In this document: positions 1-64,000 of the stretch, piece by piece
How the letters are laid out: every line of letters begins with the position of its first letter
Position numbering within the stretch: position 1 is the stretch's first letter
Origin: an uncultured Planctomycetia bacterium
Lineage (GTDB): Bacteria; Omnitrophota; Gorgyraeia; 1-14-0-20-64-10
Direction of reading: 5' to 3'
DNA: 64,000 bases
Assembly (NCBI GenBank): GCA_964372395.1
Contig: CAYJQV010000004.1
Span: forward strand, 2,984-66,983
Notes under the pieces: model-generated
Database searches by the model: none
The model's input: the letters and a program-made list of their open reading frames with translations, nothing else
What the model was told of the DNA's origin: nothing
Position numbers and translations under genes: made by a program

Positions 1-2
1 TG

Positions 3-401
3 ATCGTTCCCCTCACCAGGGAGATCGGGCCCGGCTGGGCCCGCGGGAAGTTCCACTGGTGGCCGGAGGGCAATTTCGCCGCGTTCATTCACCCGTGGCA
101 CCGGCCGCTGTTTGGGGTGACGCCGATCCAGTTCCAATGGGAGTGGGCCACGCCGCGCCGCTGGAAGCCGTACCTCTTCGCGGGCGCGGGGGTCCTCTAC
201 GCCAATGTGAATCGCCGGGAGACGCGCAAGGAGCTCAACTTCAACCTGCAGGGCGGGATCGGCGCCTATTTCGACTTCGGCAAGGACACCTCCCTCATTG
301 TCGAGTACCGGCATATTCACCTCTCCAACGCGGGGCTCCACGAGGACAACGCGGGGATGAACACCAACAACTTTCTCGTCGGGGTCTCCGTCCGGAAGTA
401 G
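3..401 (+). CDS. PagL-like lipid A deacylase / acyloxyacyl hydrolase outer-membrane beta-barrel protein (C-terminal part; 5' end lies upstream of window)
   Basis: Frame-3 ORF open from the window start to a stop at 399-401. C-terminus ...EYRHIHLSNAG... resembles the His/Ser active-site region of PagL-family deacylases, and the alternating hydrophobic pattern fits a beta-barrel. Confidence 0.5.
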   Translation: MVPLTREIGPGWARGKFHWWPEGNFAAFIHPWHRPLFGVTPIQFQWEWATPRRWKPYLFAGAGVLYANVNRRETRKELNFNLQGGIGAYFDFGKDTSLIVEYRHIHLSNAGLHEDNAGMNTNNFLVGVSVRK

Positions 402-419
402 GGCGTACACCTCATCGCG

Positions 420-1445
420 ATGAAAACGGCGGTCAAGATCTCCCCAGGCAAGCTGAAAGGAATCCGGGCCGTGGCCGATCCGCGCGGGGTGATCCGGGCG
501 GCGGCGATGGACCAGAGGGGGTCCCTGCGCAAGTCGCTGGCCAAGGAGCGGGGCGTCCCGCCGGAGGAGATCACCGACCGGGAGATGGCGGAGTTCAAGA
601 CGCTGGTGAGCCGCGTGCTCACCGAGCATGCCAGCGCCATCCTCCTGGATCCGGAGTACGGGCTGGAGGCGGCGCGGGCGCGCCGGAAGGGGAGCGGCCT
701 TCTGCTCGCCTACGAGCAGACCGGCTACGACCAGACGATGGAGGGAAGGGTCCCCAGTCTCATCCCGTACTGGACGGTGAAGAAGACGATCGAGGCCGGC
801 GGGGACTGCGTGAAACTCCTCCTGTACTACAGCCCCGATGAGAAGCCGCAGGTGAACGAGGTCAAGAAGGCCTTCGTGACCCGGATCGGCGCCGAGTGCG
901 CCCACTACGACATCCCCTTCTTCCTGGAGTTTGTCGGGTACGACCCCAAGGGCGGGGACGGGAAGGGGCCGGAGTTCGCCAAGGAGAAGCCCCGCATCGT
1001 CACGGAGAGCATGCGGGAGTTTTCCAGACCGGAGTACGGGGTGGATGTGCTGAAGGTGGAGATCCCGGTGAACACGCAGTTCGTCGAGGGGACGAGGATG
1101 TTCAGGAACCAAGGGGTGGCGCAGACCCGCCCGCAGGCGCTGGAGGCGTACCGGCAGGCGGCCTCGGCGGCGCGGCTTCCCTTCATCTACTTAAGCGCGG
1201 GGGTGAGCGACGAGCAGTTCCGGGAATCGCTGGAGCTCGCCGGCGAGGCAGGGGTCTCTTTCGCAGGGGTGCTGTGCGGCCGGGCCACCTGGAAGGAGGG
1301 CATCCCGGTCTACGCCAAATCCGGGGCGGCGGCGTTCGAGGCGTGGCTCAATACCCAAGGGGTCAAGAACATCCAGGCGCTCAACGAGGTCCTGGACAGG
1401 AACGCCAGCCCCTGGCACGCGAAGTATGGAGAAGATTTTTCTTGA
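420..1445 (+). CDS. class I aldolase, tagatose-1,6-bisphosphate aldolase (LacD)-like
   Basis: 341-aa ORF. The AMDQRGSLRK motif and overall length match the LacD/DUF2090 aldolase family. RBS-like sequence upstream. Confidence 0.6.
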   Translation: MKTAVKISPGKLKGIRAVADPRGVIRAAAMDQRGSLRKSLAKERGVPPEEITDREMAEFKTLVSRVLTEHASAILLDPEYGLEAARARRKGSGLLLAYEQTGYDQTMEGRVPSLIPYWTVKKTIEAGGDCVKLLLYYSPDEKPQVNEVKKAFVTRIGAECAHYDIPFFLEFVGYDPKGGDGKGPEFAKEKPRIVTESMREFSRPEYGVDVLKVEIPVNTQFVEGTRMFRNQGVAQTRPQALEAYRQAASAARLPFIYLSAGVSDEQFRESLELAGEAGVSFAGVLCGRATWKEGIPVYAKSGAAAFEAWLNTQGVKNIQALNEVLDRNASPWHAKYGEDFS

Positions 1446-1541
1446 TTTCGAGGCGGGGCCCCTCTAGAATGGCGCACGCGCTCGATGGGAGCGCAAACGT
1501 TTGTGTCACATCGGCAAAACAGAAAGGCAGAGCACGTTCGA

Positions 1542-1757
1542 ATGGCAAAAGGAACAGTGAAGTGGTTCAGTGATCAGAAGGGGTACGGATTCATCACCCC
1601 CGAGAACGGGAAGGATGTCTTCGTGCACTACTCCGCGATTCAAGGGGAGGGTTTCAAGACCCTCCGGGAGGGTGAATCGGTGGAGTTCGACATCACCACC
1701 GGCCCCAAGGGCGAGCAGGCCTCCAACGTGAGGCGGCTTTCCCAGAGCAACGCGTAA
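1542..1757 (+). CDS. cspA: cold-shock protein, CspA family
   Basis: [34 protein letters not shown]... is a classic CSD with RNP1/RNP2 motifs. The internal ATG at 1542 was chosen over the upstream ORF-track start. Long 5' UTR as is typical for csp genes. Confidence 0.9.
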
Positions 1758-1790
1758 GGCTCACACCCTCACCGATTGCTTTTGACTTAA

Positions 1791-1826
1791 GGCCCGGGAG
1801 GTTTTTCTCCCGGGCCTGATTTTTTT
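1791..1826 (+). terminator. Rho-independent terminator after cspA
   Basis: GGCCCGGGAG-gtttttct-CCCGGGCC hairpin followed by TGATTTTTTTCTGG U-tract. Confidence 0.8.
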
Positions 1827-1840
1827 CTGGCGGGGGAGGC

Positions 1841-2260
1841 ATGGTGAACCCCTTCGGCGTGAGCGAGGCTAAAGCGTGGGATCTGGCCGAGCGACTGCAC
1901 CGGCTCGGCGTGCGGGAGGAGGATCTTCAGGAGACCTTTATCCGCTCGCGGGGACCCGGCGGCCAGAATGTGAACAAGGTCTCCACCTGCGTGGTCCTCA
2001 GGCATCGCCCCAGCGGGATCGAGGTCAGGGTGCAACGGGAACGCTCCCAGGCGCTGAACCGGTTCCTCGCCCGCCGGCTGCTGGCCGACCGGCTGGAGGA
2101 GATGCACTTGGGGCGGCTCTCCGCCGAGCGCCGGAGGATCTACCGGATCCGCCGCCAGAAGCAGAGACGCTCCCGCCGGACGCAGCAGAAGCTGCTCGCC
2201 GCCAAGCGCCTCCACTCCCTCAAGAAACAGAAGCGCCGCCGGCCCTCCCTGGATGAATGA
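1841..2260 (+). CDS. arfB: alternative ribosome-rescue factor ArfB (peptidyl-tRNA hydrolase, RF-1 domain)
   Basis: 139 aa with a GGQ motif (RSRGPGGQNVNKV) and a basic C-terminal tail, as in ArfB/YaeJ. Confidence 0.85.
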   Translation: MVNPFGVSEAKAWDLAERLHRLGVREEDLQETFIRSRGPGGQNVNKVSTCVVLRHRPSGIEVRVQRERSQALNRFLARRLLADRLEEMHLGRLSAERRRIYRIRRQKQRRSRRTQQKLLAAKRLHSLKKQKRRRPSLDE

Positions 2261-2873
2261 ACGCCTCGCAGCCGATCGGACAGTCGCCGCGTACCGGCTG
2301 CAGGCCCGCCGGGCGATCGCCAGCTGGAGCCGGGGCCGGCGGGTCCCTGCCTTCCTGAAGCAGTTTGTATCGAACCTTCCCTCCGGAGCGCGGGTTCTCG
2401 ACTACGGCTGCGGGATCGGGCGCGAGATCCGCTGGATGCAGCGGGGAGGACTGCGCGTGGAGGGGGTGGACGCGACGCTGGAATTCGTGCGGGAGGCCCG
2501 CCGCCGGTGTCCGGGGGTTCCGATCCGGCACGCTCGATTTGAGAGCGTCCCGCTGGAACCGGGCGCGTACGACGGGATCTGGTGCAACGCAGCCCTCACG
2601 CATGTTCCTCCCGAAGAGCTCAGGCGCCAGCTCGCCAAACTGCACCAGGCGCTGCAGCCCGGCGGCGTCCTGGGGCTCACCCTCGCCTGGGGCAGGCGGA
2701 AGGGGTTCACGGAGCGCGATTGGATCCCGGGCAGGTACGTGGCCGGTTATGGTCGCCGTGAAGCCGCCCTGTTCCTGCGGGGGTGGCAGCTTCTGTCGCT
2801 GAAGGTGGTCTCGCGGGACGGCCGGAAGGGACGCTGGATCCAGATTCTGGCTCGTCCGGATTTGATACACTAG
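2253..2873 (+). CDS. class I SAM-dependent methyltransferase
   Basis: VLDYGCGIGRE glycine-rich SAM motif. 8-nt overlap with arfB. Confidence 0.7.
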   Translation: MNERLAADRTVAAYRLQARRAIASWSRGRRVPAFLKQFVSNLPSGARVLDYGCGIGREIRWMQRGGLRVEGVDATLEFVREARRRCPGVPIRHARFESVPLEPGAYDGIWCNAALTHVPPEELRRQLAKLHQALQPGGVLGLTLAWGRRKGFTERDWIPGRYVAGYGRREAALFLRGWQLLSLKVVSRDGRKGRWIQILARPDLIH

Positions 2874-2887
2874 AAGGGAGCCCTCTC

Positions 2888-4819
2888 ATGGAGAAGAACG
2901 GTTTTTCGGATGCAGCGGTGATCTCCTTCGAGAGCCGGCTGATGGAGCCGATGGCGGAGAGCATCCGCCGCAACGGCGGCCGGCCGGTGAGCGCTCCCTC
3001 CCTGCGCGAGGTCCCCCTGGAAGAGAACCTGCAGGCCTTCGCCTTCGGGGAGAAGCTCCTGGCGGGGAAGATCGACATGCTGATCTGCCTGACCGGCGTG
3101 GGGACGCGGACCCTGCTGCAGGCCCTCTCCACCCGGTTTGACCTGGCGAAGGTCCTGGAGGCGCTCGGGCGGATCACGGTGGTGGCGCGCGGCCCCAAGC
3201 CGATCCGGGTCCTGAAGGAGTACGCGATCCCCATCACCCTGACGATCCCGGAGCCGAACACCTGGCGGGAGATTCTGGAAACGCTGGATGAGAGCGCGCG
3301 CGGCATCTCGCTGGGGGGCAAGACGGTGGCGGTTCAGGAGTACGGGATCTCCAACGCGCAGCTCATCGAGGGGTTGAAAGAGCGCGGGGCCAACGTCCTG
3401 CGGGTTCCGGTCTACCGCTGGGACCTGCCGAAGGACACCGGGCCTCTGCTGGCCGGGGTGCGGCAGATGATCGAGGGCCAGGTGCAGGTTGCCGTCTTCA
3501 CCAACGCGGCCCAGGTTCACCATCTGTTCCGGTTTGTCTCCGGCGAGGGATTGGAGAAGCCTCTGCGGGAGGCCCTGAGGCGGGTGGTGATCGCCTCGGT
3601 GGGGCCGATGACGACGGAGGCGCTCCTGGAGGCGGGGTTGTCGGCGGATTTCGAGCCGACGCATCCGAAGATGGGGGTGCTGGTGTCGGAGCTGGCCGAT
3701 CGGGCGGAGCAGCTCGTGCGCGAGAAGAGGGAGGGCCCGGCGCGGCCCTCCTGGCGGACGCGCCCGGCCTCGGCCGGTGCGTCTGGATCGAGGGAAGAGG
3801 CCGCGTTCTTAAGGACGTGCCGGCGGCAGCCGGTTCCCTTCACCCCGATCTGGCTCATGCGGCAGGCGGGAAGGTATCTCAAGGAGTACCGGGCGATCCG
3901 GAACAAGGTTCCGTTCGCCGAGCTGTGCAGGAATCCGCAGCTCGCGGCGGAGGTGACGGTGGTGGCGGCCGGGCGGCTCAAGGCCGACGCTGCGATTATC
4001 TTCTCCGACTTGCTGCTCATCCTGGAGCCGATGGGGTTGGCGCTGGAATACGGGTCGGAGAACGGGCCGGAGGTGGCCGGGAGGGTGGCCAGCGCGCAGG
4101 AGATCGATCGGCTGGCCGAGGTGGAGCCGGCCGAGTCGCTTCCATTTGTTTTCGAGGCGGTGCGGATCGCGCGGAGCGCCCTGAGCCCGCAGGTGCCGCT
4201 CATCGGATTCTCCGGGGCGCCCTTCACACTGGCCTCGTATCTCCTGGAAGGGGGAAGCTCCCGTTCGTTCCTCCGGACGAAGCAGCTCATGCACACCGAC
4301 CCCGGGGCCTGGAAGGCCCTCATGGAGAAGCTGGTGCGGGCTCTGGTGAAGCACCTCAACAAGCAGATCGAGGCCGGCGCCGATGCGGTGCAGATCTTCG
4401 ACAGCTGGGTGGGGTGCCTCGCCCCGGCCGATTACCGGGAGCATGTGCTCGCCCATACCCAGGCGTTGATCCAAGGGGTCAAGCCGGGGGTTCCGGTGAT
4501 CCATTTCGGGACCGGGACGGCGGCGTTCCTGAAGGAAATGCGCCAGGCCGGCGGGGATGTGATCGGTGTGGACTGGAGGGTGGAGCTGGACAAGGCCTGG
4601 GAGGCGGTGGGGCACGATGTCGGGATCCAGGGGAATCTGGATCCGGCGGTCCTGCTCTCTCCACGGGAGGTGATCCGTGAGCATGTGGAGCGGATCCTCG
4701 CCCAGGCGGGTGGCCGGCCGGGGCACATCTTCAACCTCGGGCATGGTGTGCTGCCCAATACCCCGGAGGAGAACGTCCTTTACCTCGTCGAGACGGTGCA
4801 CGAGCTGAGTCGGCGTTGA
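2888..4819 (+). CDS. fused uroporphyrinogen-III synthase (HemD) / uroporphyrinogen decarboxylase (HemE)
   Basis: ATG at 2888 with a GAAGGGA RBS. N-terminal ~270 aa is HemD-like. After a Pro/Ala/Ser-rich linker the sequence ...FTPIWLMRQAGRYLKEY... is the HemE N-terminal signature, and the remainder is HemE. One continuous 643-aa ORF. Confidence 0.8.
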   Translation: MEKNGFSDAAVISFESRLMEPMAESIRRNGGRPVSAPSLREVPLEENLQAFAFGEKLLAGKIDMLICLTGVGTRTLLQALSTRFDLAKVLEALGRITVVARGPKPIRVLKEYAIPITLTIPEPNTWREILETLDESARGISLGGKTVAVQEYGISNAQLIEGLKERGANVLRVPVYRWDLPKDTGPLLAGVRQMIEGQVQVAVFTNAAQVHHLFRFVSGEGLEKPLREALRRVVIASVGPMTTEALLEAGLSADFEPTHPKMGVLVSELADRAEQLVREKREGPARPSWRTRPASAGASGSREEAAFLRTCRRQPVPFTPIWLMRQAGRYLKEYRAIRNKVPFAELCRNPQLAAEVTVVAAGRLKADAAIIFSDLLLILEPMGLALEYGSENGPEVAGRVASAQEIDRLAEVEPAESLPFVFEAVRIARSALSPQVPLIGFSGAPFTLASYLLEGGSSRSFLRTKQLMHTDPGAWKALMEKLVRALVKHLNKQIEAGADAVQIFDSWVGCLAPADYREHVLAHTQALIQGVKPGVPVIHFGTGTAAFLKEMRQAGGDVIGVDWRVELDKAWEAVGHDVGIQGNLDPAVLLSPREVIREHVERILAQAGGRPGHIFNLGHGVLPNTPEENVLYLVETVHELSRR

Positions 4820-5952
4820 AGCGGACTGTCATCATCGGTGGCGGTATCTCCGGGCTGGCGCTGGCACACCGGCTCGCCGAGCTCAGCCGCGGGGCCGCTC
4901 ATCCGGTTACCCTGCTTGAAGCCAGCCCCCGGTTCGGCGGTCTCATCGAAACGCGCCGGCAGGATGGCTTTCTGCTGGAGGGGGGGCCGGATGGGTTTCT
5001 GGCAGAGAAGCCGGGGGCAGCCGAGCTGTGCCAACGGCTTGGGATCGCGGGAGAGCTGGTTCAGACCCGGGCCGATTTTCGTCGGCTGTACGTCCTGCAG
5101 CGGGGGAGTCTCGTCGAGTTCGAACGATGTGAGGAGGAGCTGCGCCAGCAGCTCGCCCGCCGCTTCTACGGGATGGAGGCGGGGAATCCCCGATACGGCC
5201 AGTTCGTGAGCCTTCGGGATGGGCTGGGCAGGCTGGTGGAGCGATTGCTTGAACAGATGCAGGAGGTCCGATTGCTTCCCAACACCCCGGCCTGCGGGCT
5301 GGAACGAACGGCTGCGGGCTGGAAGATCCATCTTCCGGGCGCAGAAACCCTTGAGGCCGAAGCGCTTTGCCTGGCGCTGCCGGCCCCTCAGGCGGCGGGG
5401 CTCACGAGGTCCTTCGCTCCGCAGATCGCCGATCTGCTGGAAGAGATCCGTTACATGCCGGTGGCCACCGTGAATCTGGGTTTCCGGAAAGAGGATCTGC
5501 CCGCGCTGCCCAGGGGATTCGGCTATGTGGTCCCGGCGGATGCCGTCGAGACGGTGCTGGGCTGCACATTCTCCGACTTCAAATTCCCGGGGCGCGCCCC
5601 CGAAGGGGGAGCCCTTCTTCGGATCTTTGCAGGGGGATCGGTCCGGCCTGAGGCGGTGACGCAGCCGGATGGAACGCTGGTGGAAGGGATCCGGTCGGAG
5701 CTCAGGCGGCACCTGGGGCTCCTCGCCAGACCGCGGCTGGTCTGGATCCGCCGATATCCCAACGCCGTGCCGGAGCATGCCCCAGGAAACTCGGGGGGCG
5801 TGGAAGCCCTGGAGAAAGAAACCGAACGCTGGCCCGGCCTTTACCTGACCGGCTGCCGGGGCGTGGGCCTCCCTGACCGCATCCGCCAGGCGGTGCTCAC
5901 CGCGGAACAGATCTCCGACTGGGCTGCCCATCCCCAGGCGCACTCAAAGTAG
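4816..5952 (+). CDS. hemY: protoporphyrinogen/coproporphyrinogen III oxidase (HemY/CgoX family, FAD-dependent)
   Basis: TTG start overlapping the hemDE stop. N-terminal VIIGGGISGLALAHRL FAD-binding fold. Position between hemE and hemH. Confidence 0.8.
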   Translation: MKRTVIIGGGISGLALAHRLAELSRGAAHPVTLLEASPRFGGLIETRRQDGFLLEGGPDGFLAEKPGAAELCQRLGIAGELVQTRADFRRLYVLQRGSLVEFERCEEELRQQLARRFYGMEAGNPRYGQFVSLRDGLGRLVERLLEQMQEVRLLPNTPACGLERTAAGWKIHLPGAETLEAEALCLALPAPQAAGLTRSFAPQIADLLEEIRYMPVATVNLGFRKEDLPALPRGFGYVVPADAVETVLGCTFSDFKFPGRAPEGGALLRIFAGGSVRPEAVTQPDGTLVEGIRSELRRHLGLLARPRLVWIRRYPNAVPEHAPGNSGGVEALEKETERWPGLYLTGCRGVGLPDRIRQAVLTAEQISDWAAHPQAHSK

Positions 5953-5956
5953 TCAT

Positions 5957-5971
5957 TTGTAATCTCTTGTA
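5957..5971 (+). promoter_or_regulatory. putative RelB operator: direct repeats TTGTA-N5-TTGTA
   Basis: AT-rich patch (tcaTTTGTAatctcTTGTAgtctatgg) just upstream of relB in an otherwise GC-rich region. The repeats are spaced one helical turn apart. Confidence 0.35.
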
Positions 5972-6006
5972 GTCTATGGTCTGCCTGCAGGGCGGAGGTG
6001 GATCGC

Positions 6007-6225
6007 ATGGTAAAGCCGCTCACGGTAAGACTGTCGGAAGAGGTCATGATGGCTCTGGATCGAGTCGCAGACGAGGTGGATCGCCCCCGATCCTACCTCA
6101 TCCGCAGGGCCGTGGAGGCTTATCTGGACGAATACGCGGAGTATCAGATTGCGCTGGAGCGCCTCCGGGACAAGGACGACAGGGTGATCTCCGGAAAAGA
6201 GCTGCGCAGGCGCCTTGGCCTTTAA
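6007..6225 (+). CDS. relB: type II antitoxin, RelB/DinJ family (ribbon-helix-helix)
   Basis: MVKPLTVRLSEEVMMALDRVADE... RHH fold. An acidic C-terminus overlaps the toxin gene. Confidence 0.8.
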   Translation: MVKPLTVRLSEEVMMALDRVADEVDRPRSYLIRRAVEAYLDEYAEYQIALERLRDKDDRVISGKELRRRLGL

Positions 6226-6466
6226 GGTCCACTACAAGTCTTCGGTCGAGCATGATCTCAGGAAGCTCGGACGGCCCACCGCCAAGCGACTGCTTTCCAA
6301 ACTGGAGAGGGTTCTGTCCGTGAACCCCCGCGCGGGAGAGCCGTTGCGCGGAGAATTCCAGGGATTATTCGGGGTTCGGATCGGGGAGCACCGCGTCATC
6401 TATTCGAAGATGCCGGAGGGGGTTCTTGCCCTCCGGATCGGCCACCGGCGGGAGGTATACCGATAG
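6215..6466 (+). CDS. relE: type II toxin, RelE/ParE family
   Basis: 83 aa, TTG start, 11-nt overlap with relB. The ...RIGEHRVIY... core resembles RelE/ParE. Confidence 0.75.
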   Translation: MAFKVHYKSSVEHDLRKLGRPTAKRLLSKLERVLSVNPRAGEPLRGEFQGLFGVRIGEHRVIYSKMPEGVLALRIGHRREVYR

Positions 6467-6481
6467 AGGCATGGTGCGCGG

Positions 6482-7417
6482 ATGAGGTTTGATCACGTCC
6501 TGCTGATCGGATTCGGGGGACCGACCCGGCCGGAGGAGGTCCGGCCTTTTCTGGAACGGGTGACCGGCGGCACCCGGGTCCCGGAGGCGCGCCTCCAGGA
6601 GGTGGCGCGGCATTACGAGGTGACCGGCGGTGTCTCTGCCTACAACCCGCTCGCCAGGAAGCTCTCGGAAAGGCTGGAGCAGGATCTGGCCGGCCGCGGC
6701 GCTCCCCTTCCGGTTTTTCTGGGGATGAGGAACTGGCATCCGCTTCTGCCGGATGTCCTGCGGACAATCCAGGGGCGCGGGCTCCGGCAAGGGATCGGGG
6801 TCATCCTGGCTCCCCACCGGTCCGAGGCGAGCTTCGACCGGTATATCGCAAGTCTCGAGGAGGCCCTCCTGGCAACATCGGCGGGGCTCTTCTACGAGTC
6901 CCTCGGCCCGTGGTACGATCATCCTCTCTTCATCGAGGCGCAGGCCGCCCGGGTTCTGGAGATGCAGGAAAGGCAGGGAGGGGCTGCGGCGGCCAGCACG
7001 CACCTGCTCTTCACCGCGCACTCCATTCCCCTGGAGATGGCGCACCGGTGCCGGTACGAGGAGGAGGTGGGCACCTCCAGCCGGAGGATCGCCGAGCGGC
7101 TGGGGGTGGACGACTGGTCTGTCGCGTACCAGTCCCGCAGCGGCCCGCCCGGACAGCGATGGCTGGAGCCGGATCTGCTCGCCGCTGCGCGGGGGCTGGC
7201 CCGCCGGGGGATCCAGGCCCTGGTGGCGGTGCCGGTCGGGTTTCTCTTCGATCACACGGAGGTGCTTTACGATCTGGACGTGGAGCTCCGGGCGGCCGCG
7301 GAGCAGGCGGGCCTGCGTTACTCACGGGCTTCCACCGTGATGGACCATCCGAGCTTTGTGGAGATGCTTTCGCAGCTCATTCGGACACAGGCGGGCCGCA
7401 ACGGAGGCGGAAGATGA
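6482..7417 (+). CDS. hemH: ferrochelatase
   Basis: 311 aa. MRFDHVLLIGFGGP... N-terminus and a ...AHSIPLEMA... His-region typical of ferrochelatase. Confidence 0.9.
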   Translation: MRFDHVLLIGFGGPTRPEEVRPFLERVTGGTRVPEARLQEVARHYEVTGGVSAYNPLARKLSERLEQDLAGRGAPLPVFLGMRNWHPLLPDVLRTIQGRGLRQGIGVILAPHRSEASFDRYIASLEEALLATSAGLFYESLGPWYDHPLFIEAQAARVLEMQERQGGAAAASTHLLFTAHSIPLEMAHRCRYEEEVGTSSRRIAERLGVDDWSVAYQSRSGPPGQRWLEPDLLAAARGLARRGIQALVAVPVGFLFDHTEVLYDLDVELRAAAEQAGLRYSRASTVMDHPSFVEMLSQLIRTQAGRNGGGR

Positions 7418-8328
7418 CGAGGACTGCCGAAACGGTTCTGGAGACGAATCTGCCGGGGATCCGGCGCTTCAAGAAGGGGAAGGTGCGGGACGTGTACGAC
7501 CTGGGAGAGGAGCTGCTCATCGTCGCCACGGACCGGATCTCCGCCTTCGACGTCGTGATCCCGACCGGGATCCCGTTCAAGGGGGCGGTGCTCACCCAGC
7601 TGTCGGCCTTCTGGTTCGAGAGGATGAAGGCCCTGACCCCGTCGCACTTCATCTCGGCCGACATCCGGCAGATCGCCGCGCGGCATCCGGAGCTGGCGCC
7701 CCATGAGCGCCTGCTGGCGGGGCGATCGACGCTGGTCCGGAAAGGCCAGGTGGTCCCCATCGAGTGCGTGGTGCGGGGCTACCTGTCCGGATCCGGCTGG
7801 AAGGATTATCTGAAGAGCGGCGCGGTCTGCGGGGTCGCGCTGCCGGAGGGCCTCCAGGAATCGGAGGAGCTGCCGGAGCCCATCTTCACCCCGGCGACGA
7901 AGGAAGAGCAGGGGCACGATCTCAACATCAGCGAAGAGGAGATGGCCAGCCGGGTGGGGCAGGGGCTCACCGGGAAGCTTAAATCGGTGAGCCTCAAGGT
8001 CTACACCGAGGCACGGGATTACGCCAGGACGCGCGGGATCCTGATCGCCGATACGAAGTTTGAGTTCGCCCTGCGGGATGAGGAGCCCCTGCTGGTGGAC
8101 GAGCTGCTCACGCCGGATTCCTCCCGGTTCTGGCCGAAGGGGGAGTACCAGCCGGGCCGGCCGCAGGCGAGCTTCGACAAGCAGTTTGTGCGGGACTACC
8201 TGGAGGGCATCCGGTGGGATAAGAACCCGCCGGCCCCGGCCCTCCCGGAGGAGATCGTCCGCAAGACGAGCGAGATCTACCTGCTGGCGCTGCAGCAGCT
8301 CACGGGGAGAAATCTGGGGGCACAATGA
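7414..8328 (+). CDS. purC: phosphoribosylaminoimidazole-succinocarboxamide synthase (SAICAR synthetase)
   Basis: ATGA overlap with the hemH stop. Strong PurC similarity throughout (...GKVRDVYDLG...LIADTKFEF...). Confidence 0.9.
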   Translation: MTRTAETVLETNLPGIRRFKKGKVRDVYDLGEELLIVATDRISAFDVVIPTGIPFKGAVLTQLSAFWFERMKALTPSHFISADIRQIAARHPELAPHERLLAGRSTLVRKGQVVPIECVVRGYLSGSGWKDYLKSGAVCGVALPEGLQESEELPEPIFTPATKEEQGHDLNISEEEMASRVGQGLTGKLKSVSLKVYTEARDYARTRGILIADTKFEFALRDEEPLLVDELLTPDSSRFWPKGEYQPGRPQASFDKQFVRDYLEGIRWDKNPPAPALPEEIVRKTSEIYLLALQQLTGRNLGAQ

Positions 8329-8359
8329 CCATTGTGTCCCCAAAATAGGGGGGAGGGCG

Positions 8360-8851
8360 ATGGCCTCTTCAAAGGAATCGGTACGGGTGGGGATCCTCAT
8401 GGGGAGCGAGAGCGACCTCTCCAAGATGGAGAAGGCGGCGGAGGTCCTGAAGCAGTTCGGCGTCCCGCACGAGATGAAGGTGATCTCCGCCCACCGCCTG
8501 CCGGACCGGGTGGCGGAGTACGCCAGCTCGGCAGAGAAGCGGGGGATCCAGGTGCTGATCGCGGGGGCGGGGATGGCCAATCACCTGGCCGGGACCCTGG
8601 CGGCCCGGACCACCCTGCCGGTCATCGGGGTGCCCCTGAGCGGTTCGGCCCTCTCCGGGGTGGATGCCCTCTATTCCACCGTTCAGATGCCCAAGGGGGT
8701 TCCGGTGGCGACGGTGGCGGTGGATCTGGCGGCCAACGCCGCCTTCCTGGCGGTGGAGATTCTGGCGCTCGGCGATGCCAAGCTGGGACGGAAGCTCAAA
8801 GAGTACCGGCAGGCCGAGCGGAAGAGACTGGAGGCGTCCCTCTCCGAATGA
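8360..8851 (+). CDS. purE: N5-carboxyaminoimidazole ribonucleotide mutase
   Basis: MASSKESVRVGILMGSESDL...GAGMANHLAGTLAA... is the canonical PurE. GGGGGAGGG RBS. The upstream part of the listed ORF is a GC-frame artefact. Confidence 0.9.
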   Translation: MASSKESVRVGILMGSESDLSKMEKAAEVLKQFGVPHEMKVISAHRLPDRVAEYASSAEKRGIQVLIAGAGMANHLAGTLAARTTLPVIGVPLSGSALSGVDALYSTVQMPKGVPVATVAVDLAANAAFLAVEILALGDAKLGRKLKEYRQAERKRLEASLSE

Positions 8852-8860
8852 AGCCCGTGG

Positions 8861-9517
8861 TTGCGGCGCGTGCAGCTCATCCTCTATGACCTCGATGGGA
8901 CCCTCGTCGACACGCGGGAGGACATCGCCCGGGCGGCCAATCACATGCGCTCGGCGATGGGGCTTGCGCCCCTGCCGCGGGAAGCGATCTGCGCCCACGT
9001 CGGCTGGGGCTTGAGCCAGCTCGTGCAGAGCTGCCTGGGAACCGGCGAGCCGCAGGCCATCGAGGAAGGGATCCGGATCTACCGGGCCCATTACGCCGAG
9101 CATCTTCTGGATCACACCGTTCTGTACCCCGGGGCTCAGGAGCTCCTGGAGCATTTTCGGGACAGGCGCCAGGCGGTGGTGACCAACAAACCCAACCCTT
9201 ACTCCCGCGAGATCCTGACCGCCCTGGGTGTGGCCGGTTATTTCTTCGAGATTGTGGCGGGCGACTCCGGCTTTGCCAAGAAGCCGGACCCCCAGGCGAT
9301 CCGGGCGCTGATGGAGCGGGCAGGGGTGCCGGCAGGGGAGACGCTTCTCGTCGGCGACAGCCCGATTGACGTGGAGACCGGCCGACGGGCGGGGGTGAAG
9401 TCTGTCGCGGTGGGCCACGGCTTTTCCCCGGAGGAGGAGCTCCAGAAGGCCTGCCCCGACTGGGCGGTGAGGGATCTCCGGGAGCTCCTGGATCTGGCGA
9501 GGAGCGAGCAATGGTAG
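8861..9517 (+). CDS. gph: HAD-family hydrolase, phosphoglycolate phosphatase-like
   Basis: LILYDLDGTLVDT motif I and a ...VGDSPIDVETG... motif III. Confidence 0.75.
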   Translation: MRRVQLILYDLDGTLVDTREDIARAANHMRSAMGLAPLPREAICAHVGWGLSQLVQSCLGTGEPQAIEEGIRIYRAHYAEHLLDHTVLYPGAQELLEHFRDRRQAVVTNKPNPYSREILTALGVAGYFFEIVAGDSGFAKKPDPQAIRALMERAGVPAGETLLVGDSPIDVETGRRAGVKSVAVGHGFSPEEELQKACPDWAVRDLRELLDLARSEQW

Positions 9518-10557
9518 CCCGCAGGCCCTACACCACGGGCTACGCCCAGGTGGACCGGAGGATCGCGGAGCTTCTGGAATCCTTCGGCGACGGTTTCGAC
9601 CGGGAGCTGCTGGCGGAGATGGTCACCTCCATCTACCGCTTCGGGCGGGACGGGGCCTCGACGATCGATCTGAAGATCGTCAACAGCGCGGTGAAGGAGC
9701 TGCGCTACGCCTTCAAGGTGTTCCAGCCCTATCGCCGTATCCGCAAGGTCGCGATCTTCGGGTCGGCCCGCACGCCGCGCGGGGATCCCTCTTACGAGAT
9801 GGCCAGGGAGTTCGGCCGGATCATGGCCCGGTCGAGGTGGATGGTGATCACCGGTGCGGCCAGCGGCATCATGAAGGCCGGCCACGAGGGGGCGGGTCGG
9901 GAGGCCAGCTTCGGCCTCAACATCCGGCTTCCCTTCGAGCAGGAGGCGAACCCCGTCATCGCCCGTGACAGGAAGCTGGTGAGCTGCAAGTACTTCTTCA
10001 CCCGGAAGCTGCTCTTCATCAAGGAGTCGGACGCTACGGTCCTCTTCCCCGGGGGGTTCGGGACGCTGGACGAGGGCTTCGAATGCCTGACCCTCGTCCA
10101 GACGGGCAAAAGCGTGCCGCGCCCCATCGTCTTCGTGGATTATCCGGACGGGCGCTTCTGGGGGCCCCTCCTGAAGTTCTTCGACGACGTCTGTCGCGAG
10201 GAGAAGATCTCCTCCAGCGACCGGTCGCTCTACACGGTGGCCCGTTCGGCGAGAGAGGCCGCCGCCCAGGTCAAGGGATTCTACCGGGTGTATCACTCCA
10301 TGCGGTACGTGGGGGAGGAGACGGTCTTCCGCCTCCAGAAGCCAATGCCGGATCGGGTGGTGCGGGATCTCTCCAGGCAGTTTGGGGACATCCTGATCTC
10401 CGGCAGGATCCGGCAGGGGGAGGCCCTTTCCGAAGAGGAGGAGAGCCAGCGGGACGAGCCGGAGCTGCAGAAGCTGCCGCGTCTCATCTTCCGTTTCAAC
10501 CGCAGGGACTACGGCCGCCTGGTGGAGCTCATCCACCGCATCAACGCCGGCGGCTGA
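9511..10557 (+). CDS. LOG-family (TIGR00730) nucleotide 5'-monophosphate nucleosidase, PpnN-like with N- and C-terminal extensions
   Basis: PGGFGTLDE and ...AIFGSAR... LOG motifs. 348 aa. Confidence 0.75.
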   Translation: MVARRPYTTGYAQVDRRIAELLESFGDGFDRELLAEMVTSIYRFGRDGASTIDLKIVNSAVKELRYAFKVFQPYRRIRKVAIFGSARTPRGDPSYEMAREFGRIMARSRWMVITGAASGIMKAGHEGAGREASFGLNIRLPFEQEANPVIARDRKLVSCKYFFTRKLLFIKESDATVLFPGGFGTLDEGFECLTLVQTGKSVPRPIVFVDYPDGRFWGPLLKFFDDVCREEKISSSDRSLYTVARSAREAAAQVKGFYRVYHSMRYVGEETVFRLQKPMPDRVVRDLSRQFGDILISGRIRQGEALSEEEESQRDEPELQKLPRLIFRFNRRDYGRLVELIHRINAGG

Positions 10558-10592
10558 GCCGGCCCCTCCGCCAGCCCCGATCCGGAGCCCCC

Positions 10593-10621
10593 TTGCCCAA
10601 CATGTCAATATGTAGTAAAAT
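10593..10621 (+). promoter_or_regulatory. sigma70-like promoter (TTGCCC-N17-TAAAAT) for the XRE regulator
   Basis: AT-rich island in a GC-rich context. Correct 17-nt spacing. The predicted TSS lies 1-3 nt upstream of ATG 10631, which would make the mRNA leaderless. Confidence 0.45.
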
Positions 10622-10630
10622 TGCTACTGA

Positions 10631-11128
10631 ATGCCATACCTGCCGTTTGCCCGATCAGTGGCGCTGTGGAGGATCGAGCGGGGGCTCAGCCAGGAGGAGC
10701 TCGCCCGGCGGGCGGGGATCCCCCGGCCGAACCTTTCGGCCATCGAACGGGGCAAACGGGACGTCACCCTGGCGACGCTGAGGGCGCTTGCGGGGGCGCT
10801 GCGTGTCCGGCCCGGGGTTCTGGCGGACTGTATCCCCCCGAGGGCGGATGAGGGGAAGGCGCCTCTCTCCCGGGAGGAGATGGAGCGTGTGGCGGACAGG
10901 GTGGTTTGGGGCGGATCGGCGCGAAGCCGGAGGGAGCGGGCGCTCGTGGATGCGCTGAGGAGCCTGGTCCGGCACCGGTTGACCCCGATTCAGAGAGGCG
11001 GCGGGGATCCCCGCAGAGGGTACCGGTCTGCAGCCAGGGCCTGGTTGTGGCTGAGGTCCACTTATCCCCCGGAGGCGGTGAAGGGTCTCCTTCAGCGGAT
11101 CACGGATCGGGAGGCGCGGGCAGCATGA
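10631..11128 (+). CDS. XRE-family helix-turn-helix transcriptional regulator with C-terminal extension
   Basis: LSQEELARRAGIPRPNLSAIERGKRDVTLATLRALAGAL is an HTH_XRE domain. Confidence 0.8.
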   Translation: MPYLPFARSVALWRIERGLSQEELARRAGIPRPNLSAIERGKRDVTLATLRALAGALRVRPGVLADCIPPRADEGKAPLSREEMERVADRVVWGGSARSRRERALVDALRSLVRHRLTPIQRGGGDPRRGYRSAARAWLWLRSTYPPEAVKGLLQRITDREARAA

Positions 11129-11730
11129 GGAAGCAGATCCATGAGTTCTTCGAGGTTCTTGCACGGGAGCTGGACCGGCCCGCGCGGGTCATCCTGATCG
11201 GAGCGGCCGCCGGCGCGCTGTGGGGCTCGGTGCGGCCGAGCCAGGATGTGGACTTCGAGATCCGGGTGGCTGGCTCCGGTCCTGCCGGCGAGCGGGATAT
11301 CCAGACGGCGATTCAGCGGGCCGTGGAGGCGACCGGGGTTCAGGCGAACTACGCCGAGGAGATCGGTCGCTGGGGCATGATCTCTCTTGCGGACTACCGC
11401 AGGCATACGGCCCTCTACCGCCGATTTGGAAAGCTGGAGCTTCGCCTGCTCGATCCTGCCTACTGGGCGATCGGGAAGCTGGACCGCTACGTGCAATCGG
11501 ATGCGCAGGATCTGCTCTTCGTCCTCAGGAAGCGGAGGCCCTCCCTGAGACACGCGACCCGGGTGTGGGGACGGGCACTGCGCCAGAGCCCCCTCTCGGA
11601 GACAAAGCTGCTCTTCCGCAGGCACGTCGGGCATTTCCTGCGCACTCACGGGCGGGAGATTTGGGGGGAGCGGTTTGACCCGGCTGAGGCGGTCCGGGCG
11701 TTCCACCGCCACGCCGGCGTCTCGGTTTGA
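11124..11730 (+). CDS. minimal nucleotidyltransferase (MNT/AbiEii-like fold) protein
   Basis: ATGA overlap with the XRE gene. The ...GAAAGALWGSVRPSQDVDFEI... motif matches the GS-x(n)-DxD nucleotidyltransferase signature. Confidence 0.55.
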
Positions 11731-12844
11731 GGGCATGGAATGAATCCTGGCGCGGCACCCGGAGCCGCGCCAGGCGGCTGCGCGGGGCGGGATAGAGCCG
11801 GCCGGCCAGGCGGCGCATCCCCGCGGTCAGGGAAACCGCTGCAAGTTCATGGGACGGCACCCAGCGCAGGTCGATGTACCCGCCGGAGGGGCGGGGCTTT
11901 CCCTTCCAGCGGCAGCGCAGGGCCCGCAGATGCAGACGGCGATGGGAGAGGATCTGAATGACCTGCGCCTGGGGTTGTCCGGGCTCCGCCTGCACGCCCA
12001 GCCGTTCCCGAAGCAGGCCGGAGAGGCGGCCGGCGCGGGAGCTGCCCGGCCGGTGTTCGCCTCCCGGGAATTCCCAGAGGCCGGGCAGGAGGCCGGACAG
12101 GGGCCGCCGCGCGAGAAGGACGCGGCCGTCCTGTTCCAGGATGCCGCACAGGTAGGTGATCCGCTTCTTCGGCGTCTGCCGGCGCGCGGGAGGGATCCGC
12201 TCCTGCCAGCCGTTGCGGCGGGTGACGCAGCCGGATCGGATCGGGCACGCGGGACAGCTCGGATGCCGGGGCAGGCAGATGGTCGCTCCCAGATCCATCA
12301 GGGCCTGGTTGAAATCGCCGGGGCGGTTCTCAGGCACAAGCTGACCGGCGATCCCCCAGAGCCGGGCCTGAACGGCGGTTTGCCAGGGGTCCTGCCGGAT
12401 CCCGAAATAGCGGCAGAGGACCCTGAGGACATTTCCGTCAAGGACCGGCGCGGGGCGGTCGAAGGCGATGCTGGCGATGGCGCCGGCGGTGGTCCTGCCG
12501 ATCCCAGGCAGCCGGGTGAGATCCTCCGGACGGTCGGGGATCCGGCCCCCGCGCTCGCGCACGACCTGGATCGCCCCGGCATGCAGGTTCTTCGCGCGCG
12601 AATAGTAGCCCAGCCCGGACCAGGAATCCAGGACGGCGGTCAGCGGGGCGCGGGAGAGGGCCTCGAGGCTCGGGAAGCGGCGGAGGAACCGCTCATAGTA
12701 GGGAATGACGGTCTCCACCTGCGTCTGCTGAAGCATCGCCTCGGACACCCAGATGTGGTAGGGATTCCCGCTCTTTCTCCAGGGAAGATGCCGGCGGGCG
12801 TGTCGCCGGTACCAGGCCAGAAGCCGATCCTGCAACGCGCGCAT
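11525..12844 (-). CDS. mutY: A/G-specific adenine DNA glycosylase
   Basis: HhH-GPD domain, an FeS cluster loop (CLPRHPSCPACPIRSGC) and a C-terminal NUDIX-like domain (GLWEFPGGE). A low-complexity tail extends the ORF to 11525. Confidence 0.85.
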   Translation of the reverse strand: MRALQDRLLAWYRRHARRHLPWRKSGNPYHIWVSEAMLQQTQVETVIPYYERFLRRFPSLEALSRAPLTAVLDSWSGLGYYSRAKNLHAGAIQVVRERGGRIPDRPEDLTRLPGIGRTTAGAIASIAFDRPAPVLDGNVLRVLCRYFGIRQDPWQTAVQARLWGIAGQLVPENRPGDFNQALMDLGATICLPRHPSCPACPIRSGCVTRRNGWQERIPPARRQTPKKRITYLCGILEQDGRVLLARRPLSGLLPGLWEFPGGEHRPGSSRAGRLSGLLRERLGVQAEPGQPQAQVIQILSHRRLHLRALRCRWKGKPRPSGGYIDLRWVPSHELAAVSLTAGMRRLAGRLYPAPRSRLARLRVPRQDSFHALKPRRRRGGGTPGPPQPGQTAPPKSPARECAGNARRACGRAALSPRGGSGAVPVPTPGSRVSGRASAS

Positions 12845-12875
12845 GGGCGATCCCCGACCTTCCGTTCGGAGCCGG

Positions 12876-13649
12876 TCAGGGACGGGCCGCGGGCATGAAG
12901 ACAAGCCCTCGGAATGACTGCCAGCGGGCGTCCCGGAACTCCCTCAGCCCGTAGAGGATTGAGGAGGCGTCCCGCCGGCAGTACGTCCGGCCCAGGCGGT
13001 CCCAGAAGGAGAAGATGCTGGCGTAGTTGGAGTTGGTCTCGGCCGGGATGTCGGAATGATGAACCCGGTGCATGTTGGGGGAGACCAGGGCCAGGCGGAT
13101 CCAGCGATCGATCCGCTGGGGGAGGGCGATGTTGCTGTGGTGGAAGAGGATGACCGGCTGAAGGACCAGCTCATACAGGACCAGATTCTTCAGGGAGATC
13201 CCCAGCAGCGGGATCACCGCCAGCCGCAGCAGCGTGGAGATCACCATCTCCCCGAGATGGAACCGGTAGGCCGAGGTGGAGTCCACCGCCGGGTCGCTGT
13301 GGTGAACGCGATGGAACCGCCAGAGGAGCGGCAGCGCATGATTGGCGCGGTGCCAGAGGTACATCCACAGATCAAAGGCGAGGAAGCCGGCCAGGAGCTG
13401 CGAACGGTCGGCCAGGTTCAGCCGCGGGAGGAGCCCGACGGCGGTGAGCTCTCCCCAGCGGGCCGAGGCGGCCACCAGTCCGCTGAATCCGAGGGTCAGC
13501 ACGAAGCCGTTGAGGAGCCCGATGCCGATGTTCCGGATCCCGTGCGTGAGCCGCTGCGGCCGATCCATGAAGAGGGGGACAACCGACTCCAGCCAGAGGC
13601 ACAATCCCAGGGCGGACAGGTGGATTGCGAAGGCCGCCTGCCCCATCAT
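12876..13649 (-). CDS. sterol desaturase / fatty-acid hydroxylase superfamily membrane protein
   Basis: Histidine boxes HRANH, HRVHH and HRVHHSD. Confidence 0.75.
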   Translation of the reverse strand: MMGQAAFAIHLSALGLCLWLESVVPLFMDRPQRLTHGIRNIGIGLLNGFVLTLGFSGLVAASARWGELTAVGLLPRLNLADRSQLLAGFLAFDLWMYLWHRANHALPLLWRFHRVHHSDPAVDSTSAYRFHLGEMVISTLLRLAVIPLLGISLKNLVLYELVLQPVILFHHSNIALPQRIDRWIRLALVSPNMHRVHHSDIPAETNSNYASIFSFWDRLGRTYCRRDASSILYGLREFRDARWQSFRGLVFMPAARP

Positions 13650-13655
13650 CGTGCC

Positions 13656-14174
13656 CTACGAAACAGCCAGCTCTTCCTCATCCCACCAGCGCAGCTCCTC
13701 GAGGATCTCTTCCTCGGAGCCCAGCTCTTCCGGCGACGGGGCCTCGTCCGTCTGCTCCAGCTCTTCCCAGAGTTTCAGGATCTCCGCCTCCTCTTGGGGG
13801 CCGATCGCCTCCGCCAGCACGATCCGATCGGATTCCTCCAGCTCCTCTTCCAGGGAACGTTCCCCCAGCTCCTCCAGGAGGGACACCTCCATCAGGATCT
13901 CGGATTCCGGGCCCACGATTCCCGGGGGGATTCCTGTCGGGCGCAATCCCGCGACGACGAGGAGCAGCGCAGCAGCCAGAGCGCCGCTCCACGCAAGGCC
14001 CCATCGGGGCTGCAGGGTCCAGCGGGGACGGAAGAGCGGTGCCGGTGCTTCGCGCGGACGGATCCGGGCCAGGACTTCCTCGCTGAACCGCTCCAGGAGA
14101 TGCGCAGGAGGGTTCTTCAATGGATGACGGCTCAGCCATCCGCGGAGCCAGGAGTCCCAATCGGCGGGCTTCAT
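13656..14174 (-). CDS. putative membrane anti-sigma factor
   Basis: ATGA overlap with the ECF sigma stop. One TM helix and a very acidic C-terminal domain. Confidence 0.5.
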   Translation of the reverse strand: MKPADWDSWLRGWLSRHPLKNPPAHLLERFSEEVLARIRPREAPAPLFRPRWTLQPRWGLAWSGALAAALLLVVAGLRPTGIPPGIVGPESEILMEVSLLEELGERSLEEELEESDRIVLAEAIGPQEEAEILKLWEELEQTDEAPSPEELGSEEEILEELRWWDEEELAVS

Positions 14175-14761
14175 CGGCCGCCCCCCGCTGAGAGGAACGG
14201 CTCCAGCAGGCCTCGCAGGCCGTGTGCCGCCCGGAAGAGGTGCGCCTTGACCGTTCCCAGGCGGCATCCCATGACCTCGGAGACTTCCTCGAGAGACATC
14301 CCATGCAGATGATGCAGCAGGAAAGCGGTGCGCTGTTTCATCGGCAGCCTCCCGAGGCCGTCTGCCAGGCGGCCTGCCAGCTCCCGGTCCGCTGCCGCCT
14401 GTCGGGGATCCTGCCGGGGGTCGGCCAGCTCAAAAAGCTCAGGGGCCTCCTCGGGAGGGTCCGCCTCGGACCGGAGGGAAACCATGGCGGGCTGGCGTGC
14501 CTTCCTTCGGAAGAAGTCCTTGCACTCGTTCGCCACGATCCGGTAGAGCCAGGTTGAAAAGCGGGATCCTCCGCGAAAGCGGCCGAGGGCGCGGTAGGCC
14601 TGGACAAAGGCGTTCTGGGCCAGATCCCGGGCGTCTTCGAAGTTGCCCACGAAGCTGTAGGCGAGCTTGCATGCGGCGAGCTGGTAGCGCTCCACCAGCT
14701 CGCCGTAGCGCTCAACCTCGCCGCCTCGCACCGCCCCAAGGATCTCCTCATCGGTGGCCAT
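14171..14761 (-). CDS. RNA polymerase ECF sigma factor (sigma-70 family, sigma-24 type)
   Basis: Region 2 (YRLAYSFVGNFEDARDLAQNAFVQAYR) and region 4 (MSLEEVSEVMGCRLGTVKAHLFRA). Confidence 0.85.
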   Translation of the reverse strand: MATDEEILGAVRGGEVERYGELVERYQLAACKLAYSFVGNFEDARDLAQNAFVQAYRALGRFRGGSRFSTWLYRIVANECKDFFRRKARQPAMVSLRSEADPPEEAPELFELADPRQDPRQAAADRELAGRLADGLGRLPMKQRTAFLLHHLHGMSLEEVSEVMGCRLGTVKAHLFRAAHGLRGLLEPFLSAGGGR

Positions 14762-14777
14762 GGCCGGAGACAGTGTA

Positions 14778-15467
14778 TCACCTACGGTTTCCCCCGCGAG
14801 ACCCTTGGCCCCCGCGAGACCCCTGGCCCCCGTGAGACCGCGGCGAACGATGCTCTCCGCCGCGCCCAACCCCGCCGCGCCCTTCACCTCGGCCGTGGTC
14901 GCGGACCCCGTGGTCGCGGTGCGGGTGCCGCCCGTCCCGGAGGCCCTCCCTGCGGTCGTGAACGCGCTCCCTCCAGTGCGGATGGTTCTTCATGAACCGG
15001 CGGTGGGCCTCCGGGTGGGTTTCCTTCATACGCTCCAGCTTTTCCCGGCGCCAGTTCTGCCGATGCTCCAGCACCTCCCGGTAACGTTCCGGGTTCTTCT
15101 GCTTCAGCTCCGAGAGCCGCTTCTCCAGCCGCTCCTGGCGCTTCGCCTTCAGGCGCTCGTACAGCTGCGGCCGGTTTTCCTTGATCCACTGGAGCCGCTT
15201 CTGTTTCTTCTCCCGGATCTTGGCCATCGCCTGCCGGTAGGCATCCGGGTTGTTCTCCTTCAGGTACTCGAGCCGTTCACGCAGCTTGGCCCGCTTTTCC
15301 TGAACCGCCTGGCGGAACTTCTCCCTATCCGGTCCGGCGGTTCGCGCCTCCTCGCCGTATTCCTCGTCTCCCTCCGCCTGTTCCTCCGACTCCGCGTGGG
15401 CAGGCCGGCCGAGGGGAAGAATCGCAAGCCAAAGCACTGCAACGAGAAGAAGCAAATGTCTGTTCAT
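14778..15467 (-). CDS. secreted repeat protein (signal peptide; helical NPxxY/R-rich repeats; Gly/Arg-rich C-terminus)
   Basis: MNRHLLLLVAVLWLAILPLGRPAHA signal peptide. Repeated ENNPDAYRQ / ENRPQLYER / KNPERYRE units. First gene of the ECF sigma operon. Confidence 0.5.
   Translation of the reverse strand: MNRHLLLLVAVLWLAILPLGRPAHAESEEQAEGDEEYGEEARTAGPDREKFRQAVQEKRAKLRERLEYLKENNPDAYRQAMAKIREKKQKRLQWIKENRPQLYERLKAKRQERLEKRLSELKQKNPERYREVLEHRQNWRREKLERMKETHPEAHRRFMKNHPHWRERVHDRREGLRDGRHPHRDHGVRDHGRGEGRGGVGRGGEHRSPRSHGGQGSRGGQGSRGGNRR
14787..14840. repeat. 18-bp tandem repeat (about 2.7 copies; gagacccttggcccccgc-like) encoding GGQGSRGG repeats
   Basis: Direct inspection of the sequence. Confidence 0.6.
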
Positions 15468-15515
15468 CGTCTTTCCCTCCTTCTGCCCATTTAGACGCCG
15501 GACAGAGGAAAAGGT

Positions 15516-15905
15516 TTACAGAGAACCGGTCAGAGGAACCCGGGGTGCACGGCGGCGCTCTTCGGGGATGCCGGGAGGAGAGATGAGCTGGCGGACGAGG
15601 GTTCGGTCCGATTCCTCCATTCGCGTGAAGGAGATCCCCAGGCGGAACCGTCCGGCGTAGGGCAGGCAGTGAACCACGCGGCCGGTGATCTGCATGAGCC
15701 CCGGCGGGTGAGCGGGGAGGGGCAAGGCAGTGCGTGAGAATTCAAGCCGAACCAGCAGGCCCCACGGGAGAGAAACGTTGCTCAGGAGGCCGAGCCCATA
15801 CTCGCTGATGTCGTAGAGGAAGGCCTCGATCGGCCCGTCCGGCTTGTACACCGTCTGCGACCGCTCCGGATCTTCATGGACCTCCACGTTTACAGGGATC
15901 GGCAT
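15516..15905 (-). CDS. PilZ domain protein (c-di-GMP receptor-like)
   Basis: ~130 aa with PilZ-like motifs. Confidence 0.5.
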   Translation of the reverse strand: MPIPVNVEVHEDPERSQTVYKPDGPIEAFLYDISEYGLGLLSNVSLPWGLLVRLEFSRTALPLPAHPPGLMQITGRVVHCLPYAGRFRLGISFTRMEESDRTLVRQLISPPGIPEERRRAPRVPLTGSL

Positions 15906-15951
15906 TGCTAGCAACTATTCTATCACCCACCGCCCAGAGGAGGCCGGTATA

Positions 15952-18900
15952 ATGGAGAGGGTTAAGGTCGCCATGCCGAACAAGACGCTGGAGGTTTTGC
16001 TCAAGGAGGGAAGGGCCTTCCCGCCGCCGGAAGCTTTTGCCCGCCGCGCGAACGTCCGGGATCCCGGCGTGTACGAACAGGCCGCCAGGGACCCATTGGC
16101 ATTCTGGGAATCGTTCGCCGGGGAGCTGCACTGGTTCAGCCGGTGGGGCAAGGTGCTGGAGTGGGAGCTGCCGGACGCCCGCTGGTTTGTCGGCGGCAAG
16201 ACCAACCTCTCCTATAACTGCCTGGACCGCCACCTGTCCGGCGCGCGCAGGGACAAGCCGGCGATCCTGTGGGAGGGAGAGCCCGGGGAGGAGCGGCGCC
16301 TCACCTACGCCCAGCTGCACCGGGAGGTCTGCCGGTTCGCGCACGCGCTCGAGCGGCTCGGGGTGAAGCGGGGTGATCGTGTGACGATCTACATGCCGAT
16401 GGTGCCGGAGCTGGCGATCGCCATGCTCGCCTGCGCGCGGATCGGGGCCCCGCACAGCGTGGTCTTCGGCGGGTTCAGCGCCGAGGCGCTGGGGGACCGG
16501 CTCCGTGATTCGCAGTCCAGGGTGCTGGTGACCGCCGATGGGGGCTGGAGGCGGGGCTCTGTGGTGCCGCTCAAGAGGAGCGCCGACGAGGCGCTGGAGG
16601 CGGCCCCCTCCGTGGAGAAGGTGGTCGTCTTCCGGCGGTTGAAGGAATCGGGCTGTCCGATGAAGCCGGGCCGGGATCTCTGGTGGGAGGAGCTCGTGGC
16701 CGGGCAGCCGGACCAGCACGAGGCGGCTCGGCTCGATTCGGAGCAGATGCTGTACCTCCTGTACACGAGCGGGACCACCGGCAAGCCCAAGGGGATCGTC
16801 CACACCACCGGCGGCTACATGGTCGGCTGCTACGCGACCACGAGGTGGATCTTCGACCTGAAGGAGGAGGACACCTTCTGGTGCGTTCCCCCAGGAACCA
16901 AAGTGATCGCGAACCCAGAGCCCAAATCCATTGAGCAGATTAAGGTCGGAGATCGAGTTCTAGCACACGACGGGAGGTACTCTGAAGTCCGTCGACTTTA
17001 CAGGCGGCACTACGAAGGCGACCTCGTAAGGATCCAGACTCTGTATTGCGGCGAACCGTTCCTGCTGACCCCCAACCACTCTGTGCTCTGCGGACGAAAG
17101 GGGAGAACAGGGATTCTCTGGAAACCGGCAGGTGAACTGACGGAAAAGGATTTCGTCTTGCTTCCGAAACTCCGAGAAAACCAAGACCGGGAATTCATAA
17201 AGATATCCGCCGTCGTCAGGGGATGTGTGGTCGTCGGCGAGAGAGTCCGGCGCCCGAAGATCCGCTTTTCCCTGCCTGAGAAAATACCCCTTGATCCTCG
17301 TTTTATGCGTTTAGCAGGCTACTATCTTGCAGGGGGAAGCGTGGCGTCCAAAGGCCGCGCACTGCAGTTCTCCTTTAATCGGCGCGAGGAGCCTTATGCC
17401 GATGACGTCCTATCTCTTTTGGAGGAAATCTTCGGAATCAGCGGAAAGAAGGCATGGATCAATAACCTCTGCGAGATCCGGGTGGGCTCTGTACTGCTCG
17501 CCGAGTTCATGCCTGCCCTCTTTGGAAGCAAAGCCCCTAACAAGCGAATTCCGGACGAGTGGCTCTGTTTTCCCGATGGAAAGCTGGCCGAGCTGCTGAA
17601 GGGTCTTTGGCGGGGAGATGGCAGTGCGGATCGGGACTCGTTCAGGTTCCACACCACATCCGAAGTTCTCGCCCACCAGGTCAGGATGATTCTAACCAAG
17701 ATGGGCTTGCTGAGCTCGATCGGTTGTCGCAAGAGGGAGCGCATTGGGCCCAGCCGGATCGGCGGCAGAAGCATCATCGCCCGGCACGATTGCTATTGCA
17801 TAAAAGTGGGCGGAAGGGCGCTCCAAAAGCTCTCTGAAATCCTCGGGGTGCGCCATCCTTTTATCGGGAAGCGCATCTCGGTTCGGCGACGCGGCATGCG
17901 CTCGAAAAATTACCTGTGGTTGCCCATCCGGTCCGTCAAGCGGGAGTATTACGAGGGCGAAGTCTACAACATAGAGACCGACAAGCATTCCTATGTCCTG
18001 AGTAACATGGCGGTCCATAACTGCACGGCTGACATCGGTTGGGTGACAGGCCATTCGTACGTGGTTTACGGACCTCTGCTCAACGGGGCGACCACCCTCA
18101 TGTACGAGGGGGCGCCGGATCATCCGGGCAAGGACCGCTTCTGGCAGATCGTGGAGAAGTACCGGGTCAGCGTCTTCTACACCGCCCCCACGGCGATCCG
18201 GGCCTTCATCAAATGGGGAGAGGAGCTGCCCGGCGGTCATGACCTCACGAGCCTGCGGCTGCTCGGCTCGGTGGGGGAGCCGATCAACCCCGAGGCCTGG
18301 ATCTGGTACCACCGGGTGGTGGGCCACGGCCGCTGTCCCGTGGTGGATACCTGGTGGCAGACCGAGACCGGACAGATCCTGATCTCGCCCCTTCCCGGGC
18401 TGACGAAGCTCAAGCCCGGCTCGGCGACCCTTCCGTTCCCGGGGATCGAGGCGGACGTGGTGGACGACAAGGGGAATCGCTCCGATTCCGGCTACCTGGT
18501 GATCCGATCCCCCTGGCCCGGGATGCTGCGGGGAATCTACGGGGATCCGGAGCGCTACCGGGCCCAGTACTGGAGCCGGTTCCCCGGCCTTTACTTCACC
18601 GGCGATGGGGCGAAGCGGGATCCGGACGGCTGCTTCTGGCTGCTCGGCCGGGTGGACGACGTCCTGAAGGTGAGCGGCCACCGGCTTTCCACCATGGAGA
18701 TCGAGTCGGCGCTGGTGGACCATCCCTCGGTCGCCGAGGCGGCGGTGGTGGCCAAGCCGCATGAGATCAAGGAGAACGCCGTGGTCGCCTTCGTGACGCT
18801 CAAGTCCAGCGTCCGGCCCGCCGATGGTTTGACGGAGGAGCTCAAGGCGCACGTGGTGCGGAAGATCGGTGCCATCGCGCGGCCGGATGAGGTGATCCTG

Positions 18901-19050
18901 ACGGCCGAGCTGCCGAAGACCCGATCTGGCAAGATCATGCGGCGCCTGCTGCGCGACATCGCGGAGGGGAAGGCTCTTGGAGACACCACCACGCTGGCGG
19001 ACGCGGGCGTCGTGCAGGCGCTGAAGGAGAAGTATGGCGAGTCTGAGTGA
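15952..19050 (+). CDS. acs: acetyl-CoA synthetase (AMP-forming), interrupted by an in-frame intein (extein 1: 15952-16881; extein 2: 18022-19050)
   Basis: AGGAGG RBS with ATG at 15952. YTSGTTGKPKG P-loop. The conserved FW|CTADIGWVTGHSY motif is split by a 380-aa insert. The C-terminus is typical Acs (...KTRSGKIMRRLLR...). Confidence 0.9.
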   Translation: MERVKVAMPNKTLEVLLKEGRAFPPPEAFARRANVRDPGVYEQAARDPLAFWESFAGELHWFSRWGKVLEWELPDARWFVGGKTNLSYNCLDRHLSGARRDKPAILWEGEPGEERRLTYAQLHREVCRFAHALERLGVKRGDRVTIYMPMVPELAIAMLACARIGAPHSVVFGGFSAEALGDRLRDSQSRVLVTADGGWRRGSVVPLKRSADEALEAAPSVEKVVVFRRLKESGCPMKPGRDLWWEELVAGQPDQHEAARLDSEQMLYLLYTSGTTGKPKGIVHTTGGYMVGCYATTRWIFDLKEEDTFWCVPPGTKVIANPEPKSIEQIKVGDRVLAHDGRYSEVRRLYRRHYEGDLVRIQTLYCGEPFLLTPNHSVLCGRKGRTGILWKPAGELTEKDFVLLPKLRENQDREFIKISAVVRGCVVVGERVRRPKIRFSLPEKIPLDPRFMRLAGYYLAGGSVASKGRALQFSFNRREEPYADDVLSLLEEIFGISGKKAWINNLCEIRVGSVLLAEFMPALFGSKAPNKRIPDEWLCFPDGKLAELLKGLWRGDGSADRDSFRFHTTSEVLAHQVRMILTKMGLLSSIGCRKRERIGPSRIGGRSIIARHDCYCIKVGGRALQKLSEILGVRHPFIGKRISVRRRGMRSKNYLWLPIRSVKREYYEGEVYNIETDKHSYVLSNMAVHNCTADIGWVTGHSYVVYGPLLNGATTLMYEGAPDHPGKDRFWQIVEKYRVSVFYTAPTAIRAFIKWGEELPGGHDLTSLRLLGSVGEPINPEAWIWYHRVVGHGRCPVVDTWWQTETGQILISPLPGLTKLKPGSATLPFPGIEADVVDDKGNRSDSGYLVIRSPWPGMLRGIYGDPERYRAQYWSRFPGLYFTGDGAKRDPDGCFWLLGRVDDVLKVSGHRLSTMEIESALVDHPSVAEAAVVAKPHEIKENAVVAFVTLKSSVRPADGLTEELKAHVVRKIGAIARPDEVILTAELPKTRSGKIMRRLLRDIAEGKALGDTTTLADAGVVQALKEKYGESE
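16882..18021 (+). mobile_element. full-size intein with LAGLIDADG homing-endonuclease domain inside acs
   Basis: Starts with Cys (CVPPGTKVIANPEP...). Block B TPNH. LAGLIDADG-like motifs LAGYYLAGGSV and LLKGLWRGDGS. Ends ...MAVHN followed by the +1 Cys of the extein. Confidence 0.85.
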
Positions 19051-20236
19051 GGTCGAGAAAAGCTCCCGGCGGACGGTCTGGCTGGAGGGGCAGGTATTGT
19101 GCCTCCTGGATCAGCGGGCCCTGCCGCACCGCAGGGTCGTCCTGCGCCTGGAGTCGTATCGGCAATCCGTGCAGGCGATCCGGGAGATGGCGGTGCGCGG
19201 GGCGGGGACCATCGGTGCCGCAGGCGCATTCGCCATGGCGCAGGCGGTGCTTGCTGCCCCGCCGGACCGATTCCAGGAAGAGATCGAGCAGGCGCGGGCG
19301 GCTGTGAGCGGCGCCCGGCCCACAGCCAAGAACCTTTCCTACGGTGTCGAGCGGGTGGTGCGTGCGGTCCGCTCCGCGCGCGGTGTGGAAGAGGCCAGGG
19401 TGAAGGCGGCGGCGGAGGCGCAGGCCGTTTACGACGACGATGTCCGGATGACGGAGAAGATCGCCGAGGCAGGCCTGGGGGTGCTGCCGGGCGGCAAGGC
19501 GGTGCTCACCCACTGCAATGCCGGCTGGCTGGCGTACCCGGGATGGGGCACGGCGCTGGCGCCCCTGTACCTGGCCCACTCCACCGGCCGCCCGGTCTTT
19601 GTGATTGCGACGGAGACGCGCCCGCGCAGCCAGGGGGCGAAGCTGACGACCTGGGAGCTGTCCCAGGCCGGGGTGCCGCATGCGCTGATCGCCGACACCG
19701 CGGCCGGTTCCACCATGGCGCAGGGGGAGATCGGCGCGGTGATTGTGGGAGCGGACCGGATCGCGGCCAATGGGGATACCGCCAACAAGGTCGGGACCTA
19801 CACCCTGGCGGTTCTGGCGAAGGCGCATGGGATCCCGTTTTATGTCGCGGCCCCCTCCCCTACCTTCGATGCGAAGTGCCCATCCGGCGCCCAGATCCCG
19901 ATTGAGGAGAGGGACGAGCGGGAGGTTCTGGAGGTGGAGGGGGCGGTGGACGCCGGCGCCGGGACGCTCGCTTCGGTTCGCGTAGCCACACCGGGCGTCC
20001 GCGCCAGGAACCCGGCCTTTGACGTGACCCCGGCTTCCTACATCACCGCCTTCATCACCGAGTGCGGGTTGATCCAGCCCAACCGGGAATCGGTCGGGCG
20101 ATTCTTTGCCAGCACCGCTGAAGGAAGAGCCCCAGCAGCGCTCCAACCCAGTTCAACGCCACATCCGACCACTGAAAAAACCTCTGCGGCAGGAATCCCT
20201 GGACGGCCTCCTCAGCCCAGCCGACCAGTAAGATAA
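19034..20236 (+). CDS. mtnA: S-methyl-5-thioribose-1-phosphate isomerase (eIF-2B alpha/beta/delta family) with ~50-aa low-complexity C-terminal tail
   Basis: ...GADRIAANGDTANKVGTY... and ...NPAFDVTPASYITAFITE... are MtnA signatures. 17-nt overlap with acs. Confidence 0.8.
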   Translation: MASLSEVEKSSRRTVWLEGQVLCLLDQRALPHRRVVLRLESYRQSVQAIREMAVRGAGTIGAAGAFAMAQAVLAAPPDRFQEEIEQARAAVSGARPTAKNLSYGVERVVRAVRSARGVEEARVKAAAEAQAVYDDDVRMTEKIAEAGLGVLPGGKAVLTHCNAGWLAYPGWGTALAPLYLAHSTGRPVFVIATETRPRSQGAKLTTWELSQAGVPHALIADTAAGSTMAQGEIGAVIVGADRIAANGDTANKVGTYTLAVLAKAHGIPFYVAAPSPTFDAKCPSGAQIPIEERDEREVLEVEGAVDAGAGTLASVRVATPGVRARNPAFDVTPASYITAFITECGLIQPNRESVGRFFASTAEGRAPAALQPSSTPHPTTEKTSAAGIPGRPPQPSRPVR

Positions 20237-20444
20237 TGGCCAAGGGGAAAGGCCGTCCGGCCCGAAAGGCCCAGCCGGTCAGGACACCCAGCGCAGCGTA
20301 CTCCAGGATGTGAAACTCCTCGATCGTCACAAATCTTCCGATCCGGTCCCGGAGGAAACCGGTCCAGACAGGCCAGGCGGCCGGGAGCGTTGCAAAGAGG
20401 AGGAGGATGTACCCCGCCACACACCAGCGGGGAGCGCTCTTCAC
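20055..20444 (-). CDS. VanZ-family membrane protein
   Basis: 129 aa, 3-4 TM helices. ...EEAVQGFLPQRFFQWSDVALNWVGALLG... matches the VanZ signature (ExxQxxxPxR..D...N..G). Confidence 0.65.
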   Translation of the reverse strand: MKSAPRWCVAGYILLLFATLPAAWPVWTGFLRDRIGRFVTIEEFHILEYAALGVLTGWAFRAGRPFPLAIILLVGWAEEAVQGFLPQRFFQWSDVALNWVGALLGLFLQRCWQRIARPIPGWAGSTRTR

Positions 20445-20445
20445 G

Positions 20446-20769
20446 TCAGCCGGGACCCTCCCTCTCAGGCAGCAGGGTCACCTCCAGGGATGTCGTTTGC
20501 CACCAGATCCAACGGCCGAATGGGCCCGCCCAGGCGACCCAGGCGAACGGCAGGATGCTGGTGGCACGATAGCGGGTATTGCACGACACGCAGTAACAGG
20601 TGAGCCCCATCCGCTGGAGCGGGCCGCGGAGGAAGGTTCGCCGGACCGGCACGGCAGTGGCAAGCCGCCCGCGGCAGGAGGGGCAGAAGCGAGGGGCGGG
20701 GTAGAACTGATAGGCGGGCAGGGGTGCGGTGGGAGGCGCGGGTGGGGGCGGAGACGGGGGCAGCGCCAC
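20446..20769 (-). CDS. small Pro-rich zinc-ribbon membrane protein (DUF983-like), hypothetical
   Basis: GTG start overlapping the stop of the upstream FAD oxidase. CPSC...CVSC zinc ribbon followed by a hydrophobic helix. Strong GC3 coding bias. Lies between two same-strand genes. Confidence 0.4.
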   Translation of the reverse strand: MALPPSPPPPAPPTAPLPAYQFYPAPRFCPSCRGRLATAVPVRRTFLRGPLQRMGLTCYCVSCNTRYRATSILPFAWVAWAGPFGRWIWWQTTSLEVTLLPEREGPG

Positions 20770-22289
20770 TACAGCTCCTGGAGTAGCTCGATGGGAAAGA
20801 TGTTCCCTGGGCTGAGGATCCCCCGGGGATCGAGCCCCTTCTTCACACGCGCCATCTCCTTCAGCCCCTCGCGTCCTACCATCATCTCCAGGTAGGGGAC
20901 GCGCAGCTTTCCGATCCCATGCTCGGCGGAGATCGTACCGCCCAGCTGAATTGCCTTGCGGGCGATCCGCTCGTAGAAGGCAAGGGCACGCTTGAACTCC
21001 TCCTGGGTCGCGGGAAGGAAGTTGGCGTGCAGATGGTTGTCCCCGAGGTGTCCCCAGAGGGTGGCAGCCATCTGCGACTTCGGCAGCTCCTCCAGAGTGA
21101 AGCGGAACATCTCCTCCGCTCCGGGGTCCGGGACCGCGCAGTCGGTCCCGACCTTCCGGAAACCGTTCCGGGCCACCTTCTCGTTGACGAGCACCGGCAG
21201 GTCGTACCGGAATTTCCGGAACTCGCGGTGGTCCTCCGGCCGATGGGAGAACCAGCAGTCGGATGCACTGGCCCCCGCCGACTCGGAGGCCCCCGTCCAT
21301 TCCTGGAGGAGCGCCTCCTGCTCCGATTTGCTGCACTCCTGCTCGAAGAGCAGGGCCGCCCCCGCGTGCTCCGGCGTGTCCGGATGCTTCTCTGAAAGGA
21401 GCCGCAGGGAACAGGAGTCGAAGAACTCCAGGGCACGGGGGGAAAGCCCCATTCCCTGCACCCGTGGGGTCAGACCCTCTGGGGTCTGACCCCAGAGGGT
21501 CTGACCCCATTCTGCCTGGCCCTTGGCCTTGGCTGCGAAGCGGAAACAGTCCAGCTCCGTATTGAAGAAGAGGATCCCGCTGAAGACCGACTCGGGCCTC
21601 GGCAGGACTTTCAGCTCGATCCGGGTCACCACCCCCAGCGTTCCCTCGGATCCCACAAAGAGATCCACAAGATCCATTCCATCCTCGGCGAAATAGCCGG
21701 CCGCGTTCTTGGGGCAGCGGGACCGGTAGGTGGGCACCGGCAGGTCCGCGGAGGCGCCAGCCGGGAAGGGAATCCGGAGGATTCCCTGGCGGGCGGTAAT
21801 CTCTCCGCGCCGGATCTCCAGAACCTCCCCGCTGGCCAGCACGACGCGCAGGGCTTGCACGTACGCGCGGGTCGGGCCGTACTTGAACGACCGTGAACCG
21901 GAGGCGTTGGTGGCCACGTTCCCCCCGAGCGAGGCCTTCCTCTCTCCGGGGTCCGGCGGATAGAAGAGCCCTCGCGGCTCCAGTGCGGCGTCCAGCTCGG
22001 AGAGGGTAACGCCCGGCTCAACGATGGCGATCCCTGCGGGAGAGGTCCTGTCCCACCGGACCTCCAGGATCCGGTTCATCTTCTCCGTGCAGAGGACCAC
22101 GCCCCCTTGAGGGACCCTCGCCCCGGTCAAGCCGGTTCCCGCGCCGGAGATCGTCACGGAAATTCCCTGCTTCTGGAAGGTGCCGAGGAGGGAGGCCACC
22201 TCACCTTCGGAGGTCGGCAGGAAGATCCGGTCCGCCTTCCCGCGAAAATGGGAGGCGTCCCGCAGATGGTCGTCCGCCGCCTGGTTCAC
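20769..22289 (-). CDS. FAD-linked oxidase (GlcD / D-lactate dehydrogenase family) carrying an in-frame repeat-derived insertion
   Basis: FAD-binding PCMH domain (...TISGAGTGLTGARVP...) and a C-terminal FAD-oxidase domain. A 15-aa WGQTLWGQTPEGLTP insert is encoded by the palindromic repeat at 21466-21508. Confidence 0.8.
   Translation of the reverse strand: MNQAADDHLRDASHFRGKADRIFLPTSEGEVASLLGTFQKQGISVTISGAGTGLTGARVPQGGVVLCTEKMNRILEVRWDRTSPAGIAIVEPGVTLSELDAALEPRGLFYPPDPGERKASLGGNVATNASGSRSFKYGPTRAYVQALRVVLASGEVLEIRRGEITARQGILRIPFPAGASADLPVPTYRSRCPKNAAGYFAEDGMDLVDLFVGSEGTLGVVTRIELKVLPRPESVFSGILFFNTELDCFRFAAKAKGQAEWGQTLWGQTPEGLTPRVQGMGLSPRALEFFDSCSLRLLSEKHPDTPEHAGAALLFEQECSKSEQEALLQEWTGASESAGASASDCWFSHRPEDHREFRKFRYDLPVLVNEKVARNGFRKVGTDCAVPDPGAEEMFRFTLEELPKSQMAATLWGHLGDNHLHANFLPATQEEFKRALAFYERIARKAIQLGGTISAEHGIGKLRVPYLEMMVGREGLKEMARVKKGLDPRGILSPGNIFPIELLQEL
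21466..21508. repeat. palindromic repeat element copy A (GGGGTCAGACCC-tct-GGGGTCTGACCCC-agag-GGTCTGACCCC)
   Basis: Perfect 12-bp inverted repeat plus a third arm. Lies inside a CDS and is in frame. Confidence 0.8.
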
Positions 22290-22311
22290 TCCGGCTTCGG
22301 AATCAGCTGCG

Positions 22312-22944
22312 CTAGCGGCCGCGTCGGGCGGTGACGACCGAGGATTTCATGAGGGCGTCGGCCGCCGGCGGCGAGAAGCCGACATAGCCGCGGTGTCTCT
22401 CGATGATCTCGACCACCGTGAAGGGGTGCCCGCGCTTGACGTCGGCGGCGGTGAAGACCTGCCTGAGATCGGTTCCCGGCGCCCCGACGATCGGCCCGGC
22501 GAAGCGGATCCCCTTCTTCTTCATGAGGATGACCGCCCGGTCAATCTCCTCGACCCGGACCGCGATGTGGTGGAGGACCCTGTCCGAAAAGCGCCGCACC
22601 CAGGGAGGGATGACGCTGGTGTTGCCGCGGGGCCCCTTGAAGGCCTGATCCATGAAAACGGCCGGCAGCCCGGGCTTTCGGTACACCTTGGCCCACCAGT
22701 CGTCGTACTCGAGGATGCCCTCCCTGCCGATCGTCCGGTCCCAACGGAACCCCAGCCGGAGGAACTCCTTCGCCCGCCGGTCCACATCCAGAGTCCGGAC
22801 CGTGATGTGGTCCACCAGGGGGAAGAGGCCGACCCCGATCCGATCCAGGTGCTCCCGGAGAATGCCGGAGGGGCGGGAGTTCCTCACGAACTCCTCCACA
22901 TAGCGCCGGACGACCCTTTCCGCGCGATCGCGAGGCGGCTTCAT
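22312..22944 (-). CDS. VOC (glyoxalase/dioxygenase-like) family protein
   Basis: Two glyoxalase-like beta-alpha-beta modules. Weak family assignment. Confidence 0.45.
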   Translation of the reverse strand: MKPPRDRAERVVRRYVEEFVRNSRPSGILREHLDRIGVGLFPLVDHITVRTLDVDRRAKEFLRLGFRWDRTIGREGILEYDDWWAKVYRKPGLPAVFMDQAFKGPRGNTSVIPPWVRRFSDRVLHHIAVRVEEIDRAVILMKKKGIRFAGPIVGAPGTDLRQVFTAADVKRGHPFTVVEIIERHRGYVGFSPPAADALMKSSVVTARRGR

Positions 22945-23038
22945 GGCAGCATTATAACCGATTCAGCCGGGCTGGCTGAAACGAACAGCCCCGGGATCTT
23001 TGAAGACCCCGGGGCCGTTGGGGATGAGACGCGGGCTC

Positions 23039-23404
23039 TTACGCGCCCCACATGCACATGGGGCAGTCGGAAGCGATCTGAGAGCCGTCCTTGGCCTTGG
23101 GCAAGGGAGCGGTGATGATTTCAGACGCACCCTTGACGGCGCGCAGGCAGGTGTGTCCGATCCCCTTCCCAACGCCGACCAGAACGTTCCCGCCAGCCCT
23201 GGCCTCCTTCACCGGCTGATTGACCAACTCCGTCCAGCACAGGCCGGTGTTGGCCGCCCCGCGGGTCAACTGCGAGCCGCTCTTCACCAGGTGGTTGTCG
23301 GAGGTTGTGTTCGTGCAGACCGGGCAGTCCCCCGCAGCCAGGGCGACGGCGGACAGCCCGAGCAGTACCGTCAACACCACAACTCCCTGCAAGAACCTTT
23401 TCAT
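23039..23404 (-). CDS. small secreted Cys-rich hypothetical protein
   Basis: MKRFLQGVVVLTVLLGLSAVALAA signal peptide. Six Cys residues. ATG at 23402-23404. The upstream ORF extension is ignored. Confidence 0.5.
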   Translation of the reverse strand: MKRFLQGVVVLTVLLGLSAVALAAGDCPVCTNTTSDNHLVKSGSQLTRGAANTGLCWTELVNQPVKEARAGGNVLVGVGKGIGHTCLRAVKGASEIITAPLPKAKDGSQIASDCPMCMWGA

Positions 23405-23639
23405 CCTGCCCTCCCCATGGGTTGTACCGGCCCAACGCACCGGTGTGAAATTGCCATAGGATACAATACGCCGGCCTTTCGCGCAAGCAATGCCGTCACC
23501 GCCTGGCATCGGTGGCTTTCCAGGCAAGGGGTCCCCATCCATGCGGCGGGTCGTTAATAGGCATTAAAATCTACTTAGATCATTGACGCTGGTGGATCGA
23601 TCAGCCATACTTTCTAATGAAACCACCGAGGAGCTAGAG

Positions 23640-24002
23640 ATGAAGGCAACTTTACCTGTCTTGATCACAGCGGCAAGCATAGCGTTTTTCTCGCCTGAGA
23701 ACGCCCAGGCGATAGAGCCGATACAGGGTCATGGAGCCGTCGAATCTGCCGTCAGCGATGGAGGGCCCCAGGCGATTCCTGAAGAGATGAAACCCCAAGC
23801 CGCCAGCCTTACATTGATCGTGGATCCAAAGAACCGGGAGCTGCCAAAGCCGCCTCCTCGCCCAATTCCAGATCCCGAGCCGGAGCCGCCACCGCCGCCT
23901 GTCCCTCCGAGCAGAATCGTGAATCCGGAAACCGGGGAGCCGGTCATAGACTCTCAGCCTGCCTTGCCCGATCTGAAAGATATTCCCGAGGGGATTGTGT
24001 AA
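23640..24002 (+). CDS. secreted Pro-rich hypothetical protein (lower GC than surroundings)
   Basis: GAGGAG RBS. MKATLPVLITAASIAFFSPENAQA signal peptide. PEPEPPPPPVPP tract. Local GC is ~55%. Confidence 0.5.
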   Translation: MKATLPVLITAASIAFFSPENAQAIEPIQGHGAVESAVSDGGPQAIPEEMKPQAASLTLIVDPKNRELPKPPPRPIPDPEPEPPPPPVPPSRIVNPETGEPVIDSQPALPDLKDIPEGIV

Positions 24003-24007
24003 GAAGG

Positions 24008-24898
24008 TTAAGTTAAACCGAGGCCGGTGAGGATCGCCTCGGTGGAGCGGAAGCGATTCAAGGCGTAGAAGTGGAGTCCCGGCACGCCGGATTTAAGCAG
24101 TTCCTCGCACATCCTCGTTGAGAGCTCGATCCCGTACTGAGTCGCCCCCTCGTCGTCCTTTTCGTACTTGGCCAGATCCTGCTCAATCTTGGGCGGGATC
24201 TTGGCTCCGCAGAGGGCGGCGAAGCGCCTGAGCTGCGCCACCGACAGGATCGGCAGGATCCCTGGGATGACAGGCACGGTGACACCGGCTCTGCGGACCT
24301 CTTCCATGAATTCAAAGAAGCAGGTGTTGTCGAGGAAAAGCTGCGTGATCACCACGCAGCCCCCTGCCTGAATCTTCCTTTTCAAGAAGGCGATGTCCGA
24401 GGCCCGGTCCTTCGCCTCCGGGTGAACCTCGGGGAAGCCGGTCACCGCGATGGCAAACCATGGCTCGCCGGTCTTCTCCGACCGGATCCGGCGGGCCTCC
24501 TCAATCAGCTCGACCGAGGAGGTGAAGCCATCCGGATGGGGCTTGAAGTCCGGCTGATCGCGCGGAGGGTCTCCCCGAAGCGCCAGGAGATTGTACACGC
24601 CGGCCGCCTGGATCCGCCCGAGGTTCTCGCGCGTGTCGGCCTTGGACTGGCCGATGATGTTGAGATGGCAGGTCGTTTCGACCTGCGCCTGGTTCTTCAT
24701 CCGGCCGCACAGCTCGATGGTGAGATCCCGGGTGGAGCCGCCGGCCCCGTAGGTCATGGAGAAGAAGGCCGGGTGGAAACGTTTCAGCCGGGGGATCGTC
24801 TCGCCGAAGAGCTTCTCGATCCCCTCCGGGGTCTTGGGCGGGAAGAACTCGATGGAGATGTCCGGCTTTCCCGAACGGTAGAGCTCGTGGAATCTCAC
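24008..24898 (-). CDS. metF: 5,10-methylenetetrahydrofolate reductase
   Basis: ISIEFFPPKT...MTYGAGGSTR... are MetF signatures. Confidence 0.9.
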   Translation of the reverse strand: MRFHELYRSGKPDISIEFFPPKTPEGIEKLFGETIPRLKRFHPAFFSMTYGAGGSTRDLTIELCGRMKNQAQVETTCHLNIIGQSKADTRENLGRIQAAGVYNLLALRGDPPRDQPDFKPHPDGFTSSVELIEEARRIRSEKTGEPWFAIAVTGFPEVHPEAKDRASDIAFLKRKIQAGGCVVITQLFLDNTCFFEFMEEVRRAGVTVPVIPGILPILSVAQLRRFAALCGAKIPPKIEQDLAKYEKDDEGATQYGIELSTRMCEELLKSGVPGLHFYALNRFRSTEAILTGLGLT

Positions 24899-25521
24899 GA
24901 GCGGCGGTCAGCCGCGGGGGCGTTGCGGCCTTTGCGGCGGGCGGCGCGGACGATGGCGAAGGCGAGCCCGGCAAAGAGGACGTAGGGAGTGGCCATGAGG
25001 AAATAGATGGAGCGAGCGTATGCCACGGTCAGCCGCCGGGCCAGCTCCGGATCGCCGGCGGAGGAGATGGCGTCCTTGCAGGCGGGACAGGCGGAGGCCC
25101 AGTCGATCTGGTAGAGCATCAGGTAAACGACCACACCGGTCACCGAGACGTACAGCCAAAGGGGCAATGTCCAGCGGGCGATGCGTTCGTGTTCCACGAG
25201 GCGATTCCGGAGCGCCAGGAAGAGGGTCCGGAGGGCGAGCGGCACAATCGCCACGGCGAGCACGGTGTGGGAGATGAGGATGACAAAGTAGAGTGGACGC
25301 ACCCATCCAGTTCCCTGGAACCGGGTCGATCCGTGCAGGTAATGGTAGGTGAGGTACGAGAGGAGGAAGAGGATTGAGACGGCGAAGGCGGCTCCCATGC
25401 AGGCGGCGTGCGAGGCGGTGTTTCGCCGGCGGATGAAGAGGTATCCGGCCAGGAGCAGGACCGCGGAGGTGGCGTTGAGCACCGCGTTGACGCCGGGGAG
25501 CATGCTAGAGGGCACGGGCAT
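24895..25521 (-). CDS. DUF420 membrane protein with C-terminal CxxC/TM extension (oxidase-associated)
   Basis: Four TM helices typical of DUF420, then ...ACPACKD... and a further TM helix. Sits in the cytochrome oxidase operon. Confidence 0.55.
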   Translation of the reverse strand: MPVPSSMLPGVNAVLNATSAVLLLAGYLFIRRRNTASHAACMGAAFAVSILFLLSYLTYHYLHGSTRFQGTGWVRPLYFVILISHTVLAVAIVPLALRTLFLALRNRLVEHERIARWTLPLWLYVSVTGVVVYLMLYQIDWASACPACKDAISSAGDPELARRLTVAYARSIYFLMATPYVLFAGLAFAIVRAARRKGRNAPAADRRS

Positions 25522-26116
25522 TTCGGATCAGTTTCTTGAAGGCCTTCGGTTCGGTGGAATCGTACCAGCCGCGGATCGTTCCCTCGCGGTCCATGAGGAC
25601 GAAGCGGACGCTGTGGGTGATCGGCTCCTCGGCGGTGCCTTCGTTGGAGAGACTCAGCCCGAAATCGCCCACGACGAGGCGAGGGATCTGCCGGGGCTCT
25701 CCGGTCAGGAAATGCCAGCGGGAGTGGTCGGCCCCATAGCGCTTCGCGTAGTCGGCCAGGACCGGCGGCGTGTCCCGCTGCGGGTCCACGCTGACAGAGA
25801 CCAGATGGATCTCGGGAGGAAGCTCCTTCTGCAGGATCGCCATCTTCCGGGTCATCTCCGGGCAGGTGCCGGGGCAGGAGGTGAAGATGAAGTCTGCGAT
25901 CCAGACCCTGCCCTTGAGAGTTGAGCTGTCGAACCGCTGCGCATTCTGATCCACGAGCTGAAAGGGAGGGGGCTGGCCATAACGGGGCAGCTCCATCCCG
26001 GGGCCGGAGGTGTGCGGCAACTTCGCCCATTGGCTCCAGGCGAAGGAGCCGAGCACGGCGATCAGGGCCGCCGCGAAGAGGCCCCAGAGCAGATGACTCG
26101 AGCGGGTTGTGCCCAT
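25505..26116 (-). CDS. SCO1/SenC copper chaperone (thioredoxin-like)
   Basis: N-terminal TM helix. The FIFTSCPGTCP CxxxC copper-binding motif, plus the conserved His further down. Confidence 0.85.
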   Translation of the reverse strand: MGTTRSSHLLWGLFAAALIAVLGSFAWSQWAKLPHTSGPGMELPRYGQPPPFQLVDQNAQRFDSSTLKGRVWIADFIFTSCPGTCPEMTRKMAILQKELPPEIHLVSVSVDPQRDTPPVLADYAKRYGADHSRWHFLTGEPRQIPRLVVGDFGLSLSNEGTAEEPITHSVRFVLMDREGTIRGWYDSTEPKAFKKLIRNARAL

Positions 26117-26131
26117 CCTTTCAAACTCCGG

Positions 26132-26410
26132 CTAGAGGGCGGCGGTCAGAACCAGGAGAACCGCAAGCCCGATGAGGAAGAAAGGAAAGACAGCGACCAC
26201 CCAGATGGGGACCAGCCGCTCGAATTTCAGGTGCATGTAGAAGAGACTCACCAGCGCCGCCTTGACGGCGGCAACGGCGAGGATGAGCAGGACCGCGCCG
26301 GTCTTGGAGACCGGCAGAACCGTCACGTAGGTTCCGGCGACCAGAAGCGCGATGAGCCAGACCCAGATCCAGAAGTATTTCGCGTAAGTCGGCTGCGCGT
26401 GCGTGGACAC
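26132..26410 (-). CDS. cytochrome c oxidase subunit IV (bacterial CoxD/CtaF family)
   Basis: 92 aa, three TM helices, YMHLKFE motif. Confidence 0.7.
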   Translation of the reverse strand: MSTHAQPTYAKYFWIWVWLIALLVAGTYVTVLPVSKTGAVLLILAVAAVKAALVSLFYMHLKFERLVPIWVVAVFPFFLIGLAVLLVLTAAL

Positions 26411-26425
26411 TCGGACAGCGCCCTC

Positions 26426-27013
26426 CTAGATGAGATACAGCAGTGGAAAGAGAAAGATCCAGACCAGATCCACGAAATGCCAGTACAGCCCGGAGATCTC
26501 GACGATGTGGCTGCGCGCCCTGAAGAAATCACTCCGGAAGGTCGACGCCAGGACCCAGAGATTGGCGATCACCCCGCCGAGCACATGAAGCCCATGGAAG
26601 CCGGTCAGGGTGAAGTAACAGTCCCAGAAGAGGCCTGTTCCGGGCAGATGGCCGTGGGCAAACTTCACCGAGTACTCGTACGCCTTGACCCCGAGGAAAG
26701 CGGCCCCCAGCAGGATCGTCAAGGCGAGGAAGAGCCGCAGCCGGGCCGCGTCCTGCTGATGAACCGCGGCGACACCCAGCGCCATCGTCATCGAGCTCGA
26801 GAGAAGGATGAAGGTGTTGAGGGCCGCCAGCGGGATCTGGAGCTCCTCGCCCGGCTGCGGCCAGTGGGGCAGCCCCGCGCGCAGCACGATGGAGGCCCCG
26901 ATGAGGCCGGTGAAGAACATGACCTCCGAGGCCAGGAAGAGCCACATCCCCAGCTTGGGCGAGGGGATCCCGGTGGAGGTCGCCTCCAATGCATGTGCCG
27001 CTGGCTGCGTCAT
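26426..27013 (-). CDS. ctaE: cytochrome c oxidase subunit III
   Basis: ...GMWLFLASEVMFF...HGLHVLGGV... His-rich TM helices. ATGA overlap with the upstream gene. Confidence 0.85.
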   Translation of the reverse strand: MTQPAAHALEATSTGIPSPKLGMWLFLASEVMFFTGLIGASIVLRAGLPHWPQPGEELQIPLAALNTFILLSSSMTMALGVAAVHQQDAARLRLFLALTILLGAAFLGVKAYEYSVKFAHGHLPGTGLFWDCYFTLTGFHGLHVLGGVIANLWVLASTFRSDFFRARSHIVEISGLYWHFVDLVWIFLFPLLYLI

Positions 27014-28792
27014 GAGATCACCCGATCCAGCGTCAGCGTGGTCAAAAGAACCGGCAGGTACACGACCGAGGCCAGGAAGAGCCGATGGGCGGTCTGTCCT
27101 GAGCGGGCCCGTGCCGTGGCAAGCCCCAGCCCCAGGAAGATGACCCCACCCGCCAGTGCCACCGAAAAGTAGAGCCATCCGGCGAAGCCCAGACCCACCG
27201 GGAGAAGACTGACCGGCAGAAGCGCGGCCAGGTACAGAACCACCTGCCGGAAGGTGAGGCCCCCTTCCGGATCGAGAACCGGCAGCATCCGGAAGCCGGC
27301 CTGCCGGTAGTCGGACCGGAACTGCCAGGCGAGCGCCAGGAAATGAGGGAGCTGCCAGAGGAAGAGGATGGAGAAGAGCCACCAGGCCGGCAGGCCCAGC
27401 ATCCCCCGCGCCGCTGCCCAGCCGATCATGGGTGGCAGGGCGCCCGGCACCGCCCCCAGCAGAGTGCAGAGCGCCGAGCGGCTCTTGAGCGGCGTGTAGA
27501 TGAAGAGGTAGGTGACCAGGGTCAGGGCAGCCAGCGCCGCGGCCAGCAAGTGAACCCCGAAGCTGAGCGTGGCCAGGCCGGCGATCGATAGGGTGACCCC
27601 CACAGCCAACCCTGCTTCCGGTGACACCCTGCCGGAGGGGATGGGGCGCGTGCGGGTGCGAGACATCCGGGAATCGGCCTGCCACTCCATCGCCTGATTG
27701 AGCGCGGCCGCTGCTGCGCCCACCAGCGTGGTTCCGATGAGTGTTGCGATGAACCGCCCCCAGGGGAACGGGCCCACTTGGCCCATGAGGAATCCGAGCA
27801 GAACCGTGAGGACCGACAGGATCGTCAACCGCGGCTTGGTGAGCTCCAGGAGGTCGGCAAGGCGCGCGCCACCGGACTGGCGGCGCGAGAGAGGCGCAGA
27901 GCCGGGCAGGGGGGCGAGAGCCGCGCGCAGGGAGTGGGTGGTGAGAACCGCTGAGGTGGCCAGGAGGAGAGCTCCCACGGCGACATGACCCGTGGCGGTG
28001 AACGGATTCGAGCCCTGGAGGAAGGTCAGGAGACCCAGGAGGATTTGCAGCGGAACGAGCAGAAGGAGAATCCGCGCCGGCCCGACGTATTCGGGCCGGT
28101 CGGAGTAGTCCCTGAGACAGACGAAGGCGGCGCGCAGGAGAACCGCCCCGGCCAGGATCGCTCCGGTTCCGTGCGCCGCCAAGAGCGGGGCGCTCCATCC
28201 GAGATGCCGCAGGGCCGCACCTAGCAGGAGCTGAAGGTAAACCAGCGCGGTCATCGAGAGGAACAACCCCCAAGGCACGCGTCGAGGGGTCAGACCCTCT
28301 GGGGTCAGACCCTGGAGGGTCTGACCCCAGAGGGTGTTCCAGCCGGGGCCGAGCACTGTGGCGAGGACTGCCAACAGCGCAAAGAAGGTCTGTCCCAGCG
28401 TTGCATGGGCGATGGAGATTGGCGCCGGCAGGAGGAGCAGCACCGTCAATCCCCCCAGGATCCCCTGCAGGACCACGGCGGCGAATGCCGCCAGCGCCAG
28501 CCGGCGAACCCAGCGGCGCTTCTCAGCGGCCAGGATGGCGAGGGTGAGCAGCAAGGTCAACAGCCCCACACCCGCGGCAACCAGGCGGTGGGTGTGCTCG
28601 TAACGGATGCCGCCCACCATCGGGGGGAACAGGGAGCCGTACGAAAGGGGCCAGTCCGGGACGGCGAGCCCGGAGCCGGTGGAGGTGACCAGCCCGCCTG
28701 CGATGATCAGAAGAAAGCCAGCCGCCGCGGTGAACCAGGCGAAAACCTGAAGGGGTCTGACCCCAAGAGGCTTTTCGGGGTCAGACCCCATG
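27010..28792 (-). CDS. fused haem A synthase (CtaA/COX15, N-terminal) / protohaem IX farnesyltransferase (CtaB/COX10, C-terminal); carries one internal and one N-terminal palindromic-repeat insertion
   Basis: N-terminus ...GGLVTSTGSGLAVPDWPLSYG... is CtaA. The C-terminal half has the UbiA-family motif NQAMEWQADSRMSRTRTRP, which is CtaB. The start is placed at the ATG inside the repeat (28790-28792), and the true start is uncertain. An in-frame LWGQTLQGLTPEGLTP insert is present. Confidence 0.75.
28286..28328. repeat. palindromic repeat element copy B (GGGGTCAGACCC x2 direct, then GGGTCTGACCCC)
   Basis: Inside the ctaA-ctaB CDS, in frame. Confidence 0.8.
28752..28789. repeat. palindromic repeat element copy C (GGGGTCTGACCCC-N12-GGGGTCAGACCCC) at the ctaD/ctaA junction
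   Basis: Contains the ctaD stop codon (TGA inside GGGGTCTGA on the minus strand) and a candidate ctaA start ATG. Confidence 0.75.
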
Positions 28793-30526
28793 GGGTTTCT
28801 CCGTCTGCAGCTGCCAGTCCCGTCTTGCCCCTGGCACGGAGTACTCGTATGGCCCGCAGTGGACGGTGGGTGTGGTGGCGAAGTTCCCGTGGGGCGGAGG
28901 AGAAGGGACGGTCCACTCCAGTGTCGTCGCCTCCCAGGGATTCTCATTCACCCTCTTGCCGCGGAAGAGAGATGAGAAGAAGTTATAGACGAAGAGAAGC
29001 TGCGACGCGAACAGGCAGAAGGCGGCCACACTCATCATCCGGTTCAACCCCACCAGATTCGCCAGGGCCGGATACTGCGTGTAGTCGTAGATCCGCCGCG
29101 GCATGCCGCCCAGGCCCAGGATGAACATCGGGAACATGACCGCATTGAAGAGCAGGAAGGAGAGCCAGAAATGGATCTTCCCCAGCCGCTCGTTCATTGC
29201 GCGGCCGAACATCTTGGGGAACCAGTAGATGATGCCGGCGAAGGCGCCGAAGAGGGAGCCGCCGAAGAGGACGTAGTGGATGTGCCCGACGACGAAGTAG
29301 GTGTCGTGCAGGTACATGTCCACCGGGGTGGAGCCGAGGAAGATGCCGGTGAGGCCCCCGATGATGAACATCGAGATGAAGCCCAGCGCGTGGAGCATCG
29401 GCGTGGTCAGCCGGATGGATCCGCGCCAGAGGGTGCCCAGCCAGCTGAACACCTTGACGCCGGTGGGGACCGCCACCGCCATGGTGGAGATCATGAAGGT
29501 GGTTCCCAGGACCGGATTCATCCCGGCGTGGAACATGTGGTGCGCCCAGACGAGGAAACCGACCGCCCCGATCCCCACGGAGGCGTAGGCGATCGCCCTG
29601 TAGCCGAAGAGCGGCTTCCGGGAGAAGTTGGGCAGGATGTCGGAGATAAAGCCCATCGCCGGCAGGATCATGATATAGACCGCCGGGTGGGAGTAGAACC
29701 AGAAGAGGTGCTGCCAGAGGACCGCCTGCCCGCCGGCGTAGGGAAGGGGATTGCCGTCAACGATCATCCCGGCCGGCAGGAAGAAGCTGGTCCCCAGCGT
29801 CCGATCCAGGAGCAGCAGGATGAGGGCTGAGGCGAGGACCGGCGTCGCCAGCAGGGTGAGCACCGCCGTCGTGAAGAGGGCCCAGATGGAGATCGGCAGA
29901 CGATGGAAGCTCATCCCCGGGGCGCGGTGATTGACGATGGTGGCGATGTAGTTCACCGACCCGAGGATGTTGGAGAACCCCAGCAGGATGAGCCCCGCCG
30001 TCCAGAAGGTCTGGCCCGCCCCCATCGTCTCCTTCGCCCCGGACAGCGGCGGGTAGGCGGTCCAGCCGGCGGCGGCGGCCCCCCCCTCCGCCCAGAACCC
30101 GAGCATGACGGTGATCGCCGCAGGCGGGAAGAGCCAGTAGGAGAGCATGTTGAGCCGCGGGAACGCCATGTCGGGCGCGCCCACTTTAAGCGGGATGAGG
30201 TAATTGCCGAAGGCGCCCGCCAGGAGCGGGATGATCCCGAAGAAGATCATCGCCGAGCCGTGCATGGTGAAGAGGACGTTGTAATACTCCGGCACCATGT
30301 AGCCGCCCGGCATCCCCTCCGGGGCGAACTTCTCCATGAAGGGCAGCGGTGTCCCCGGCCAGCCGAGCTGCCAGCGCATCAGCATGGCCAGCACGCCGCC
30401 GAAGAGCATGAAGAGCAGCGAGCTGAAGAGGAACTGGATGCCGATGATCTTATGGTCGGTCGAGAAGATGTACCTCCTCAGAAAGGGGACTGTCCCCCCC
30501 CGCCCCGGATGCGCTGCTTCACTCAT
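28781..30526 (-). CDS. ctaD: cytochrome c oxidase subunit I
   Basis: 581 aa with haem-copper oxidase His ligands throughout. The C-terminal ...KPHGV and the stop are encoded by the palindromic repeat. Confidence 0.9.
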   Translation of the reverse strand: MSEAAHPGRGGTVPFLRRYIFSTDHKIIGIQFLFSSLLFMLFGGVLAMLMRWQLGWPGTPLPFMEKFAPEGMPGGYMVPEYYNVLFTMHGSAMIFFGIIPLLAGAFGNYLIPLKVGAPDMAFPRLNMLSYWLFPPAAITVMLGFWAEGGAAAAGWTAYPPLSGAKETMGAGQTFWTAGLILLGFSNILGSVNYIATIVNHRAPGMSFHRLPISIWALFTTAVLTLLATPVLASALILLLLDRTLGTSFFLPAGMIVDGNPLPYAGGQAVLWQHLFWFYSHPAVYIMILPAMGFISDILPNFSRKPLFGYRAIAYASVGIGAVGFLVWAHHMFHAGMNPVLGTTFMISTMAVAVPTGVKVFSWLGTLWRGSIRLTTPMLHALGFISMFIIGGLTGIFLGSTPVDMYLHDTYFVVGHIHYVLFGGSLFGAFAGIIYWFPKMFGRAMNERLGKIHFWLSFLLFNAVMFPMFILGLGGMPRRIYDYTQYPALANLVGLNRMMSVAAFCLFASQLLFVYNFFSSLFRGKRVNENPWEATTLEWTVPSPPPHGNFATTPTVHCGPYEYSVPGARRDWQLQTEKPHGV

Positions 30527-31178
30527 TGGCCTTGGTCTCCTTCAGCCAGGTTTCAAACTCCGCCGGGGACTCAGCGGTCACGAATCCCCGCATGCGGTAG
30601 TGGCCCAAACCGCACAGCTCCGCGCAGCGGATCTCGAAGACCCCGGGCCGGGTCACCTCCAGCCACGCCTCCGTCGGCATCCCCGGCACGGTGTCCTGCT
30701 TCAGGCGGAACTCCGCCACGAAGAAGCTGTGGATCACATCCTTGGATCGAAGCTTGAGGAGCACCGGCTGTCCGACGGGCAGGTGCAGCTCGTTGAGGCT
30801 CGCCACGTCGTCCTCCGTCTCGAGCTGGCCGTCGGCTCCGGGGTAGCGGATGTTCCAGGCGAACTGCTCGGCCAGGATCTCGACCTGGAGCGCGTCGGGG
30901 GGCCGGTAGCCGGGGTAGCGGATCTCCGCCCAGACCCGCTGGCTGGCGAGGGTCAGCCCCGCCAGGATGAGCGCCGGGATCACCGTCCAGATGACCTCCA
31001 GGCCGGTGTGGCCGTGGACGTAAGAGGCCTTCCGATCGGCGCGCGAGCGGTACCTTAGCACGAACAGCAGAAGCCCGCCCTGGACCAGGAAGAAGAAAAA
31101 GCCGGTGATCCAGAGGATCGCCCAGAAGAGCTGATCAACCTTCGGGCCGTACGTGGAGGCCGACTCAGGAAACCACAT
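30519..31178 (-). CDS. ctaC: cytochrome c oxidase subunit II (CuA; no fused cytochrome c domain)
   Basis: Two N-terminal TM helices. HSFFVAEF...CAELCGLGHYRM is the CuA site. Confidence 0.85.
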   Translation of the reverse strand: MWFPESASTYGPKVDQLFWAILWITGFFFFLVQGGLLLFVLRYRSRADRKASYVHGHTGLEVIWTVIPALILAGLTLASQRVWAEIRYPGYRPPDALQVEILAEQFAWNIRYPGADGQLETEDDVASLNELHLPVGQPVLLKLRSKDVIHSFFVAEFRLKQDTVPGMPTEAWLEVTRPGVFEIRCAELCGLGHYRMRGFVTAESPAEFETWLKETKANE

Positions 31179-31181
31179 GCG

Positions 31182-32021
31182 TTACTTGGGGGCGAAGCCG
31201 AAGCTCACCTGCTTGCTTTCCCCCTCCTCCAGCGTGATCTTTTGAACCTGCGTCCCCAGCTTCTCGTGCCAGGCCTCCACCGTGTAGGAGCCGGCCGGCA
31301 GGCCCCGGATTGAAAAGGTTCCATCCTCCTTGCTCACGGCGAAGAAGGGATGGCTGAAGACGCCCGCGTGGGCCGACATCCAGGGGTGGACATTGCACTT
31401 GAAGGGGACCCCCACCTCCTCCTTGTCGAACGTCTTGGTGGTCTTCATCCCCTTCTGCGGCTGGGCGAGGTTGAACTTCTTGTTCAGCTTCGCCTGGCAG
31501 TTGATGTTGTGGAGGGTGGGGTCGGAGTTTCGGATCTCCAGCGGCTGGCCCGCCTGGATCCCGAAGACGTGAGGTTCGTAGAGGCAGCCAGCCTGGTCGA
31601 GGACGACCGGCGCGGTCGGGGCGGGGAAGCTTCCCTGCACCCCCTCCTTGACGTAGACGAGCACGTGCTGGAGGGCGCCGTTGTTGACCACCACCTCCTG
31701 CGAGAGGGCCTCCCCCGAATGCTGCTGAAGGCAGACCGGATCGGCGGACATCTTCAGCTTCTGGCGGGCGGGTGCTGAACCGCTGAAACTCACCTTGCCG
31801 GAGATGCTGCCGCTTCCCGCGGGAGCCGCTTCTGCTAAGTTTTTGTCCAGGAATGTCCCGCGATGCGGGGCTTCTTCCGGCGCCGGGGCCTGTGCTACCC
31901 GGCCGGCGGTGGTCCCTTCCGGCTTCTTCCCCGCCGCCAGCGCCGATAAACCGTCCAACCCCCACACCACAAGAAGAGAAGTAACGCATGCCGTTGCCGC
32001 TGCCTTGAAGAGGGGTCTCAT
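31182..32021 (-). CDS. secreted cupredoxin-like (type-1 copper) protein
   Basis: AAAGGAGGAGG RBS. Signal peptide MRPLFKAAATACVTSLLVVWG. Candidate T1Cu ligands ...EPHVFG... and ...FKCNVHPWMSAH... (C-x2-H-x2-M). Confidence 0.5.
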   Translation of the reverse strand: MRPLFKAAATACVTSLLVVWGLDGLSALAAGKKPEGTTAGRVAQAPAPEEAPHRGTFLDKNLAEAAPAGSGSISGKVSFSGSAPARQKLKMSADPVCLQQHSGEALSQEVVVNNGALQHVLVYVKEGVQGSFPAPTAPVVLDQAGCLYEPHVFGIQAGQPLEIRNSDPTLHNINCQAKLNKKFNLAQPQKGMKTTKTFDKEEVGVPFKCNVHPWMSAHAGVFSHPFFAVSKEDGTFSIRGLPAGSYTVEAWHEKLGTQVQKITLEEGESKQVSFGFAPK

Positions 32022-33340
32022 TCCTGTGCCTCCTCCTTTTCCTCCGACGTTAAGACCAGGTTGACCCAAAGAGAATTGGACCGATGCCTTCCCTGCTCGC
32101 CATTGCCGCCGTCCCAGAGCATGATCCCCAGCGGCACCCGTTTCCCAGCGGCCAGCTCAACCCCGCCGGCTCCTGCTTTCAGCGGGCGCCGGAGGAGGAG
32201 CGTCCACCGGCCATCGCTGTAAGAAGCCCCCCCGCGCGCTTCCTTTTCAGCGGACCACATGCGCAGATCCAGCGCCGGTGCATCGGGGCCGGCCGACCAG
32301 TTCCGGAGGGATCCGAAGGACTCCCTCTGCCTGGGATCCGGAAGGAAGGCCAGCGCCGCCGCGTCAGGCGGCGACTCCCGGCTTTCGGTCCGGTCGTGCC
32401 AGGCAAGGAGGAAGGCGATCTCCTCGTCATTGTACAACGCCTTGGCGGAGATTGCATTGACCCGCGAGGGAACGACGCGCCCTTCTCGATAGAGGTTTCC
32501 GGAGAGTCTTAAATCCGACCAGGGGATCGCCTCCCACTGGGGATCCTGCGGACCCTCGGGGAGTTTCCCTGCGGCGGGTGCCGCCTCCACCGTGCGGCTC
32601 CAGCGGGGTTTCACCTGCAGCGAATGGACGTAGTAGGCGAGATCCCACACCTCCGCCGCGGAGACCGCCTCCGCATAGGAGGGCATCGGGGTTCCGTCAA
32701 TGCCGGTCATCAGCCGCGTCAGGATCTCCTTGGGCTCGGAGCCGCTGCGGTAGTTCCATCCCTGCGTCAGATCCGCCGCCTGGATCGGCTCATTCCACTG
32801 GTCCACCAGGGTGGGGGCGGAAGGCCCGTCCCCGCGGCCGAGGTTCCCGTGGCAGGCGTTGCATCCGAGCTGCTTGTACAGCTCCTGGCCCCGCTGGAGG
32901 TTTGCCTTGGGCCGGCCCGGATCGGTGCCGAGCGGGATCGGTTCCGGCTTCTGGTCCGCGAAGGCGGGCGAGAGGCCCTTCACATACTCCACAAGCTGCC
33001 AGCGGGTTTCCTCGGGCAGCCGGGTGAAGTCCGGCATCCGGCTGCCGGGCAGGCCGCCACTAATCGTTTGGAAGAGGTCCTCGTCCGTGGGCGGGGTGCC
33101 GCTCGCGGTGGTTCGGAACTTGAAGACCCCCTCGGACAACGGGCGGGGTCGGGGGAACATGCGTGCCGCGTCCCGGCCGTCACCGGCCCCGGTCGGCCCG
33201 TGGCAGCGGGCGCAGTTGTCCTGATACGCCTGTTGGCCGGCCGCCGGGTCCGGAGCGGGCCGGGCCTGCTGACCAGCCGCCGGAGTGGGCCAGGAGAGGA
33301 GTACGGTCAGGATGAGGGATGCCGGTGGAATTGATCTCAT
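32018..33340 (-). CDS. dihaem c-type cytochrome (signal peptide; CARCH and CNACH motifs) with C-terminal domain of unknown function
   Basis: Two CxxCH haem-binding motifs. First gene of the oxidase operon. Confidence 0.7.
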   Translation of the reverse strand: MRSIPPASLILTVLLSWPTPAAGQQARPAPDPAAGQQAYQDNCARCHGPTGAGDGRDAARMFPRPRPLSEGVFKFRTTASGTPPTDEDLFQTISGGLPGSRMPDFTRLPEETRWQLVEYVKGLSPAFADQKPEPIPLGTDPGRPKANLQRGQELYKQLGCNACHGNLGRGDGPSAPTLVDQWNEPIQAADLTQGWNYRSGSEPKEILTRLMTGIDGTPMPSYAEAVSAAEVWDLAYYVHSLQVKPRWSRTVEAAPAAGKLPEGPQDPQWEAIPWSDLRLSGNLYREGRVVPSRVNAISAKALYNDEEIAFLLAWHDRTESRESPPDAAALAFLPDPRQRESFGSLRNWSAGPDAPALDLRMWSAEKEARGGASYSDGRWTLLLRRPLKAGAGGVELAAGKRVPLGIMLWDGGNGEQGRHRSNSLWVNLVLTSEEKEEAQE

Positions 33341-33413
33341 GGAGAAAGCCCCATTCTAGCCAATGCCAATCCGGCTTGCAACAGCTTCGGGCAGGCCTTC
33401 TTCGGGCCGGCCG

Positions 33414-34493
33414 CTAGAGCTGGCGCAGCAGCAGGGCCGTGAGCAGGCCGAGGTACGTCCCCAGGATGTTCCCGAAGATCGCCATGAGGAGGCCCGCGGT
33501 GGCCAGCCGGGGTGAGAAGGTGGCTCCGACGATCGGCGCCGAGATGGTGCCGCCGATGTTGGCCTGCGAGGCGGTGGCGATGAGCCCCAGGGGCGCCCGG
33601 AGAAGGCAGCCCGCAAGGAGCAGGACCGCCCCGTGGATGGCGATCCAGGTCACCCCCAGCGCGAGAAAGACGGGGGCGGCGGTGACGGCGGTCAGATCGG
33701 CTCGGGCCCCGATGGAGGCGAGCAGCACGTACAGGGCAAGGGTCCCCAGCCGCGGCAGAGCCCCTTGGCCCAGCGTGCGGGCGGCTGTCCCTGAAAGCAG
33801 AAGGGCGAACGTGGTCACGAGCAGGACGGTCCAGGTGGGGGCTGTGATAACCCTGCCGACCGGAGGCAGCCTCTGAGCCAGAGATTGGGCCGCCCAGGAG
33901 ACCGCCAGGCCGAGGCCAATTCCCAGGGCCAGATTCCTGGCGGAGCGGGAGGCGCCGCTCTCGTGGCTGGTCCGCCGCGCGGTTTCCTCGTCTGTTTCCG
34001 GCATGACCCCGCGCCAGACCCACTTTTCCTGCAACCCGGCGCTGGCGATGAGGAGCGCCATCCAGCTGTAGGCCACCGCGGCATCCACGACCACGATGGG
34101 ACCGATGAGGGAATCCGGCACCTGCAGCGCCTCCTTGATCGCCAGCAGATTCGCAGAGCCCCCGATCCAGCTGGCCGATAGGGCACCCACCGCTCCCCAG
34201 GCGCCGGCGGGCAGCCAGGCCCTGTAGAGGGAAAAGCTCACCAGGGCTCCGATCACGGTGCCGGCGGAACCGGCCAGCATGACGAGCAGCGCCTTTCTTC
34301 CGAGAGCCGCCATGGACGCGAGGTCGGTTCCCAACAGGAGGAAGACGAGACAGATCGGCAGGAGCTGCTCGGAGAGGAGGGGGTAGGCGGGATGGCTTCT
34401 CGGGATCCAGCCCGCCGCGCTGGCCAGCATCGGCAGGAAGTAGCACCAGAACGGGACCGGTATCCGGCGCAGGATTCGAGGCAGAGAATTCAT
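33414..34493 (-). CDS. DUF819-family integral membrane protein
   Basis: 359 aa with ~10 TM helices. Confidence 0.55.
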   Translation of the reverse strand: MNSLPRILRRIPVPFWCYFLPMLASAAGWIPRSHPAYPLLSEQLLPICLVFLLLGTDLASMAALGRKALLVMLAGSAGTVIGALVSFSLYRAWLPAGAWGAVGALSASWIGGSANLLAIKEALQVPDSLIGPIVVVDAAVAYSWMALLIASAGLQEKWVWRGVMPETDEETARRTSHESGASRSARNLALGIGLGLAVSWAAQSLAQRLPPVGRVITAPTWTVLLVTTFALLLSGTAARTLGQGALPRLGTLALYVLLASIGARADLTAVTAAPVFLALGVTWIAIHGAVLLLAGCLLRAPLGLIATASQANIGGTISAPIVGATFSPRLATAGLLMAIFGNILGTYLGLLTALLLRQL

Positions 34494-35578
34494 GGGCCCG
34501 GAAAGGGGAACTCCACGCCGGTCCCCGGTCGAGTGGGGCAGACCCCCAGGCGAGCCCCTCGGGCCGAGAAGCCGGGGCGGCAGCGCGGGGAGACGACCAG
34601 GAGGTGCGAGTCCAGGTCAACGAAGTTGAAGGCGCCGGATCCGCAGGCCAGGGCGACACTGTGCGAGAGGCCGATCGCCGATTCCGCCATGCATCCGATC
34701 ATGAGCGTTCTCTGAGCCGCCCGGGCCCGCCCGATGATCTGGATCGCACCCATCAGGCCGCACTTGGCCAGCTTCACGTTGATCACCGAGACCCACCGCC
34801 GGCGCAGAAGCCGCAGCGTCTCCTCCACGGTCCGGGCCGATTCGTCCGCGGCGACCGGGATGAGCCCTTCCATTTCCACCCGGCGCAGGCCCTCCGGATC
34901 GGAGCGCGGGACCGGCTGTTCGAACAGCCGGACCGGCAACCGCTGCTGGCGCAGGAAAAGGCAGAATCGGATCGCCTCCAAAGCGGAGAATCCCTGGTTG
35001 CCGTCCATCCAGAGGGCCGCGCGTGGGGCGACGCGGTGAACCGCGACCAGCCTGCGGAGGTCCTGGTCGATGTCCCGGCCGGTGACCTTCACCTTGAGCC
35101 GGCGGAAGCCGGCGCGGGCCACCCGGCGCGCGAAGCGTGCGGCAACCTCCGGCTCCCAGGCGGAGATCGTGATGCCCGTGGTGACGGAACGCCGCCGCCC
35201 ACCCAGCCAGCGCCAGAGGGGCAGACCCGCCGCGCGGGTGTAGGCATCGATGAGCGCGCATTCCAGCGCCGAGGCCGCTGCCGGCTGTTCCCCCGCTTGC
35301 TGCCAGAGGCGATGAAGCCGTCGGCGAAAGGAGGAGATCGGCTGCCCCATGAGCGTCGGGATGAGGGGCCGCAGCGCCTTGACCATCGATCCTTGCGTCT
35401 CCTCCGGCCAGGCGAGGGAGGCGGAGGCCTCCCCGTAGCCGGTCGTCCCATTCGACAGCCGCACGGCCACCAGGAGATTCCGGCTTTCCCATTTCTCACC
35501 GAGGGCCGTGACGAACGGCTGGCGCAGGGGCAGATGGAGGGGCAGCAGCCCCACGCCGGCGATCCGCGGGGCAGTCAC
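34490..35578 (-). CDS. mandelate racemase/muconate lactonizing enzyme family protein, dipeptide (L-Ala-D/L-Glu) epimerase-like
   Basis: GTG start overlapping the NlpC/P60 stop (GTGA). KVKV catalytic lysines, metal ligands (...WMDGNQG..., ...AADES..., ...DLDS...), second Lys in ...INVKLAKCG.... Confidence 0.7.
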   Translation of the reverse strand: MTAPRIAGVGLLPLHLPLRQPFVTALGEKWESRNLLVAVRLSNGTTGYGEASASLAWPEETQGSMVKALRPLIPTLMGQPISSFRRRLHRLWQQAGEQPAAASALECALIDAYTRAAGLPLWRWLGGRRRSVTTGITISAWEPEVAARFARRVARAGFRRLKVKVTGRDIDQDLRRLVAVHRVAPRAALWMDGNQGFSALEAIRFCLFLRQQRLPVRLFEQPVPRSDPEGLRRVEMEGLIPVAADESARTVEETLRLLRRRWVSVINVKLAKCGLMGAIQIIGRARAAQRTLMIGCMAESAIGLSHSVALACGSGAFNFVDLDSHLLVVSPRCRPGFSARGARLGVCPTRPGTGVEFPFPGP

Positions 35579-36540
35579 CGAAGATAGCTCCCGAACCAGA
35601 CACGGCGGTTGCCTGCCTGTCTGAGCCACTCCTCCAGTGAGATCTCCCGCACCCGCTGCCCTGTGCCGGGGCCCTCGATCACCTTTCCATCGCCCGCGTA
35701 AAGTGCGACATGGCTGATCCGATCCGGTTTTTCCGGATCGGAGAGAAAGAGCAGATCGGCCGGCTGCAGCTCCTCGCGCCCGATCTGCCGCGCCTTCATC
35801 CACTGTTCGTGCGCATCCCGCGGGATCTGGACACCGGCGGCCTGATGGACCAGCCCGACAAGGCCGGAGCAGTCGACTGCGGTGTGCGGCGGGCCGACGG
35901 CACCGGGATCGTGCGCCGATCGCCCCCCCCAGTAGTAGGGATCGCCGAGGAAGAGGCGCGCCAACCGGACGATCTCCTCCCGGGCGGGAAATTGGTCCGC
36001 AGCGTTCAGGGCGCCGGGCTCCCGCGCCTCCTTCTCCCGGAGCCAGCCGGCGGTGCCGTCCAGCAACCGGATCTTCCGCCAGCCGCCGTGGGACGTCCCC
36101 ATCAGCCGCGTTCCGAGGGAGAGGGAAAGCAATGCGGCCGCCCGGCCGTTCGGGGCAGAGCGCACCTGCGCGATTTTCGCGAGGACCACCAGATTGAAGA
36201 GCCAGCCCTTCTGCTCCTCCACCAGATCGGAAAGCCGGACCCAGCCCGGATACCCTTCCCACTGCCCGTTGTGGGTCCATTCCAGCTGGTCCACAGCAGC
36301 CACGCGGGCCCAGCCTCCACGGATCTCCTGCACCCGGACCGGGTCGCCGTAGAGGAGCTGGCTTTCCTCCAGCGGATCGTGCTCCAGCGTGGGCCCCGGT
36401 TCCCCGGGCTCGCGGCGCAGATCGGCCACGGGCACGGCGACCCGCGCCCGGTACAGGAAAGGTTCCTCGGCATTCGCAAGGGGGGATCGAAGCAGCAGCG
36501 CGAGAAGAGCGAGGCCGAGGCAGATCCGCATGGGCTTCAT
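35575..36540 (-). CDS. NlpC/P60 family peptidase with SH3b domains (gamma-D-Glu-L-Lys endopeptidase, YkfC-like)
   Basis: Signal peptide. Two SH3b-like domains. C-terminal ...AVDCSGLVGLVH...H...H... Cys-His-His catalytic triad. Confidence 0.75.
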   Translation of the reverse strand: MKPMRICLGLALLALLLRSPLANAEEPFLYRARVAVPVADLRREPGEPGPTLEHDPLEESQLLYGDPVRVQEIRGGWARVAAVDQLEWTHNGQWEGYPGWVRLSDLVEEQKGWLFNLVVLAKIAQVRSAPNGRAAALLSLSLGTRLMGTSHGGWRKIRLLDGTAGWLREKEAREPGALNAADQFPAREEIVRLARLFLGDPYYWGGRSAHDPGAVGPPHTAVDCSGLVGLVHQAAGVQIPRDAHEQWMKARQIGREELQPADLLFLSDPEKPDRISHVALYAGDGKVIEGPGTGQRVREISLEEWLRQAGNRRVWFGSYLR

Positions 36541-36586
36541 TATCCCACCGGGGCCCAAGCGGCGGGATTATAATGGGACCGTTGCC

Positions 36587-37384
36587 ATGCGCCGGATTTC
36601 CGTCCTCGCGATCTCAGCCCTTCTTTATTCTTCCCTTTTCCCGCGCCCGGTTTTCCCCCTGAACCTGGATCGTCTGGACGCCGAGGAGCTCCGCTTGAGG
36701 GAATCGATCATGAGGCGGCTCGTTCCGCTCGCCGACCGGCGCAGGCAAGAGGGAACCGCACCCCTCATCACCTTCGAGGAGCTGTACGCGGGCCTGAGCC
36801 AGCGGGAGATCGAGTTCCTCGAGCAGTTCCGCCGGGTGGACCCGGCGGAGGTGGGCGGCTCCAGCCGGCGGCTTCCGCCGCCAGCGGCCGACAGCGAATT
36901 CGTCCGGCTGGACCGGCAGGTGGTCCTGCGCGAGGGCAAGCCGATCCGGCTCGATGCACAGTATCTGCCGCGGACAGCGCACGAGGCGTACCGCCGGATG
37001 ATGGCGGCCATGGAGGAGGATCTCGGCAAGCGGCTGCTGGTCGAGTCCGGATACCGCTCCCCGGCCTATCAGCTCTACCTCTTCCTCTACTACATGCCAA
37101 AGCACGGCCACTCCGTCCGGGAGACCAACCGCCACGTCGCCCTGCCCGGGTGCAGCGAGCATGGGAGCCCCGATTTTCAGGCGATCGACTTCATCACCCC
37201 GGAGGGGGTGAACGGCGAGGATCGGCCGGAGGAGTTCGAGGAGCTGCAGGAGTACGGCTGGCTGCGGGCTCGCGCGCGGGAGTTCGGCTTTCGCCTGTCG
37301 TACCCTCGCGGCGGTCCCTCCGCATTCGAGCCATGGCACTGGCATTGGGAGAAAGGGAACTTTTCGGAAAGGGACTTTCCATGA
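36587..37384 (+). CDS. peptidase M15 family (VanY-like D-Ala-D-Ala / L,D-carboxypeptidase), secreted
   Basis: Signal peptide MRRISVLAISALLYSSLF. ...SGYRSPAYQ... and ...HGSPDFQAIDF... are Zn-ligand motifs. Confidence 0.7.
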   Translation: MRRISVLAISALLYSSLFPRPVFPLNLDRLDAEELRLRESIMRRLVPLADRRRQEGTAPLITFEELYAGLSQREIEFLEQFRRVDPAEVGGSSRRLPPPAADSEFVRLDRQVVLREGKPIRLDAQYLPRTAHEAYRRMMAAMEEDLGKRLLVESGYRSPAYQLYLFLYYMPKHGHSVRETNRHVALPGCSEHGSPDFQAIDFITPEGVNGEDRPEEFEELQEYGWLRARAREFGFRLSYPRGGPSAFEPWHWHWEKGNFSERDFP

Positions 37385-38943
37385 AGCCGGTGTCTCCCAA
37401 GGCGGAGCGCCCCAGCCTTTCCTGGAAGGGGCTGTACAAGGAGGCGGCGCTCTACCAAGCGGCGCTGAAGCTTTACACCAAGGCCCTCTTCCAGTGGAGG
37501 AAAGCCCTCTCCACCTCCTCCGATGGGAAGACGCTCTACGATTTTGCCCGGACGGGTCTGGAGCGCTTGGATTCGGTTCATGGAAGGCTCGAGTCTGCCA
37601 CGTTCCACTTCCGCGCGGGGACCGCCCGCACCCACAACTTCAACGGAAAGATCCGAACGCTGTACATCTATCCATGGGAGGAAAAGGTGGTGGATCTGCT
37701 GCTCTACCGGCTGATGAATGCGAAATTCCACGCCCTTTTTTCACCCTGCTCTTACGCCTACCGGTGGCGCGGGTACGGCGTAGACCTCTGCCAGAGGCGC
37801 CTCGCGTCCCAGATCGGACGGAAGGGCAAGCCCCTCTATCTCTTCAAGCGGGACATTGCCAGGTTCTTCGATTCCATCGACCATTCGATTTTGCTGGAGC
37901 GGCTCTCCGAATACGTCCCGCAGGAGGATTACCTCTGGCAGCTTCTCCGGCAGCGGGTGGAGTTTCCCTATGAAGCAGGCGGGCGGATCGTACGGGCGGC
38001 GCAGGGGGTTCCTTTCGGGACCCCGGTGGCCTGTTTCTTTGCGAACCTGTATCTGACGTGGCTGGACCGCCAGCTGGACCAGCGAAAGGGCCTGGCGTAC
38101 TTCCGCTATGCAGATGACCTGATCGGGATCGGATCCGATCCCGATGTGGTGCTGGCTGCGGCCGACTGCTGCGACCGGATGCTGGAGGAGCTGAAACTCT
38201 CCGTCAAGCCGAGCCAGTTTCTGCAGGGAGTTGTCTGCGCCACCCCGACGGAGCGCCCGCCCTTTGCCTGGATCACAAGGTTCAGGCACCTGGGACTGGA
38301 ATTTCGGTGCGATGGCCGCACAGGCCTTTCGAGGGACAAGAGGCGGAAGATCTGCAACCTTTTCCAGTATGCCTTCCGCCGCAAGGCAGGGCGGTTTCGC
38401 AAGATTTCCTCTCCGCAAAAGCGGGCCGAGCTGGCGGTGGAGATCGCCCGAAGGGTTCTGGACCAGCAGCTCCGGCACGTCAGCATCATCGACTACTACC
38501 TCAGGCACGTCCGGGATGAAGAGCAACTGCGGCAGATCGACCGGTGGCTGGCGGAGGAGGTTCTCTCCATCTCTCTGGGCGGGCACCGAAGGGGACATTT
38601 TCGTCGGATCTCCTTCCGGCGGTTGCGCGAGATGGGCCTGCCCTGCCTACGGCACCGCAGCCGCCTGATCCGCCACGGCCAGATCAAAACCTCCTTCTTC
38701 CGTTGGAAGGAGTATCAGCAACAGAAGGCAAAGCGAGGGGGATGGCGCCAGGCTGGAGGTCGGAAAAACCCCAGCCTTTTCCCCGTGCCTGGAAGCATCC
38801 GCCGCGAGCACCCCGTGGGAGAGGGAGGCGGACTGTCGACAGGCGGTATTGAAGACAGATTCGCTGAAGCGAATCTGTCGTTGTCCTGCCATCCCCCTTC
38901 GCTTCCATCCAAGAGAGAGGAGCCGACCGATGGGGCTTCTTGA
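37381..38943 (+). CDS. reverse transcriptase (RNA-directed DNA polymerase), retron / group-II-intron-like lineage, free-standing
   Basis: ATGA overlap with the M15 stop. RT motifs 1/2 (RTLYIYPWEEKVVDLLLYRLMN; SYAYRWRGYG), motif A (LFKRDIARFFDSIDHSILL), motif B (QGVPFGTPVACFFANLYL), motif C FRYADDLIGIG (YADD at 38107-38118), motifs 6/7 (LKLSVKPSQF...FRHLGLEF). No En/HNH or maturase-intron context. The C-terminal ~100 aa is low-complexity and may be non-coding. Confidence 0.85.
   Translation: MKPVSPKAERPSLSWKGLYKEAALYQAALKLYTKALFQWRKALSTSSDGKTLYDFARTGLERLDSVHGRLESATFHFRAGTARTHNFNGKIRTLYIYPWEEKVVDLLLYRLMNAKFHALFSPCSYAYRWRGYGVDLCQRRLASQIGRKGKPLYLFKRDIARFFDSIDHSILLERLSEYVPQEDYLWQLLRQRVEFPYEAGGRIVRAAQGVPFGTPVACFFANLYLTWLDRQLDQRKGLAYFRYADDLIGIGSDPDVVLAAADCCDRMLEELKLSVKPSQFLQGVVCATPTERPPFAWITRFRHLGLEFRCDGRTGLSRDKRRKICNLFQYAFRRKAGRFRKISSPQKRAELAVEIARRVLDQQLRHVSIIDYYLRHVRDEEQLRQIDRWLAEEVLSISLGGHRRGHFRRISFRRLREMGLPCLRHRSRLIRHGQIKTSFFRWKEYQQQKAKRGGWRQAGGRKNPSLFPVPGSIRREHPVGEGGGLSTGGIEDRFAEANLSLSCHPPSLPSKREEPTDGAS
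38854..38879 (+). ncRNA. perfect 11-bp stem / 4-nt loop hairpin (GACAGATTCGC-TGAA-GCGAATCTGTC), candidate structured RNA element at the RT / Zn-ribbon junction
   Basis: Seen directly. The lower-GC, non-coding-looking stretch 38700-38930 surrounds it. Confidence 0.35.
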
Positions 38944-39436
38944 CCGATTGAAGAGAATCGCGCTCTGTCCGGAGTGCCGCTCCAAAGGCGCTGTACGGGA
39001 CTGGAAGGGGGCAGTCCGGTGCCGCAGGCCGGGTTGTCGCCACTACGATTCGAGCCTTTTGAAGGAGGGAAGGCCGTTCGACGTATCCCACCCTGTTGCC
39101 AGGAGAAGTCATACCGGTTCCTTCGATCCAGGGCCACACGGCGTGATGATCCGGTACAGGAACTTCGAGGGGGATGACGTGGAATTCGAAGGGGGCCGCA
39201 GGACGGTGCGTTTTCGGAAGGCCCATATTTCCGTGCGCGCAGCTCCGACCGGGCGACGGATCTCCCTGGCGAAGAAGTTCATCGAAAATCTGTCGGACCT
39301 CAAGCCCAACCCGGCCTTCCCTGTGCCAGAGCCGAGCCGGGTCGAGCGCCAAATCCTGGCGTTCCACCACAGAAGGGGGAGCACATCGCCGCGCTACGAG
39401 GAGTTGCGCCGGAAGTATCCCAGTTGGACCCCGTGA
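38930..39436 (+). CDS. zinc-ribbon hypothetical protein co-transcribed with the RT
   Basis: AGAGAGGAG RBS. CPEC...CRRPGC Zn ribbon at the N-terminus. 14-nt overlap with the RT ORF end. Confidence 0.55.
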   Translation: MGLLDRLKRIALCPECRSKGAVRDWKGAVRCRRPGCRHYDSSLLKEGRPFDVSHPVARRSHTGSFDPGPHGVMIRYRNFEGDDVEFEGGRRTVRFRKAHISVRAAPTGRRISLAKKFIENLSDLKPNPAFPVPEPSRVERQILAFHHRRGSTSPRYEELRRKYPSWTP

Positions 39437-40770
39437 CGGAACCGCCGGCCCATTCGCTGAAGCGAGCGCTTGGCCTGTGGGACGCGACGGCGCTGGTGGT
39501 CGGCTGCGTGATCGGGGCGGGGATCTTCCGCACCGCCGGCTCGATCGCGGCGCAGCTGCATTCGCCGGGGCTCTTCATGGCGGTCTGGCTGGCGGGCGGC
39601 GTCATCTCCTTCGCCGGGGCCCTCTGCTACGCGGAGCTGGGGGCGGCCTACCCGAAGACCGGCGGGGACTACGTCTACCTGCAGGAGGCCTACGGGCGGC
39701 CGACCGGTTTCGTCTTCGGCTGGGCGAAGCTCTTCACCGAGCGGATCGGAACGATCGCGATCCTGGCGATGGTCTTTGCGGAATACCTGGGATCGAGCGG
39801 CCTGTACGGGCAAACGGCGGTGCGCTGGGTCGCCACGGGCGCGGTCATTCTGCTCACCACGGCCAACGTGGTGGGGGTGCAGGTGGGCAAGAATGTCCAG
39901 AACGTGTTCACCGCACTCAAGCTGGCGGCGATTCTTGGGATCATTGGGATCGGATTTTTCGCCAGCGGGGCCGGGTGGGCGCCGGCGGTTCCGGCCGCTT
40001 CCGCTGCGACGGAGGATGTCCCATGGCGCGCTTTTGGGGTGGCCCTTGTCTTCGTCCTCTGGACCTACGGCGGCTGGACCGAGTCGGCTTATGTCGCGGA
40101 GGAGATCCACGATCCCCACCGGAACCTCCCCTGGTCGATCCTGCTGGGGCTGGGGATTGTCACAGCGCTGTACCTGGCGGTCAACTGGGTTTACCTCTGC
40201 GCGATTCCGTTGGAGGAGATGCCGGGCCGGCCGCTGGTGGCGGCCGAGGTGATGCAGAAAGCGGTCGGCCCTGTGGGGGCCCGGGTGACGGCGCTCATGG
40301 TAGCCGCCTCTGCCTTCGGAGCGCTCAACGGCTACATCATGACCGGCGGGAGGATCCTGCTGGCCCTCGGCCAGGATCATCCGCTGTTCCGACAGTTGGG
40401 GGGGATTCACCCGAGGTTCCTCACCCCGGCGCGTGCCCTCCTCTTCAGCGCCCTGGGCGCGATGGCCATGCTTTGGATCGGCACCTTTGACCAGATCGTG
40501 ACCTACTCCACGGTGGCGATCTCCCTCTTCTTCGCTCTGGGGGCCTTCAGCGTTGTGGTGCTGCGGGTGAAAGACCCAGCCCGGCCCCGGCCGTACCGGG
40601 TGTGGGGTTATCCTCTCACCCCGCTCTTCTTCGTCGCGGCGATGGCCTTCTTCATCGCCGATGTGACCTGGATGCAGCCGAAGGAAACCCTCTTTGGATT
40701 TGGGCTCACGCTCCTGGGGATCCCGGTGTACCTCTGGTCGCGGCGGCTGGAAAAGGAGCGGCGGGGGTGA
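39424..40770 (+). CDS. APC-family amino acid permease
   Basis: 12 TM helices. ...GAGIFRTAGSIAAQ... APC signature. TTG/GTG start. Confidence 0.8.
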   Translation: MDPVTEPPAHSLKRALGLWDATALVVGCVIGAGIFRTAGSIAAQLHSPGLFMAVWLAGGVISFAGALCYAELGAAYPKTGGDYVYLQEAYGRPTGFVFGWAKLFTERIGTIAILAMVFAEYLGSSGLYGQTAVRWVATGAVILLTTANVVGVQVGKNVQNVFTALKLAAILGIIGIGFFASGAGWAPAVPAASAATEDVPWRAFGVALVFVLWTYGGWTESAYVAEEIHDPHRNLPWSILLGLGIVTALYLAVNWVYLCAIPLEEMPGRPLVAAEVMQKAVGPVGARVTALMVAASAFGALNGYIMTGGRILLALGQDHPLFRQLGGIHPRFLTPARALLFSALGAMAMLWIGTFDQIVTYSTVAISLFFALGAFSVVVLRVKDPARPRPYRVWGYPLTPLFFVAAMAFFIADVTWMQPKETLFGFGLTLLGIPVYLWSRRLEKERRG

Positions 40771-41471
40771 GCAGGGGGCGGCTGGGATTGGCGGGGGTTC
40801 TTCTCACGCTGGTTCCGGCGCTGGCGGCCGCGGCCGACCCGGACGAATTCGTCCGCCAGCGCGAGGCGATGGTGGCCGAGCAGATCGAGGCGCGCGGGGT
40901 GAAGGATCCCGGCGTGCTTGATGCGATGCGAACGGTTCCGCGGCACGAGTTTGTTCCGGAGTCGCTGCGCGCGGCCGCGTACCAGGACTCCCCGCTTCCC
41001 ATCGGCGAGGGGCAGACGATCTCCCAGCCGTACATCGTGGCCCTCATGACGGAGCTGGCCGAGGTGGGCCCGCAGGACAAGGCACTCGAGATCGGCACCG
41101 GATCCGGGTACCAGGCTGCGGTGCTGGCGGAGCTCACCCCGCGGCTCTTCACGATCGAGATCCTGCCGGCCCTGGCAGCCCGGGCCGAGGCGACCCTCAG
41201 GCGGCTCGGCTACACCCGCGTGAGGGTGCGCGTGGGGGACGGCTACCTCGGCTGGCCGGAGGAGGCGCCGTTCGATGCGATCCTGGTGACCGCCGCCCCG
41301 GATCACATCCCCCAGCCGCTCGTGGACCAGCTGGCGGAGGGCGGGGTGCTGGTGATCCCGGTCGGGCCGGAGGGCCGGACGCAAGAGCTGAAGCGTCTCC
41401 GGAAGCAAGAAGGCCGCGTGGTTGAAGAGGAGGTCATCCCCGTCATCTTCGTTCCCTTGGTTCGGCAGTAG
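40767..41471 (+). CDS. pcm: protein-L-isoaspartate O-methyltransferase, apparently with N-terminal signal peptide
   Basis: GTGA overlap with the permease stop. N-terminal hydrophobic segment VSRGRLGLAGVLLTLVPALAAAA. ...TISQPYIVALM... and ...EIGTGSGYQAAVLA... are PCMT motifs. Confidence 0.8.
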   Translation: MSRGRLGLAGVLLTLVPALAAAADPDEFVRQREAMVAEQIEARGVKDPGVLDAMRTVPRHEFVPESLRAAAYQDSPLPIGEGQTISQPYIVALMTELAEVGPQDKALEIGTGSGYQAAVLAELTPRLFTIEILPALAARAEATLRRLGYTRVRVRVGDGYLGWPEEAPFDAILVTAAPDHIPQPLVDQLAEGGVLVIPVGPEGRTQELKRLRKQEGRVVEEEVIPVIFVPLVRQ

Positions 41472-41529
41472 CAGGGCATGCTATACTGTCGTCCATGCCG
41501 CACCTGTGGCGGGGTAGCCAGCCAGCTGA

Positions 41530-42546
41530 ATGAGTAGATCCGCTTCGAGAATCTTCCCGGGGTTCGTTCTTGCGCTGCTCATCGGGCTTTGCCCGGAGGG
41601 CTTCCCGAACGTTCCGGTGCGTTCCTTCCGGCTGACGTATGAGGTGAGCCTGCCCGCCATCCCGAACGAGGCGGGTGAGCTGAAGATCTGGGTTCCGCTG
41701 AGCCGGTCCGACGAGATTCAGAGGATCCGGTGGCGGGTGATCCAGGTCCCCTATGCCTACCGGCTGACGAAAGACCCGCAGTACGGCAACGAGATCCTCT
41801 TCCTGGATCTGAAGCGGCCGCTCCCGCCGGCCCTGGATCTGGCGATCCATTACGACGCGGAGGTCCGGGAGGTTCGGCCGGCGATGGAGAGGGCGGAGCC
41901 GTTCATCCCCGACGAGGTCCGCCGCCGGCTGGCCCTTCATCTCGAATCGAATCAGCTCATGGTGGTGGACGACGGGGTTCGGGAGCTGGCCCGGTCGGTG
42001 ACGGCCCATGCGGGCACACCGGCGGAGAAGGCCAGGGCGATCTTCCAGTACGTCATCGAGCGGATGCGCTACGAGAAGGAGACGCCCGGCTGGGGTCAGG
42101 GCGATACCCTGCGGGCCTGCGCGGTCGGGGCGGGCAACTGCACCGATTTCCATTCCCTCTTCATCTCGCTGGCGCGGGCCTCCGGCATCCCGGCCCGGTT
42201 TGCGATCGGCCTGCCGGTGCCGCAGAAGCCGGAGGGGGAGATCCCGGGGTATCACTGCTGGGCGGAGTTCTTCCTGCCGGGTGCCGGCTGGGTTCCGGTG
42301 GATGCGTCAGAGGCCTGGAAGGACCCGCAGCGCACGGATTACTTCTTCGGCACGTACGACCCGAATCGGCTGACGGTGAGTCTCGGGCGGGACGTCCAGC
42401 TCGAGCCGAAGCCGGCCTCCAGCGATTTCATCAACATCTTCTTCTTCCCTTATGTGGAGTTGGACGGGATGCCGTTGGAGAAGGGGCGGTTTCAGACGAG
42501 GTTTCGGTTCCGCGATTTGAACAGCAGAGGAGGCGTTGATGCGTAG
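41530..42546 (+). CDS. transglutaminase-like cysteine protease domain protein (secreted)
   Basis: Signal peptide. ...GAGNCTDFHSLF...H...D... is the Cys-His-Asp core. Confidence 0.7.
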   Translation: MSRSASRIFPGFVLALLIGLCPEGFPNVPVRSFRLTYEVSLPAIPNEAGELKIWVPLSRSDEIQRIRWRVIQVPYAYRLTKDPQYGNEILFLDLKRPLPPALDLAIHYDAEVREVRPAMERAEPFIPDEVRRRLALHLESNQLMVVDDGVRELARSVTAHAGTPAEKARAIFQYVIERMRYEKETPGWGQGDTLRACAVGAGNCTDFHSLFISLARASGIPARFAIGLPVPQKPEGEIPGYHCWAEFFLPGAGWVPVDASEAWKDPQRTDYFFGTYDPNRLTVSLGRDVQLEPKPASSDFINIFFFPYVELDGMPLEKGRFQTRFRFRDLNSRGGVDA

Positions 42547-42763
42547 AGCGCGTTGGATGACTGCGGCGGTGGTTTCGAGCGTCGCGGGGCTTGCCCTGAT
42601 CGGTTGCCAGAGGCAGCAGCCGGCGGGCAAGGGCAAGGAGCACGGCGGCAAGGAGCATGCGGGCGCGGCGCTGAAGGAGCACGGCGGCAAGGAGCACGGC
42701 GGGGCCGCGGTGGCCAAGGAGCACGGCGGCAAGGAGCACGGCGGGGCGACCGTCACGAATTAG
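42536..42763 (+). CDS. small lipoprotein with six KEHGG(A) repeats
   Basis: Lipobox LIGC. Repeats KEHGGKEHAG / KEHGGKEHGG x3. Confidence 0.55.
   Translation: MMRRARWMTAAVVSSVAGLALIGCQRQQPAGKGKEHGGKEHAGAALKEHGGKEHGGAAVAKEHGGKEHGGATVTN
42625..42750. repeat. tandem ~15-bp repeats (aaggagcacggcggc) encoding the KEHGG units
   Basis: Direct inspection of the sequence. Confidence 0.6.
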
Positions 42764-42778
42764 GAAGGAGGAATCAAG

Positions 42779-43189
42779 GTGACGAAAGGCATGAGCACGG
42801 TCCTCTTTGCCGCGTTCGCGATCCTGTCGTTGGCGGGCTCCTCTTTGGGCGCCGAGCCGACGGCGGAGGAGCTGCGGCAGACGATCCGGGATTACATCCA
42901 GTCGCAGGAGCAGCAGACAGGGGCGTTTATCATCCCTGATCCCAAGCAGAAGGGGCTGCTGCGCACCCTGTCCCTCATCCGGGTCCATGAGCGGGTCGGC
43001 AAAACAGGCGATTACTACTACTCCTGCACCGACATGAAGGATCTGAAGAGCCAGGACGAGCTGGACCTGGATTTCGACGTCTCCGACACGGGCGGGAAAC
43101 TTGCGGTCGTTGCGGTGAGGATCCACAAGGACAACGGGAACCCCCGCTACACGTACGACTCGAACGACAACCTCATCCCGCTGGAGTAG
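42779..43189 (+). CDS. secreted hypothetical protein
   Basis: Signal peptide MSTVLFAAFAILSLAGSSLGA. No recognisable domain. Confidence 0.45.
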   Translation: MTKGMSTVLFAAFAILSLAGSSLGAEPTAEELRQTIRDYIQSQEQQTGAFIIPDPKQKGLLRTLSLIRVHERVGKTGDYYYSCTDMKDLKSQDELDLDFDVSDTGGKLAVVAVRIHKDNGNPRYTYDSNDNLIPLE

Positions 43190-43334
43190 TCGGGCAAGTC
43201 CCCCAGGCATCGGCGGACAGCAGCCCCTGATTCTCCAGGTCTGCCTGACCGAGGCCGAGATCCATCGGGATTTCATCCTTGCCCTGAAGCGCCGGAGGCT
43301 CACGGAGCGGTTCTTCTACTGGTTCCCCGCCTCC

Positions 43335-44168
43335 GTGCGGGCTTGGTTGCGGCTTTGCAGTTCCAGGCGGTATAAGAATGCGGCCCGCTCGCGGCAGCTT
43401 TGCGAGCGGGCCGCTTCTTTTCTGGTCCCGCGCCTGCGGGCCGGCCCCGCGCAGTGGGTCGCCCTCGGCGTGGGGCAGGGGGAGAAGGAGATGCTTTTCC
43501 TGCGGCCTCTGGCGCCTCGGCAGAGGATCGAGTACGTACCGTGGGACACCAGTCAGACTCTCCTCGAAATGGCCGGCCGGCGCGCTCTGGGCTGCGGGCT
43601 TTCCGTTTGGGCCATGAAGGCGGACCTGGAGCAGGAGTCGCACTGGAAAGCCGTTCCGGCCGCTCCGCGTGGGAGCCGGAGGGTCCTCTCGGTTTTCGGG
43701 AACAGCCTGGGGGCCGTGAGGCTGGATCGGTTGCTCACCCGCGCCAGCCAGCTCCTTCACCGCGGAGACTGGTTCCTGGTGGACGGGGAGCTCCATGCCG
43801 GAGAGGCAACGCTCGCCGGCTACGATCATCCGGTCAACCGCGCCTTTGCCTTTGCGCCGCTTGAGGCGGCCGGATTCTCGCGGGCCGACGGGGAGCTTCG
43901 CTTCACGCTGCGCGCCCCGAGCGGCGGCTCGCCGCTGGGGCGGCTGGAGAAGCAGTTTGACCTGAAGAGACCGGTCGCCCTGCGCCTGGGCGGGGAGATG
44001 CTCCGGTTCCGGAGGGGAGATCGGATCCGGATGAGTCCTTCCGACAAGTGCGACCTCGAGGCCATGACGGCGCGGCTCGGGCAGGACCGGCTGTTTCAAG
44101 TCGAGGAGCGGCTCCTCTCGTCGGATCGGAGGTTCGCCCTCTGGATCCTGCGCAGGAGCGGCCGGTGA
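43335..44168 (+). CDS. EgtD-like (Methyltransf_33) SAM-dependent methyltransferase, N-terminally short or disrupted
   Basis: ...WVALGVGQGEKEMLFL... (compare ELGSGTSEKT), ...RIEYVPWDTS... (compare FIPFDVD), ...LSVFGNSLGAV... (compare FLGSTIGN). The upstream in-frame region still encodes an EgtD-like N-terminus but has no canonical start codon. Confidence 0.45.
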   Translation: MRAWLRLCSSRRYKNAARSRQLCERAASFLVPRLRAGPAQWVALGVGQGEKEMLFLRPLAPRQRIEYVPWDTSQTLLEMAGRRALGCGLSVWAMKADLEQESHWKAVPAAPRGSRRVLSVFGNSLGAVRLDRLLTRASQLLHRGDWFLVDGELHAGEATLAGYDHPVNRAFAFAPLEAAGFSRADGELRFTLRAPSGGSPLGRLEKQFDLKRPVALRLGGEMLRFRRGDRIRMSPSDKCDLEAMTARLGQDRLFQVEERLLSSDRRFALWILRRSGR

Positions 44169-44836
44169 AGGAGACCGCGCAGGCCTACGACCGGCTGGCG
44201 GCCGTTTACGACGAGCGGTGGCGGCACTATCTGGACGAGACCTTGGACTGGGTCTCGAGGCACGTGGAGGCCCGCTGGCCGCTCCGCCTGCTGGACGTCG
44301 GGTGCGGCACCGGCGAGCTCATCCGGCGGCTCAAGACCCACATGCGGGAGACGTTCTTCGTCGGGCTGGACCCTTCCGCCGGGATGCTGGGCCGGGCGGA
44401 TCTGAAGTTCCCGGAGGGGGAAGGCCGCACGGCGCTGGTGCAGGCTACCGCTGACAGGATCCCTTTGAAGGACGGCTCCTTCGACTGGGTCGCCTGCGTC
44501 AACAGCCTGCACTGCTTCGCAGAACCCGAGCGGGCGACCATGGAGATGGCGCGCGTCTTGAGGCCGGAAGGGAAGCTCCTTCTCATTGACTGGAGCGGGG
44601 AGTCGTGGCTGTGCCGGCTGCTGGACGCCTGGTGCCGCCGGTTCGATCCGGCCCATGTCCGGATGTACCGGCCGGACGAGGCGAAGGAGATGCTGGAGCG
44701 GGCCGGGCTTTCCCTGCTGGCGATTGAGAACTTCCGGGTGGGCGGGCCGGCCGGCCTTCGCCTGTGGGAGATGATGTCGCTGACGGCGGTCAAGCCGGCC
44801 TCCGGGCTGCCCGCGTCAAGCGGGTTGGCCGCGTGA
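44165..44836 (+). CDS. class I SAM-dependent methyltransferase (Methyltransf_11/25-like)
   Basis: GTGA overlap with the upstream stop. [11 protein letters not shown] motif I. Confidence 0.7.
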
Positions 44837-44840
44837 CCTG

Positions 44841-44880
44841 TTCCCCCGGAGGTCAGACCCCCAGGGGGACAGGTCCCTTA
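44841..44880. repeat. degenerate copy D of the palindromic repeat (GGTCAGACCCCC-AGGGGGACAGGTCCC)
   Basis: Intergenic. Partial match to the GGGGTCAGACCC family. Confidence 0.4.
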
Positions 44881-44970
44881 TTTGTGGTAGCATGGGCGCT
44901 GGCGGCGGCGTGGCTGGCCCTCTTCGTCGCGGGCGGGCCGGACGCAGAGGCGGCAGGGACCTCGCCCAGG

Positions 44971-47109
44971 ATGAAACGAGACGCTCCACCCCACACCAAT
45001 CGGCTGATCCGGGAAAAATCCCCCTATCTCCTCCAGCACGCGGACAACCCTGTGGACTGGTACCCCTGGGGGGAGGAGGCCTTCGAGAAGGCCCGCCGGG
45101 AGGAGAAGCCGATCTTTCTCTCCATCGGCTACTCCACCTGTCACTGGTGCCACGTCATGGAGCGGGAATCATTCGAGGATCCGGAGGTGGCCTCCATCCT
45201 GAACGAGCATTTTGTCTCCATCAAGGTGGACCGGGAGGAGCGGCCGGACGTGGACAGCCTCTACATGCAGTCGGTCATCGAGATCACCGGGCAGGGGGGC
45301 TGGCCGCTGTCGGTCTTCCTGACGCCGGAGCTCAAGCCGTTCTACGGAGGGACCTACTTCCCGCCGGAGGACCGCTGGGGCCAGCCGGGCTTCAAGAGAC
45401 TTCTGCTCGGCCTGGCCGACGCCTGGAAGAAACAGCGGGACCAGATCCTCGACTCCAGCGAGCGGCTGGTCCGGCTGCTCCGGGAGGGGGAGGGATCGCT
45501 CGGTTCGGGTGAGCTTCTCCTTTCGGAAGAGGTCCTGCGCACCGCCTACCGGCTCTTCGAGGCCACCTTCGATGAGCGGTTCGGCGGCTTCGGCTCGGCG
45601 CCCAAGTTTCCGTCGGCCCACAACCTCTCGTTCCTGCTCCGGTATTGGAAGCGGTCCCGGCAGGAGCGCGCGCTCGAGATGGTGGAGGCGACCCTCGAGG
45701 CGATGGCGGCGGGCGGGATCTTCGATCAGCTCGGAGGCGGCTTCCACCGCTACTCCACCGACGCCCAGTGGCGGATCCCCCATTTTGAGAAGATGCTCTA
45801 CGACCAGGCGATCCTCTCCCGCGCCTATCTGGAGGCGCATCAGGCAGCGGGGAAGGAGGCGTACGGCGCGGTGGCCCGCCGGATCTTCGACTACGTCCTT
45901 CAGGATCTGACCGGGCCGGAAGGGGCCTTTTATTCAGCGGAGGACGCCGACAGCGAGGAACCCGCGACGGCGCCCTCGGCACCAAGTGCCAAGCCGGTAC
46001 CTGGTACCGAAAAGAAGGAAGGGGCCTTCTATCTCTGGACGGAGAAGGAGATCGAGGAGCTTCTGGGTCCTGAGCGGGCGAAGACTTTCAGGGCCGCCTA
46101 CGGCGTGACGCGCGGCGGCAATGCGCTGAGTGACCCCACAGGGGAGCTGCGCGGAAAGAACGTCCTGTACCTCGCCCGCCCTGCCGGAGAGATGCCGGAG
46201 CTGGCGCGGGAGAAGGAGATCCTCCTGGCGGCGCGCCTTCGCAGGCCGAGGCCGCACCGGGATGACAAGGTTCTGACCGACTGGAATGGCCTCATGATCT
46301 CCAGTCTCGCCTTCGGCTCGCGTGTCCTGGCTGAGCCGCGGTACCGGGAGGCGGCGGAAAGGGCGGCACAGTTCATCCTGGCCCGGCTGATCCGGGAGGA
46401 CGGCCGGCTCCTCCACCGCTGGCGGGATGGGGAGGCGGCCATCCTGGGGACCCTCGAGGATTACGCCTTCCTGATCCACGGCCTCGTGGATCTCTACGAG
46501 GCGACCTTCGAGGCGGTCTACCTCGCGCAGGCCAAGCGGCTGACCGGGGAGATGGTGCGCCTCTTCTGGGATGAATCTCAGGGCGGTTTCTTCCTCGCCG
46601 GCTCCGACGCGGAGCTGCTGCCGGTCCGCCAGAAGCGGTTCTCCGACGGGGCGATCCCCTCAGGGCACTCCATCGCGGTGCTCGATCTGGTCCGGGTGGG
46701 GCGGCTCACCATGCAGCGGGACTGGGAGGCAAGGGCGGAGCAGGTGCTGCGGTCTCTGCTCGAGAAATCGTCAGCGCCGGAATCGGCCCGGCACCCGGGT
46801 GCTTTCCCCCAGATCCTGGCCGCGCTCGATTTCCTGCTGGGCCCCTCGATGGAAATCGTGATCGCCGGAGCCCCGGAGGACCCGGCGACCGGAAAGATGA
46901 TCCGGGCGGTCTGGGAGAGATTCATCCCCAACCGGGTGGTCGTCTTCCATCCGCCCGGCCCGGCCGGCGAGGCGATCGAGAAGGTGGTCCCCTTCGTGGA
47001 AGGCCAAGTTGCCCAGGAGGGCAAGCCGACCGCCTACGTCTGCCGGAACTACGCCTGCGACCTGCCGGTGACCAGCGTGGAGAAGCTCCATGAGCAGCTC
47101 GAGCGATAG
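44971..47109 (+). CDS. thioredoxin-domain protein of the DUF255/YyaL family (N-terminal Trx-like domain + six-hairpin glycosidase-like domain)
   Basis: ...[29 protein letters not shown]...STCHWCHVM... is the hallmark of this family. An alternative GTG at 44884 would add a signal-peptide-like extension. Confidence 0.8.
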
Positions 47110-49678
47110 GGACGCTCGGACCGTTCCGGCTTCCGGCGTCCATCTTCCCAGAATGTTCCGCTGGCAAGCGGAGGAGATCTTCTTTTTCCTGGACCCTGAA
47201 TCCCCCCACTGGATCGCCACCGATGCGCGGGCGGCCAGGATCATCGGCTGGCTGGAGGAGGGCTTGACCGGCGAGCCGCTCCTTCATCGCTACGCCCAGG
47301 CCGAGGGGCTTGCGGTGGAGAAGGCCTGGCTGCACCTGCACGACTTCACAGGGGCGCTGTTGCGCTGCGGGTTCGCTCAAACCCAACCGGCCCAGCCGAA
47401 GCCTTACCTCGGCCGGGCCGCTTACGCCGCTGCCGGCGCCTTGCGGGAGCTCTGGCTCCACACGAACAACATCTGCAACCTGAGCTGCACCCATTGCCTG
47501 GTGGACTCCGCCCCATGGGTGAAGGACTGGGGCCTTCCGACGCCGCAGATCCCCGAGCTGGTGGACGAGGCGGCGGCCCTCGGTGCGGACCGGTTCTATC
47601 TGACCGGCGGGGAGCCGTTCATGAGGAAGGATCTGGGCCGGATCCTCAGCCACATCACCGAGCGCCGGAAGGCGGAGGCGATCGTGCTCACCAACGCGAT
47701 GCTGCTCAAGGGAGAGCGCGGCGGGGAGCTGAAACGCCTGCCGAGGGAGCGTCTGCGGTTTCAGGTGAGTCTGGATGGGGCGACTCCTGCAACCAACGAC
47801 CGGATCCGGGGCGTCGGCTCCTTCGAGCGGACGCTGGAAGGCCTTCGCTGGCTCAACGCCCACGGCTTTGAAACCTCTCTGACCACCGTGGTGACCCGAG
47901 CCAACCTGCAGGAGCTGCCGGGGCTGGCCCGCCTCTGCCGGCAGGCGGGCGGCCGGGTGCAGCACCTCATGTGGGCTCATCGCCGGGGCCGGATCCTCTC
48001 CGGGACGGCAGCGGACGATTTCCCAACGGCGGAGGAGCTGGCCGCGGCGGTCCGCCGGGTCCGGCGCGTCGCGGAAGAGGAGGGTGTCGCGCTGGACAAC
48101 TGGGAGACGGTCAAGCAGCGGGTCAACGGCCCCCCCGGGGTCAAGTACGATCTGGGCAACGCCTGCTGGGATTCCCTCTGCATCTATTCCGACGGGACGG
48201 TGTACCCCTCCGCGGCGCTGGCCAATTTTCCGCCGCTCGCGCTGGGCTCCCTGCAAGGATCCGGCCGGGAACCGGGCCGCAAGCCCGACCGGCTCGCCGA
48301 GATCTGGCAGAATTCACCGGTCGCCCGGACGTTCCGCCGGATGAGCCTGGTGGACAAGCAAACCCTGGCGGAGGATCCTTTCCGGTTCCTCACCGGAGGG
48401 GGGGACATCGAGCACTCCTTCTGGTTCAACCTCAACGGCGAATCCCCCGCGGCTCCCATCGCCCCGGAGCGGCTCCGCCGGATCCTGGCGGGGCCGGATC
48501 CCTACCATCCGCTCTACGTCGCGCTCATGAAGGATGCGATGGCCGAGATCGCCCGCCGCCAGCGCGATTCGATCAACCGCCGCTCCGGCTACGATGTGCC
48601 GCGGATCCTCCATGCCATGGGGCAGGGGGCGATCCACTGCGCCACGGAGGATCTGGCGGTGACCGAGGAGGTGGATGTCCGGACGCTCCATTCCAACTGC
48701 GTCCTGGCATTCGACGTGGACAAGCCCCGGCGGCTGGTGCGCGAGTACTACGGAAAGGCCGCTTTAAAACCGGTGGCGGAGCTCTGCTGTCCGACGAAGT
48801 TCGATCCATCCCTCGTCGGGCACATCCCCCAGGAGGTGGTGGATCGGTTCTACGGCTGCGGCTCGCCGGTCACCCTGGCGGGGCTCCGGCCGGGCGAGAC
48901 GCTGGTCGACCTGGGCTCGGGCGCCGGGATTGACTGCTTCATCGCGGCCAAGCTCGCGGGGCCGACCGGCAAAGCGATCGGCATCGATATGACCGATGAG
49001 ATGCTCAAGGTGGCCAATGCGAATCGGCCTGTGGTCGCCGCCAACCTCGGCTACGACGTCGTCGAGTTCCGCAGCGGGTACCTCGAGCAGGTGCCGGTGG
49101 AATCCAAGTTTGCGGATGTGGTCACCTCCAACTGTGTGGTCAACCTCTCGCCGGACAAGCCGAAGGTCTTCGCCGAGATTTGGAGGATCCTGAAGGACAA
49201 CGGCCGGATGGTGGTGGCCGACATCGTCTCCGACCGGCCGGTGCCGGCCCGCCTGAAGGTCAATCCCCAGCTCTGGGGCGAGTGCACGGTGGGCGCCCTC
49301 ACCGAGGCGGAATTCCTGGCTGGGTTGGAGGAGGCCGGCTTCTACGGCCTGTCTGTCTTGAAGAAGAGCTACTGGAAGGCGATCGAGGGCTACGACTTTT
49401 ATTCGGTGACGGTGCTGGGGTTCAAGTTCGAGAAGACGTCCGGCTGCCGCTTCATCGGTCAGCGGGCGATCTACCTCGGCCCCTTCAAGTCGGCCATGGA
49501 CGAGGAAGGGCATCTCTTCCCCCGCAACGAGCCGGTGGAGGTCTGCACCGACACCGCCGCCAAGCTGGCCAAGCCCCCATACGCCGGCAGATTCATCGTC
49601 ATTGCGAGCCCCGGCCCTTCCGCCGTTGCGGGCCCCGAAGGGGCGAAGCAATCTGCGTGCGGCCCCGGCTGCTGCTAA
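47090..49678 (+). CDS. fusion protein: radical SAM / SPASM-like domain (ArsS-like) + arsenite S-adenosylmethionine methyltransferase (ArsM)
   Basis: CNLSCTHC (CxxxCxxC) radical SAM cluster. ...[14 protein letters not shown]... auxiliary-cluster-like Cys. C-terminal half has ...ELCCPTKF...[52 protein letters not shown]...SNCVVNL...WGECTVGA... with all ArsM catalytic cysteines. An alternative start ATG lies at 47153. Confidence 0.75.
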
Positions 49679-49709
49679 AAGACTCCTTTTGCAATCACAA
49701 AAACCGCTA

Positions 49710-49742
49710 GGCCGATTGAGAAATCGGCCATACTTTATGTTT
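49710..49742 (+). terminator. candidate intrinsic terminator / hairpin (GGCCGATT-gaga-AATCGGCC + T-rich tail)
   Basis: 8-bp perfect stem followed by atactttatgttt. Sits in the AT-rich gap after the rSAM-ArsM gene. Confidence 0.35.
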
Positions 49743-49767
49743 AGACGGAGCAGAAGGAGGGAAGAGC

Positions 49768-50106
49768 ATGGCACGCAACCGATCTTGGATGCTCGTTGTG
49801 ATCTTGACGGGGATGGTGGCACTCGCCTCGGCGGGGGTCTCCTCTGCGGAGGAGGCGACCGCCTGGAACAAGCTGCAGCGGGGCGCGGTCAACACGACCA
49901 CCGGATGGCTGGAGATGATGGTTCAGCCGGTCGAGGGAGCGAAGGCCGAGTCCCCCTTCATGGGGGTGGTCACCGGCTTTGGGAAGGGGATCCTGCTGGG
50001 ACTGCAGCGGACCGGCCTGGGACTGGCGGACAGCCTCTCCTTTCCGGTCGGGCCGTACGATCGGCCCGCCATGGAGCCGGAGACCCTCTTCGGCCCGGTC
50101 AAGTAA
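49768..50106 (+). CDS. exosortase system-associated protein, TIGR04073 family
   Basis: 112 aa, signal peptide. ...GAVNTTTGWLEMM... is the family core. Confidence 0.6.
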   Translation: MARNRSWMLVVILTGMVALASAGVSSAEEATAWNKLQRGAVNTTTGWLEMMVQPVEGAKAESPFMGVVTGFGKGILLGLQRTGLGLADSLSFPVGPYDRPAMEPETLFGPVK

Positions 50107-50139
50107 GCTTAGTCGGCGTATCCGTCGTTTCAGCGGCAC

Positions 50140-50178
50140 GGGGTCAGACCCTCAAGGGGTCTGACCCCGTTTTTTCGG
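50140..50178 (+). terminator. Rho-independent terminator formed by palindromic repeat copy E (GGGGTCAGACCC-tcaa-GGGGTCTGACCCC + GTTTTTTCGG)
   Basis: Perfect 12-bp stem, 4-nt loop and a U-run. Confidence 0.8.
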
Positions 50179-50191
50179 TAGGCCAGCCAGC

Positions 50192-51433
50192 GTGAAGGTT
50201 TCGGTCATCCTGCCGGTGCTGGACGAAGCGGAGAACCTGCGCCGGCTGCTCCCCCAGCTTGTCGGCCGCGCCGAGGAGGTATGGGTGGCTGACGGCGGCT
50301 CCACCGACTCCACGGCTCGAGATGCCGAGGCCGCAGGCGCCCGAGTGATCCGATCCCCGCGCGGCCGCGGAGCGCAGATGAATGCGGCAGCGGCGCAGGC
50401 GACCGGGGATCTCCTGTGGTTCCTCCACGCCGATTCCGTCGTGCCGGCCGACTGGCGGCACCAGATCACGCAAGCCCTCCGGGACCCTGCGATTCTCGGC
50501 GGAGCGTTCCGTGTCCGGATTGACGCCCCCGGCCTGCCTTACCGCCTGCTGGATGCGTGGGGCCTGCTGCGGCTCAGATTCCAGCCGGGCTGTTTCTACG
50601 GGGATCAGGGGATCTTCGTCCGGCGGGAGGCGTTTGAGCGTCTCGGCGGCTTCTCCGACTGGCCGGCGCTGGAGGACCTGGACTTCTCATTTCGCTTGAA
50701 TCGGCTCAGGAGGACGCGCCTGCTCAACGCAAAAATCCTCACCTCCGCCCGGCGCTGGAAGCAGGAAGGTTGGTGGCGCACGGTGATCCAGCACAGCCGG
50801 GCGGCCCTCTCGTATCGGCCATTGACCTTGGGGATCCTGGCCAAGGCCCCGATCCCAGGCCAGGTCAAGACCCGCTTGTGCCCGCCGCTCACGCCGGAGC
50901 AGGCGGCGAATCTGGCCGGCCGGCTCCTCGCGGAAACGGTCTCAACCGCCCGGGAGCTTCCCCGGGTGCGCGTGACGGTGGTGGTGGCGCCGGATGAAGG
51001 GATCCCGCATGTCCGGGAGCTTCTCCCCAGAGCCATTCCGATGATTCCGCAGGGGGACGGTGATTTCGGCAGGAGGATGCTTCGGTTCTTTGAGTCGGCC
51101 TTCCAGGAGGGATCCCGCGGAGCCGTCATCCTGGGCGCGGATCACCCCGGCCTGCCCAAGGAGTACCTGGCGCAGGCGATCGGTTTCCTTCGGAAGGGAA
51201 GGGACGAGGTGGTTCTCGGTCCGACGGAGGACGGCGGCTACTACCTGATCGGGATGGCCCGGCTTCACCCGGAGCTGTTCGAGGGGATCCCCTGGAGCAC
51301 ATCGGAGGCGTTCCGGCTGACCTGCGACCGGGCGAAGCGCCTCGGCTTGCCGGTTGCCGTGCTGCCGTCGTGGTTCGACCTCGACCGCCCGGAGGACCTG
51401 GCCCGGTTTGCGCGGCATACCGCCGTCGGGTAG
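50192..51433 (+). CDS. fused family-2 glycosyltransferase (TIGR04283-like) / DUF2064 (TIGR04282-like) protein
   Basis: GTG start. N-terminal VSVILPVLDEAENL...ADGGSTD GT2 motifs. The C-terminal half resembles DUF2064. Confidence 0.6.
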   Translation: MKVSVILPVLDEAENLRRLLPQLVGRAEEVWVADGGSTDSTARDAEAAGARVIRSPRGRGAQMNAAAAQATGDLLWFLHADSVVPADWRHQITQALRDPAILGGAFRVRIDAPGLPYRLLDAWGLLRLRFQPGCFYGDQGIFVRREAFERLGGFSDWPALEDLDFSFRLNRLRRTRLLNAKILTSARRWKQEGWWRTVIQHSRAALSYRPLTLGILAKAPIPGQVKTRLCPPLTPEQAANLAGRLLAETVSTARELPRVRVTVVVAPDEGIPHVRELLPRAIPMIPQGDGDFGRRMLRFFESAFQEGSRGAVILGADHPGLPKEYLAQAIGFLRKGRDEVVLGPTEDGGYYLIGMARLHPELFEGIPWSTSEAFRLTCDRAKRLGLPVAVLPSWFDLDRPEDLARFARHTAVG

Positions 51434-51442
51434 AATGGCCTT

Positions 51443-51769
51443 ATGGGGATGCCGGACAAGCCGCCGCGGGCGAGGGACCCGAGGATCGCAGCGGTGGTCA
51501 ACCAGAACGGGTGCACCGGGTGCGAGGCGTGTATCACCGTCTGCCCGGTGGACTGCATCGAGACCGTGCCGGGAGCGGAGAGGCCGGGGCTGTTCAGGCT
51601 CGTGGAGATCGACCTGGACCGCTGCATCGGCTGCGGGCTCTGCCCCAAGATCTGCCCGTGGGACACGATCACGATGGAGCCGTACCCGCAGGCCAAGGAG
51701 ATCGCCCCGCTGGTCACCTTTCGCAGCGTGGTCCCCGGCCATCGGGCGGGGGTGAGCTCGCCGGTCTGA
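51443..51769 (+). CDS. 2x[4Fe-4S] ferredoxin
   Basis: CTGCEACITVCP and CIGCGLCPKICP cluster motifs. Confidence 0.8.
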   Translation: MGMPDKPPRARDPRIAAVVNQNGCTGCEACITVCPVDCIETVPGAERPGLFRLVEIDLDRCIGCGLCPKICPWDTITMEPYPQAKEIAPLVTFRSVVPGHRAGVSSPV

Positions 51770-51787
51770 CGTTTAACCTCTCACCGA

Positions 51788-52258
51788 ATGGCGACGTATC
51801 TGACCAAGGCCGGCGTGGCCAAGCTGGAGGGCGAGCTGAAGGAATTTCGCCGGCAGAAACACTCCCTGGAGGAAGAGGTACGTAAGGCCCGTGAACACGG
51901 CGACCTCCGGGAGAACGCGGAGTACCAGGCGGCCAAGGAGCGCCTGCAGCAGGTCATGGGCAGGATCGCGGATCTGCAGTACAAGCTCTCCCACGTCGAG
52001 GTCGTGGATCCCTCCGAACAGAAGAGCGATGCGGCGATCCTCGGCACCCGCGTCACCGTCAGGGATTTGAGCACCGGCCGGCAGGAGCGGTACACGCTGG
52101 TGGGGCCGGATGAATCGGATCCGGCCTCCGGCAGGATCTCCATGCTCTCCCCCCTGGGCAAGGCGTTCCTCGGGCACAAGGTGAAGGAAAAGGTGACCGC
52201 CCAGCTTCCCGGCGGGGCGCTCTCCTTCGAGATCCTCTCCATCGAGCCGGCCGGGTAG
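51788..52258 (+). CDS. greA: transcription elongation factor GreA
   Basis: N-terminal coiled coil. The ...GDLRENAEY... acidic finger. C-terminal FKBP-like domain. Confidence 0.9.
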   Translation: MATYLTKAGVAKLEGELKEFRRQKHSLEEEVRKAREHGDLRENAEYQAAKERLQQVMGRIADLQYKLSHVEVVDPSEQKSDAAILGTRVTVRDLSTGRQERYTLVGPDESDPASGRISMLSPLGKAFLGHKVKEKVTAQLPGGALSFEILSIEPAG

Positions 52259-52264
52259 CCCCTC

Positions 52265-53467
52265 TTGGGATCCCCAGACCGGAACCGGATTCTCCTGGCG
52301 GCGTTCCTGCGCGCGTTGGGAACCGGTCAGGTGGGGGTGCTGCTCGCCCTCTATCTGGCCAAGGGGGGATTGGACGCCGGCCGGATCGGTCTCCTGGTGG
52401 CGATCGGGCTGGCGGGGCTGGCGGCCGGGACCTTCCTGGTCAGCTTCTGGGCCGATCGGATCGGACGGCGGCGGACCCTCATGCTCCTCGCCGGGTTGAC
52501 TGCGCTCGGCGGTTTCGGGCTGGCCCTTTTCCCTTCGTTTCCTCTGCTGGCGGGCCTGTGCTTCCTTGGGATGGTCAACGCCATGGGCCGGGAGCGGGGA
52601 GCCCTCTTCACGCTGGAGGTGGCGATTCTCCCCGAGACCACCGACGCGGCCCACCGCACCCAGGCGCTGGCCTGGTACAACCTTATCCTGGATGTCGGGC
52701 TGGGCCTGGGTTCCCTTCTGGCCGGTCTGCCGGTTCTCCTGCGCCGCACGCTCGCTCTTCCCGAGTTGGCGTCGTATCAGTGGACCTTCGCGGGGTATGG
52801 CGCGCTGGGGATTTTGTCCATCCTCCTCTATCTGGGCCTGACACCCCGGGTCGAGACGCACGGGCCGACCCCGTGGCACCGGGTCAGCCCCGCATCCCGC
52901 AAGGTGATTACCCGCCTGTCGCTGCTCTCGGGGCTCGACAGCTTTGCCGGCGGATTCCTGCCCGCGACCCTGATCGCTTACTGGTTCTTCAAGAGGTTCG
53001 GCGCGGACGAGGCGGTCCTTGGGCCCCTCTTCCTCGTGGCCCACCTGGTGAACGCCCCGTCGTACCTGGTGGCGGCGTGGCTCTCCCGGCGGATCGGTCT
53101 GGTGAACACCATGGTCTTCACCCACCTTCCGGCCAACCTGTCCCTCATCGCGATTCCCTTCGCTCCTTCTTTTGCAGCGGCGGTCGGGCTTTATCTGGTG
53201 CGGGAGTTCCTGGTGGAGATGGATGTCCCCACGCGGCAGTCGTACATCCTGGCCGTGGTGGAGCCCGGCGAGCGGACCCTGGCGTCGGGGGTCACGAATC
53301 TCAGCCGGACCGGGGCCTGGGCGCTGGGGCCCACCCTCTCGGGATACGCGATGAAGAACCTGAGCCTGAGCATGCCCCTCTTCATCGGCGGGGGACTCAA
53401 GGTGGTTTACGATCTGTGGCTGTGGGCCGCCTTCCGGCGGCTCAAGCCGCCCGAGGAACGGCGATGA
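52265..53467 (+). CDS. MFS transporter
   Basis: 12 TM helices. Start TTG. Confidence 0.7.
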   Translation: MGSPDRNRILLAAFLRALGTGQVGVLLALYLAKGGLDAGRIGLLVAIGLAGLAAGTFLVSFWADRIGRRRTLMLLAGLTALGGFGLALFPSFPLLAGLCFLGMVNAMGRERGALFTLEVAILPETTDAAHRTQALAWYNLILDVGLGLGSLLAGLPVLLRRTLALPELASYQWTFAGYGALGILSILLYLGLTPRVETHGPTPWHRVSPASRKVITRLSLLSGLDSFAGGFLPATLIAYWFFKRFGADEAVLGPLFLVAHLVNAPSYLVAAWLSRRIGLVNTMVFTHLPANLSLIAIPFAPSFAAAVGLYLVREFLVEMDVPTRQSYILAVVEPGERTLASGVTNLSRTGAWALGPTLSGYAMKNLSLSMPLFIGGGLKVVYDLWLWAAFRRLKPPEERR

Positions 53468-53814
53468 GGATTCTCGTCGACGGGAACAACGTTCTTCCGG
53501 CGCTTGGGCTCCTGCGCCCTCCGCAGGCGGAGCAGTTCCTTCAGCAGCTGGAACGGACGGCGGCGGAGAGGGATTGGGATGTCACCGTGGTCTTTGATGG
53601 GCCGGAGCGGTTCCTGCGCCGCGAGGAGGGAATCCTGACGGTTTTTTATGGAAAGGGCAGAAGCGCGGATGCGCTGATCGAACGGATGGTGCATGAGGCG
53701 CCGGATCGCTCGCAGGTGGTGGTCGTGACCCAGGACCGGAGCGAGGCCGATCTCGTGCTGGGTCTGGGAAGCCGTGTCTGGAGCCCCAGCCGGCTGAAGG
53801 AAGAGATGGGGTAA
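53464..53814 (+). CDS. NYN/YacP-like domain protein
   Basis: MRILVDGNNV... and ...VVFDG... are NYN-domain motifs. ATGA overlap. Confidence 0.6.
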   Translation: MRILVDGNNVLPALGLLRPPQAEQFLQQLERTAAERDWDVTVVFDGPERFLRREEGILTVFYGKGRSADALIERMVHEAPDRSQVVVVTQDRSEADLVLGLGSRVWSPSRLKEEMG

Positions 53815-53844
53815 AATAGGGGCCAAAATGAGAGGGAGGTACCG

Positions 53845-54399
53845 ATGATCATGGTTTGGATCATTCTTGCAATTCTGTTGGCGGTCGTCGTCTGGGCGGT
53901 CGCGGTGTACAACGGGCTCATCCAGCTTCGGATCCGGGCGGAGGGGTCCTGGTCGGACATTGACGTCCAGCTCAAGCGCCGGTACGACTTGATCCCGAAT
54001 CTCGTGGAGACGGTGAAGGGCTACGCCGCCCACGAGAAGAGGGTCTTTGAGGCGGTGACCGAGGCGCGGGCCAGGGCGATGGGGGCGACCTCACCTGGTG
54101 CCAGGGGAGAAGCCGAGCAGGGGCTGGCGGGGGCCTTGAAGAGCCTCTTTGCCGTTGCGGAGAATTACCCGCAGCTGCGCGCCAGCGAGAACTTCCAGGG
54201 ACTTCAAGGTTCCCTCAACCAGTTGGAGGAGGCGATCCAGAACGCCCGCCGGTACTACAACGCGGTGGTCCGGGACTACAACACCAAGATCCATCTCCTT
54301 CCGGACCGGCTCGTGGCGGCCCTGGCCGGGTTCCAGACGAAGGAATTCTTCCAGCCGGACAGCGCGGAAGAGCGCAGGAACGTCAAGGTTGCCTTCTAG
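53845..54399 (+). CDS. lemA: LemA family protein
   Basis: N-terminal TM helix. ...YNGLIQLRIRAEGSWSDIDVQLKRRYDLIPNLVETVKGYAAHEK... is LemA-like. Confidence 0.85.
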   Translation: MIMVWIILAILLAVVVWAVAVYNGLIQLRIRAEGSWSDIDVQLKRRYDLIPNLVETVKGYAAHEKRVFEAVTEARARAMGATSPGARGEAEQGLAGALKSLFAVAENYPQLRASENFQGLQGSLNQLEEAIQNARRYYNAVVRDYNTKIHLLPDRLVAALAGFQTKEFFQPDSAEERRNVKVAF

Positions 54400-56062
54400 A
54401 CCGCTCCTGGCGCTGGCGACGCTGCTCCTGCTCGCGGGCGGGGCGGCAGCGTGGGAGATCGAGTCCTTCCACGCGGATCTTGCGGTGCAGCCGGACGGCT
54501 CCCTGCGAGTCACGGAGACGATCGCCGCTGATTTCCAGGGCGAGGAGCGGCACGGCATCTACCGGGACATCCCGCTGGTCAGCGAAGACCGGATGCGGAT
54601 CCGCCGCTCCATCCGGGTGACCTTCCTGGAGGCGACGGACGAGAACGGGCAGCGGTGGCCGGCGCGGCTGGAGCGGGAGGGGATCTTCCGCCGGATCCGC
54701 CTGGGCTCCCGAACGGCGACCCACAGCGGGCGAAAGAGCTTCCGGATCGTGTATCGGGTGGACCGGATCCTGCAATCCTTTCCCGGGCACGACGAGCTGT
54801 ACTGGAACGTGACCGGCAACGAATGGGCGGTTCCGATCCGGCGCGCCTCGGCACGGCTCTGGCTGCCTGAGCCGGTCGAACGGCAGCGGCTGCTGGCGAC
54901 CGCCTACACCGGCCGGTACAGCTCCACCGCGGGCGATGTGGAGATCACCCTCGAGGGGGACCGTGCCATCCGGTACCAGGCCCGTTCCGGCTTCAGCCCG
55001 CTGGAGGGGCTGACCATCGTGGCCGGCTGGCCGCCGGGATTGGTGGAGATGCCCTCGGCGCTCGCCCGCCTCCTCTGGTTCTTCCAGGACAACTGGGTCC
55101 TCTCCATTCCGCTGGCGGTGTTCCTCGTCATGCTGATCCTCTGGTGGAACTTCGGGAGGGATCTGCCGCGAGAGAGCGTCACCGTGCAGTACGAGCCGCC
55201 GCAGGGGATGACCCCGGGGGAGGTCGGCACACTTCTCGACGACCACGCCGAGCTTCGGGATGTCACCGCAGGCATCGTGGATCTGGCCCGGCGCGGGTAC
55301 CTGACCATCGAGGAGAAGAAGAGCCGGGAGTATCGTCTCATCCGGCAACCCGGCGCCGGAGACAAGGGGCAGGAGAAGCCGAAGCCGCACGAATCGCTGC
55401 TCCTCGCCCAGCTCTTCGCTGCGGCCGATACGGTGGAACTTTCCAGTCTGGAGAACCGCTTCTACAGGCACCTCCCCGAGGTCCGGAAGCGGCTGTACGA
55501 GGAGCTCACCCGCCAGGGGTACTGGGCGGCGAGTCCCGAGACAGTGCGCGGAGTTTGGCGGATTATCGCCATCGCCCTCGTTGTGATCGGCTATCTCGCT
55601 CTCGATCTTGTGCCGCTGTCCGTGGCGCTCTGCCTCTTCCTCTCGGGCGGGATCGTCTGGTGGTTCGGCCGCTACATGCCGCGCAAGACCCCCCAAGGGA
55701 TGCGGGCCCTGGAGAGAATCCTCGGGCTCCAGGAGTTCCTGCGGCGGACCGACGAGGATCGCCTCCGTCGGGAATCCGACCCCTCCGCCCTGTTCGAGAG
55801 GATGCTTCCCTATGCCATGGCGCTGGGGGTGGCGAACCAATGGGCAAGCGCCTTTGAGGAGATCTACCGAGTCCACCGGCCGCGCTGGTACTCCAGCTAC
55901 GATGGGAGCACCTTCACCCCGTCCGACTTCACCCGGCGGGTGGACCGGAGCGTTGCGCGCATGGGAACGGTTTTGGCCTCAGCGCCCCGGCACAGCGGAG
56001 GAAGCGGCTTTGGCGGCGGTTTCTCCGGCGGCGGCGGTGGCGGAGGGGGAGGGGCTTGGTAG
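54389..56062 (+). CDS. DUF2207 domain membrane protein (Gly-rich C-terminus)
   Basis: TTG start overlapping lemA. Signal or TM segment, large extracytoplasmic domain, TM helices, GGGGGGGGAW tail. Canonical LemA partner. Confidence 0.7.
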   Translation: MPSRPLLALATLLLLAGGAAAWEIESFHADLAVQPDGSLRVTETIAADFQGEERHGIYRDIPLVSEDRMRIRRSIRVTFLEATDENGQRWPARLEREGIFRRIRLGSRTATHSGRKSFRIVYRVDRILQSFPGHDELYWNVTGNEWAVPIRRASARLWLPEPVERQRLLATAYTGRYSSTAGDVEITLEGDRAIRYQARSGFSPLEGLTIVAGWPPGLVEMPSALARLLWFFQDNWVLSIPLAVFLVMLILWWNFGRDLPRESVTVQYEPPQGMTPGEVGTLLDDHAELRDVTAGIVDLARRGYLTIEEKKSREYRLIRQPGAGDKGQEKPKPHESLLLAQLFAAADTVELSSLENRFYRHLPEVRKRLYEELTRQGYWAASPETVRGVWRIIAIALVVIGYLALDLVPLSVALCLFLSGGIVWWFGRYMPRKTPQGMRALERILGLQEFLRRTDEDRLRRESDPSALFERMLPYAMALGVANQWASAFEEIYRVHRPRWYSSYDGSTFTPSDFTRRVDRSVARMGTVLASAPRHSGGSGFGGGFSGGGGGGGGGAW

Positions 56063-56586
56063 AGCTTCCGCTCCGGATCGGGGTGATCGGCTCAGGGCGG
56101 GCAAATCCCCGCTGGGATGAATGGGCCACTCAGGTCGGTCAGGCCATCGCGCAGGCGAAGGCGGTCCTCATCTGCGGGGGATTGAGCGGGGTGATGGCCG
56201 CGGCCGCCCGCGGGGCCCGGCAGGCCGGCGGGATGACGATCGGGATCCTGCCCGGCGCCGATGCGCGGCAGGCCAACCCGGACATCCAGATCCCGATCCC
56301 GACGGGGCTGGGAGAGGGGCGCAATCTCCTCGTGGTGCAATCCAGCGATGTCCTCATCGCGATCGGCGGCGGGGCCGGAACGCTCTCCGAGATCGGGTTC
56401 GCCCTGAAACTCCGCAAGCCGCTGCTGCTTCTGGGCTCCTGGAAGATCGATCTTCCGGACGGGGCGGATCCCCTTGCCGTTCCTCCCAGGGCCGTCCAAA
56501 CGCCCGAGGAGGCCGTGCGCTTGGCGCTTGATCTGGCTGGGGGTAGTAAGCCTTCGGAAAGAAGGCGCCCTTATTTATTTCAGTAA
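56056..56586 (+). CDS. TIGR00725-family (SLOG/LOG-like Rossmann fold) protein
   Basis: ...IGVIGSGRAN...LICGGLSGVMAAAARGA...IAIGGGAGTLSE... Confidence 0.65.
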   Translation: MVELPLRIGVIGSGRANPRWDEWATQVGQAIAQAKAVLICGGLSGVMAAAARGARQAGGMTIGILPGADARQANPDIQIPIPTGLGEGRNLLVVQSSDVLIAIGGGAGTLSEIGFALKLRKPLLLLGSWKIDLPDGADPLAVPPRAVQTPEEAVRLALDLAGGSKPSERRRPYLFQ

Positions 56587-56598
56587 TACATTTTTATA

Positions 56599-56627
56599 TT
56601 GACTTACTTTGTTTGAATCGGTATACT
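56599..56627 (+). promoter_or_regulatory. strong sigma70-type promoter TTGACT-N17-TATACT (vapBC), with TACTTTGT direct repeats as a candidate operator
   Basis: AT-rich island. Perfect 17-nt spacing. GAGGAGG RBS 8 nt before the ATG at 56650. Confidence 0.6.
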
Positions 56628-56649
56628 TTGTGTTGAGGAGGTGATCCTG

Positions 56650-56883
56650 ATGGTAGAGACCGCTGTTGTCACAACCAAGGGGCAGTTGGTTATCCCCGCC
56701 CGCCTCCGGCGGCGGCATCACATCAAACCGGGGACACGGGTCTGCCTCGTCGAGGAGGGGGACCGGGTGATCCTCAAGCCCCTGACGCCCGAATACTTCG
56801 AGAAGATGGCGGGCATCCTCGGCACCGGAGGCCGCGTGCTGAAGGCGTTCCTGGAGGAGAAGAAAAGGGAGCGGGAGCTGTGA
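56650..56883 (+). CDS. vapB: AbrB/MazE/SpoVT-family antitoxin (VapB-like)
   Basis: ...VVTTKGQLVIPARLRRRHHIKPGTRVCLVEEGDRVILKP is a SpoVT-AbrB swapped-hairpin domain. Confidence 0.75.
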   Translation: MVETAVVTTKGQLVIPARLRRRHHIKPGTRVCLVEEGDRVILKPLTPEYFEKMAGILGTGGRVLKAFLEEKKREREL

Positions 56884-57278
56884 GCGGGTTTGTGCTCGAC
56901 GCGTACAGCCTCTTTGTCTATCTGGAGCGCGGGGCCGGCTACGAGCAGATGGCTGCCCATTTGCAGCACGCGACCCAGGCGGATAGGGATCTTCTGCTTT
57001 GCACCGCCAACTGGGGGGAGGTGTATTACGGTTTCATGCGGGAAGCAGGCCAGGCGAAGGCGGAGGAGGTCAGGCGGATTATCGAAACCCTGCCCATTGA
57101 GATGGTTGACGCCGATCTGAATCTCGCGCGTCAAGCCGCGATCTACAAGGCTACTCACAAGATGTCCTACGCCGACTGCTTCGCCGCCGCCCTGGCGAAA
57201 GCGCACCGCGCTACCTTAGTGACTGGCGACAGAGACTTCAAGCAGCTTGAGGGCGAGATCAAGGTTCGCTGGATGTGA
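56880..57278 (+). CDS. vapC: PIN-domain ribonuclease toxin (VapC)
   Basis: GTGA overlap with vapB. VLDAYSLFVYL at the N-terminus. Acidic residues at PIN positions (D..E..D..D). Confidence 0.75.
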   Translation: MSGFVLDAYSLFVYLERGAGYEQMAAHLQHATQADRDLLLCTANWGEVYYGFMREAGQAKAEEVRRIIETLPIEMVDADLNLARQAAIYKATHKMSYADCFAAALAKAHRATLVTGDRDFKQLEGEIKVRWM

Positions 57279-57420
57279 AGCGTTAGAGAAAAAGAGAACG
57301 GGGTTATTGTGGCGCAGATTTTTGCTCCAGAAAGATACATGAGATCAGAAGAGGATGGTTTGGTTGCCGTCGCCCTTGACGCTGTGGTGAGATCAGGGGC
57401 AACCCAAGGGCGAAGCACTG

Positions 57421-57756
57421 GTGAAGAAAACCCTGGCCTTGTTGACTGGTGGGGTTGAGCAAGATGTGCCGGCTACTGGCAATAGGAAGAAGGTAGACCG
57501 GCAGACCATGGAGGGACGGATTGCTACGAGGGTCGAGAACAGTCAGGCGTACAAGAAGTATCTACAGGCCAAATCTCTCGAAGGAATAACCGAGTATGAA
57601 CTGTGCGATCTCCTTTATGCTACCCTGGAGAGTACACCGGAAACTCTCGCCAAGAACTTCGAGGTAATCGTGCAGCAGTTGCAGCGATCATCCACAAGGT
57701 CTTGTTGGATTCAAGATTCCGACGCAGATAGACCTTCGAAATTTCGCGAGCAGTAG
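57421..57756 (+). CDS. hypothetical protein (low-GC ORF, ~50% GC)
   Basis: GTG start. No recognisable domain. Local GC composition is far below the genomic background. Confidence 0.35.
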   Translation: MKKTLALLTGGVEQDVPATGNRKKVDRQTMEGRIATRVENSQAYKKYLQAKSLEGITEYELCDLLYATLESTPETLAKNFEVIVQQLQRSSTRSCWIQDSDADRPSKFREQ

Positions 57757-57792
57757 TAACGGGGGACATAAGCAGTAACCACACGGGGCACC

Positions 57793-58431
57793 ATGGTTCA
57801 AAGCAAGACGATTCGGCGACTGGAGGAGCGGATGGCGGTCGTGGAACCCGGCACGCTCCGGTACGAAACGCTGGAGGCGGCCAGGCGGTTCAAGGGCTCC
57901 TGGATCGAGCTCGGGCGCCATCTCTGGACGGTCTGGAAGGAGAAGGCGTATCGTCCCTGGGGCTACCTCACCTTCGAGGCGTACTGTGCCAAGGAGCTCC
58001 ACATCCGCTCCGCCACCGCGAAGAAGCTCCTGCACTCCTATTTCTTCCTCGAAAAGGAGGAGCCGGCCACCCTCAAGCGGCTGACCTCCGAGGCCCCGGC
58101 GGCCGCCCTGCCTTCGGCGGAGGCGGTGAATGTCCTGCGGCTGCTCAAGGGCCGGCAGGGGATTCCCGAGGGGGAGTACCAGCGGGTTCGCACGTATGTC
58201 CTGGAGGACGGCCGCGATCTCCCGCTGGTTCAGAAGGAGGTCCGCCAGATCCTGGAGGAGAGCCGTCCCGACTCGCAGGAAGCCCGGGCGCAGCGGAGGA
58301 GGGCGGTGATCCGAAGGACAGTGGGGACGCTCAAATCCCTTCGGCGCGAGCTGGCCGAGGGCGATTCCATTCCGAAAAAGCTGCTCGGCGAGCTGGATCA
58401 GCTCGTGCGAAAACTTGAGGAGGTCCTTTGA
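57793..58431 (+). CDS. hypothetical protein
   Basis: 212-aa ORF with good coding bias. No confident family. Confidence 0.4.
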   Translation: MVQSKTIRRLEERMAVVEPGTLRYETLEAARRFKGSWIELGRHLWTVWKEKAYRPWGYLTFEAYCAKELHIRSATAKKLLHSYFFLEKEEPATLKRLTSEAPAAALPSAEAVNVLRLLKGRQGIPEGEYQRVRTYVLEDGRDLPLVQKEVRQILEESRPDSQEARAQRRRAVIRRTVGTLKSLRRELAEGDSIPKKLLGELDQLVRKLEEVL

Positions 58432-58453
58432 AACTGGGCGAGGTCATTTGAGG

Positions 58454-58864
58454 ATGATCCGGAAGATCCAGTCCACCCAGGCCGGCTGGGGGGTGGCGCT
58501 CCTGAGGATGACCTTAGGTGTGCTCTTCTTCCGGGAAGGGGCGATGAAGCTCTTCGGGTGGTTTGGAGGAGGCGGTTTCGCCAGCACCTGCGCCTACTTC
58601 CGGCAGCTTGGGATTCCGTTTCCGGAATTCAACGCCGTGTGGGTGGGATCCGTGGAGCTGGTGGGGGGAGCGGCCCTGCTGGCCGGTTTCTTGACACGGC
58701 TGGCCGCCGTTCCCATCGCGGCGACGATGGGGGTGGCGATCGCGACAGCGCATCTGGCCGGCGGCTGGAGCTACCCGGCGCTGATCATCGCCTCCTGCGC
58801 AACCCTCCTGCAGGCCGGGTCCGGCCCTCTCTCTGTGGACGCCGCCCTCTCCAAGAAGCCCTGA
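58454..58864 (+). CDS. DoxX-family membrane protein
   Basis: 4 TM helices. ...RMTLGVLFFREGAMKLFGWFGG... is DoxX-like. Confidence 0.65.
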   Translation: MIRKIQSTQAGWGVALLRMTLGVLFFREGAMKLFGWFGGGGFASTCAYFRQLGIPFPEFNAVWVGSVELVGGAALLAGFLTRLAAVPIAATMGVAIATAHLAGGWSYPALIIASCATLLQAGSGPLSVDAALSKKP

Positions 58865-58867
58865 CGG

Positions 58868-59236
58868 GTGAGCCTCCCGCCCTTCGTCCAATGGATGAGC
58901 CGGCGCAACGGCGAGTCGCTCGCCAAGGCCCTCTCAAAACGGATTCAGAGATCGTCCGCCGAATCTCCGAAGCTCTCGCCCTCCGAGCACTGGGGGAGAG
59001 CGCTGGAGAGCCGGCCGGGCTGGCAGGGGATGGGGGGAGGCGCGTACCGTTTCCGGACCGGGGAATCGGTCGAGTTGAAATCCGGCAGCTCGCCCCGGGA
59101 GCTCCTGGCCCGGATCACCGCGATTGAGGTGAAGCCCCTGGCGTCGGGGATGCCGCCGGAGGTGCAGCGCATCCTGGAGGAAGAGGCGGTTTCCGCCGCG
59201 GTCGCCTGGTGGGAGGAGAATCACCGGATCCCATGA
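58868..59236 (+). CDS. hypothetical protein
   Basis: GTG-start 122-aa ORF between doxX and the O-methyltransferase. Weak call. Confidence 0.3.
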   Translation: MSLPPFVQWMSRRNGESLAKALSKRIQRSSAESPKLSPSEHWGRALESRPGWQGMGGGAYRFRTGESVELKSGSSPRELLARITAIEVKPLASGMPPEVQRILEEEAVSAAVAWWEENHRIP

Positions 59237-59871
59237 TTTCCGTTTTGGAGCCATTGGAGCTTTACGCCGAGAGGTGGACCTCTGCGGAGCCGGGAATCCT
59301 GAGGCGGCTGCGCGAGGAGACCCTCCGGACCCAGCCGATCCCTCAAATGATTGCCGGGCCGCTGCAGGGGCGCCTGCTGGCGCTGCTCGCCAGGATCTCC
59401 GGCGCGCGGCGGGTTCTGGAGATCGGAACGTTCGTCGGCTACAGCGCCCTTTGCTTTGCCGAGGCGCTTCCGGCTGGCGGGGAGGTGGTTACCATTGACT
59501 CCGATCCCTCGATCCTGAGCGTCACCCGGCGCTACTTTTCCCAGGTCCCTTACGGGAGGAAGATCCGGCTCCTCATGGGGCAGGCGTTGGAGATTATCCC
59601 GCGCCTGCCCGGTCCCTTTCATCTTGTCTACATTGATGCCGACAAGGTGAACTACGACCGCTATTACGACCTGGCCTTTCCCAAGGTTCCCTCGGGCGGC
59701 CTCATCCTCGCGGACAACGTCCTCTGGTCCGGGGCGGTGCTGGACGGCCGGGTGCGCGATCCCGATACCCGGGCGCTGCGGGCGTTTGTCCGGAAGGTCC
59801 GGCAGGACCGCAGGGTGGAGGCAATCCTGCTCACGGTGAGGGACGGGCTGCTGTTGGCCCGGAAGCGCTAG
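59233..59871 (+). CDS. class I SAM-dependent O-methyltransferase (family 3, caffeoyl-CoA OMT / YrrM-like)
   Basis: ...RVLEIGTFVGYSALCFAEAL... and ...LVYIDADKVNY... motifs. Confidence 0.8.
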   Translation: MISVLEPLELYAERWTSAEPGILRRLREETLRTQPIPQMIAGPLQGRLLALLARISGARRVLEIGTFVGYSALCFAEALPAGGEVVTIDSDPSILSVTRRYFSQVPYGRKIRLLMGQALEIIPRLPGPFHLVYIDADKVNYDRYYDLAFPKVPSGGLILADNVLWSGAVLDGRVRDPDTRALRAFVRKVRQDRRVEAILLTVRDGLLLARKR

Positions 59872-59933
59872 ATGACCAGAGACGTTCTTACGGCAGGGGC
59901 CGGGCGGCCCAAGGCGCTGGGGGAGGTCCCGGT

Positions 59934-61193
59934 ATGACCCGGCCGATCGGCCTCAAGCGGGGTTTACGCACCCCTTTCGTCAAGATGGGCAGGGAATTCG
60001 CCCGCCTGAATGCGGTGGATCTTTCCGTCCGCCTGGTGAACGCCCTGCTGGAGAAGCAGGTGGTTCCTCCGGAGCTCATCCAGCATCTCATCTGGGGGAT
60101 GGTGGTGCCGGACCCCAACATCTATTCGATCGCGCGCGAGGCGGTCCTCGGCTCGCGGCTCGACAACCGGGTGGAGGCGTACAGCATCTCCAGGGCCTGC
60201 GCCACCTCCCTGCAGGCCGCGGCCAACGCGGCTTCCTATTACCAGGCCTTTCCCGATGAGGGGAGCGTCGCCCTCGTGGGCGGGGTCGAATCGTTCTCCG
60301 CCAGCCGGCCGGTCCTCACGGACCGGGCCGCCGCCTTCTTCAAAACCCTGGCGAGCAAGGCGCCTATCGGTGCAAAGCTCCGGGCCTTCCTTGCCACACC
60401 GCCCGGGGCCTGGTGGCCCGTGGCCCCCTCCGCGAAGGAGTACTCCACGGGGCTGACCATGGGGGAGCACTGCGAGCTCATGGTGAAGGCCTTTGGCATC
60501 GCCCGGGAGCGCCAGGACCGGTTCGCCCTTGCCTCCCACCGGAATGCCGCCGCCGCCCGCGCGAAGATCGCCCCGCAGCTTGTTCCGGTGGACGGGGTGA
60601 ACCGGGACACGCTCATCCGGGAGCAGACCTCGATGGAGGCGCTGGGAGCGCTGCCGCCGGCCTTCGACCGATCCCCGGCCGGGACGATCACCGCGGGCAA
60701 CGCGAGCCCATTCACCGACGGAGCGGCCGCCCTTTTCGTGATCTCCCCCGCGCTGGAGGGCAGGGTCAAGCCCGACGCGGTCCTGCTGGATTTTGAATTC
60801 GTCGCCGTGGAGCCCAAGGAGGGATTGCTCATGGGGCCGGGGAAGGCGATGCTGAGGATCCTGAAGCGGCGGAATTTGCGGTGGAGCGATCTGGATTATC
60901 TGGAGATGCACGAGGCGTTCGCCGGCCAGGTCCTGTGCAATGTGGATGCGGTGAACAACCTCCGTCACCGGAGGGAGAGTTACGGGGTCGATTACGACGC
61001 TGGGATCCTGGATGAGGCCCGGCTCAACCCCTGGGGATCCTCCATCGCCTACGGGCATCCCTTCGGCGCCACGGGTGCCCGCATGCTCAGCCAGGCGATC
61101 GCCTATCTGCACGACACGAACAGCCGGCGCGCTCTTCTGGGGATCTGCACCGCCGGCGGCCTGGCCGGGTCGGCCCTCGTCGAGCGCCGCTGA
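59934..61193 (+). CDS. acetyl-CoA C-acyltransferase (thiolase)
   Basis: ...RACATSLQA... active-site Cys and the C-terminal ...GHPFGATGAR...GLAGSALVERR typical of thiolases. Confidence 0.85.
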   Translation: MTRPIGLKRGLRTPFVKMGREFARLNAVDLSVRLVNALLEKQVVPPELIQHLIWGMVVPDPNIYSIAREAVLGSRLDNRVEAYSISRACATSLQAAANAASYYQAFPDEGSVALVGGVESFSASRPVLTDRAAAFFKTLASKAPIGAKLRAFLATPPGAWWPVAPSAKEYSTGLTMGEHCELMVKAFGIARERQDRFALASHRNAAAARAKIAPQLVPVDGVNRDTLIREQTSMEALGALPPAFDRSPAGTITAGNASPFTDGAAALFVISPALEGRVKPDAVLLDFEFVAVEPKEGLLMGPGKAMLRILKRRNLRWSDLDYLEMHEAFAGQVLCNVDAVNNLRHRRESYGVDYDAGILDEARLNPWGSSIAYGHPFGATGARMLSQAIAYLHDTNSRRALLGICTAGGLAGSALVERR

Positions 61194-61276
61194 AGGAAAA
61201 CGTCTTTGCGAGGAGCGATAGCGACGAAGCAATCTGGTTTTGAAAGCAGGATTGCTTCGCCCCTCCGGGGCTCGCA

Positions 61277-61654
61277 ATGACGGCAGTGAAGTTTCTCTCC
61301 CTATGGCTACCCGTGGCCGGTTACACCGCCCTCATCTTCTGGGTCTCTTCCGTCTACCGGCCGGTTCCCGGGATCGAGCTCTTTGCCCAGATGGACAAGC
61401 TCTGGCACCTGGCCGAATACGCTCCGCTGGGCTGCTTTGTGCTGCGGGCGATCACCCGCTCCTTCCGTTCCATCGGGATGGCCCGCGCCTGGATGGCCGG
61501 CGGGGCATACGCCCTTGTCGTCGGGGTTCTGGATGAGTTTTACCAGTCCTTCGTCCCGATGAAGAATCCCAGCGGGTTCGATCTTCTCTTTGACCTGGCC
61601 GGGGCGCTCCTCGGCCAGTGGCTCTACGGCAGGAGGGTGGCCAAGACCCCGTAG
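61277..61654 (+). CDS. VanZ-family membrane protein (second copy in window)
   Basis: ...LDEFYQSFVPMKNPSGFDLLFDLAGALLG... Confidence 0.65.
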   Translation: MTAVKFLSLWLPVAGYTALIFWVSSVYRPVPGIELFAQMDKLWHLAEYAPLGCFVLRAITRSFRSIGMARAWMAGGAYALVVGVLDEFYQSFVPMKNPSGFDLLFDLAGALLGQWLYGRRVAKTP

Positions 61655-62385
61655 TGGTCGGAAGGGTGGCCCCCGGCGGCGGACGGCTGCCGGCAGGCCA
61701 CCTCGCACTGCACCGGCTTGAAGGGGCCCGCAGGATCCTGCCGGAGAAACAGGAAGTCGATGCGCCGATCCGGAAAGCGGACCGCATGCGACTGAATGTA
61801 CGGATTGGCGTTGTCCCACGTGATCCCGGCCTCGTTTGGATGGAGCTGCCCGAAGAGGTCGGTGAATCCGCCCTCCCGGATCCGGGCGATCGGCGCCTGA
61901 TCCGGTGCCGCGTTGAAATCGCCCGCCAGGAGAACCGTCGGCTTCAGGGAGGCCCCGCGATGCGGGACTCTCCCGGACAGAAACGAAAGGGAGGCCCCCC
62001 AGTACAGGAGTTGCTCCACCTGCGCCAGGCGAGTCGGCTCATCCTCCGCCCTCCATGCCAGATGAGTATTGCCGAGCCAGAGCGGGCCGGCGGCGCAGGA
62101 CAGCTCAGCCAGGAACAGCTGCCTGCGGTACGGCTCCAGCGGGGAGACGGCCGAGTAGGTGAAGGTTCTCGACGAGCTCACCGGGAACCGGCTTAAGATC
62201 GCCAGGCCTGCCTGCGGCGCATGCAGGCGGACCGGATAATTGGCAAAGGCCTCCAGGAGGGCGGGGTCGGTGACCTCCTGGAGGCAGGCGACGTCCGGGG
62301 CGAGATCCAGGATGGCCTGCACGAGCACGGACCGGCGCTCGGTCGGCCCGTTCTTTCCCCAGGTGTTGAGGGTGAGGATCTTCAT
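61624..62385 (-). CDS. endonuclease/exonuclease/phosphatase (EEP) family protein
   Basis: MKILTLNTWG...CLQEV...LLAGDFNA...SDHYGV are EEP motifs. The remainder of the 732-aa minus-strand ORF is an artefact opposite a plus-strand gene. Confidence 0.75.
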   Translation of the reverse strand: MKILTLNTWGKNGPTERRSVLVQAILDLAPDVACLQEVTDPALLEAFANYPVRLHAPQAGLAILSRFPVSSSRTFTYSAVSPLEPYRRQLFLAELSCAAGPLWLGNTHLAWRAEDEPTRLAQVEQLLYWGASLSFLSGRVPHRGASLKPTVLLAGDFNAAPDQAPIARIREGGFTDLFGQLHPNEAGITWDNANPYIQSHAVRFPDRRIDFLFLRQDPAGPFKPVQCEVACRQPSAAGGHPSDHYGVLATLLP

Positions 62386-62448
62386 CGCACCGGTCCTTTC
62401 GCCTTCGTCGTGGCCGATGATACCATATGCTCGATGGAGCCAAACCCG

Positions 62449-64000
62449 TTGCCGCAGCCGTGGAGATTCCCCGTTGCTGCGCTGATGGTCGCGCTCGCAG
62501 CTCTTGCGACCTCCTGCGGGCGCGCGGCGGATCCCCCCCAGCGCGTGTTGGGTCAGATCCGCTCCATGATCCACGGGGAATCGTTCCGGGAGGCCGCCTC
62601 GGAGGCCCGGGCCGCGCTGAAGCGGTACCCCAAGTCCGTCCGTCTGCAGCTTCTGCTGGCGAAGGCGGAGATGGGGCTGGGTCGCTTTGACGAAGCGGTG
62701 AAGGCCTTGGAGCCGGCGGCCCAGGCCGGCTGGGGAGGCGTGGAGCTCAACGGCACGCTCGGCCTGGCCCATTTCCGGCTTGGGCACTTTGAAAAGGCGA
62801 ATGCCTTCCTGGAGAAGGCCGAGGCGGCAGGCGCGCTCAGCGCCGGGTTCAGGAAGAAGCTTGGCTACGCCCGGTACTACCTGCGCGACGGGCGCGGAGC
62901 GATCGAAACCTTTCAGGCGCTGGCTGAGGCCGATCCGAAGGACGTAGAGACGCAGCTGGCGCTGGATGCGCTGATGAACCTCACCGGTCAGTGGCCGGCG
63001 GCCTGGATGGTCTGGTATCCGGAACCGTCTGGCGGCCTGCAGATCGCCTACCCGGGTGGTTGGGAGCGGCAGAGGAAGGAGTTCCTGACCGAGGCGGGGA
63101 AGCTCACATTCGTCTTCTGCTCTGGCAAGGTGTTCGAGCGGGAGGAACGCTTCCATCTGGGAGGGATTCTGTTTCTTTCCGTCTACCAGAACGCCTCCAA
63201 GGGGCCGCTGCCCAAGGTCCTGAAGGGACCTTACCGGCGCGGGGAGAAGGTCTTTGGAGAAGACGGGAGGGTCACCTACCACGCCACCTCCCCCACTGCG
63301 GAGCCGAGGTATGCAGCCGTCCCAAGGGAGCCGGGAGAGTTTGCCCGGTTCATGAGCCAGCAGACCCTGCGCGATATACTGGATGTCTGGGGCTTTTCCC
63401 TCAGGGACGCCGATTTGCATCCCTGGACCGGCAGGCGGGGCAACGCCTCGTACTGTGTCGGGGAGGTGATCGCGGAGGATCGGCAGGGCCGCCGGCTGTT
63501 TGGCCGGAGTCTCGGCTTCTACGACTCGTTCAACGACACCTACGGGGCCCTCCAGATCTACGGCCCGGATTGGGACGAGGAGAAGGTCCGGCAGATGTCC
63601 GAGGCGATCTTCCACCTGGCCCTCTTCGGCGGGGTGGTGGGGATTCCTCCCCTGCCGGAGGGGATGGTCTCCGTGGAGGAGTACCAATCCCGGATCCTGG
63701 GATTCCTGGAGAAGGGGGAGGCCGACCGGGCGCTCACCGAGGCGAAACGGGCTTTGACCGCCCATCCGCAGGTTTCCCAGCTTTACGTCCTTCTGGGCCG
63801 GGCCCATGAGGCACTTTGGCATCCTGAGGAGGCGGCGGCTGCGTATGAGAAGGCGCGCGAGCTGGGGACCCTCGACTTTGAGTCAGAGCTTGCCCTGGGC
63901 GGCCTGCGGTTGGGCCTGGGAGAGCTGGATGGGGCGAGGATCGCCTACACCCGGTCCCTCTCACTCAAGCCGTCCCATCCGGCCGCCCTCATCGGCCTGG
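62449..64000 (+). CDS. TPR-repeat lipoprotein (3' end beyond window)
   Basis: Open frame with no stop to the window end. TTG/ATG start. Lipobox LATSC. TPR-like repeats at both ends and a central domain of unknown function. Not in the ORF track because it has no stop codon in the window. Confidence 0.6.
   Translation, partial: MPQPWRFPVAALMVALAALATSCGRAADPPQRVLGQIRSMIHGESFREAASEARAALKRYPKSVRLQLLLAKAEMGLGRFDEAVKALEPAAQAGWGGVELNGTLGLAHFRLGHFEKANAFLEKAEAAGALSAGFRKKLGYARYYLRDGRGAIETFQALAEADPKDVETQLALDALMNLTGQWPAAWMVWYPEPSGGLQIAYPGGWERQRKEFLTEAGKLTFVFCSGKVFEREERFHLGGILFLSVYQNASKGPLPKVLKGPYRRGEKVFGEDGRVTYHATSPTAEPRYAAVPREPGEFARFMSQQTLRDILDVWGFSLRDADLHPWTGRRGNASYCVGEVIAEDRQGRRLFGRSLGFYDSFNDTYGALQIYGPDWDEEKVRQMSEAIFHLALFGGVVGIPPLPEGMVSVEEYQSRILGFLEKGEADRALTEAKRALTAHPQVSQLYVLLGRAHEALWHPEEAAAAYEKARELGTLDFESELALGGLRLGLGELDGARIAYTRSLSLKPSHPAALIGL

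Follow-up and report, generated by a model that had tools for sequence, protein, structure and literature searches.

Gene content and gene order

The genes described here lie on the forward strand of the window, that is, the whole stretch of 64,000 nucleotides that was analysed. Four successive open reading frames, each with a domain call backed by Pfam, encode an EgtD-like SAM methyltransferase (43209..44168, start uncertain; PF10017 Methyltransf_33, 51.8 bits over profile positions 12-303 of 304), a 223-aa class I SAM methyltransferase of the UbiE/Methyltransf_11-like kind (44165..44836; Methyltransf_11, 80.2 bits), a DUF255/Thioredox_DsbH protein (44884..47109; PF03190, 266 bits) and a bifunctional protein of 862 aa (47090..49678) which scores 80.3 bits against Radical_SAM and 100.8 bits against Methyltransf_31 within one chain. 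Annotation and sequence place three extracytoplasmic proteins upstream: a transglutaminase-like lipoprotein (41530-42546), a 74-aa lipoprotein of (KEHGG)n repeats (42539-42763) and sm2, a conserved secreted protein of 136 aa (42779-43189).

The first-pass annotation had delimited a methyltransferase-rich biosynthetic cluster at 43119-49678 and had taken its overlapping junctions as a sign of an operon. The four genes and their domains are as it described them, and so are the two junctions it cited: GTG 44165-44167 shares bases with TGA 44166-44168 in a GTGA between the two methyltransferase genes, and the DUF255 stop TAG (47107-47109) lies within a 20-nt overlap opened by the ATG of the fusion at 47090. 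Between the class I methyltransferase and DUF255 there is a 47-nt gap with the deposited start (GTG 44884) or a 73-nt overlap with an alternative GTG at 44764. The right-hand boundary, 49678, holds as the end of the fusion gene, but the region so defined leaves out the GT2-DUF2064 gene at 50192-51433, and 43119 is no start codon, being the first codon past an in-frame TGA, within the tail of the preceding gene (stop 43189). Alignment with 12 homologs sets the beginning of the conserved EgtD-like N-terminus near 43221-43230, at 'PLILQVCLTE', where no ATG, GTG or TTG was found; not until GTG 43335 does a canonical start appear, and ATC 43209, CTG 43227 and ATT 43230 are non-canonical candidates. 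Codons 43227-43490 differ from those of the nearest relative, L002, by 11 synonymous and 4 nonsynonymous changes, implying that this stretch is translated.

Close or overlapping junctions are generic in this genome and no peculiarity of the four genes: the deposited calls form a run of 27 forward-strand genes with overlaps at 11 of the 26 junctions, including such plainly unrelated pairs as amino-acid permease/PCMT and MFS/NYN. The window, L002 and L007, which make up one lineage, nonetheless keep the order EgtD-like/methyltransferase/DUF255/fusion, even though the fusions share only about 62% identity, and in L007 4-nt overlaps connect the first three genes. Co-expression is therefore likely in that lineage, so that the operon claim stands to this extent; the methyltransferase pair is probably co-transcribed there with DUF255 and the fusion, and may be functionally tied to the arsenic genes. 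The region as a whole is a compact co-directional stretch combining parts of different histories.

A radical-SAM domain fused to a complete ArsM

Pfam matches, alignments and structures divide the 862-aa protein into four regions. A PqqD/RRE-like domain covers roughly residues 17-100; the radical-SAM core spans residues 118-300, and its CX3CX2C motif lies at 129-136 (nt 47474-47497); a degenerate SPASM/twitch region follows at about 355-415, and a full ArsM, which contains Cys566/567, Cys590, Cys682, Cys732 and a C-terminal CGPGCC, occupies about 545-862. The four arsenic-binding cysteines of ArsM and the CX3CX2C motif are intact in all 78 full-length homologs, in which the Cys pair 566/567, YGC590G, SNC682V and GEC732 are invariant; across phyla, 213 of the 862 positions reach 97% conservation or more in this set. 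The pairing of arsenic methylation with radical-SAM chemistry proposed earlier is thus a genuine fusion, and its sequence marks the last gene as encoding a true radical-SAM and ArsM bifunctional protein.

The ArsM half matches PDB ArsM chains by sequence (E 1.6e-40) and the N-terminal half matches BlsE, SkfB, PqqE and MoaA; PqqD (26.4 bits) and SPASM (26.1 bits) rise above the Pfam cut-offs in family members P0032 and P0019. An AF2 model of the fusion (pLDDT 72.5) folds residues 17-100 into three strands and three helices, and Foldseek searches with it retrieved ArsM structures (E 1e-18), PqqE and the RiPP maturases SkfB and SuiB, the last two over 419-490 aligned columns. We considered ArsS as an identity for the radical-SAM half and rejected it (TIGR04167, 57.6 bits for a cut-off of 300). 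The C-terminal half, with its four-cysteine As(III) site, makes up an entire ArsM and should therefore use SAM to methylate As(III).

Partners of the fusion gene

Our survey covered 80 species-level genomes from at least five phyla that carry a fusion of the 862-aa type. DUF2064 was found at 42 of these loci (median distance 92 bp, almost always on the same strand) and a PiT/PHO4 transporter at 39 (median gap 41 bp, same strand), followed by an FAD disulfide reductase (29/80), a VTT/DedA protein (28/80), GT2 (23/80), DUF547 (13/80), a GT-C-like membrane transferase (8/80), an LMW-phosphatase-type ArsC (6/80), ArsR (3/80) and GH1 (3/80). At least one core accessory gene was present in 30 of the 37 loci having 5 kb or more on both sides. 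DUF2064, GT2, PiT, the FAD reductase and VTT recur beside the fusion in varying order across Omnitrophota-like, Acidobacteriota, Gemmatimonadota, Elusimicrobiota and Nitrospirota genomes; the usual arrangement is DUF2064-fusion-PiT, with gaps of merely 41-92 bp. PiT, FAD reductase, VTT, DUF547, ArsR and ArsC genes are all absent from the window.

The window does encode a GT2-DUF2064 fusion (50192..51433), which starts 0.5 kb downstream of the radical-SAM/ArsM gene and passes both curated cut-offs (TIGR04283, 220.8 bits for 182; TIGR04282, 189.4 bits for 134). No other partner of that gene is as conserved. Homologs of GT2-DUF2064 number at least 1781, and neither of two that we inspected (L091 and L092) lies within 8 kb of a radical-SAM or ArsM gene. 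NCBI names the two families 'arsenosugar biosynthesis glycosyltransferases', on the basis of gene association, and JGI 'rSAM/selenodomain-associated transferases 2/1'. Between the two fusions lie sm3 (49768..50106), a small predicted secreted protein of 112 aa with a strong GGAGG Shine-Dalgarno sequence, a signal-like N-terminus, no Pfam match and, among the 80 loci, a homolog in L002 only, and an intrinsic-terminator-like hairpin found by a terminator scan (50138..50177; a 15-pair stem, then T6), which parts the radical-SAM/ArsM gene and sm3 from GT2-DUF2064 and is kept in L002, where one C-G pair of the stem has become T-A, a compensatory change. Downstream, the gene table and the Pfam Fer4 families identify a 108-aa ferredoxin of the 2x[4Fe-4S] type (51443..51769), a possible electron donor to the radical-SAM domain; it also comes next after GT2-DUF2064 in L002, L003, L005 and L006, and belongs to a lineage synteny with GreA-MFS-NYN.

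DUF255 accompanies the fusion at 8 of the 80 loci, adjoining or overlapping it in L002, L003 and L007 and standing first (5') in the larger clusters of L031, L055 and L058, and in sister genomes an FAD disulfide reductase and VTT pair occupies its slot: it is a recurrent yet optional accessory of the arsenic cluster. The protein carries a CHWC thioredoxin motif, its C-terminal region is (alpha/alpha)6-like and its N-terminus forms a hydrophobic anchor or signal; a hydrophobic N-terminus is likewise seen in five of the six homologs near fusions that were inspected (L007 is less clear). It is a membrane-anchored or exported protein of thioredoxin fold, probably serving thiol/disulfide redox outside the cytoplasm. 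Among the upstream genes, those for the two lipoproteins and sm2 are recurrent neighbours in the maps of L004, L007, L020 and L031; over the whole survey sm2 occurs at 8 of the 80 loci and the transglutaminase at 6.

A proposed organoarsenical module

The radical-SAM/ArsM gene (47090-49678) and GT2-DUF2064 (50192-51433) make up an arsenic module which is the sole broadly conserved functional unit of the region. Given the arsenic-linked genes of the fusion neighbourhoods (TIGR04282/TIGR04283, PiT/PHO4, ArsR and ArsC), organoarsenical biosynthesis is a reasonable reading, and the sequence data support such a module; in this form, the earlier proposal of a biosynthetic cluster survives. The ArsM half would methylate As(III), and the radical-SAM half, by analogy with ArsS and ArsL, might reductively cleave a second SAM and put a carbon substituent on the methylated arsenic. 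The physical fusion could allow direct hand-over of the toxic trivalent intermediate, and the GT2 and nucleotidyl-transferase-like DUF2064 domains may turn the product into an organoarsenical linked to a sugar or a lipid. As an explanation of the whole region, this module together with an optional DUF255 and an inserted EgtD-like/methyltransferase pair unrelated to arsenic has, in our judgement, somewhat better than an even chance of being right.

Plain detoxification, in which the radical-SAM domain merely helps an arsenite methyltransferase in methylation or volatilisation (e.g. by supplying electrons or an extra methyl group) within a resistance island, is an unlikely alternative. ArsR and ArsC-type genes do occur at some loci, and the best-scoring family is the general ArsM model NF008823 (223.8 bits). 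The commonest neighbours, however, are transferases (GT2, DUF2064, GT-C-like), VTT/DedA, GH1 and a PiT-type transporter rather than Acr3/ArsB pumps; both halves are under the strong constraint described above, and the characterised ArsM systems represented by the PDB structures work without a radical-SAM partner.

The EgtD-like and class I methyltransferases

Further from the module stands the methyltransferase pair. The first-pass annotation had seen in the first gene a histidine-betaine-forming methyltransferase and in the cluster a route to a trimethylated onium or ergothioneine-like compound. We rejected a true EgtD identity, the protein reaching 41.8 bits against TIGR03438 where 290.9 are needed; nothing indicates such a product, and no EgtB-, EgtC-, EgtE- or EanB-like gene appeared among the window ORFs scanned. 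The class I methyltransferase, whose best NCBIfam match is the DVU_1556 family (73.5 bits, cut-off 155), shows 21 synonymous and 23 nonsynonymous changes relative to L002 and accompanies the EgtD-like gene at fusion loci. The EgtD-like gene adjoins the fusion in two of the 80 other species-level genomes, L002 and L007 (2/50 when limited to those whose upstream flank is 5 kb or longer), and the class I methyltransferase in three; with DUF255 at eight, the idea that the four genes are conserved together in relatives largely fails. In the closest clade (fusions 62-65% identical) the slot holds an FAD-oxidoreductase and VTT in L004, L005 and L008 and DUF255 by itself in L003. Where the window, L002 and L007 read sm2-EgtD-like-methyltransferase-DUF255, L031 reads transglutaminase-sm2-DUF255 and L020 sm2-DUF255, so the pair was inserted between sm2 and DUF255. 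It is a lineage-specific insertion and no conserved partner of the arsenic gene.

In seven contexts elsewhere, relatives of the EgtD-like gene are followed by OpuA-type ABC genes (4/7) and adjoined by MbnB/TglH operons (5/7), with no arsenic gene, 223-aa methyltransferase or DUF255 beside them. EgtD-family enzymes act on an alpha-amino nitrogen, not on arsenic. The pair derives from a small clade that elsewhere goes with betaine-type ABC transporters, and its likeliest substrate is a non-histidine amino acid, N-methylated to a betaine for reasons that have nothing to do with arsenic.

These data also make it improbable that the four genes form one biosynthetic operon, in which both methyltransferases would turn the arsenical made by the fusion, or an amino-acid-type arsenical of the arsinothricin kind, into a permethylated onium or betaine. 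The order, strand and overlapping junctions shared by the window, L002 and L007, the purifying selection on the EgtD-like N-terminus and a score of 193.9 bits for the ArsM half against the arsinothricin ArsM model, under its cut-off of 500, would fit such an operon; the rarity of the pair at fusion loci, its replacement in sister genomes, the company kept by its clade, the target of the EgtD family, the missing ergothioneine genes and the commonness of overlaps in this genome all argue otherwise.

More doubtful still is the view that every adjacency in the window, that of the fusion and GT2-DUF2064 included, simply results from genome compactness and lineage synteny. The long co-directional run with its 11 overlaps, the ferredoxin-GreA-MFS-NYN block, plainly lineage synteny, and the hairpin ahead of GT2-DUF2064 all suit it, but it does not accommodate partners recurring across phyla in varying order. 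Least probable is that the fusion acts on peptides or proteins, perhaps by placing arsenic on cysteines or methylating it there, as the RRE, radical-SAM and SPASM architecture of RiPP maturases in its N-terminal half, the SkfB and SuiB alignments and the nearby secreted sm2 and sm3 might suggest, since a search of the 80 loci found no conserved small ORF within 1.5 kb of the fusion (recurring ones being shadow frames or clade-specific), the DUF2064-fusion-PiT gaps are so short, sm2 is present at so few loci and the SPASM auxiliary-cluster cysteines are mostly missing, with only Cys364, Cys517 and Cys537 conserved.

Comparison with known systems

The organoarsenical module centres on a widespread, uncharacterised protein family, whose members come only from MAGs and which was not found in the literature searched; it is an unrecorded variation on the combination of ArsM and radical-SAM chemistry. 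The RRE/SPASM ancestry of its radical-SAM half is typical of peptide-modifying enzymes, and the N-terminal architecture, with RRE-like domain, core and SPASM remnant, matches that of the SuiB/SkfB/PqqE lineage and not that of ArsS. Whereas ArsS and ArsL are separate enzymes, here the radical-SAM domain is physically fused to ArsM.

Results

Domain architecture of the rSAM-ArsM fusion protein

The best-supported reading of the methyltransferase genes in the window is a mosaic, composed of an arsenic module, an optional DUF255 gene and an inserted pair of genes for an EgtD-like protein and a class I methyltransferase (MT). The 862-aa rSAM-ArsM fusion protein (47090-49678, forward strand) belongs to the first of these components. 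Its C-terminal half (approximately residues 545-862) can be aligned along its whole length with solved ArsM structures: phmmer matched it to 5evj with an E-value of 1.6e-40 over query residues 2-300 of this half, and Foldseek retrieved the ArsM structures 5evj, 6cx6, 4fr0 and 8xt7 with E-values around 1e-18 and target TM-scores of 0.60-0.66. Equivalents of the four arsenic-binding cysteines of CmArsM (C44, C72, C174 and C224) are found at Cys566/567, Cys590 (YGCG), Cys682 (SNCV) and Cys732 (GEC), and the corresponding motifs (Cys pair, YGCG, SNCV and GEC) occur in all 78 full-length homologs. As judged from sequence and structural comparison, this half is thus predicted to be a complete ArsM with the three-domain fold, C-terminal domain included. 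Two family models stayed below their cut-offs, namely NF008823, with 223.8 bits against 263 when the whole fusion was the query (profile positions 56-234 of 272 covered), and the arsinothricin ArsM model, with 193.9 bits against 500 for the ArsM half.

The N-terminal half contains a radical-SAM core (PF04055, 80.3 bits) whose CX3CX2C motif (Cys129, Cys133 and Cys136) is present in 78/78 homologs. Residues 17-100 form three strands and three helices in the AF2 model (pLDDT 72.5; local pLDDT 88-93), and a PqqD domain (PF05402) is recognised with 26.4 bits (cut-off 23.4) in the homologous fusion protein P0032. The SPASM model gave 17.9 bits for the window protein, below its cut-off of 21.5, and 26.1 bits for P0019, another member of the family. 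The auxiliary cysteines are mostly gone, so that the seven-cysteine SPASM motif of two auxiliary clusters is missing; outside both catalytic sets only Cys364, Cys517 and Cys537 are conserved, being nearly invariant. When the first 117 residues and residues 301-540 of the window protein were scanned separately, neither NCBIfam nor Pfam returned anything above threshold. In structure this half comes closest to SkfB and SuiB, which are RRE-bearing RiPP maturases, and to PqqE and BlsE. Small ORFs gave no support for a RiPP-type role: clustering of 1566 of them (20-69 aa) located within 1.5 kb of the fusion at 80 loci yielded only shadow-frame or single-clade clusters, with no precursor peptide gene conserved near the fusion at these loci. 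This half is not an ArsS: TIGR04167 reached 57.6 bits, its cut-off being 300, and nothing but the core could be aligned (profile positions 7-151 of 303); Pfam detected no DUF3641, the Cys-rich C-terminal domain specific to ArsS, in the fusion. Among the best 25 NCBIfam matches of the N-terminal half there is no ArsL-named model, and since the 25th scores 45 bits any ArsL match must lie below that value. Fusion residues 534-539 (48689-48706) read HSNCVL and resemble the third-cysteine motif of ArsM, SNCVVNL (680-686); the cysteine within them, Cys537, is present in 78/78 homologs. A second, candidate arsenic-binding site in the radical-SAM half could be made up of this residue, Cys364 and Cys517.

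Distribution and conserved neighbours of the fusion

The family is large and uniform, the 120 best database matches of the fusion being without exception full-length fusions (54-90% identical). Conservation is high, with 213 of the 862 positions nearly invariant. A scan of about 185,000 species-representative genomes, one per species, retrieved 262 relatives, the best 80 of which were used for a neighbourhood comparison based on the window proteins and on de novo ORF clusters. These best 80 all come from MAGs, labelled as Omnitrophota/'Planctomycetia', Acidobacteriota (mostly Thermoanaerobaculia), Gemmatimonadota, Elusimicrobiota and Nitrospirota. The NCBI name of the fusion is just 'methyltransferase domain-containing protein', and searches of the literature on arsenosugars, ArsS, ArsM, radical SAM, DUF2064, DUF547 and the TIGR families found no description of the fusion or of the cluster. 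Both are therefore new to the literature searched, although the logic of making organoarsenicals with a radical-SAM enzyme and ArsM is itself already known.

The most frequent neighbour is DUF2064, found at 42 of the 80 fusion loci on the same strand with a median gap of 92 bp, followed by a PHO4/PiT transporter (39/80, median gap 41 bp), a FAD pyridine-nucleotide disulfide oxidoreductase (29/80), a VTT/DedA protein (28/80), GT2 (23/80) and DUF547 (13/80). Where 5 kb or more of sequence flanks the fusion on each side (37 loci), 30 loci have one or more of these six core accessories. Less common are a GT-C-like membrane transferase (8/80), LMW-phosphatase ArsC (6/80), ArsR (3/80) and GH1 (3/80). 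The counterpart of the core partner genes in the window is the GT2-DUF2064 gene (50192-51433, forward strand), which lies outside the interval 43119-49678 delimited by the first-pass annotation and whose product passes the cut-offs of both TIGR04283 (220.8 bits against 182) and TIGR04282 (189.4 against 134). A tblastn search of the 64-kb window revealed no PiT, FAD reductase, VTT, DUF547, ArsR, ArsC, GH1 or GT-C-like gene. The PHO4/PiT gene absent from the window is placed directly downstream of the rSAM-ArsM gene in 39/80 genomes (L004-L081 neighbourhoods), an adjacency that suggests a dedicated arsenate/phosphate uptake coupled to the fusion enzyme.

At two inspected loci with homologs of GT2-DUF2064 (L091 and L092), neither a radical-SAM gene nor an ArsM gene lies within 8 kb. 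At L092 (860-10395) the homolog is clustered with genes for a FAD disulfide reductase, VTT, DUF547 and a fatty-acid-hydroxylase-family protein. The accessory genes can thus occur apart from the arsenic enzymes, which calls into question the 'arsenosugar' naming of TIGR04282 and TIGR04283; these names are association-based.

The variable upstream slot

The four forward-strand ORFs with named domains reported at 43.1-49.7 kb, i.e. Methyltransf_33 (EgtD-like, 43209-44168), class I MT (44165-44836, 223 aa), DUF255/Thioredox_DsbH (44884-47109) and radical-SAM plus ArsM, are indeed there, but they are mostly not co-conserved: at the 80 fusion loci the EgtD-like gene occurs twice (L002, a 90% identical relative, and L007), the class I MT three times and DUF255 eight times. 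In the closest clade, whose fusions share 62-65% identity, the slot directly upstream of the fusion varies in content. It holds FAD reductase and VTT genes in L004, L005 and L008 (L004 also has DUF547), DUF255 alone in L003, and EgtD-like, MT and DUF255 genes in L007. In the more extended L031 locus the order is TGase-sm2-DUF255-ECF sigma-anti-sigma-GT-C-GT2-DUF2064-fusion-VTT-FAD reductase-DUF547-GH1-PiT, where TGase is a transglutaminase-like lipoprotein (41530-42546 in the window) and sm2 a secreted 136-aa protein (42779-43189), and in L020 DUF255 is overlapped by sm2. Given this direct succession of sm2 and DUF255 in L031 and L020, the EgtD-like/MT pair that separates the two genes in the window, L002 and L007 appears to have been inserted there.

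The DUF255 protein matches PF03190 over its full length (266 bits, cut-off 27) and has the CxxC motif CHWC. The hydrophobic N-terminus (anchor or signal) of most DUF255 copies beside the fusion, the lipobox of TGase and the signal peptide of sm2 together point to an extracytoplasmic set. A further small ORF (42539-42763, forward strand) encodes a 74-aa predicted lipoprotein that has an LIGC lipobox and is built from His-rich (KEHGG)n repeats, which show periods of 15 and 42 in the DNA. This repeat motif appears in other fusion-bearing genomes too, either in an ORF of its own (L007, 5738-5908) or at the N-termini of sm2 (L031, L050 and L020). The lipoprotein has the appearance of a periplasmic element for binding a metal or metalloid.

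Gene boundaries and packing

Two junctions described by the first-pass annotation are exact: the GTG at 44165 overlaps the TGA at 44166-44168, and the ATG at 47090 gives a 20-nt overlap with the DUF255 gene, whose stop codon is at 47107-47109. The interval's first coordinate, 43119, is not a start codon; it marks only the opening of the frame, within the 3' end of the gene before it (stop 43189). With the deposited start GTG 44884, MT and DUF255 are separated by a 47-nt gap. The overlaps had been read as suggesting an operon, but packing of this kind is generic here. The deposited gene calls comprise 27 successive forward-strand genes over 22.6 kb with overlaps at 11 of the 26 junctions, and the overlapping pairs include some without a conceivable common function (permease/PCMT, MFS/NYN and MazE/PIN). 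In this genome, then, genes overlap and run in one direction as a matter of course, and neither property sets the four genes apart.

The GC content of the window is 64-69%. A riboswitch or another RNA element was dismissed, as no Rfam match was obtained over the entire window at gathering thresholds. A strong intrinsic-terminator-like hairpin, with a 15-pair stem and T6, is located at 50138-50170 and is kept in L002 with one compensatory base-pair change.

The EgtD-like protein and its relatives

The EgtD-like protein matches Methyltransf_33 (PF10017) with 51.8 bits (cut-off 23) over profile positions 12-303 of 304, and a profile of its clade retrieves PDB EgtD chains with E-values of 1e-16 to 1e-18. 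It fails the EgtD equivalog TIGR03438 (41.8 bits, cut-off 290.9). The glycine-rich SAM motif LGxGQGxK is retained, and conserved Tyr/Ser positions align with the carboxylate-binding residues of EgtD. In profile alignments to 4uy5 and 7scf, however, Glu282 of EgtD is replaced by Ser and Asn166 (the Asn of GSTIGN) by Ala/Gly (GNTLGA) across the clade; in the Mycobacterium smegmatis enzyme Glu282, which contacts the imidazole, and Asn166 are histidine-recognising residues. No EgtB-, EgtC-, EgtE- or EanB-type domain is encoded by the annotated window genes or in seven independent contexts of EgtD-like homologs, and an ergothioneine pathway was accordingly rejected.

The clade is small (65 matches, 30-57% identical except for three short fragments of close relatives). 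An OpuA-type ABC transporter follows the homolog in four of the seven contexts, none of which has arsenic genes, a class I MT or DUF255 nearby; a conserved EgtD-like/MT pair was likewise dismissed, as tblastn of MT against the seven contexts gave no real match. In five of them (L083, L086, L088, L089 and L090) the EgtD-like gene is divergent from an operon in which a tiny ORF of 30-66 aa accompanies an MbnB/TglH/ChrH (DUF692) enzyme and a partner protein some 250-300 aa long. The arrangement has the look of a so far undescribed connection of a Methyltransf_33 enzyme with a RiPP-like operon of the MNIO type.

The conserved N-terminus of the EgtD-like protein lacks a canonical start in both the window and L002. 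Over its 88 N-terminal codons the two sequences differ by 11 synonymous and 4 nonsynonymous changes, so that translation probably does cover this stretch, with ATT (43230), CTG (43227) or ATC (43209) as the start. The same ratio argues against a pseudogene, an alternative considered for the missing start and for an internal hairpin. The latter (43380-43414, forward strand) has a 15-bp stem with 12 G-C pairs followed by a U-rich tail, and differs between the window and L002 by a compensatory G-C to C-G pair in which both changes are synonymous. It may act as an intragenic terminator or attenuator, or terminate the upstream sm2 operon.

Other features of the window

An acetyl-CoA synthetase gene (15817-19050, forward strand) is interrupted by an intein with a LAGLIDADG homing-endonuclease domain. 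A reverse-transcriptase (RVT_1) ORF (37150-38943, forward strand) lies between a VanY-like gene and an amino-acid permease gene, with no Rfam match to a group II intron at this ORF. A single ORF at 2762-4819 (forward strand) joins HemD (uroporphyrinogen-III synthase) and HemE (uroporphyrinogen decarboxylase) domains.

Discussion

In the mosaic proposed here, the arsenic module would consist of the rSAM-ArsM fusion and GT2-DUF2064, and As(III) would be methylated and then receive a carbon substituent by radical chemistry. By analogy, this would follow the logic of ArsM plus ArsS and of ArsL plus ArsM, but with an enzyme from another radical-SAM lineage and with both activities fused. DUF255 would serve as an optional redox accessory, and the EgtD-like/MT pair is a lineage-specific passenger that most likely yields an unrelated N-methylated amino acid. 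Taken by itself and with no EgtD-like step, the proposal that the fusion is a new C-As bond-forming synthase, yielding an organoarsenical in uncultured phyla, is a tentative one to which we give clearly less than an even chance.

The four-gene order of the first-pass annotation persists in three fairly diverged genomes, which makes a local functional link possible. A bolder view would have the EgtD-like protein, MT, DUF255, rSAM-ArsM and GT2-DUF2064 act as one extended pathway in the lineage of the window. The RRE/SPASM-lineage domain would then have arisen independently of ArsS and ArsL as a third enzyme that forms C-As bonds, placing an amino-acid-bearing or ribosyl unit on methylated arsenic, and permethylation of the amine by the EgtD-like enzyme would lead to a novel arsenic-containing betaine; we consider this scheme very improbable. 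The EgtD-linked onium or ergothioneine-like product originally suggested finds no support.

The mosaic has a lesson for annotation practice, since a conspicuous 'methyltransferase-rich operon' can be composite and gene overlaps in compact genomes are weak evidence for a common function. The fusion family is of interest in its own right because it unites, within a single polypeptide, a predicted complete ArsM and a radical-SAM enzyme from another lineage. Should the radical-SAM half prove to form a C-As bond, bacteria of soil and groundwater would have a new way of making organoarsenicals enzymatically, which would hint at deliberate arsenic assimilation rather than detoxification.

Comparison with known systems places each component of the mosaic differently. 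The EgtD-like protein shares the Methyltransf_33 fold with EgtD (TIGR03438; PDB 4pim and 7scf) along its whole length, but it has no EgtB, EgtC, EgtE or EanB nearby and its relatives reside beside OpuA-type transporters and MbnB/TglH operons. As a member of the DUF255/YyaL/SPATA20 family (PF03190), the window protein keeps the full-length domain and the CxxC; the fusion-side copies differ in mostly carrying an N-terminal hydrophobic anchor or signal and in recurring at 8/80 arsenic loci. The fusion has the domain order of SuiB (5v1q), SkfB (6efn) and PqqE (6c8v), i.e. an RRE-like winged helix, the radical-SAM core and a C-terminal SPASM-type extension, but lacks most auxiliary-cluster cysteine motifs and a conserved precursor peptide among the loci compared, and has ArsM attached. 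With ArsM plus ArsS, whose characterised example is that of Synechocystis, it shares a radical-SAM enzyme paired with an As(III) SAM methyltransferase and the nearby TIGR04282/TIGR04283 transferases; here, by contrast, the activities reside in one polypeptide with an RRE-like N-domain and a SPASM remnant, and no DUF3641 was detected. Two radical-SAM routes to C-As bonds are described in the literature searched, those of ArsS for arsenosugars and ArsL for arsinothricin (PMC8552651; 10.1101/2024.02.01.577332). For arsenosugar biosynthesis, a preprint cites ArsS as cleaving the adenosyl C-S bond of SAM by a radical route (10.1101/2024.02.01.577332). In the arsinothricin pathway of Burkholderia gladioli the CX3CX2C radical-SAM enzyme ArsL forms the C-As bond and the adjacent ArsM methylates the product (PMC8552651; 10.1101/2024.02.01.577332). 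The system described here likewise combines a CX3CX2C radical-SAM enzyme with ArsM, but it does so as a fusion, with no ArsQ permease, with transferase neighbours in place of an ars resistance operon and in other phyla.

Follow-up and report, generated by a model that had tools for sequence, protein, structure and literature searches.

A single gene in the 64,000-nucleotide stretch of DNA analysed here (the window) encodes a radical-SAM enzyme joined to an ArsM-type methyltransferase in one protein. Its gene context supports a tie between this fusion and an arsenosugar-type pathway. The interpretation that we favour, with slightly better than even confidence and by analogy with ArsS and ArsM, is that the protein would be a bifunctional organoarsenical-biosynthesis enzyme whose radical-SAM half replaces ArsS non-orthologously. 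Because this half is not of the ArsS family and yet the fusion takes the usual place of ArsS and ArsM in arsenosugar-type gene clusters, it probably represents an uncharacterised second route to carbon-arsenic bonds.

One polypeptide with two catalytic modules

The gene and the segments of its product are arranged as follows:

47090..49678, + strand: fusion gene (RRE-like domain, radical-SAM core, degenerate SPASM, family-specific extension, ArsM-type methyltransferase)
47138..47374, + strand: PqqD/RRE-like N-terminal domain, about aa 17-95 (PF05402 PqqD in relatives, model, invariant residues)
47441..47989, + strand: radical-SAM core, about aa 118-300 (PF04055, conserved motifs)
47474-47497, + strand: CX3CX2C (C129, C133, C136), within the radical-SAM core
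48137..48505, + strand: degenerate SPASM-like domain, about aa 350-472 (alignment with distant relatives, fold match)
48506..48724, + strand: family-specific C-terminal extension of the radical-SAM module, about aa 473-545 (C517, HSNC537VLAFD)
48725..49615, + strand: ArsM-type As(III) SAM-methyltransferase module, about aa 546-842 (PDB alignments, profile matches)
49616..49675, + strand: flexible C-terminal tail ending C857-GPG-C861-C862 (low pLDDT, conserved Cys)

The open reading frame consists of 862 codons and a stop in a single frame with no internal stops. It starts with ATG just after a GGAG, and the independent annotation of the source MAG gives an identical 862-aa gene call. The original prediction of a single-polypeptide fusion is thus borne out by one 862-aa ORF conserved among relatives, and the alternative of two genes separated by a frameshift fails, the ORF being intact and the full-length relatives fused likewise. 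All the motifs quoted in that prediction are present, namely CNLSCTHC (C129/C133/C136), ELCCP (C566/C567), SNCVVNL (C682), WGECTV (C732) and, in the tail, ACGPGCC (C857/C861/C862); C590 lies in YGCGSP. The Pfam check that it proposed placed both Radical_SAM (PF04055, 80 bits on aa 126-282, cut-off 29.5) and Methyltransf_31 (101 bits on aa 600-747, cut-off 27) above their thresholds. The suggested split into about 470 and 390 aa needs correction: the domain boundary lies near aa 545, and the split is therefore about 545 + 317 aa. By its pTM, a full-length AlphaFold2 model (pLDDT 86.4, pTM 0.88) suggests a defined packing of the two halves against each other.

At least 120 full-length relatives with 54-90% identity were found, a count that is a lower bound, and in the genome collection the fusion occurs in 26 species-level genomes from five phyla. 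The relatives belong to Omnitrophica, Acidobacteriota, Gemmatimonadota, Nitrospirota and Planctomycetota. All members of the fusion family derive from MAGs; because at least 120 full-length relatives exist across phyla, the fusion is not an artefact. In wider relatives the two modules are fused in either order, and some of these proteins bear a third domain, DUF5714.

The radical-SAM half is built on a maturase scaffold

The N-terminal half had been described as ArsS-like, a description that has to be abandoned. The ArsS model TIGR04167 gives it 57.5 bits (cut-off 300), ranking 18 among radical-SAM families, and the half has the fold of RRE-rSAM-SPASM maturases instead. Membership of the ArsS family was rejected on this score, which compares with 356-458 bits in true ArsS. 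The top NCBIfam match is the Rv1681 family (146 bits, cut-off 380), and the named families scoring next are sactipeptide and mycofactocin maturases. The AlphaFold2 model of aa 1-545 (pLDDT 90.4, pTM 0.91) matched SkfB (5e-16), SuiB, CteB (TM 0.57/0.71), anSME and PqqE in Foldseek. The N-terminal module is a radical-SAM enzyme whose scaffold, RRE-rSAM-SPASM, is that of peptide maturases.

The RRE-like domain is modelled with pLDDT > 90 as three strands followed by three helices and aligns with SuiB and CteB, two maturases that bear an RRE; its residues P39 and W41 are invariant. PF05402 PqqD matches were obtained in three relatives (P0132, P0155 and P0144) and also appear in relatives' precomputed Pfam lists. 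In the core, the CX3CX2C cysteines and TGGE are invariant among 95 sequences, and Pro176 of the SAM-binding motif GGEP (aa 173-176) is kept in at least 90% of them.

Additional cysteine clusters resembling SPASM/twitch sites, which had also been claimed, are absent: the fold is SPASM-like, but nearly all SPASM cysteines are replaced. C364 is invariant, the canonical cluster-binding cysteines give way to YPS, FLTGGGDxEHS and DPYYP, and distant relatives retain DLCNxC...YPC, CxxCx5CGGGC and DPYC in the alignment. PF13186 has no Pfam match in the window protein, although relatives have one. As judged from these sequences, the scaffold in the window's clade lacks nearly all the cysteines that would bind two auxiliary Fe-S clusters. 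Conservation extends to three further cysteines, C364 and C537 without exception and C517 in at least 90% of sequences. In the family-specific extension, C537 is invariant, as is the HSNCVL.F core; the wider family keeps C537 and usually C517, with the motif HCxCVL. No family model matched aa 296-543, and no DUF3641-type domain was detected in the fusion. The proposed search for an in-frame selenocysteine (TGA) in relatives yielded none; the sole in-frame stop in a relative, a TAG, stands where the family has an invariant Tyr.

The ArsM half keeps a complete set of arsenic-binding cysteines

The claim of an ArsM-type C-terminal half with its catalytic cysteines stands, all four of them being present. 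The module contains LCC566/567P, YGC590G, DLGSGAG, SNC682V and WGEC732, and CC566/567, C590, C682 and C732 are invariant among relatives. Residues 539-840 align with solved ArsM structures (5evj, E=2.5e-40; 4fr0/4fs8, E=1e-36). The scores against PRK11873 (224 bits, cut-off 263), the AST-ArsM model NF040538 (198 bits) and the arsenosugar ArsM model NF038099 (144 bits) place this half below every curated ArsM cut-off. On motif and alignment grounds, it is predicted to be an ArsM-type As(III) SAM methyltransferase whose arsenic-binding site retains all four cysteines. Measured against the window's ArsM half, the ArsM modules of fusion loci score a median of 450 bits and ArsR-linked stand-alone ArsMs a median of 175 bits; by sequence, the former form a separate group. 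The tail (aa 843-862) is disordered in the AlphaFold2 model, with pLDDT < 50, and among 95 sequences C857 and C861 never vary and C862 hardly does.

Gene context ties the fusion to an arsenosugar-type pathway

The neighbourhood of the fusion gene in the window contains the following features:

43380..43414, + strand: terminator-like hairpin with a 15-bp stem, upstream of the EgtD-like gene (consensus scan only)
43491..44836, + strand: EgtD-like (Methyltransf_33, weak) and class-I methyltransferase genes (Pfam 50 bits and 80 bits)
44884..47109, + strand: DUF255/Thioredox_DsbH thioredoxin-fold protein (PF03190, 266 bits)
49768..50106, + strand: 112-aa TIGR04073-family small protein, between the fusion and transferase genes (59.5 bits, cut-off 50)
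50138..50170, + strand: terminator-like hairpin followed by a T run, between the 112-aa and transferase genes
50192..51433, + strand: fused TIGR04283 (GT2) + TIGR04282 (DUF2064, nucleotidyltransferase-like) transferase, next-but-one gene downstream (curated-model scores)
51443..51769, + strand: 2x[4Fe-4S] ferredoxin (Fer4_7 and related matches)

The transferase scores above both curated cut-offs (TIGR04283, 221 bits against 182; TIGR04282, 189 bits against 134), and its homologues carry the names 'rSAM/selenodomain-associated transferase 2/1'. The 'arsenosugar biosynthesis' label of these two models is itself one that the database curators inferred from gene context. Of the 32 fusion loci, 11 contain a transferase homologue; none of the 54 loci with a stand-alone arsM does (p=5e-6). 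The recurring partners of the fusion are the TIGR04283/TIGR04282 transferases, a PHO4 transporter, VTT/DedA, a MerA-like FAD disulfide reductase and DUF547; such accessory genes accompany 24/32 fusion loci against 4/54 stand-alone arsM loci (p=1e-10), the other eight of the 32 having none within 10 kb. ArsR linkage shows the opposite distribution (1/32 against 40/54, p=2.5e-11). One locus (L082) reads DUF547-GT2-DsrE-PyrRedox-VTT-FUSION-PHO4-GT2/DUF2064-FA hydroxylase and is flanked by mercury- and copper-resistance genes, and another (L083) reads PyrRedox-VTT-DUF547-FUSION-ArsR-PHO4.

The transferases, VTT/DedA, the MerA-like reductase and DUF547 also accompany true ArsS with a separate ArsM, whereas PHO4 does not. 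Loci drawn by the transferase held the fusion (L090) or a gene of ArsS type, and often the transferases had no radical-SAM gene nearby. All ten ArsS-type genes tested are true ArsS (TIGR04167, 356-458 bits); their loci contain PyrRedox, VTT and DUF547 genes as fusion loci do, together with a separate ArsM, one of which is a bona fide arsenosugar ArsM (558 bits). Within about 10 kb, a separate ArsS was never found in fusion loci, nor the fusion in ArsS loci. The earlier idea of an organoarsenical gene cluster gains support from the TIGR04283 + TIGR04282 gene and from the place of the fusion in relatives, which is the one that ArsS and ArsM take in otherwise similar clusters.

The cluster membership first suggested needs redrawing. 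The EgtD-like and second methyltransferase genes are specific to the source MAG: used as queries they were found in 0/26 genome-collection fusion loci, and they are absent from the gene tables of four looked-up fusion loci. The closest relative (L085) has a PHO4 transporter in their place. These two genes are a lineage-specific insertion outside the conserved system. DUF255 adjoins the fusion only in the window and L085; a homologue follows an ArsM-like gene in L034, and others lie near transferase genes in L089 and L154. The overlapping stops and starts described for this series hold for EgtD-like/second methyltransferase (4 nt) and for DUF255/fusion (20 nt, the DUF255 stop being TAG 47107-47109), but the second methyltransferase and DUF255 genes are 47 nt apart. 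From its sequence, the hairpin at 43380..43414 is likely the 5′ boundary of the transcription unit; that at 50138..50170 is one copy of a dispersed GGGTC(A/T)GACCC repeat. The ferredoxin might supply electrons to the radical-SAM cluster, a link that is weak because its conservation is limited to the window and L085. The 112-aa gene is likewise conserved only in L085, and no small ORF beside the fusion is conserved across loci. An MFS transporter gene lies downstream of the fusion in the window.

Proposed function and alternatives

In the arsenosugar pathway, as known from the literature, ArsM and ArsS perform consecutive steps. In the proposed mechanism, the ArsM module would convert As(III) into a methylated, still trivalent arsenical, of which dimethylarsenite is the likeliest, and the radical-SAM module would reductively cleave a second SAM and form a C-As bond on this product. 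The likeliest reaction would be an ArsS-like addition of the 5'-deoxyadenosyl radical, giving 5'-deoxy-5'-dimethylarsinoyl-adenosine, after which the TIGR04282 (nucleotidyltransferase-like) + TIGR04283 (GT2) partner would process the arsenosugar moiety. Between the two active sites, arsenic may be retained by the flexible CGPGCC tail and/or by C364/C517/C537. Since the radical-SAM half resembles ArsS only in generic features of the core, it is gene context alone that argues for their chemical equivalence. An ArsS-like reaction on a small molecule does not explain the conserved RRE-like domain, which normally binds a peptide.

The different lineage of the radical-SAM module also accords with another C-As bond than that made by ArsS, for example an arsenolipid-type product formed when hydrogen abstraction from a lipid or other carbon substrate leaves a radical that a methylated arsenical captures. 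We consider this unlikely, though it survives better than the other alternatives. Lipid-related neighbours (patatin, fatty-acid hydroxylase, VTT/DedA and GT2 genes) occur in some loci, and PHO4 is fusion-specific (12/32 fusion loci against 1/84 transferase loci), which hints at a physiology somewhat different from that of ArsS clusters. Against it, the lipid genes are sporadic (patatin in two fusion loci, fatty-acid hydroxylase in one), the strongest partners are common to the fusion and ArsS, and Pfam finds no acyl-carrier or lipid-binding domain in the fusion.

A little less probable still is a peptide or protein maturase acting on some peptide or on its own Cys-rich tail, with the methyltransferase working on the product or on a non-arsenic substrate. 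The conserved RRE-like domain, the closest folds (the RiPP maturases SkfB, SuiB, CteB and ChlB) and the named NCBIfam families next after Rv1681 would all fit; yet only the closest relative shares the neighbouring small gene, the canonical auxiliary-cluster cysteines are gone, the complete ArsM cysteine set is strictly conserved and the gene context is that of an arsenic pathway. We regard as improbable a fused ArsL/ArsM-like pair whose ArsM half methylates the product to arsinothricin or an analogue. ArsL and ArsM do act in succession, ArsL binds As(III) by a Cys-rich C-terminal tail, the fusion too ends in a conserved Cys-rich tail, its ArsM half matches the arsinothricin ArsM model over the C-terminal stretch up to the end (profile positions 167-355 of 356) and the downstream MFS gene would suit it. 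However, the ArsL family NF040542 (RCCLKC-tail) is outside the 25 best matches of the N-terminal half, the lowest of which has 45 bits, RCCLKC does not occur in the fusion, and the conserved partners are sugar/nucleotide-type transferases rather than the ArsQ permease. The least probable reading, a resistance methyltransferase whose radical-SAM domain makes no product of its own (electron supply or anaerobic methylation), or an enzyme for Sb, Se or Te, recalls the detoxifying role for which ArsM-family enzymes are best known, the single adjoining ArsR-type gene (L083) and the metal-resistance genes around L082, but conflicts with the rarity of ArsR linkage, the strictly conserved radical-SAM motifs and the strong association with biosynthetic transferases.

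Comparison with known systems

The ArsM half shares fold, SAM motif and four catalytic cysteines with the solved CmArsM and CrArsM, and differs from classical ArsR-regulated ArsM in its lack of ArsR linkage and its sub-threshold PRK11873 score. Fold and domain order of the other half resemble those of SkfB, SuiB, CteB, anSME and PqqE (Foldseek E 5e-16 to 1e-10; about 496 aligned columns with CteB). Distant family members still score PqqD, Radical_SAM and SPASM, whereas the window's clade has nearly all auxiliary-cluster cysteines replaced, has no conserved precursor-peptide gene nearby and adds the C517/C537 extension and the ArsM module. The best curated match of the core, the Rv1681 family (NF049973, on aa 120-285), covers only profile positions 73-236 of 326 and is far under its cut-off; it adds no functional information, because a search found no literature on its function.

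Like the fusion, ArsL/ArsM pairs a radical-SAM enzyme with ArsM, and the two acting in sequence suffice for an organoarsenical. The Cys-rich tail is on the radical-SAM enzyme in ArsL but on the ArsM module in the fusion, whose N-terminal half has no detectable match to the ArsL family and whose gene context differs. From ArsS and ArsM of Synechocystis sp. PCC 6803 the fusion differs in its radical-SAM subfamily, in having an RRE-like domain and a degenerate SPASM but no detected DUF3641-type Cys-rich domain, in being one polypeptide with the radical-SAM module first, split loci reading arsM then arsS, and in its frequent extra partner PHO4. The pairing itself appears to be the same, a radical-SAM enzyme and an ArsM that would catalyse consecutive steps, and the two systems have the TIGR04283/TIGR04282 transferases, the MerA-like reductase, VTT/DedA and DUF547 as common neighbours.

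One gene for two enzyme modules

The open reading frame at 47090-49678 (+) comprises 862 codons with zero internal stops on translation, and an independent annotation of the metagenome-assembled genome (MAG) gives the identical 862-aa product. Its ATG has GGAG just upstream, and a 20-nt overlap joins it to the TAG of the preceding DUF255 gene. Pfam places Radical_SAM (PF04055) at aa 126-282 with 80.3 bits (gathering score 29.5) and Methyltransf_31 at aa 600-747 with 101 bits, well over threshold. With both domains above threshold in one frame, the prediction of a single polypeptide that combines a radical-SAM and an ArsM module (hereafter the fusion) was borne out, and all the sequence motifs quoted for it were found in the translation. 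The two-half layout also held; the split between the halves did not, as the boundary lies near aa 545. Two separate genes created by a frameshift are ruled out by the continuous frame, the concordant MAG annotation and the plentiful full-length relatives, and the fusion reads as one gene. The suggestion that relatives might carry an in-frame selenocysteine found no example: in one gene a TAG replaces the invariant Tyr472 (DPY*P; locus L004, 8892-8894) and another has a frameshift (locus L024, around 10820-10850), each of them an assembly error or a pseudogene rather than a selenocysteine site.

The neighbourhood of the gene is as follows:

43380-43414, terminator-like hairpin (consensus scan only)
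43491-44168 (+), EgtD-like methyltransferase, weak match (truncated, 225 aa; Methyltransf_33 50 bits)
44165-44836 (+), class-I, UbiE-like methyltransferase (MT2)
44884-47109 (+), DUF255 thioredoxin-fold protein
47090-49678 (+), radical-SAM/ArsM fusion
49768-50106 (+), 112-aa TIGR04073 protein
50138-50170, terminator-like hairpin after the 112-aa gene (consensus scan only)
50192-51433 (+), fused TIGR04283 and TIGR04282 transferase (221 and 189 bits, both above cut-off)
51443-51769 (+), 2x[4Fe-4S] ferredoxin
51788-52258 (+), GreA
52265-53467 (+), MFS transporter

The overlapping junctions predicted upstream of the fusion are present in two of the three cases and absent in the remaining one. As read from the sequence, the two hairpins would bracket a unit that starts with the EgtD-like gene and ends with the 112-aa gene. 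The second hairpin contains one instance (50141-50167) of GGGTC(A/T)GACCC, a near-palindromic, dispersed REP-like intergenic repeat with 27 matches against 3.4 expected. The repeats are grouped in two or three copies, mostly about 15 nt apart (25 nt at 28753-28788), and such groups lie at 21467-21507, 28287-28327, 28753-28788 and 50141-50167. Elsewhere in the window, 37150-38943 (+) encodes a group II intron maturase-like reverse transcriptase (RVT_1; TIGR04416 110 bits, cut-off 300) with weaker matches to Drt3a, Drt2 and retron reverse transcriptases. An Rfam scan of the entire window returned no riboswitch, group II intron RNA or other family. The strong AT skew (0.25-0.31) of the region 26000-30600 is ordinary: it is accounted for by the cytochrome oxidase subunit I and III genes (COX1 511 bits, COX3 78 bits), which lie there on the minus strand.

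The ArsM half

The C-terminal half aligns with solved arsenite methyltransferases from Chlamydomonas (5evj; E=2.5e-40, aa 539-840 against chain residues 16-342) and Cyanidioschyzon (4fr0/4fs8; E=1e-36). The cysteines of its YGCG, SNCV and GEC motifs align residue for residue with those of 4kw7 and 5evj, and the first conserved cysteine of 5evj is matched by C566. Across 95 sequences, C566/C567, C590, C682 and C732 are invariant, and the SAM motif DLGSGxG (DLGSGAGID in the window) and the terminal C-x3-CC vary little or not at all. The four catalytic positions correspond to C44, C72, C174 and C224 of CmArsM. By homology, the three ArsM domains and the class-I SAM-binding motif are all present, and the alignments with solved ArsMs together with the invariant catalytic cysteines confirm the ArsM type predicted for this half. 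The curated models give 224 bits for the arsenite methyltransferase PRK11873 (cut-off 263), 198 bits for the arsinothricin ArsM NF040538 (cut-off 500) and 144 bits for the arsenosugar ArsM NF038099 (cut-off 400). Because every curated ArsM cut-off is missed, these scores place the ArsM half inside the ArsM superfamily and outside every modelled subfamily.

The radical-SAM half

The N-terminal half carries the complete signature of the Radical SAM superfamily. The cluster motif C129-X3-C133-X2-C136 is invariant in the 95 sequences, as are T172, G173, G174 and E175 of the SAM-binding GGE(P), with P176 in at least 90%; over aa 120-295 the structure model alternates strands and helices and matches solved radical-SAM cores, so that the motif, PF04055, GGE(P) and the partial TIM-barrel are all present. 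The original prediction called this half ArsS-like, which the scores do not support: the ArsS model TIGR04167 reaches 57.5 bits against a cut-off of 300, covers profile positions 7-151 of 303 and ranks 18 among radical-SAM families. The C-terminal half of that model is unmatched, the Cys-rich (seleno)domain of ArsS is absent, and Pfam finds no domain other than Radical_SAM in aa 1-545. The uncharacterised family Rv1681 gives the best NCBIfam match (146 bits, cut-off 380), ahead of sactipeptide, mycofactocin, heme and PQQ SPASM enzymes; the searchable literature contained nothing relevant on Rv1681 as a radical-SAM enzyme.

The AlphaFold2 model of aa 1-545 (pLDDT 90.4, pTM 0.91) has SkfB, SuiB, CteB, BlsE, anSME, TigE, ChlB and PqqE as its nearest solved folds in a structure search, with TM 0.57/0.71 across about 496 columns for CteB. 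An RRE/PqqD-like domain is present by fold and by a domain order as in SuiB and CteB; PF05402 scores in relatives and gives no score in the window protein. C-terminal to the core, Foldseek matches to anSME, CteB, SuiB, PqqE and SkfB cover a SPASM-type fold. As modelled, the radical-SAM half has the RRE-rSAM-SPASM architecture of peptide maturases, and both PqqD and SPASM score directly in relatives.

The cysteines of this fold tell a different story from the one predicted, in which additional clusters resembled SPASM sites. More distant relatives retain the full set in the alignment (DLCNxC...YPC, CxxCx5CGGGC, DPYC plus a C-terminal C, and HCxCVL), whereas the window clade has DLGNA.W...YPS, FLTGGGDxEHS, DPYYP and HSNCVL at these sites. 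PF13186 (SPASM) has no match in the window protein, and the seven-cysteine motif for auxiliary [4Fe-4S] clusters is absent from the clade. Judged by this alignment, neither auxiliary cluster still has its ligands in the window clade, and the proteins P0125 and P0128 are intermediates between the full and the lost set. Three extra cysteines are conserved: C364 and C537 never vary, and no fewer than 90% of sequences have C517. The wider family also retains C537 and, in most cases, C517. The idea that C364 compensates for the missing first cysteine of HCxC was not consistently supported, since P0160 and P0134 are without both. The full-length model (pTM 0.88) suggests that the two halves are packed in a defined arrangement, with the CGPGCC tail (aa 843-862) disordered.

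Distribution of the fusion

Among 5.8 billion proteins searched, at least 120 cluster representatives (820-920 aa) match the fusion at 95-100% query coverage and 54-90% identity, and all of them have both Pfam domains. Few are named, and the sole name given is "methyltransferase domain-containing protein". Among species-representative genomes, the full-length fusion turned up in 26 more, from Thermoanaerobaculia, Terriglobia, Vicinamibacterales, Gemmatimonadota, Nitrospirota and Planctomycetota. The nearest relatives are Omnitrophica MAGs, and no cultured host was found, every organism-named cluster member being a MAG. The searchable literature contained no description of the architecture, and none of the curated protein-family models names it.

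When only the radical-SAM half (aa 1-545) served as the query, an exhaustive HMMER search yielded no more than 115 representatives at E<=1e-30. Ten of them were scanned: four have the same order, radical-SAM followed by an ArsM-type Methyltransf_31, two have the methyltransferase first, four carry an extra C-terminal DUF5714 (about 1000-1080 aa), and in one the radical-SAM module is free-standing. Because the modules have been fused repeatedly and in both orders, these sequences provide strong evidence that they would act jointly. Among the variants, P0134, P0139, P0160 and P0164 are triple fusions of radical-SAM, ArsM-like methyltransferase and Cys-rich C-terminal DUF5714 (about 1000-1080 aa), and P0166 and P0175 are methyltransferase-rSAM-SPASM proteins. 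A split version, with a stand-alone copy of the radical-SAM module beside a stand-alone ArsM, occurs in none of 54 arsM loci. The stand-alone ArsMs of L028-L031 (Nitrospirota, Leptospirillia, Nitrospinales) score 294-360 bits against the ArsM half, far above typical ArsR-linked ArsMs (median 175 bits); no radical-SAM module lies near them, and they may have arisen by fission or may represent the ancestral type of partner.

Conserved partners of the fusion

The small cluster proposed upstream of the fusion was largely rejected by comparison with other genomes. The EgtD-like and MT2 genes adjoin the fusion in 0/26 genome loci searched and in none of four loci looked up, and thus do not form a conserved cluster; DUF255 recurs weakly. 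In P0003 (69% identity), the nearest relative whose gene context is available, the site of the window's two methyltransferases is taken by a PHO4 transporter in an otherwise syntenic stretch, and these methyltransferases might modify the product further in the window's lineage only. Beside the fusion, the DUF255, ferredoxin and 112-aa genes occur only in the window and in this relative. DUF255/Thioredox_DsbH also has ArsM-like or TIGR04283 genes nearby in lineages that are not related (window 44884-47109; L085 2499-4742; L034 around 11026; L089; L154), which hints at a redox partner in too few cases to count as evidence.

The neighbours that do recur in the 31 fusion loci are PHO4 (12), TIGR04283/TIGR04282-like transferases (10), VTT/DedA (9), a MerA-like FAD disulfide reductase (8) and DUF547 (8). 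In Omnitrophica, one locus reads DUF547-GT2-DsrE-reductase-VTT-FUSION-PHO4-GT2/DUF2064-fatty acid hydroxylase (L082) and another reductase-VTT-DUF547-FUSION-ArsR-PHO4 (L083). Adding one locus reached through its transferase (L090) gives 32 fusion loci, which were compared with 54 stand-alone arsM loci from the same scan. At least one accessory gene is present in 24/32 fusion loci versus 4/54 arsM loci (Fisher p=1e-10), and a transferase homologue in 11/32 (p=5e-6 against the stand-alone arsM loci). By contrast, an ArsR-type gene accompanies 40 of the 54 stand-alone arsM genes, mostly just upstream, and only one of the 32 fusions (p=2.5e-11); the 54 stand-alone genes show the classic resistance layout. 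The PHO4/PiT-type transporter (L002, L004, L005, L006, L012, L013, L015, L017, L022, L082, L083, L085) often abuts the fusion and, because it occurs in 12/31 fusion loci versus 1/84 transferase loci, seems specific to fusion-type clusters rather than ArsS clusters. Metallophos phosphoesterase, nucleoside hydrolase, APH kinase, DsrE, patatin and fatty-acid hydroxylase were too sporadic to be retained as partners. An inosine-uridine-preferring nucleoside hydrolase lies directly 3' of the transferase in two loci (L088, 10352-11350, and L110); though rare, it would fit the adenine-removal step of arsenosugar biosynthesis. The searchable literature contained nothing relevant on DUF547 with arsenic.

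Fusion and ArsS loci

The TIGR04282 and TIGR04283 transferases, which NCBI names "arsenosugar biosynthesis glycosyltransferase" and JGI "rSAM/selenodomain-associated transferase 1/2", are families defined through their association with the TIGR04167 radical-SAM protein. The fusion shares this association with ArsS. Transferase homologues looked up individually had no ArsS-type radical-SAM neighbour; with 80 metagenome loci fetched via a transferase alignment and the four looked up earlier, 84 transferase loci were available. L090 is the sole fusion carrier among them, the fusion being flanked by reductase, VTT and transferase. A different radical-SAM frame, mostly of 320-420 aa and in a few cases cut by contig ends, is present in 15 loci, and the ten scanned are all true ArsS (356-458 bits; TIGR04167 cut-off 300). 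With four of these sequences as queries, strong ArsS matches were found in 16 transferase loci. The ArsS loci have the reductase, VTT and DUF547 in common with the fusion loci, and a separate arsM often adjoins arsS (L123, L133, L136, L159), that of L136 being a bona fide arsenosugar ArsM (NF038099 558 bits, cut-off 400). The same ArsS queries detected no separate ArsS in the fusion loci, their sole matches being the fusion itself (41-49 bits), and the ArsS loci contain no fusion. Judged by the shared accessory genes and the lack of co-occurrence, one accessory gene set is occupied, on a scale of about 10 kb, either by the fusion or by the ArsS/ArsM pair.

Proposed mechanism and alternatives

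The reading that we favour, at slightly better than an even chance, is that the fusion is a bifunctional organoarsenical synthase that stands in for ArsS and ArsM. That it is bifunctional is nearly certain, and it probably belongs to an arsenosugar-type pathway. The ArsM module would convert As(III) to a trivalent methylated arsenical, on which the radical-SAM module, after cleaving SAM, would form a C-As bond. ArsS is described in the literature as placing a 5'-deoxyadenosyl radical onto dimethylarsenite; by analogy, the simplest step would be the same radical addition, giving 5'-deoxy-5'-dimethylarsinoyl-adenosine, a specific chemistry that we hold tentatively and at somewhat under an even chance. 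The CofC/MobA-like TIGR04282 and GT2 TIGR04283 partner would then handle the sugar moiety. Because ArsL binds As(III) with a Cys-rich tail, a role of the CGPGCC tail as arsenic carrier is plausible. More speculatively, PHO4 might take up arsenate along with phosphate, and the MerA-like reductase and DUF255 protein might regenerate thiols. The RRE-like domain remains unaccounted for by this reading.

A bolder proposal, which we consider unlikely, is that, beside ArsS and ArsL, the radical-SAM half represents a third type of radical-SAM enzyme that forms C-As bonds, evolved independently from a peptide-maturase scaffold that shed its auxiliary Fe-S clusters, in which thiolates carry arsenic between the methyltransferase and radical sites and the product is perhaps an organoarsenical that lacks a known gene, such as an arsenolipid precursor. 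Candidate thiolates would be those of C364/C517/C537, those of the flexible CGPGCC tail, which the RRE-like domain might dock, or both sets, and the producers would be widespread uncultured phyla of soil and groundwater. Quite unlikely is the possibility that the C-As bond made differs from that of ArsS, for example in an arsenolipid-type product. A peptide- or protein-modifying role is suggested by the fold and the conserved RRE-like domain, but the loss of the auxiliary-cluster cysteines, the arsenic gene context and the finding of no conserved small frame or precursor-peptide candidate (at least 60 aa, in a clustering of all neighbours across fusion loci) make it improbable. ArsL-like aminocarboxypropyl transfer is very improbable, given neither an ArsL family match nor an RCCLKC motif. 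Least likely of all is a resistance enzyme with an accessory domain or one acting on another metalloid.

Significance and comparison with known systems

To our knowledge, the only radical-SAM enzymes that make C-As bonds are ArsS (arsenosugars) and ArsL (arsinothricin). If the fusion is indeed an organoarsenical synthase, its family would add a third way of making such bonds, built on another architecture. The phyla in which the family is common, Acidobacteriota, Omnitrophota, Gemmatimonadota, Nitrospirota and Planctomycetota, are abundant, mostly uncultured bacteria of soil, sediment and groundwater. Their capacity for organoarsenical synthesis would therefore be overlooked by any genome survey that seeks only ArsS (TIGR04167). 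A single gene offers a handle for heterologous expression that makes testing feasible, and the two transferases, DUF547, VTT/DedA, the MerA-like reductase and PHO4 are candidates for later arsenosugar or arsenolipid steps. Enzymology also gains a useful natural experiment, a SPASM-fold enzyme from which the auxiliary-cluster cysteines have gone while conservation has stayed strict.

Among known systems, ArsL (NF040542) lies outside the 25 best NCBIfam matches of the N-terminal half, the lowest of which has 45 bits, and its C-terminal RCCLKC motif is absent from the translation. SPASM enzymes share the fold of the radical-SAM half but not its lack of the cysteine motif. The pair of ArsS and ArsM would be the closest in its working, although neither the HMM score nor the C-terminal domain of the fusion is that of ArsS; the known logic by which a radical-SAM enzyme is paired with an ArsM is extended by the fusion, not overturned.
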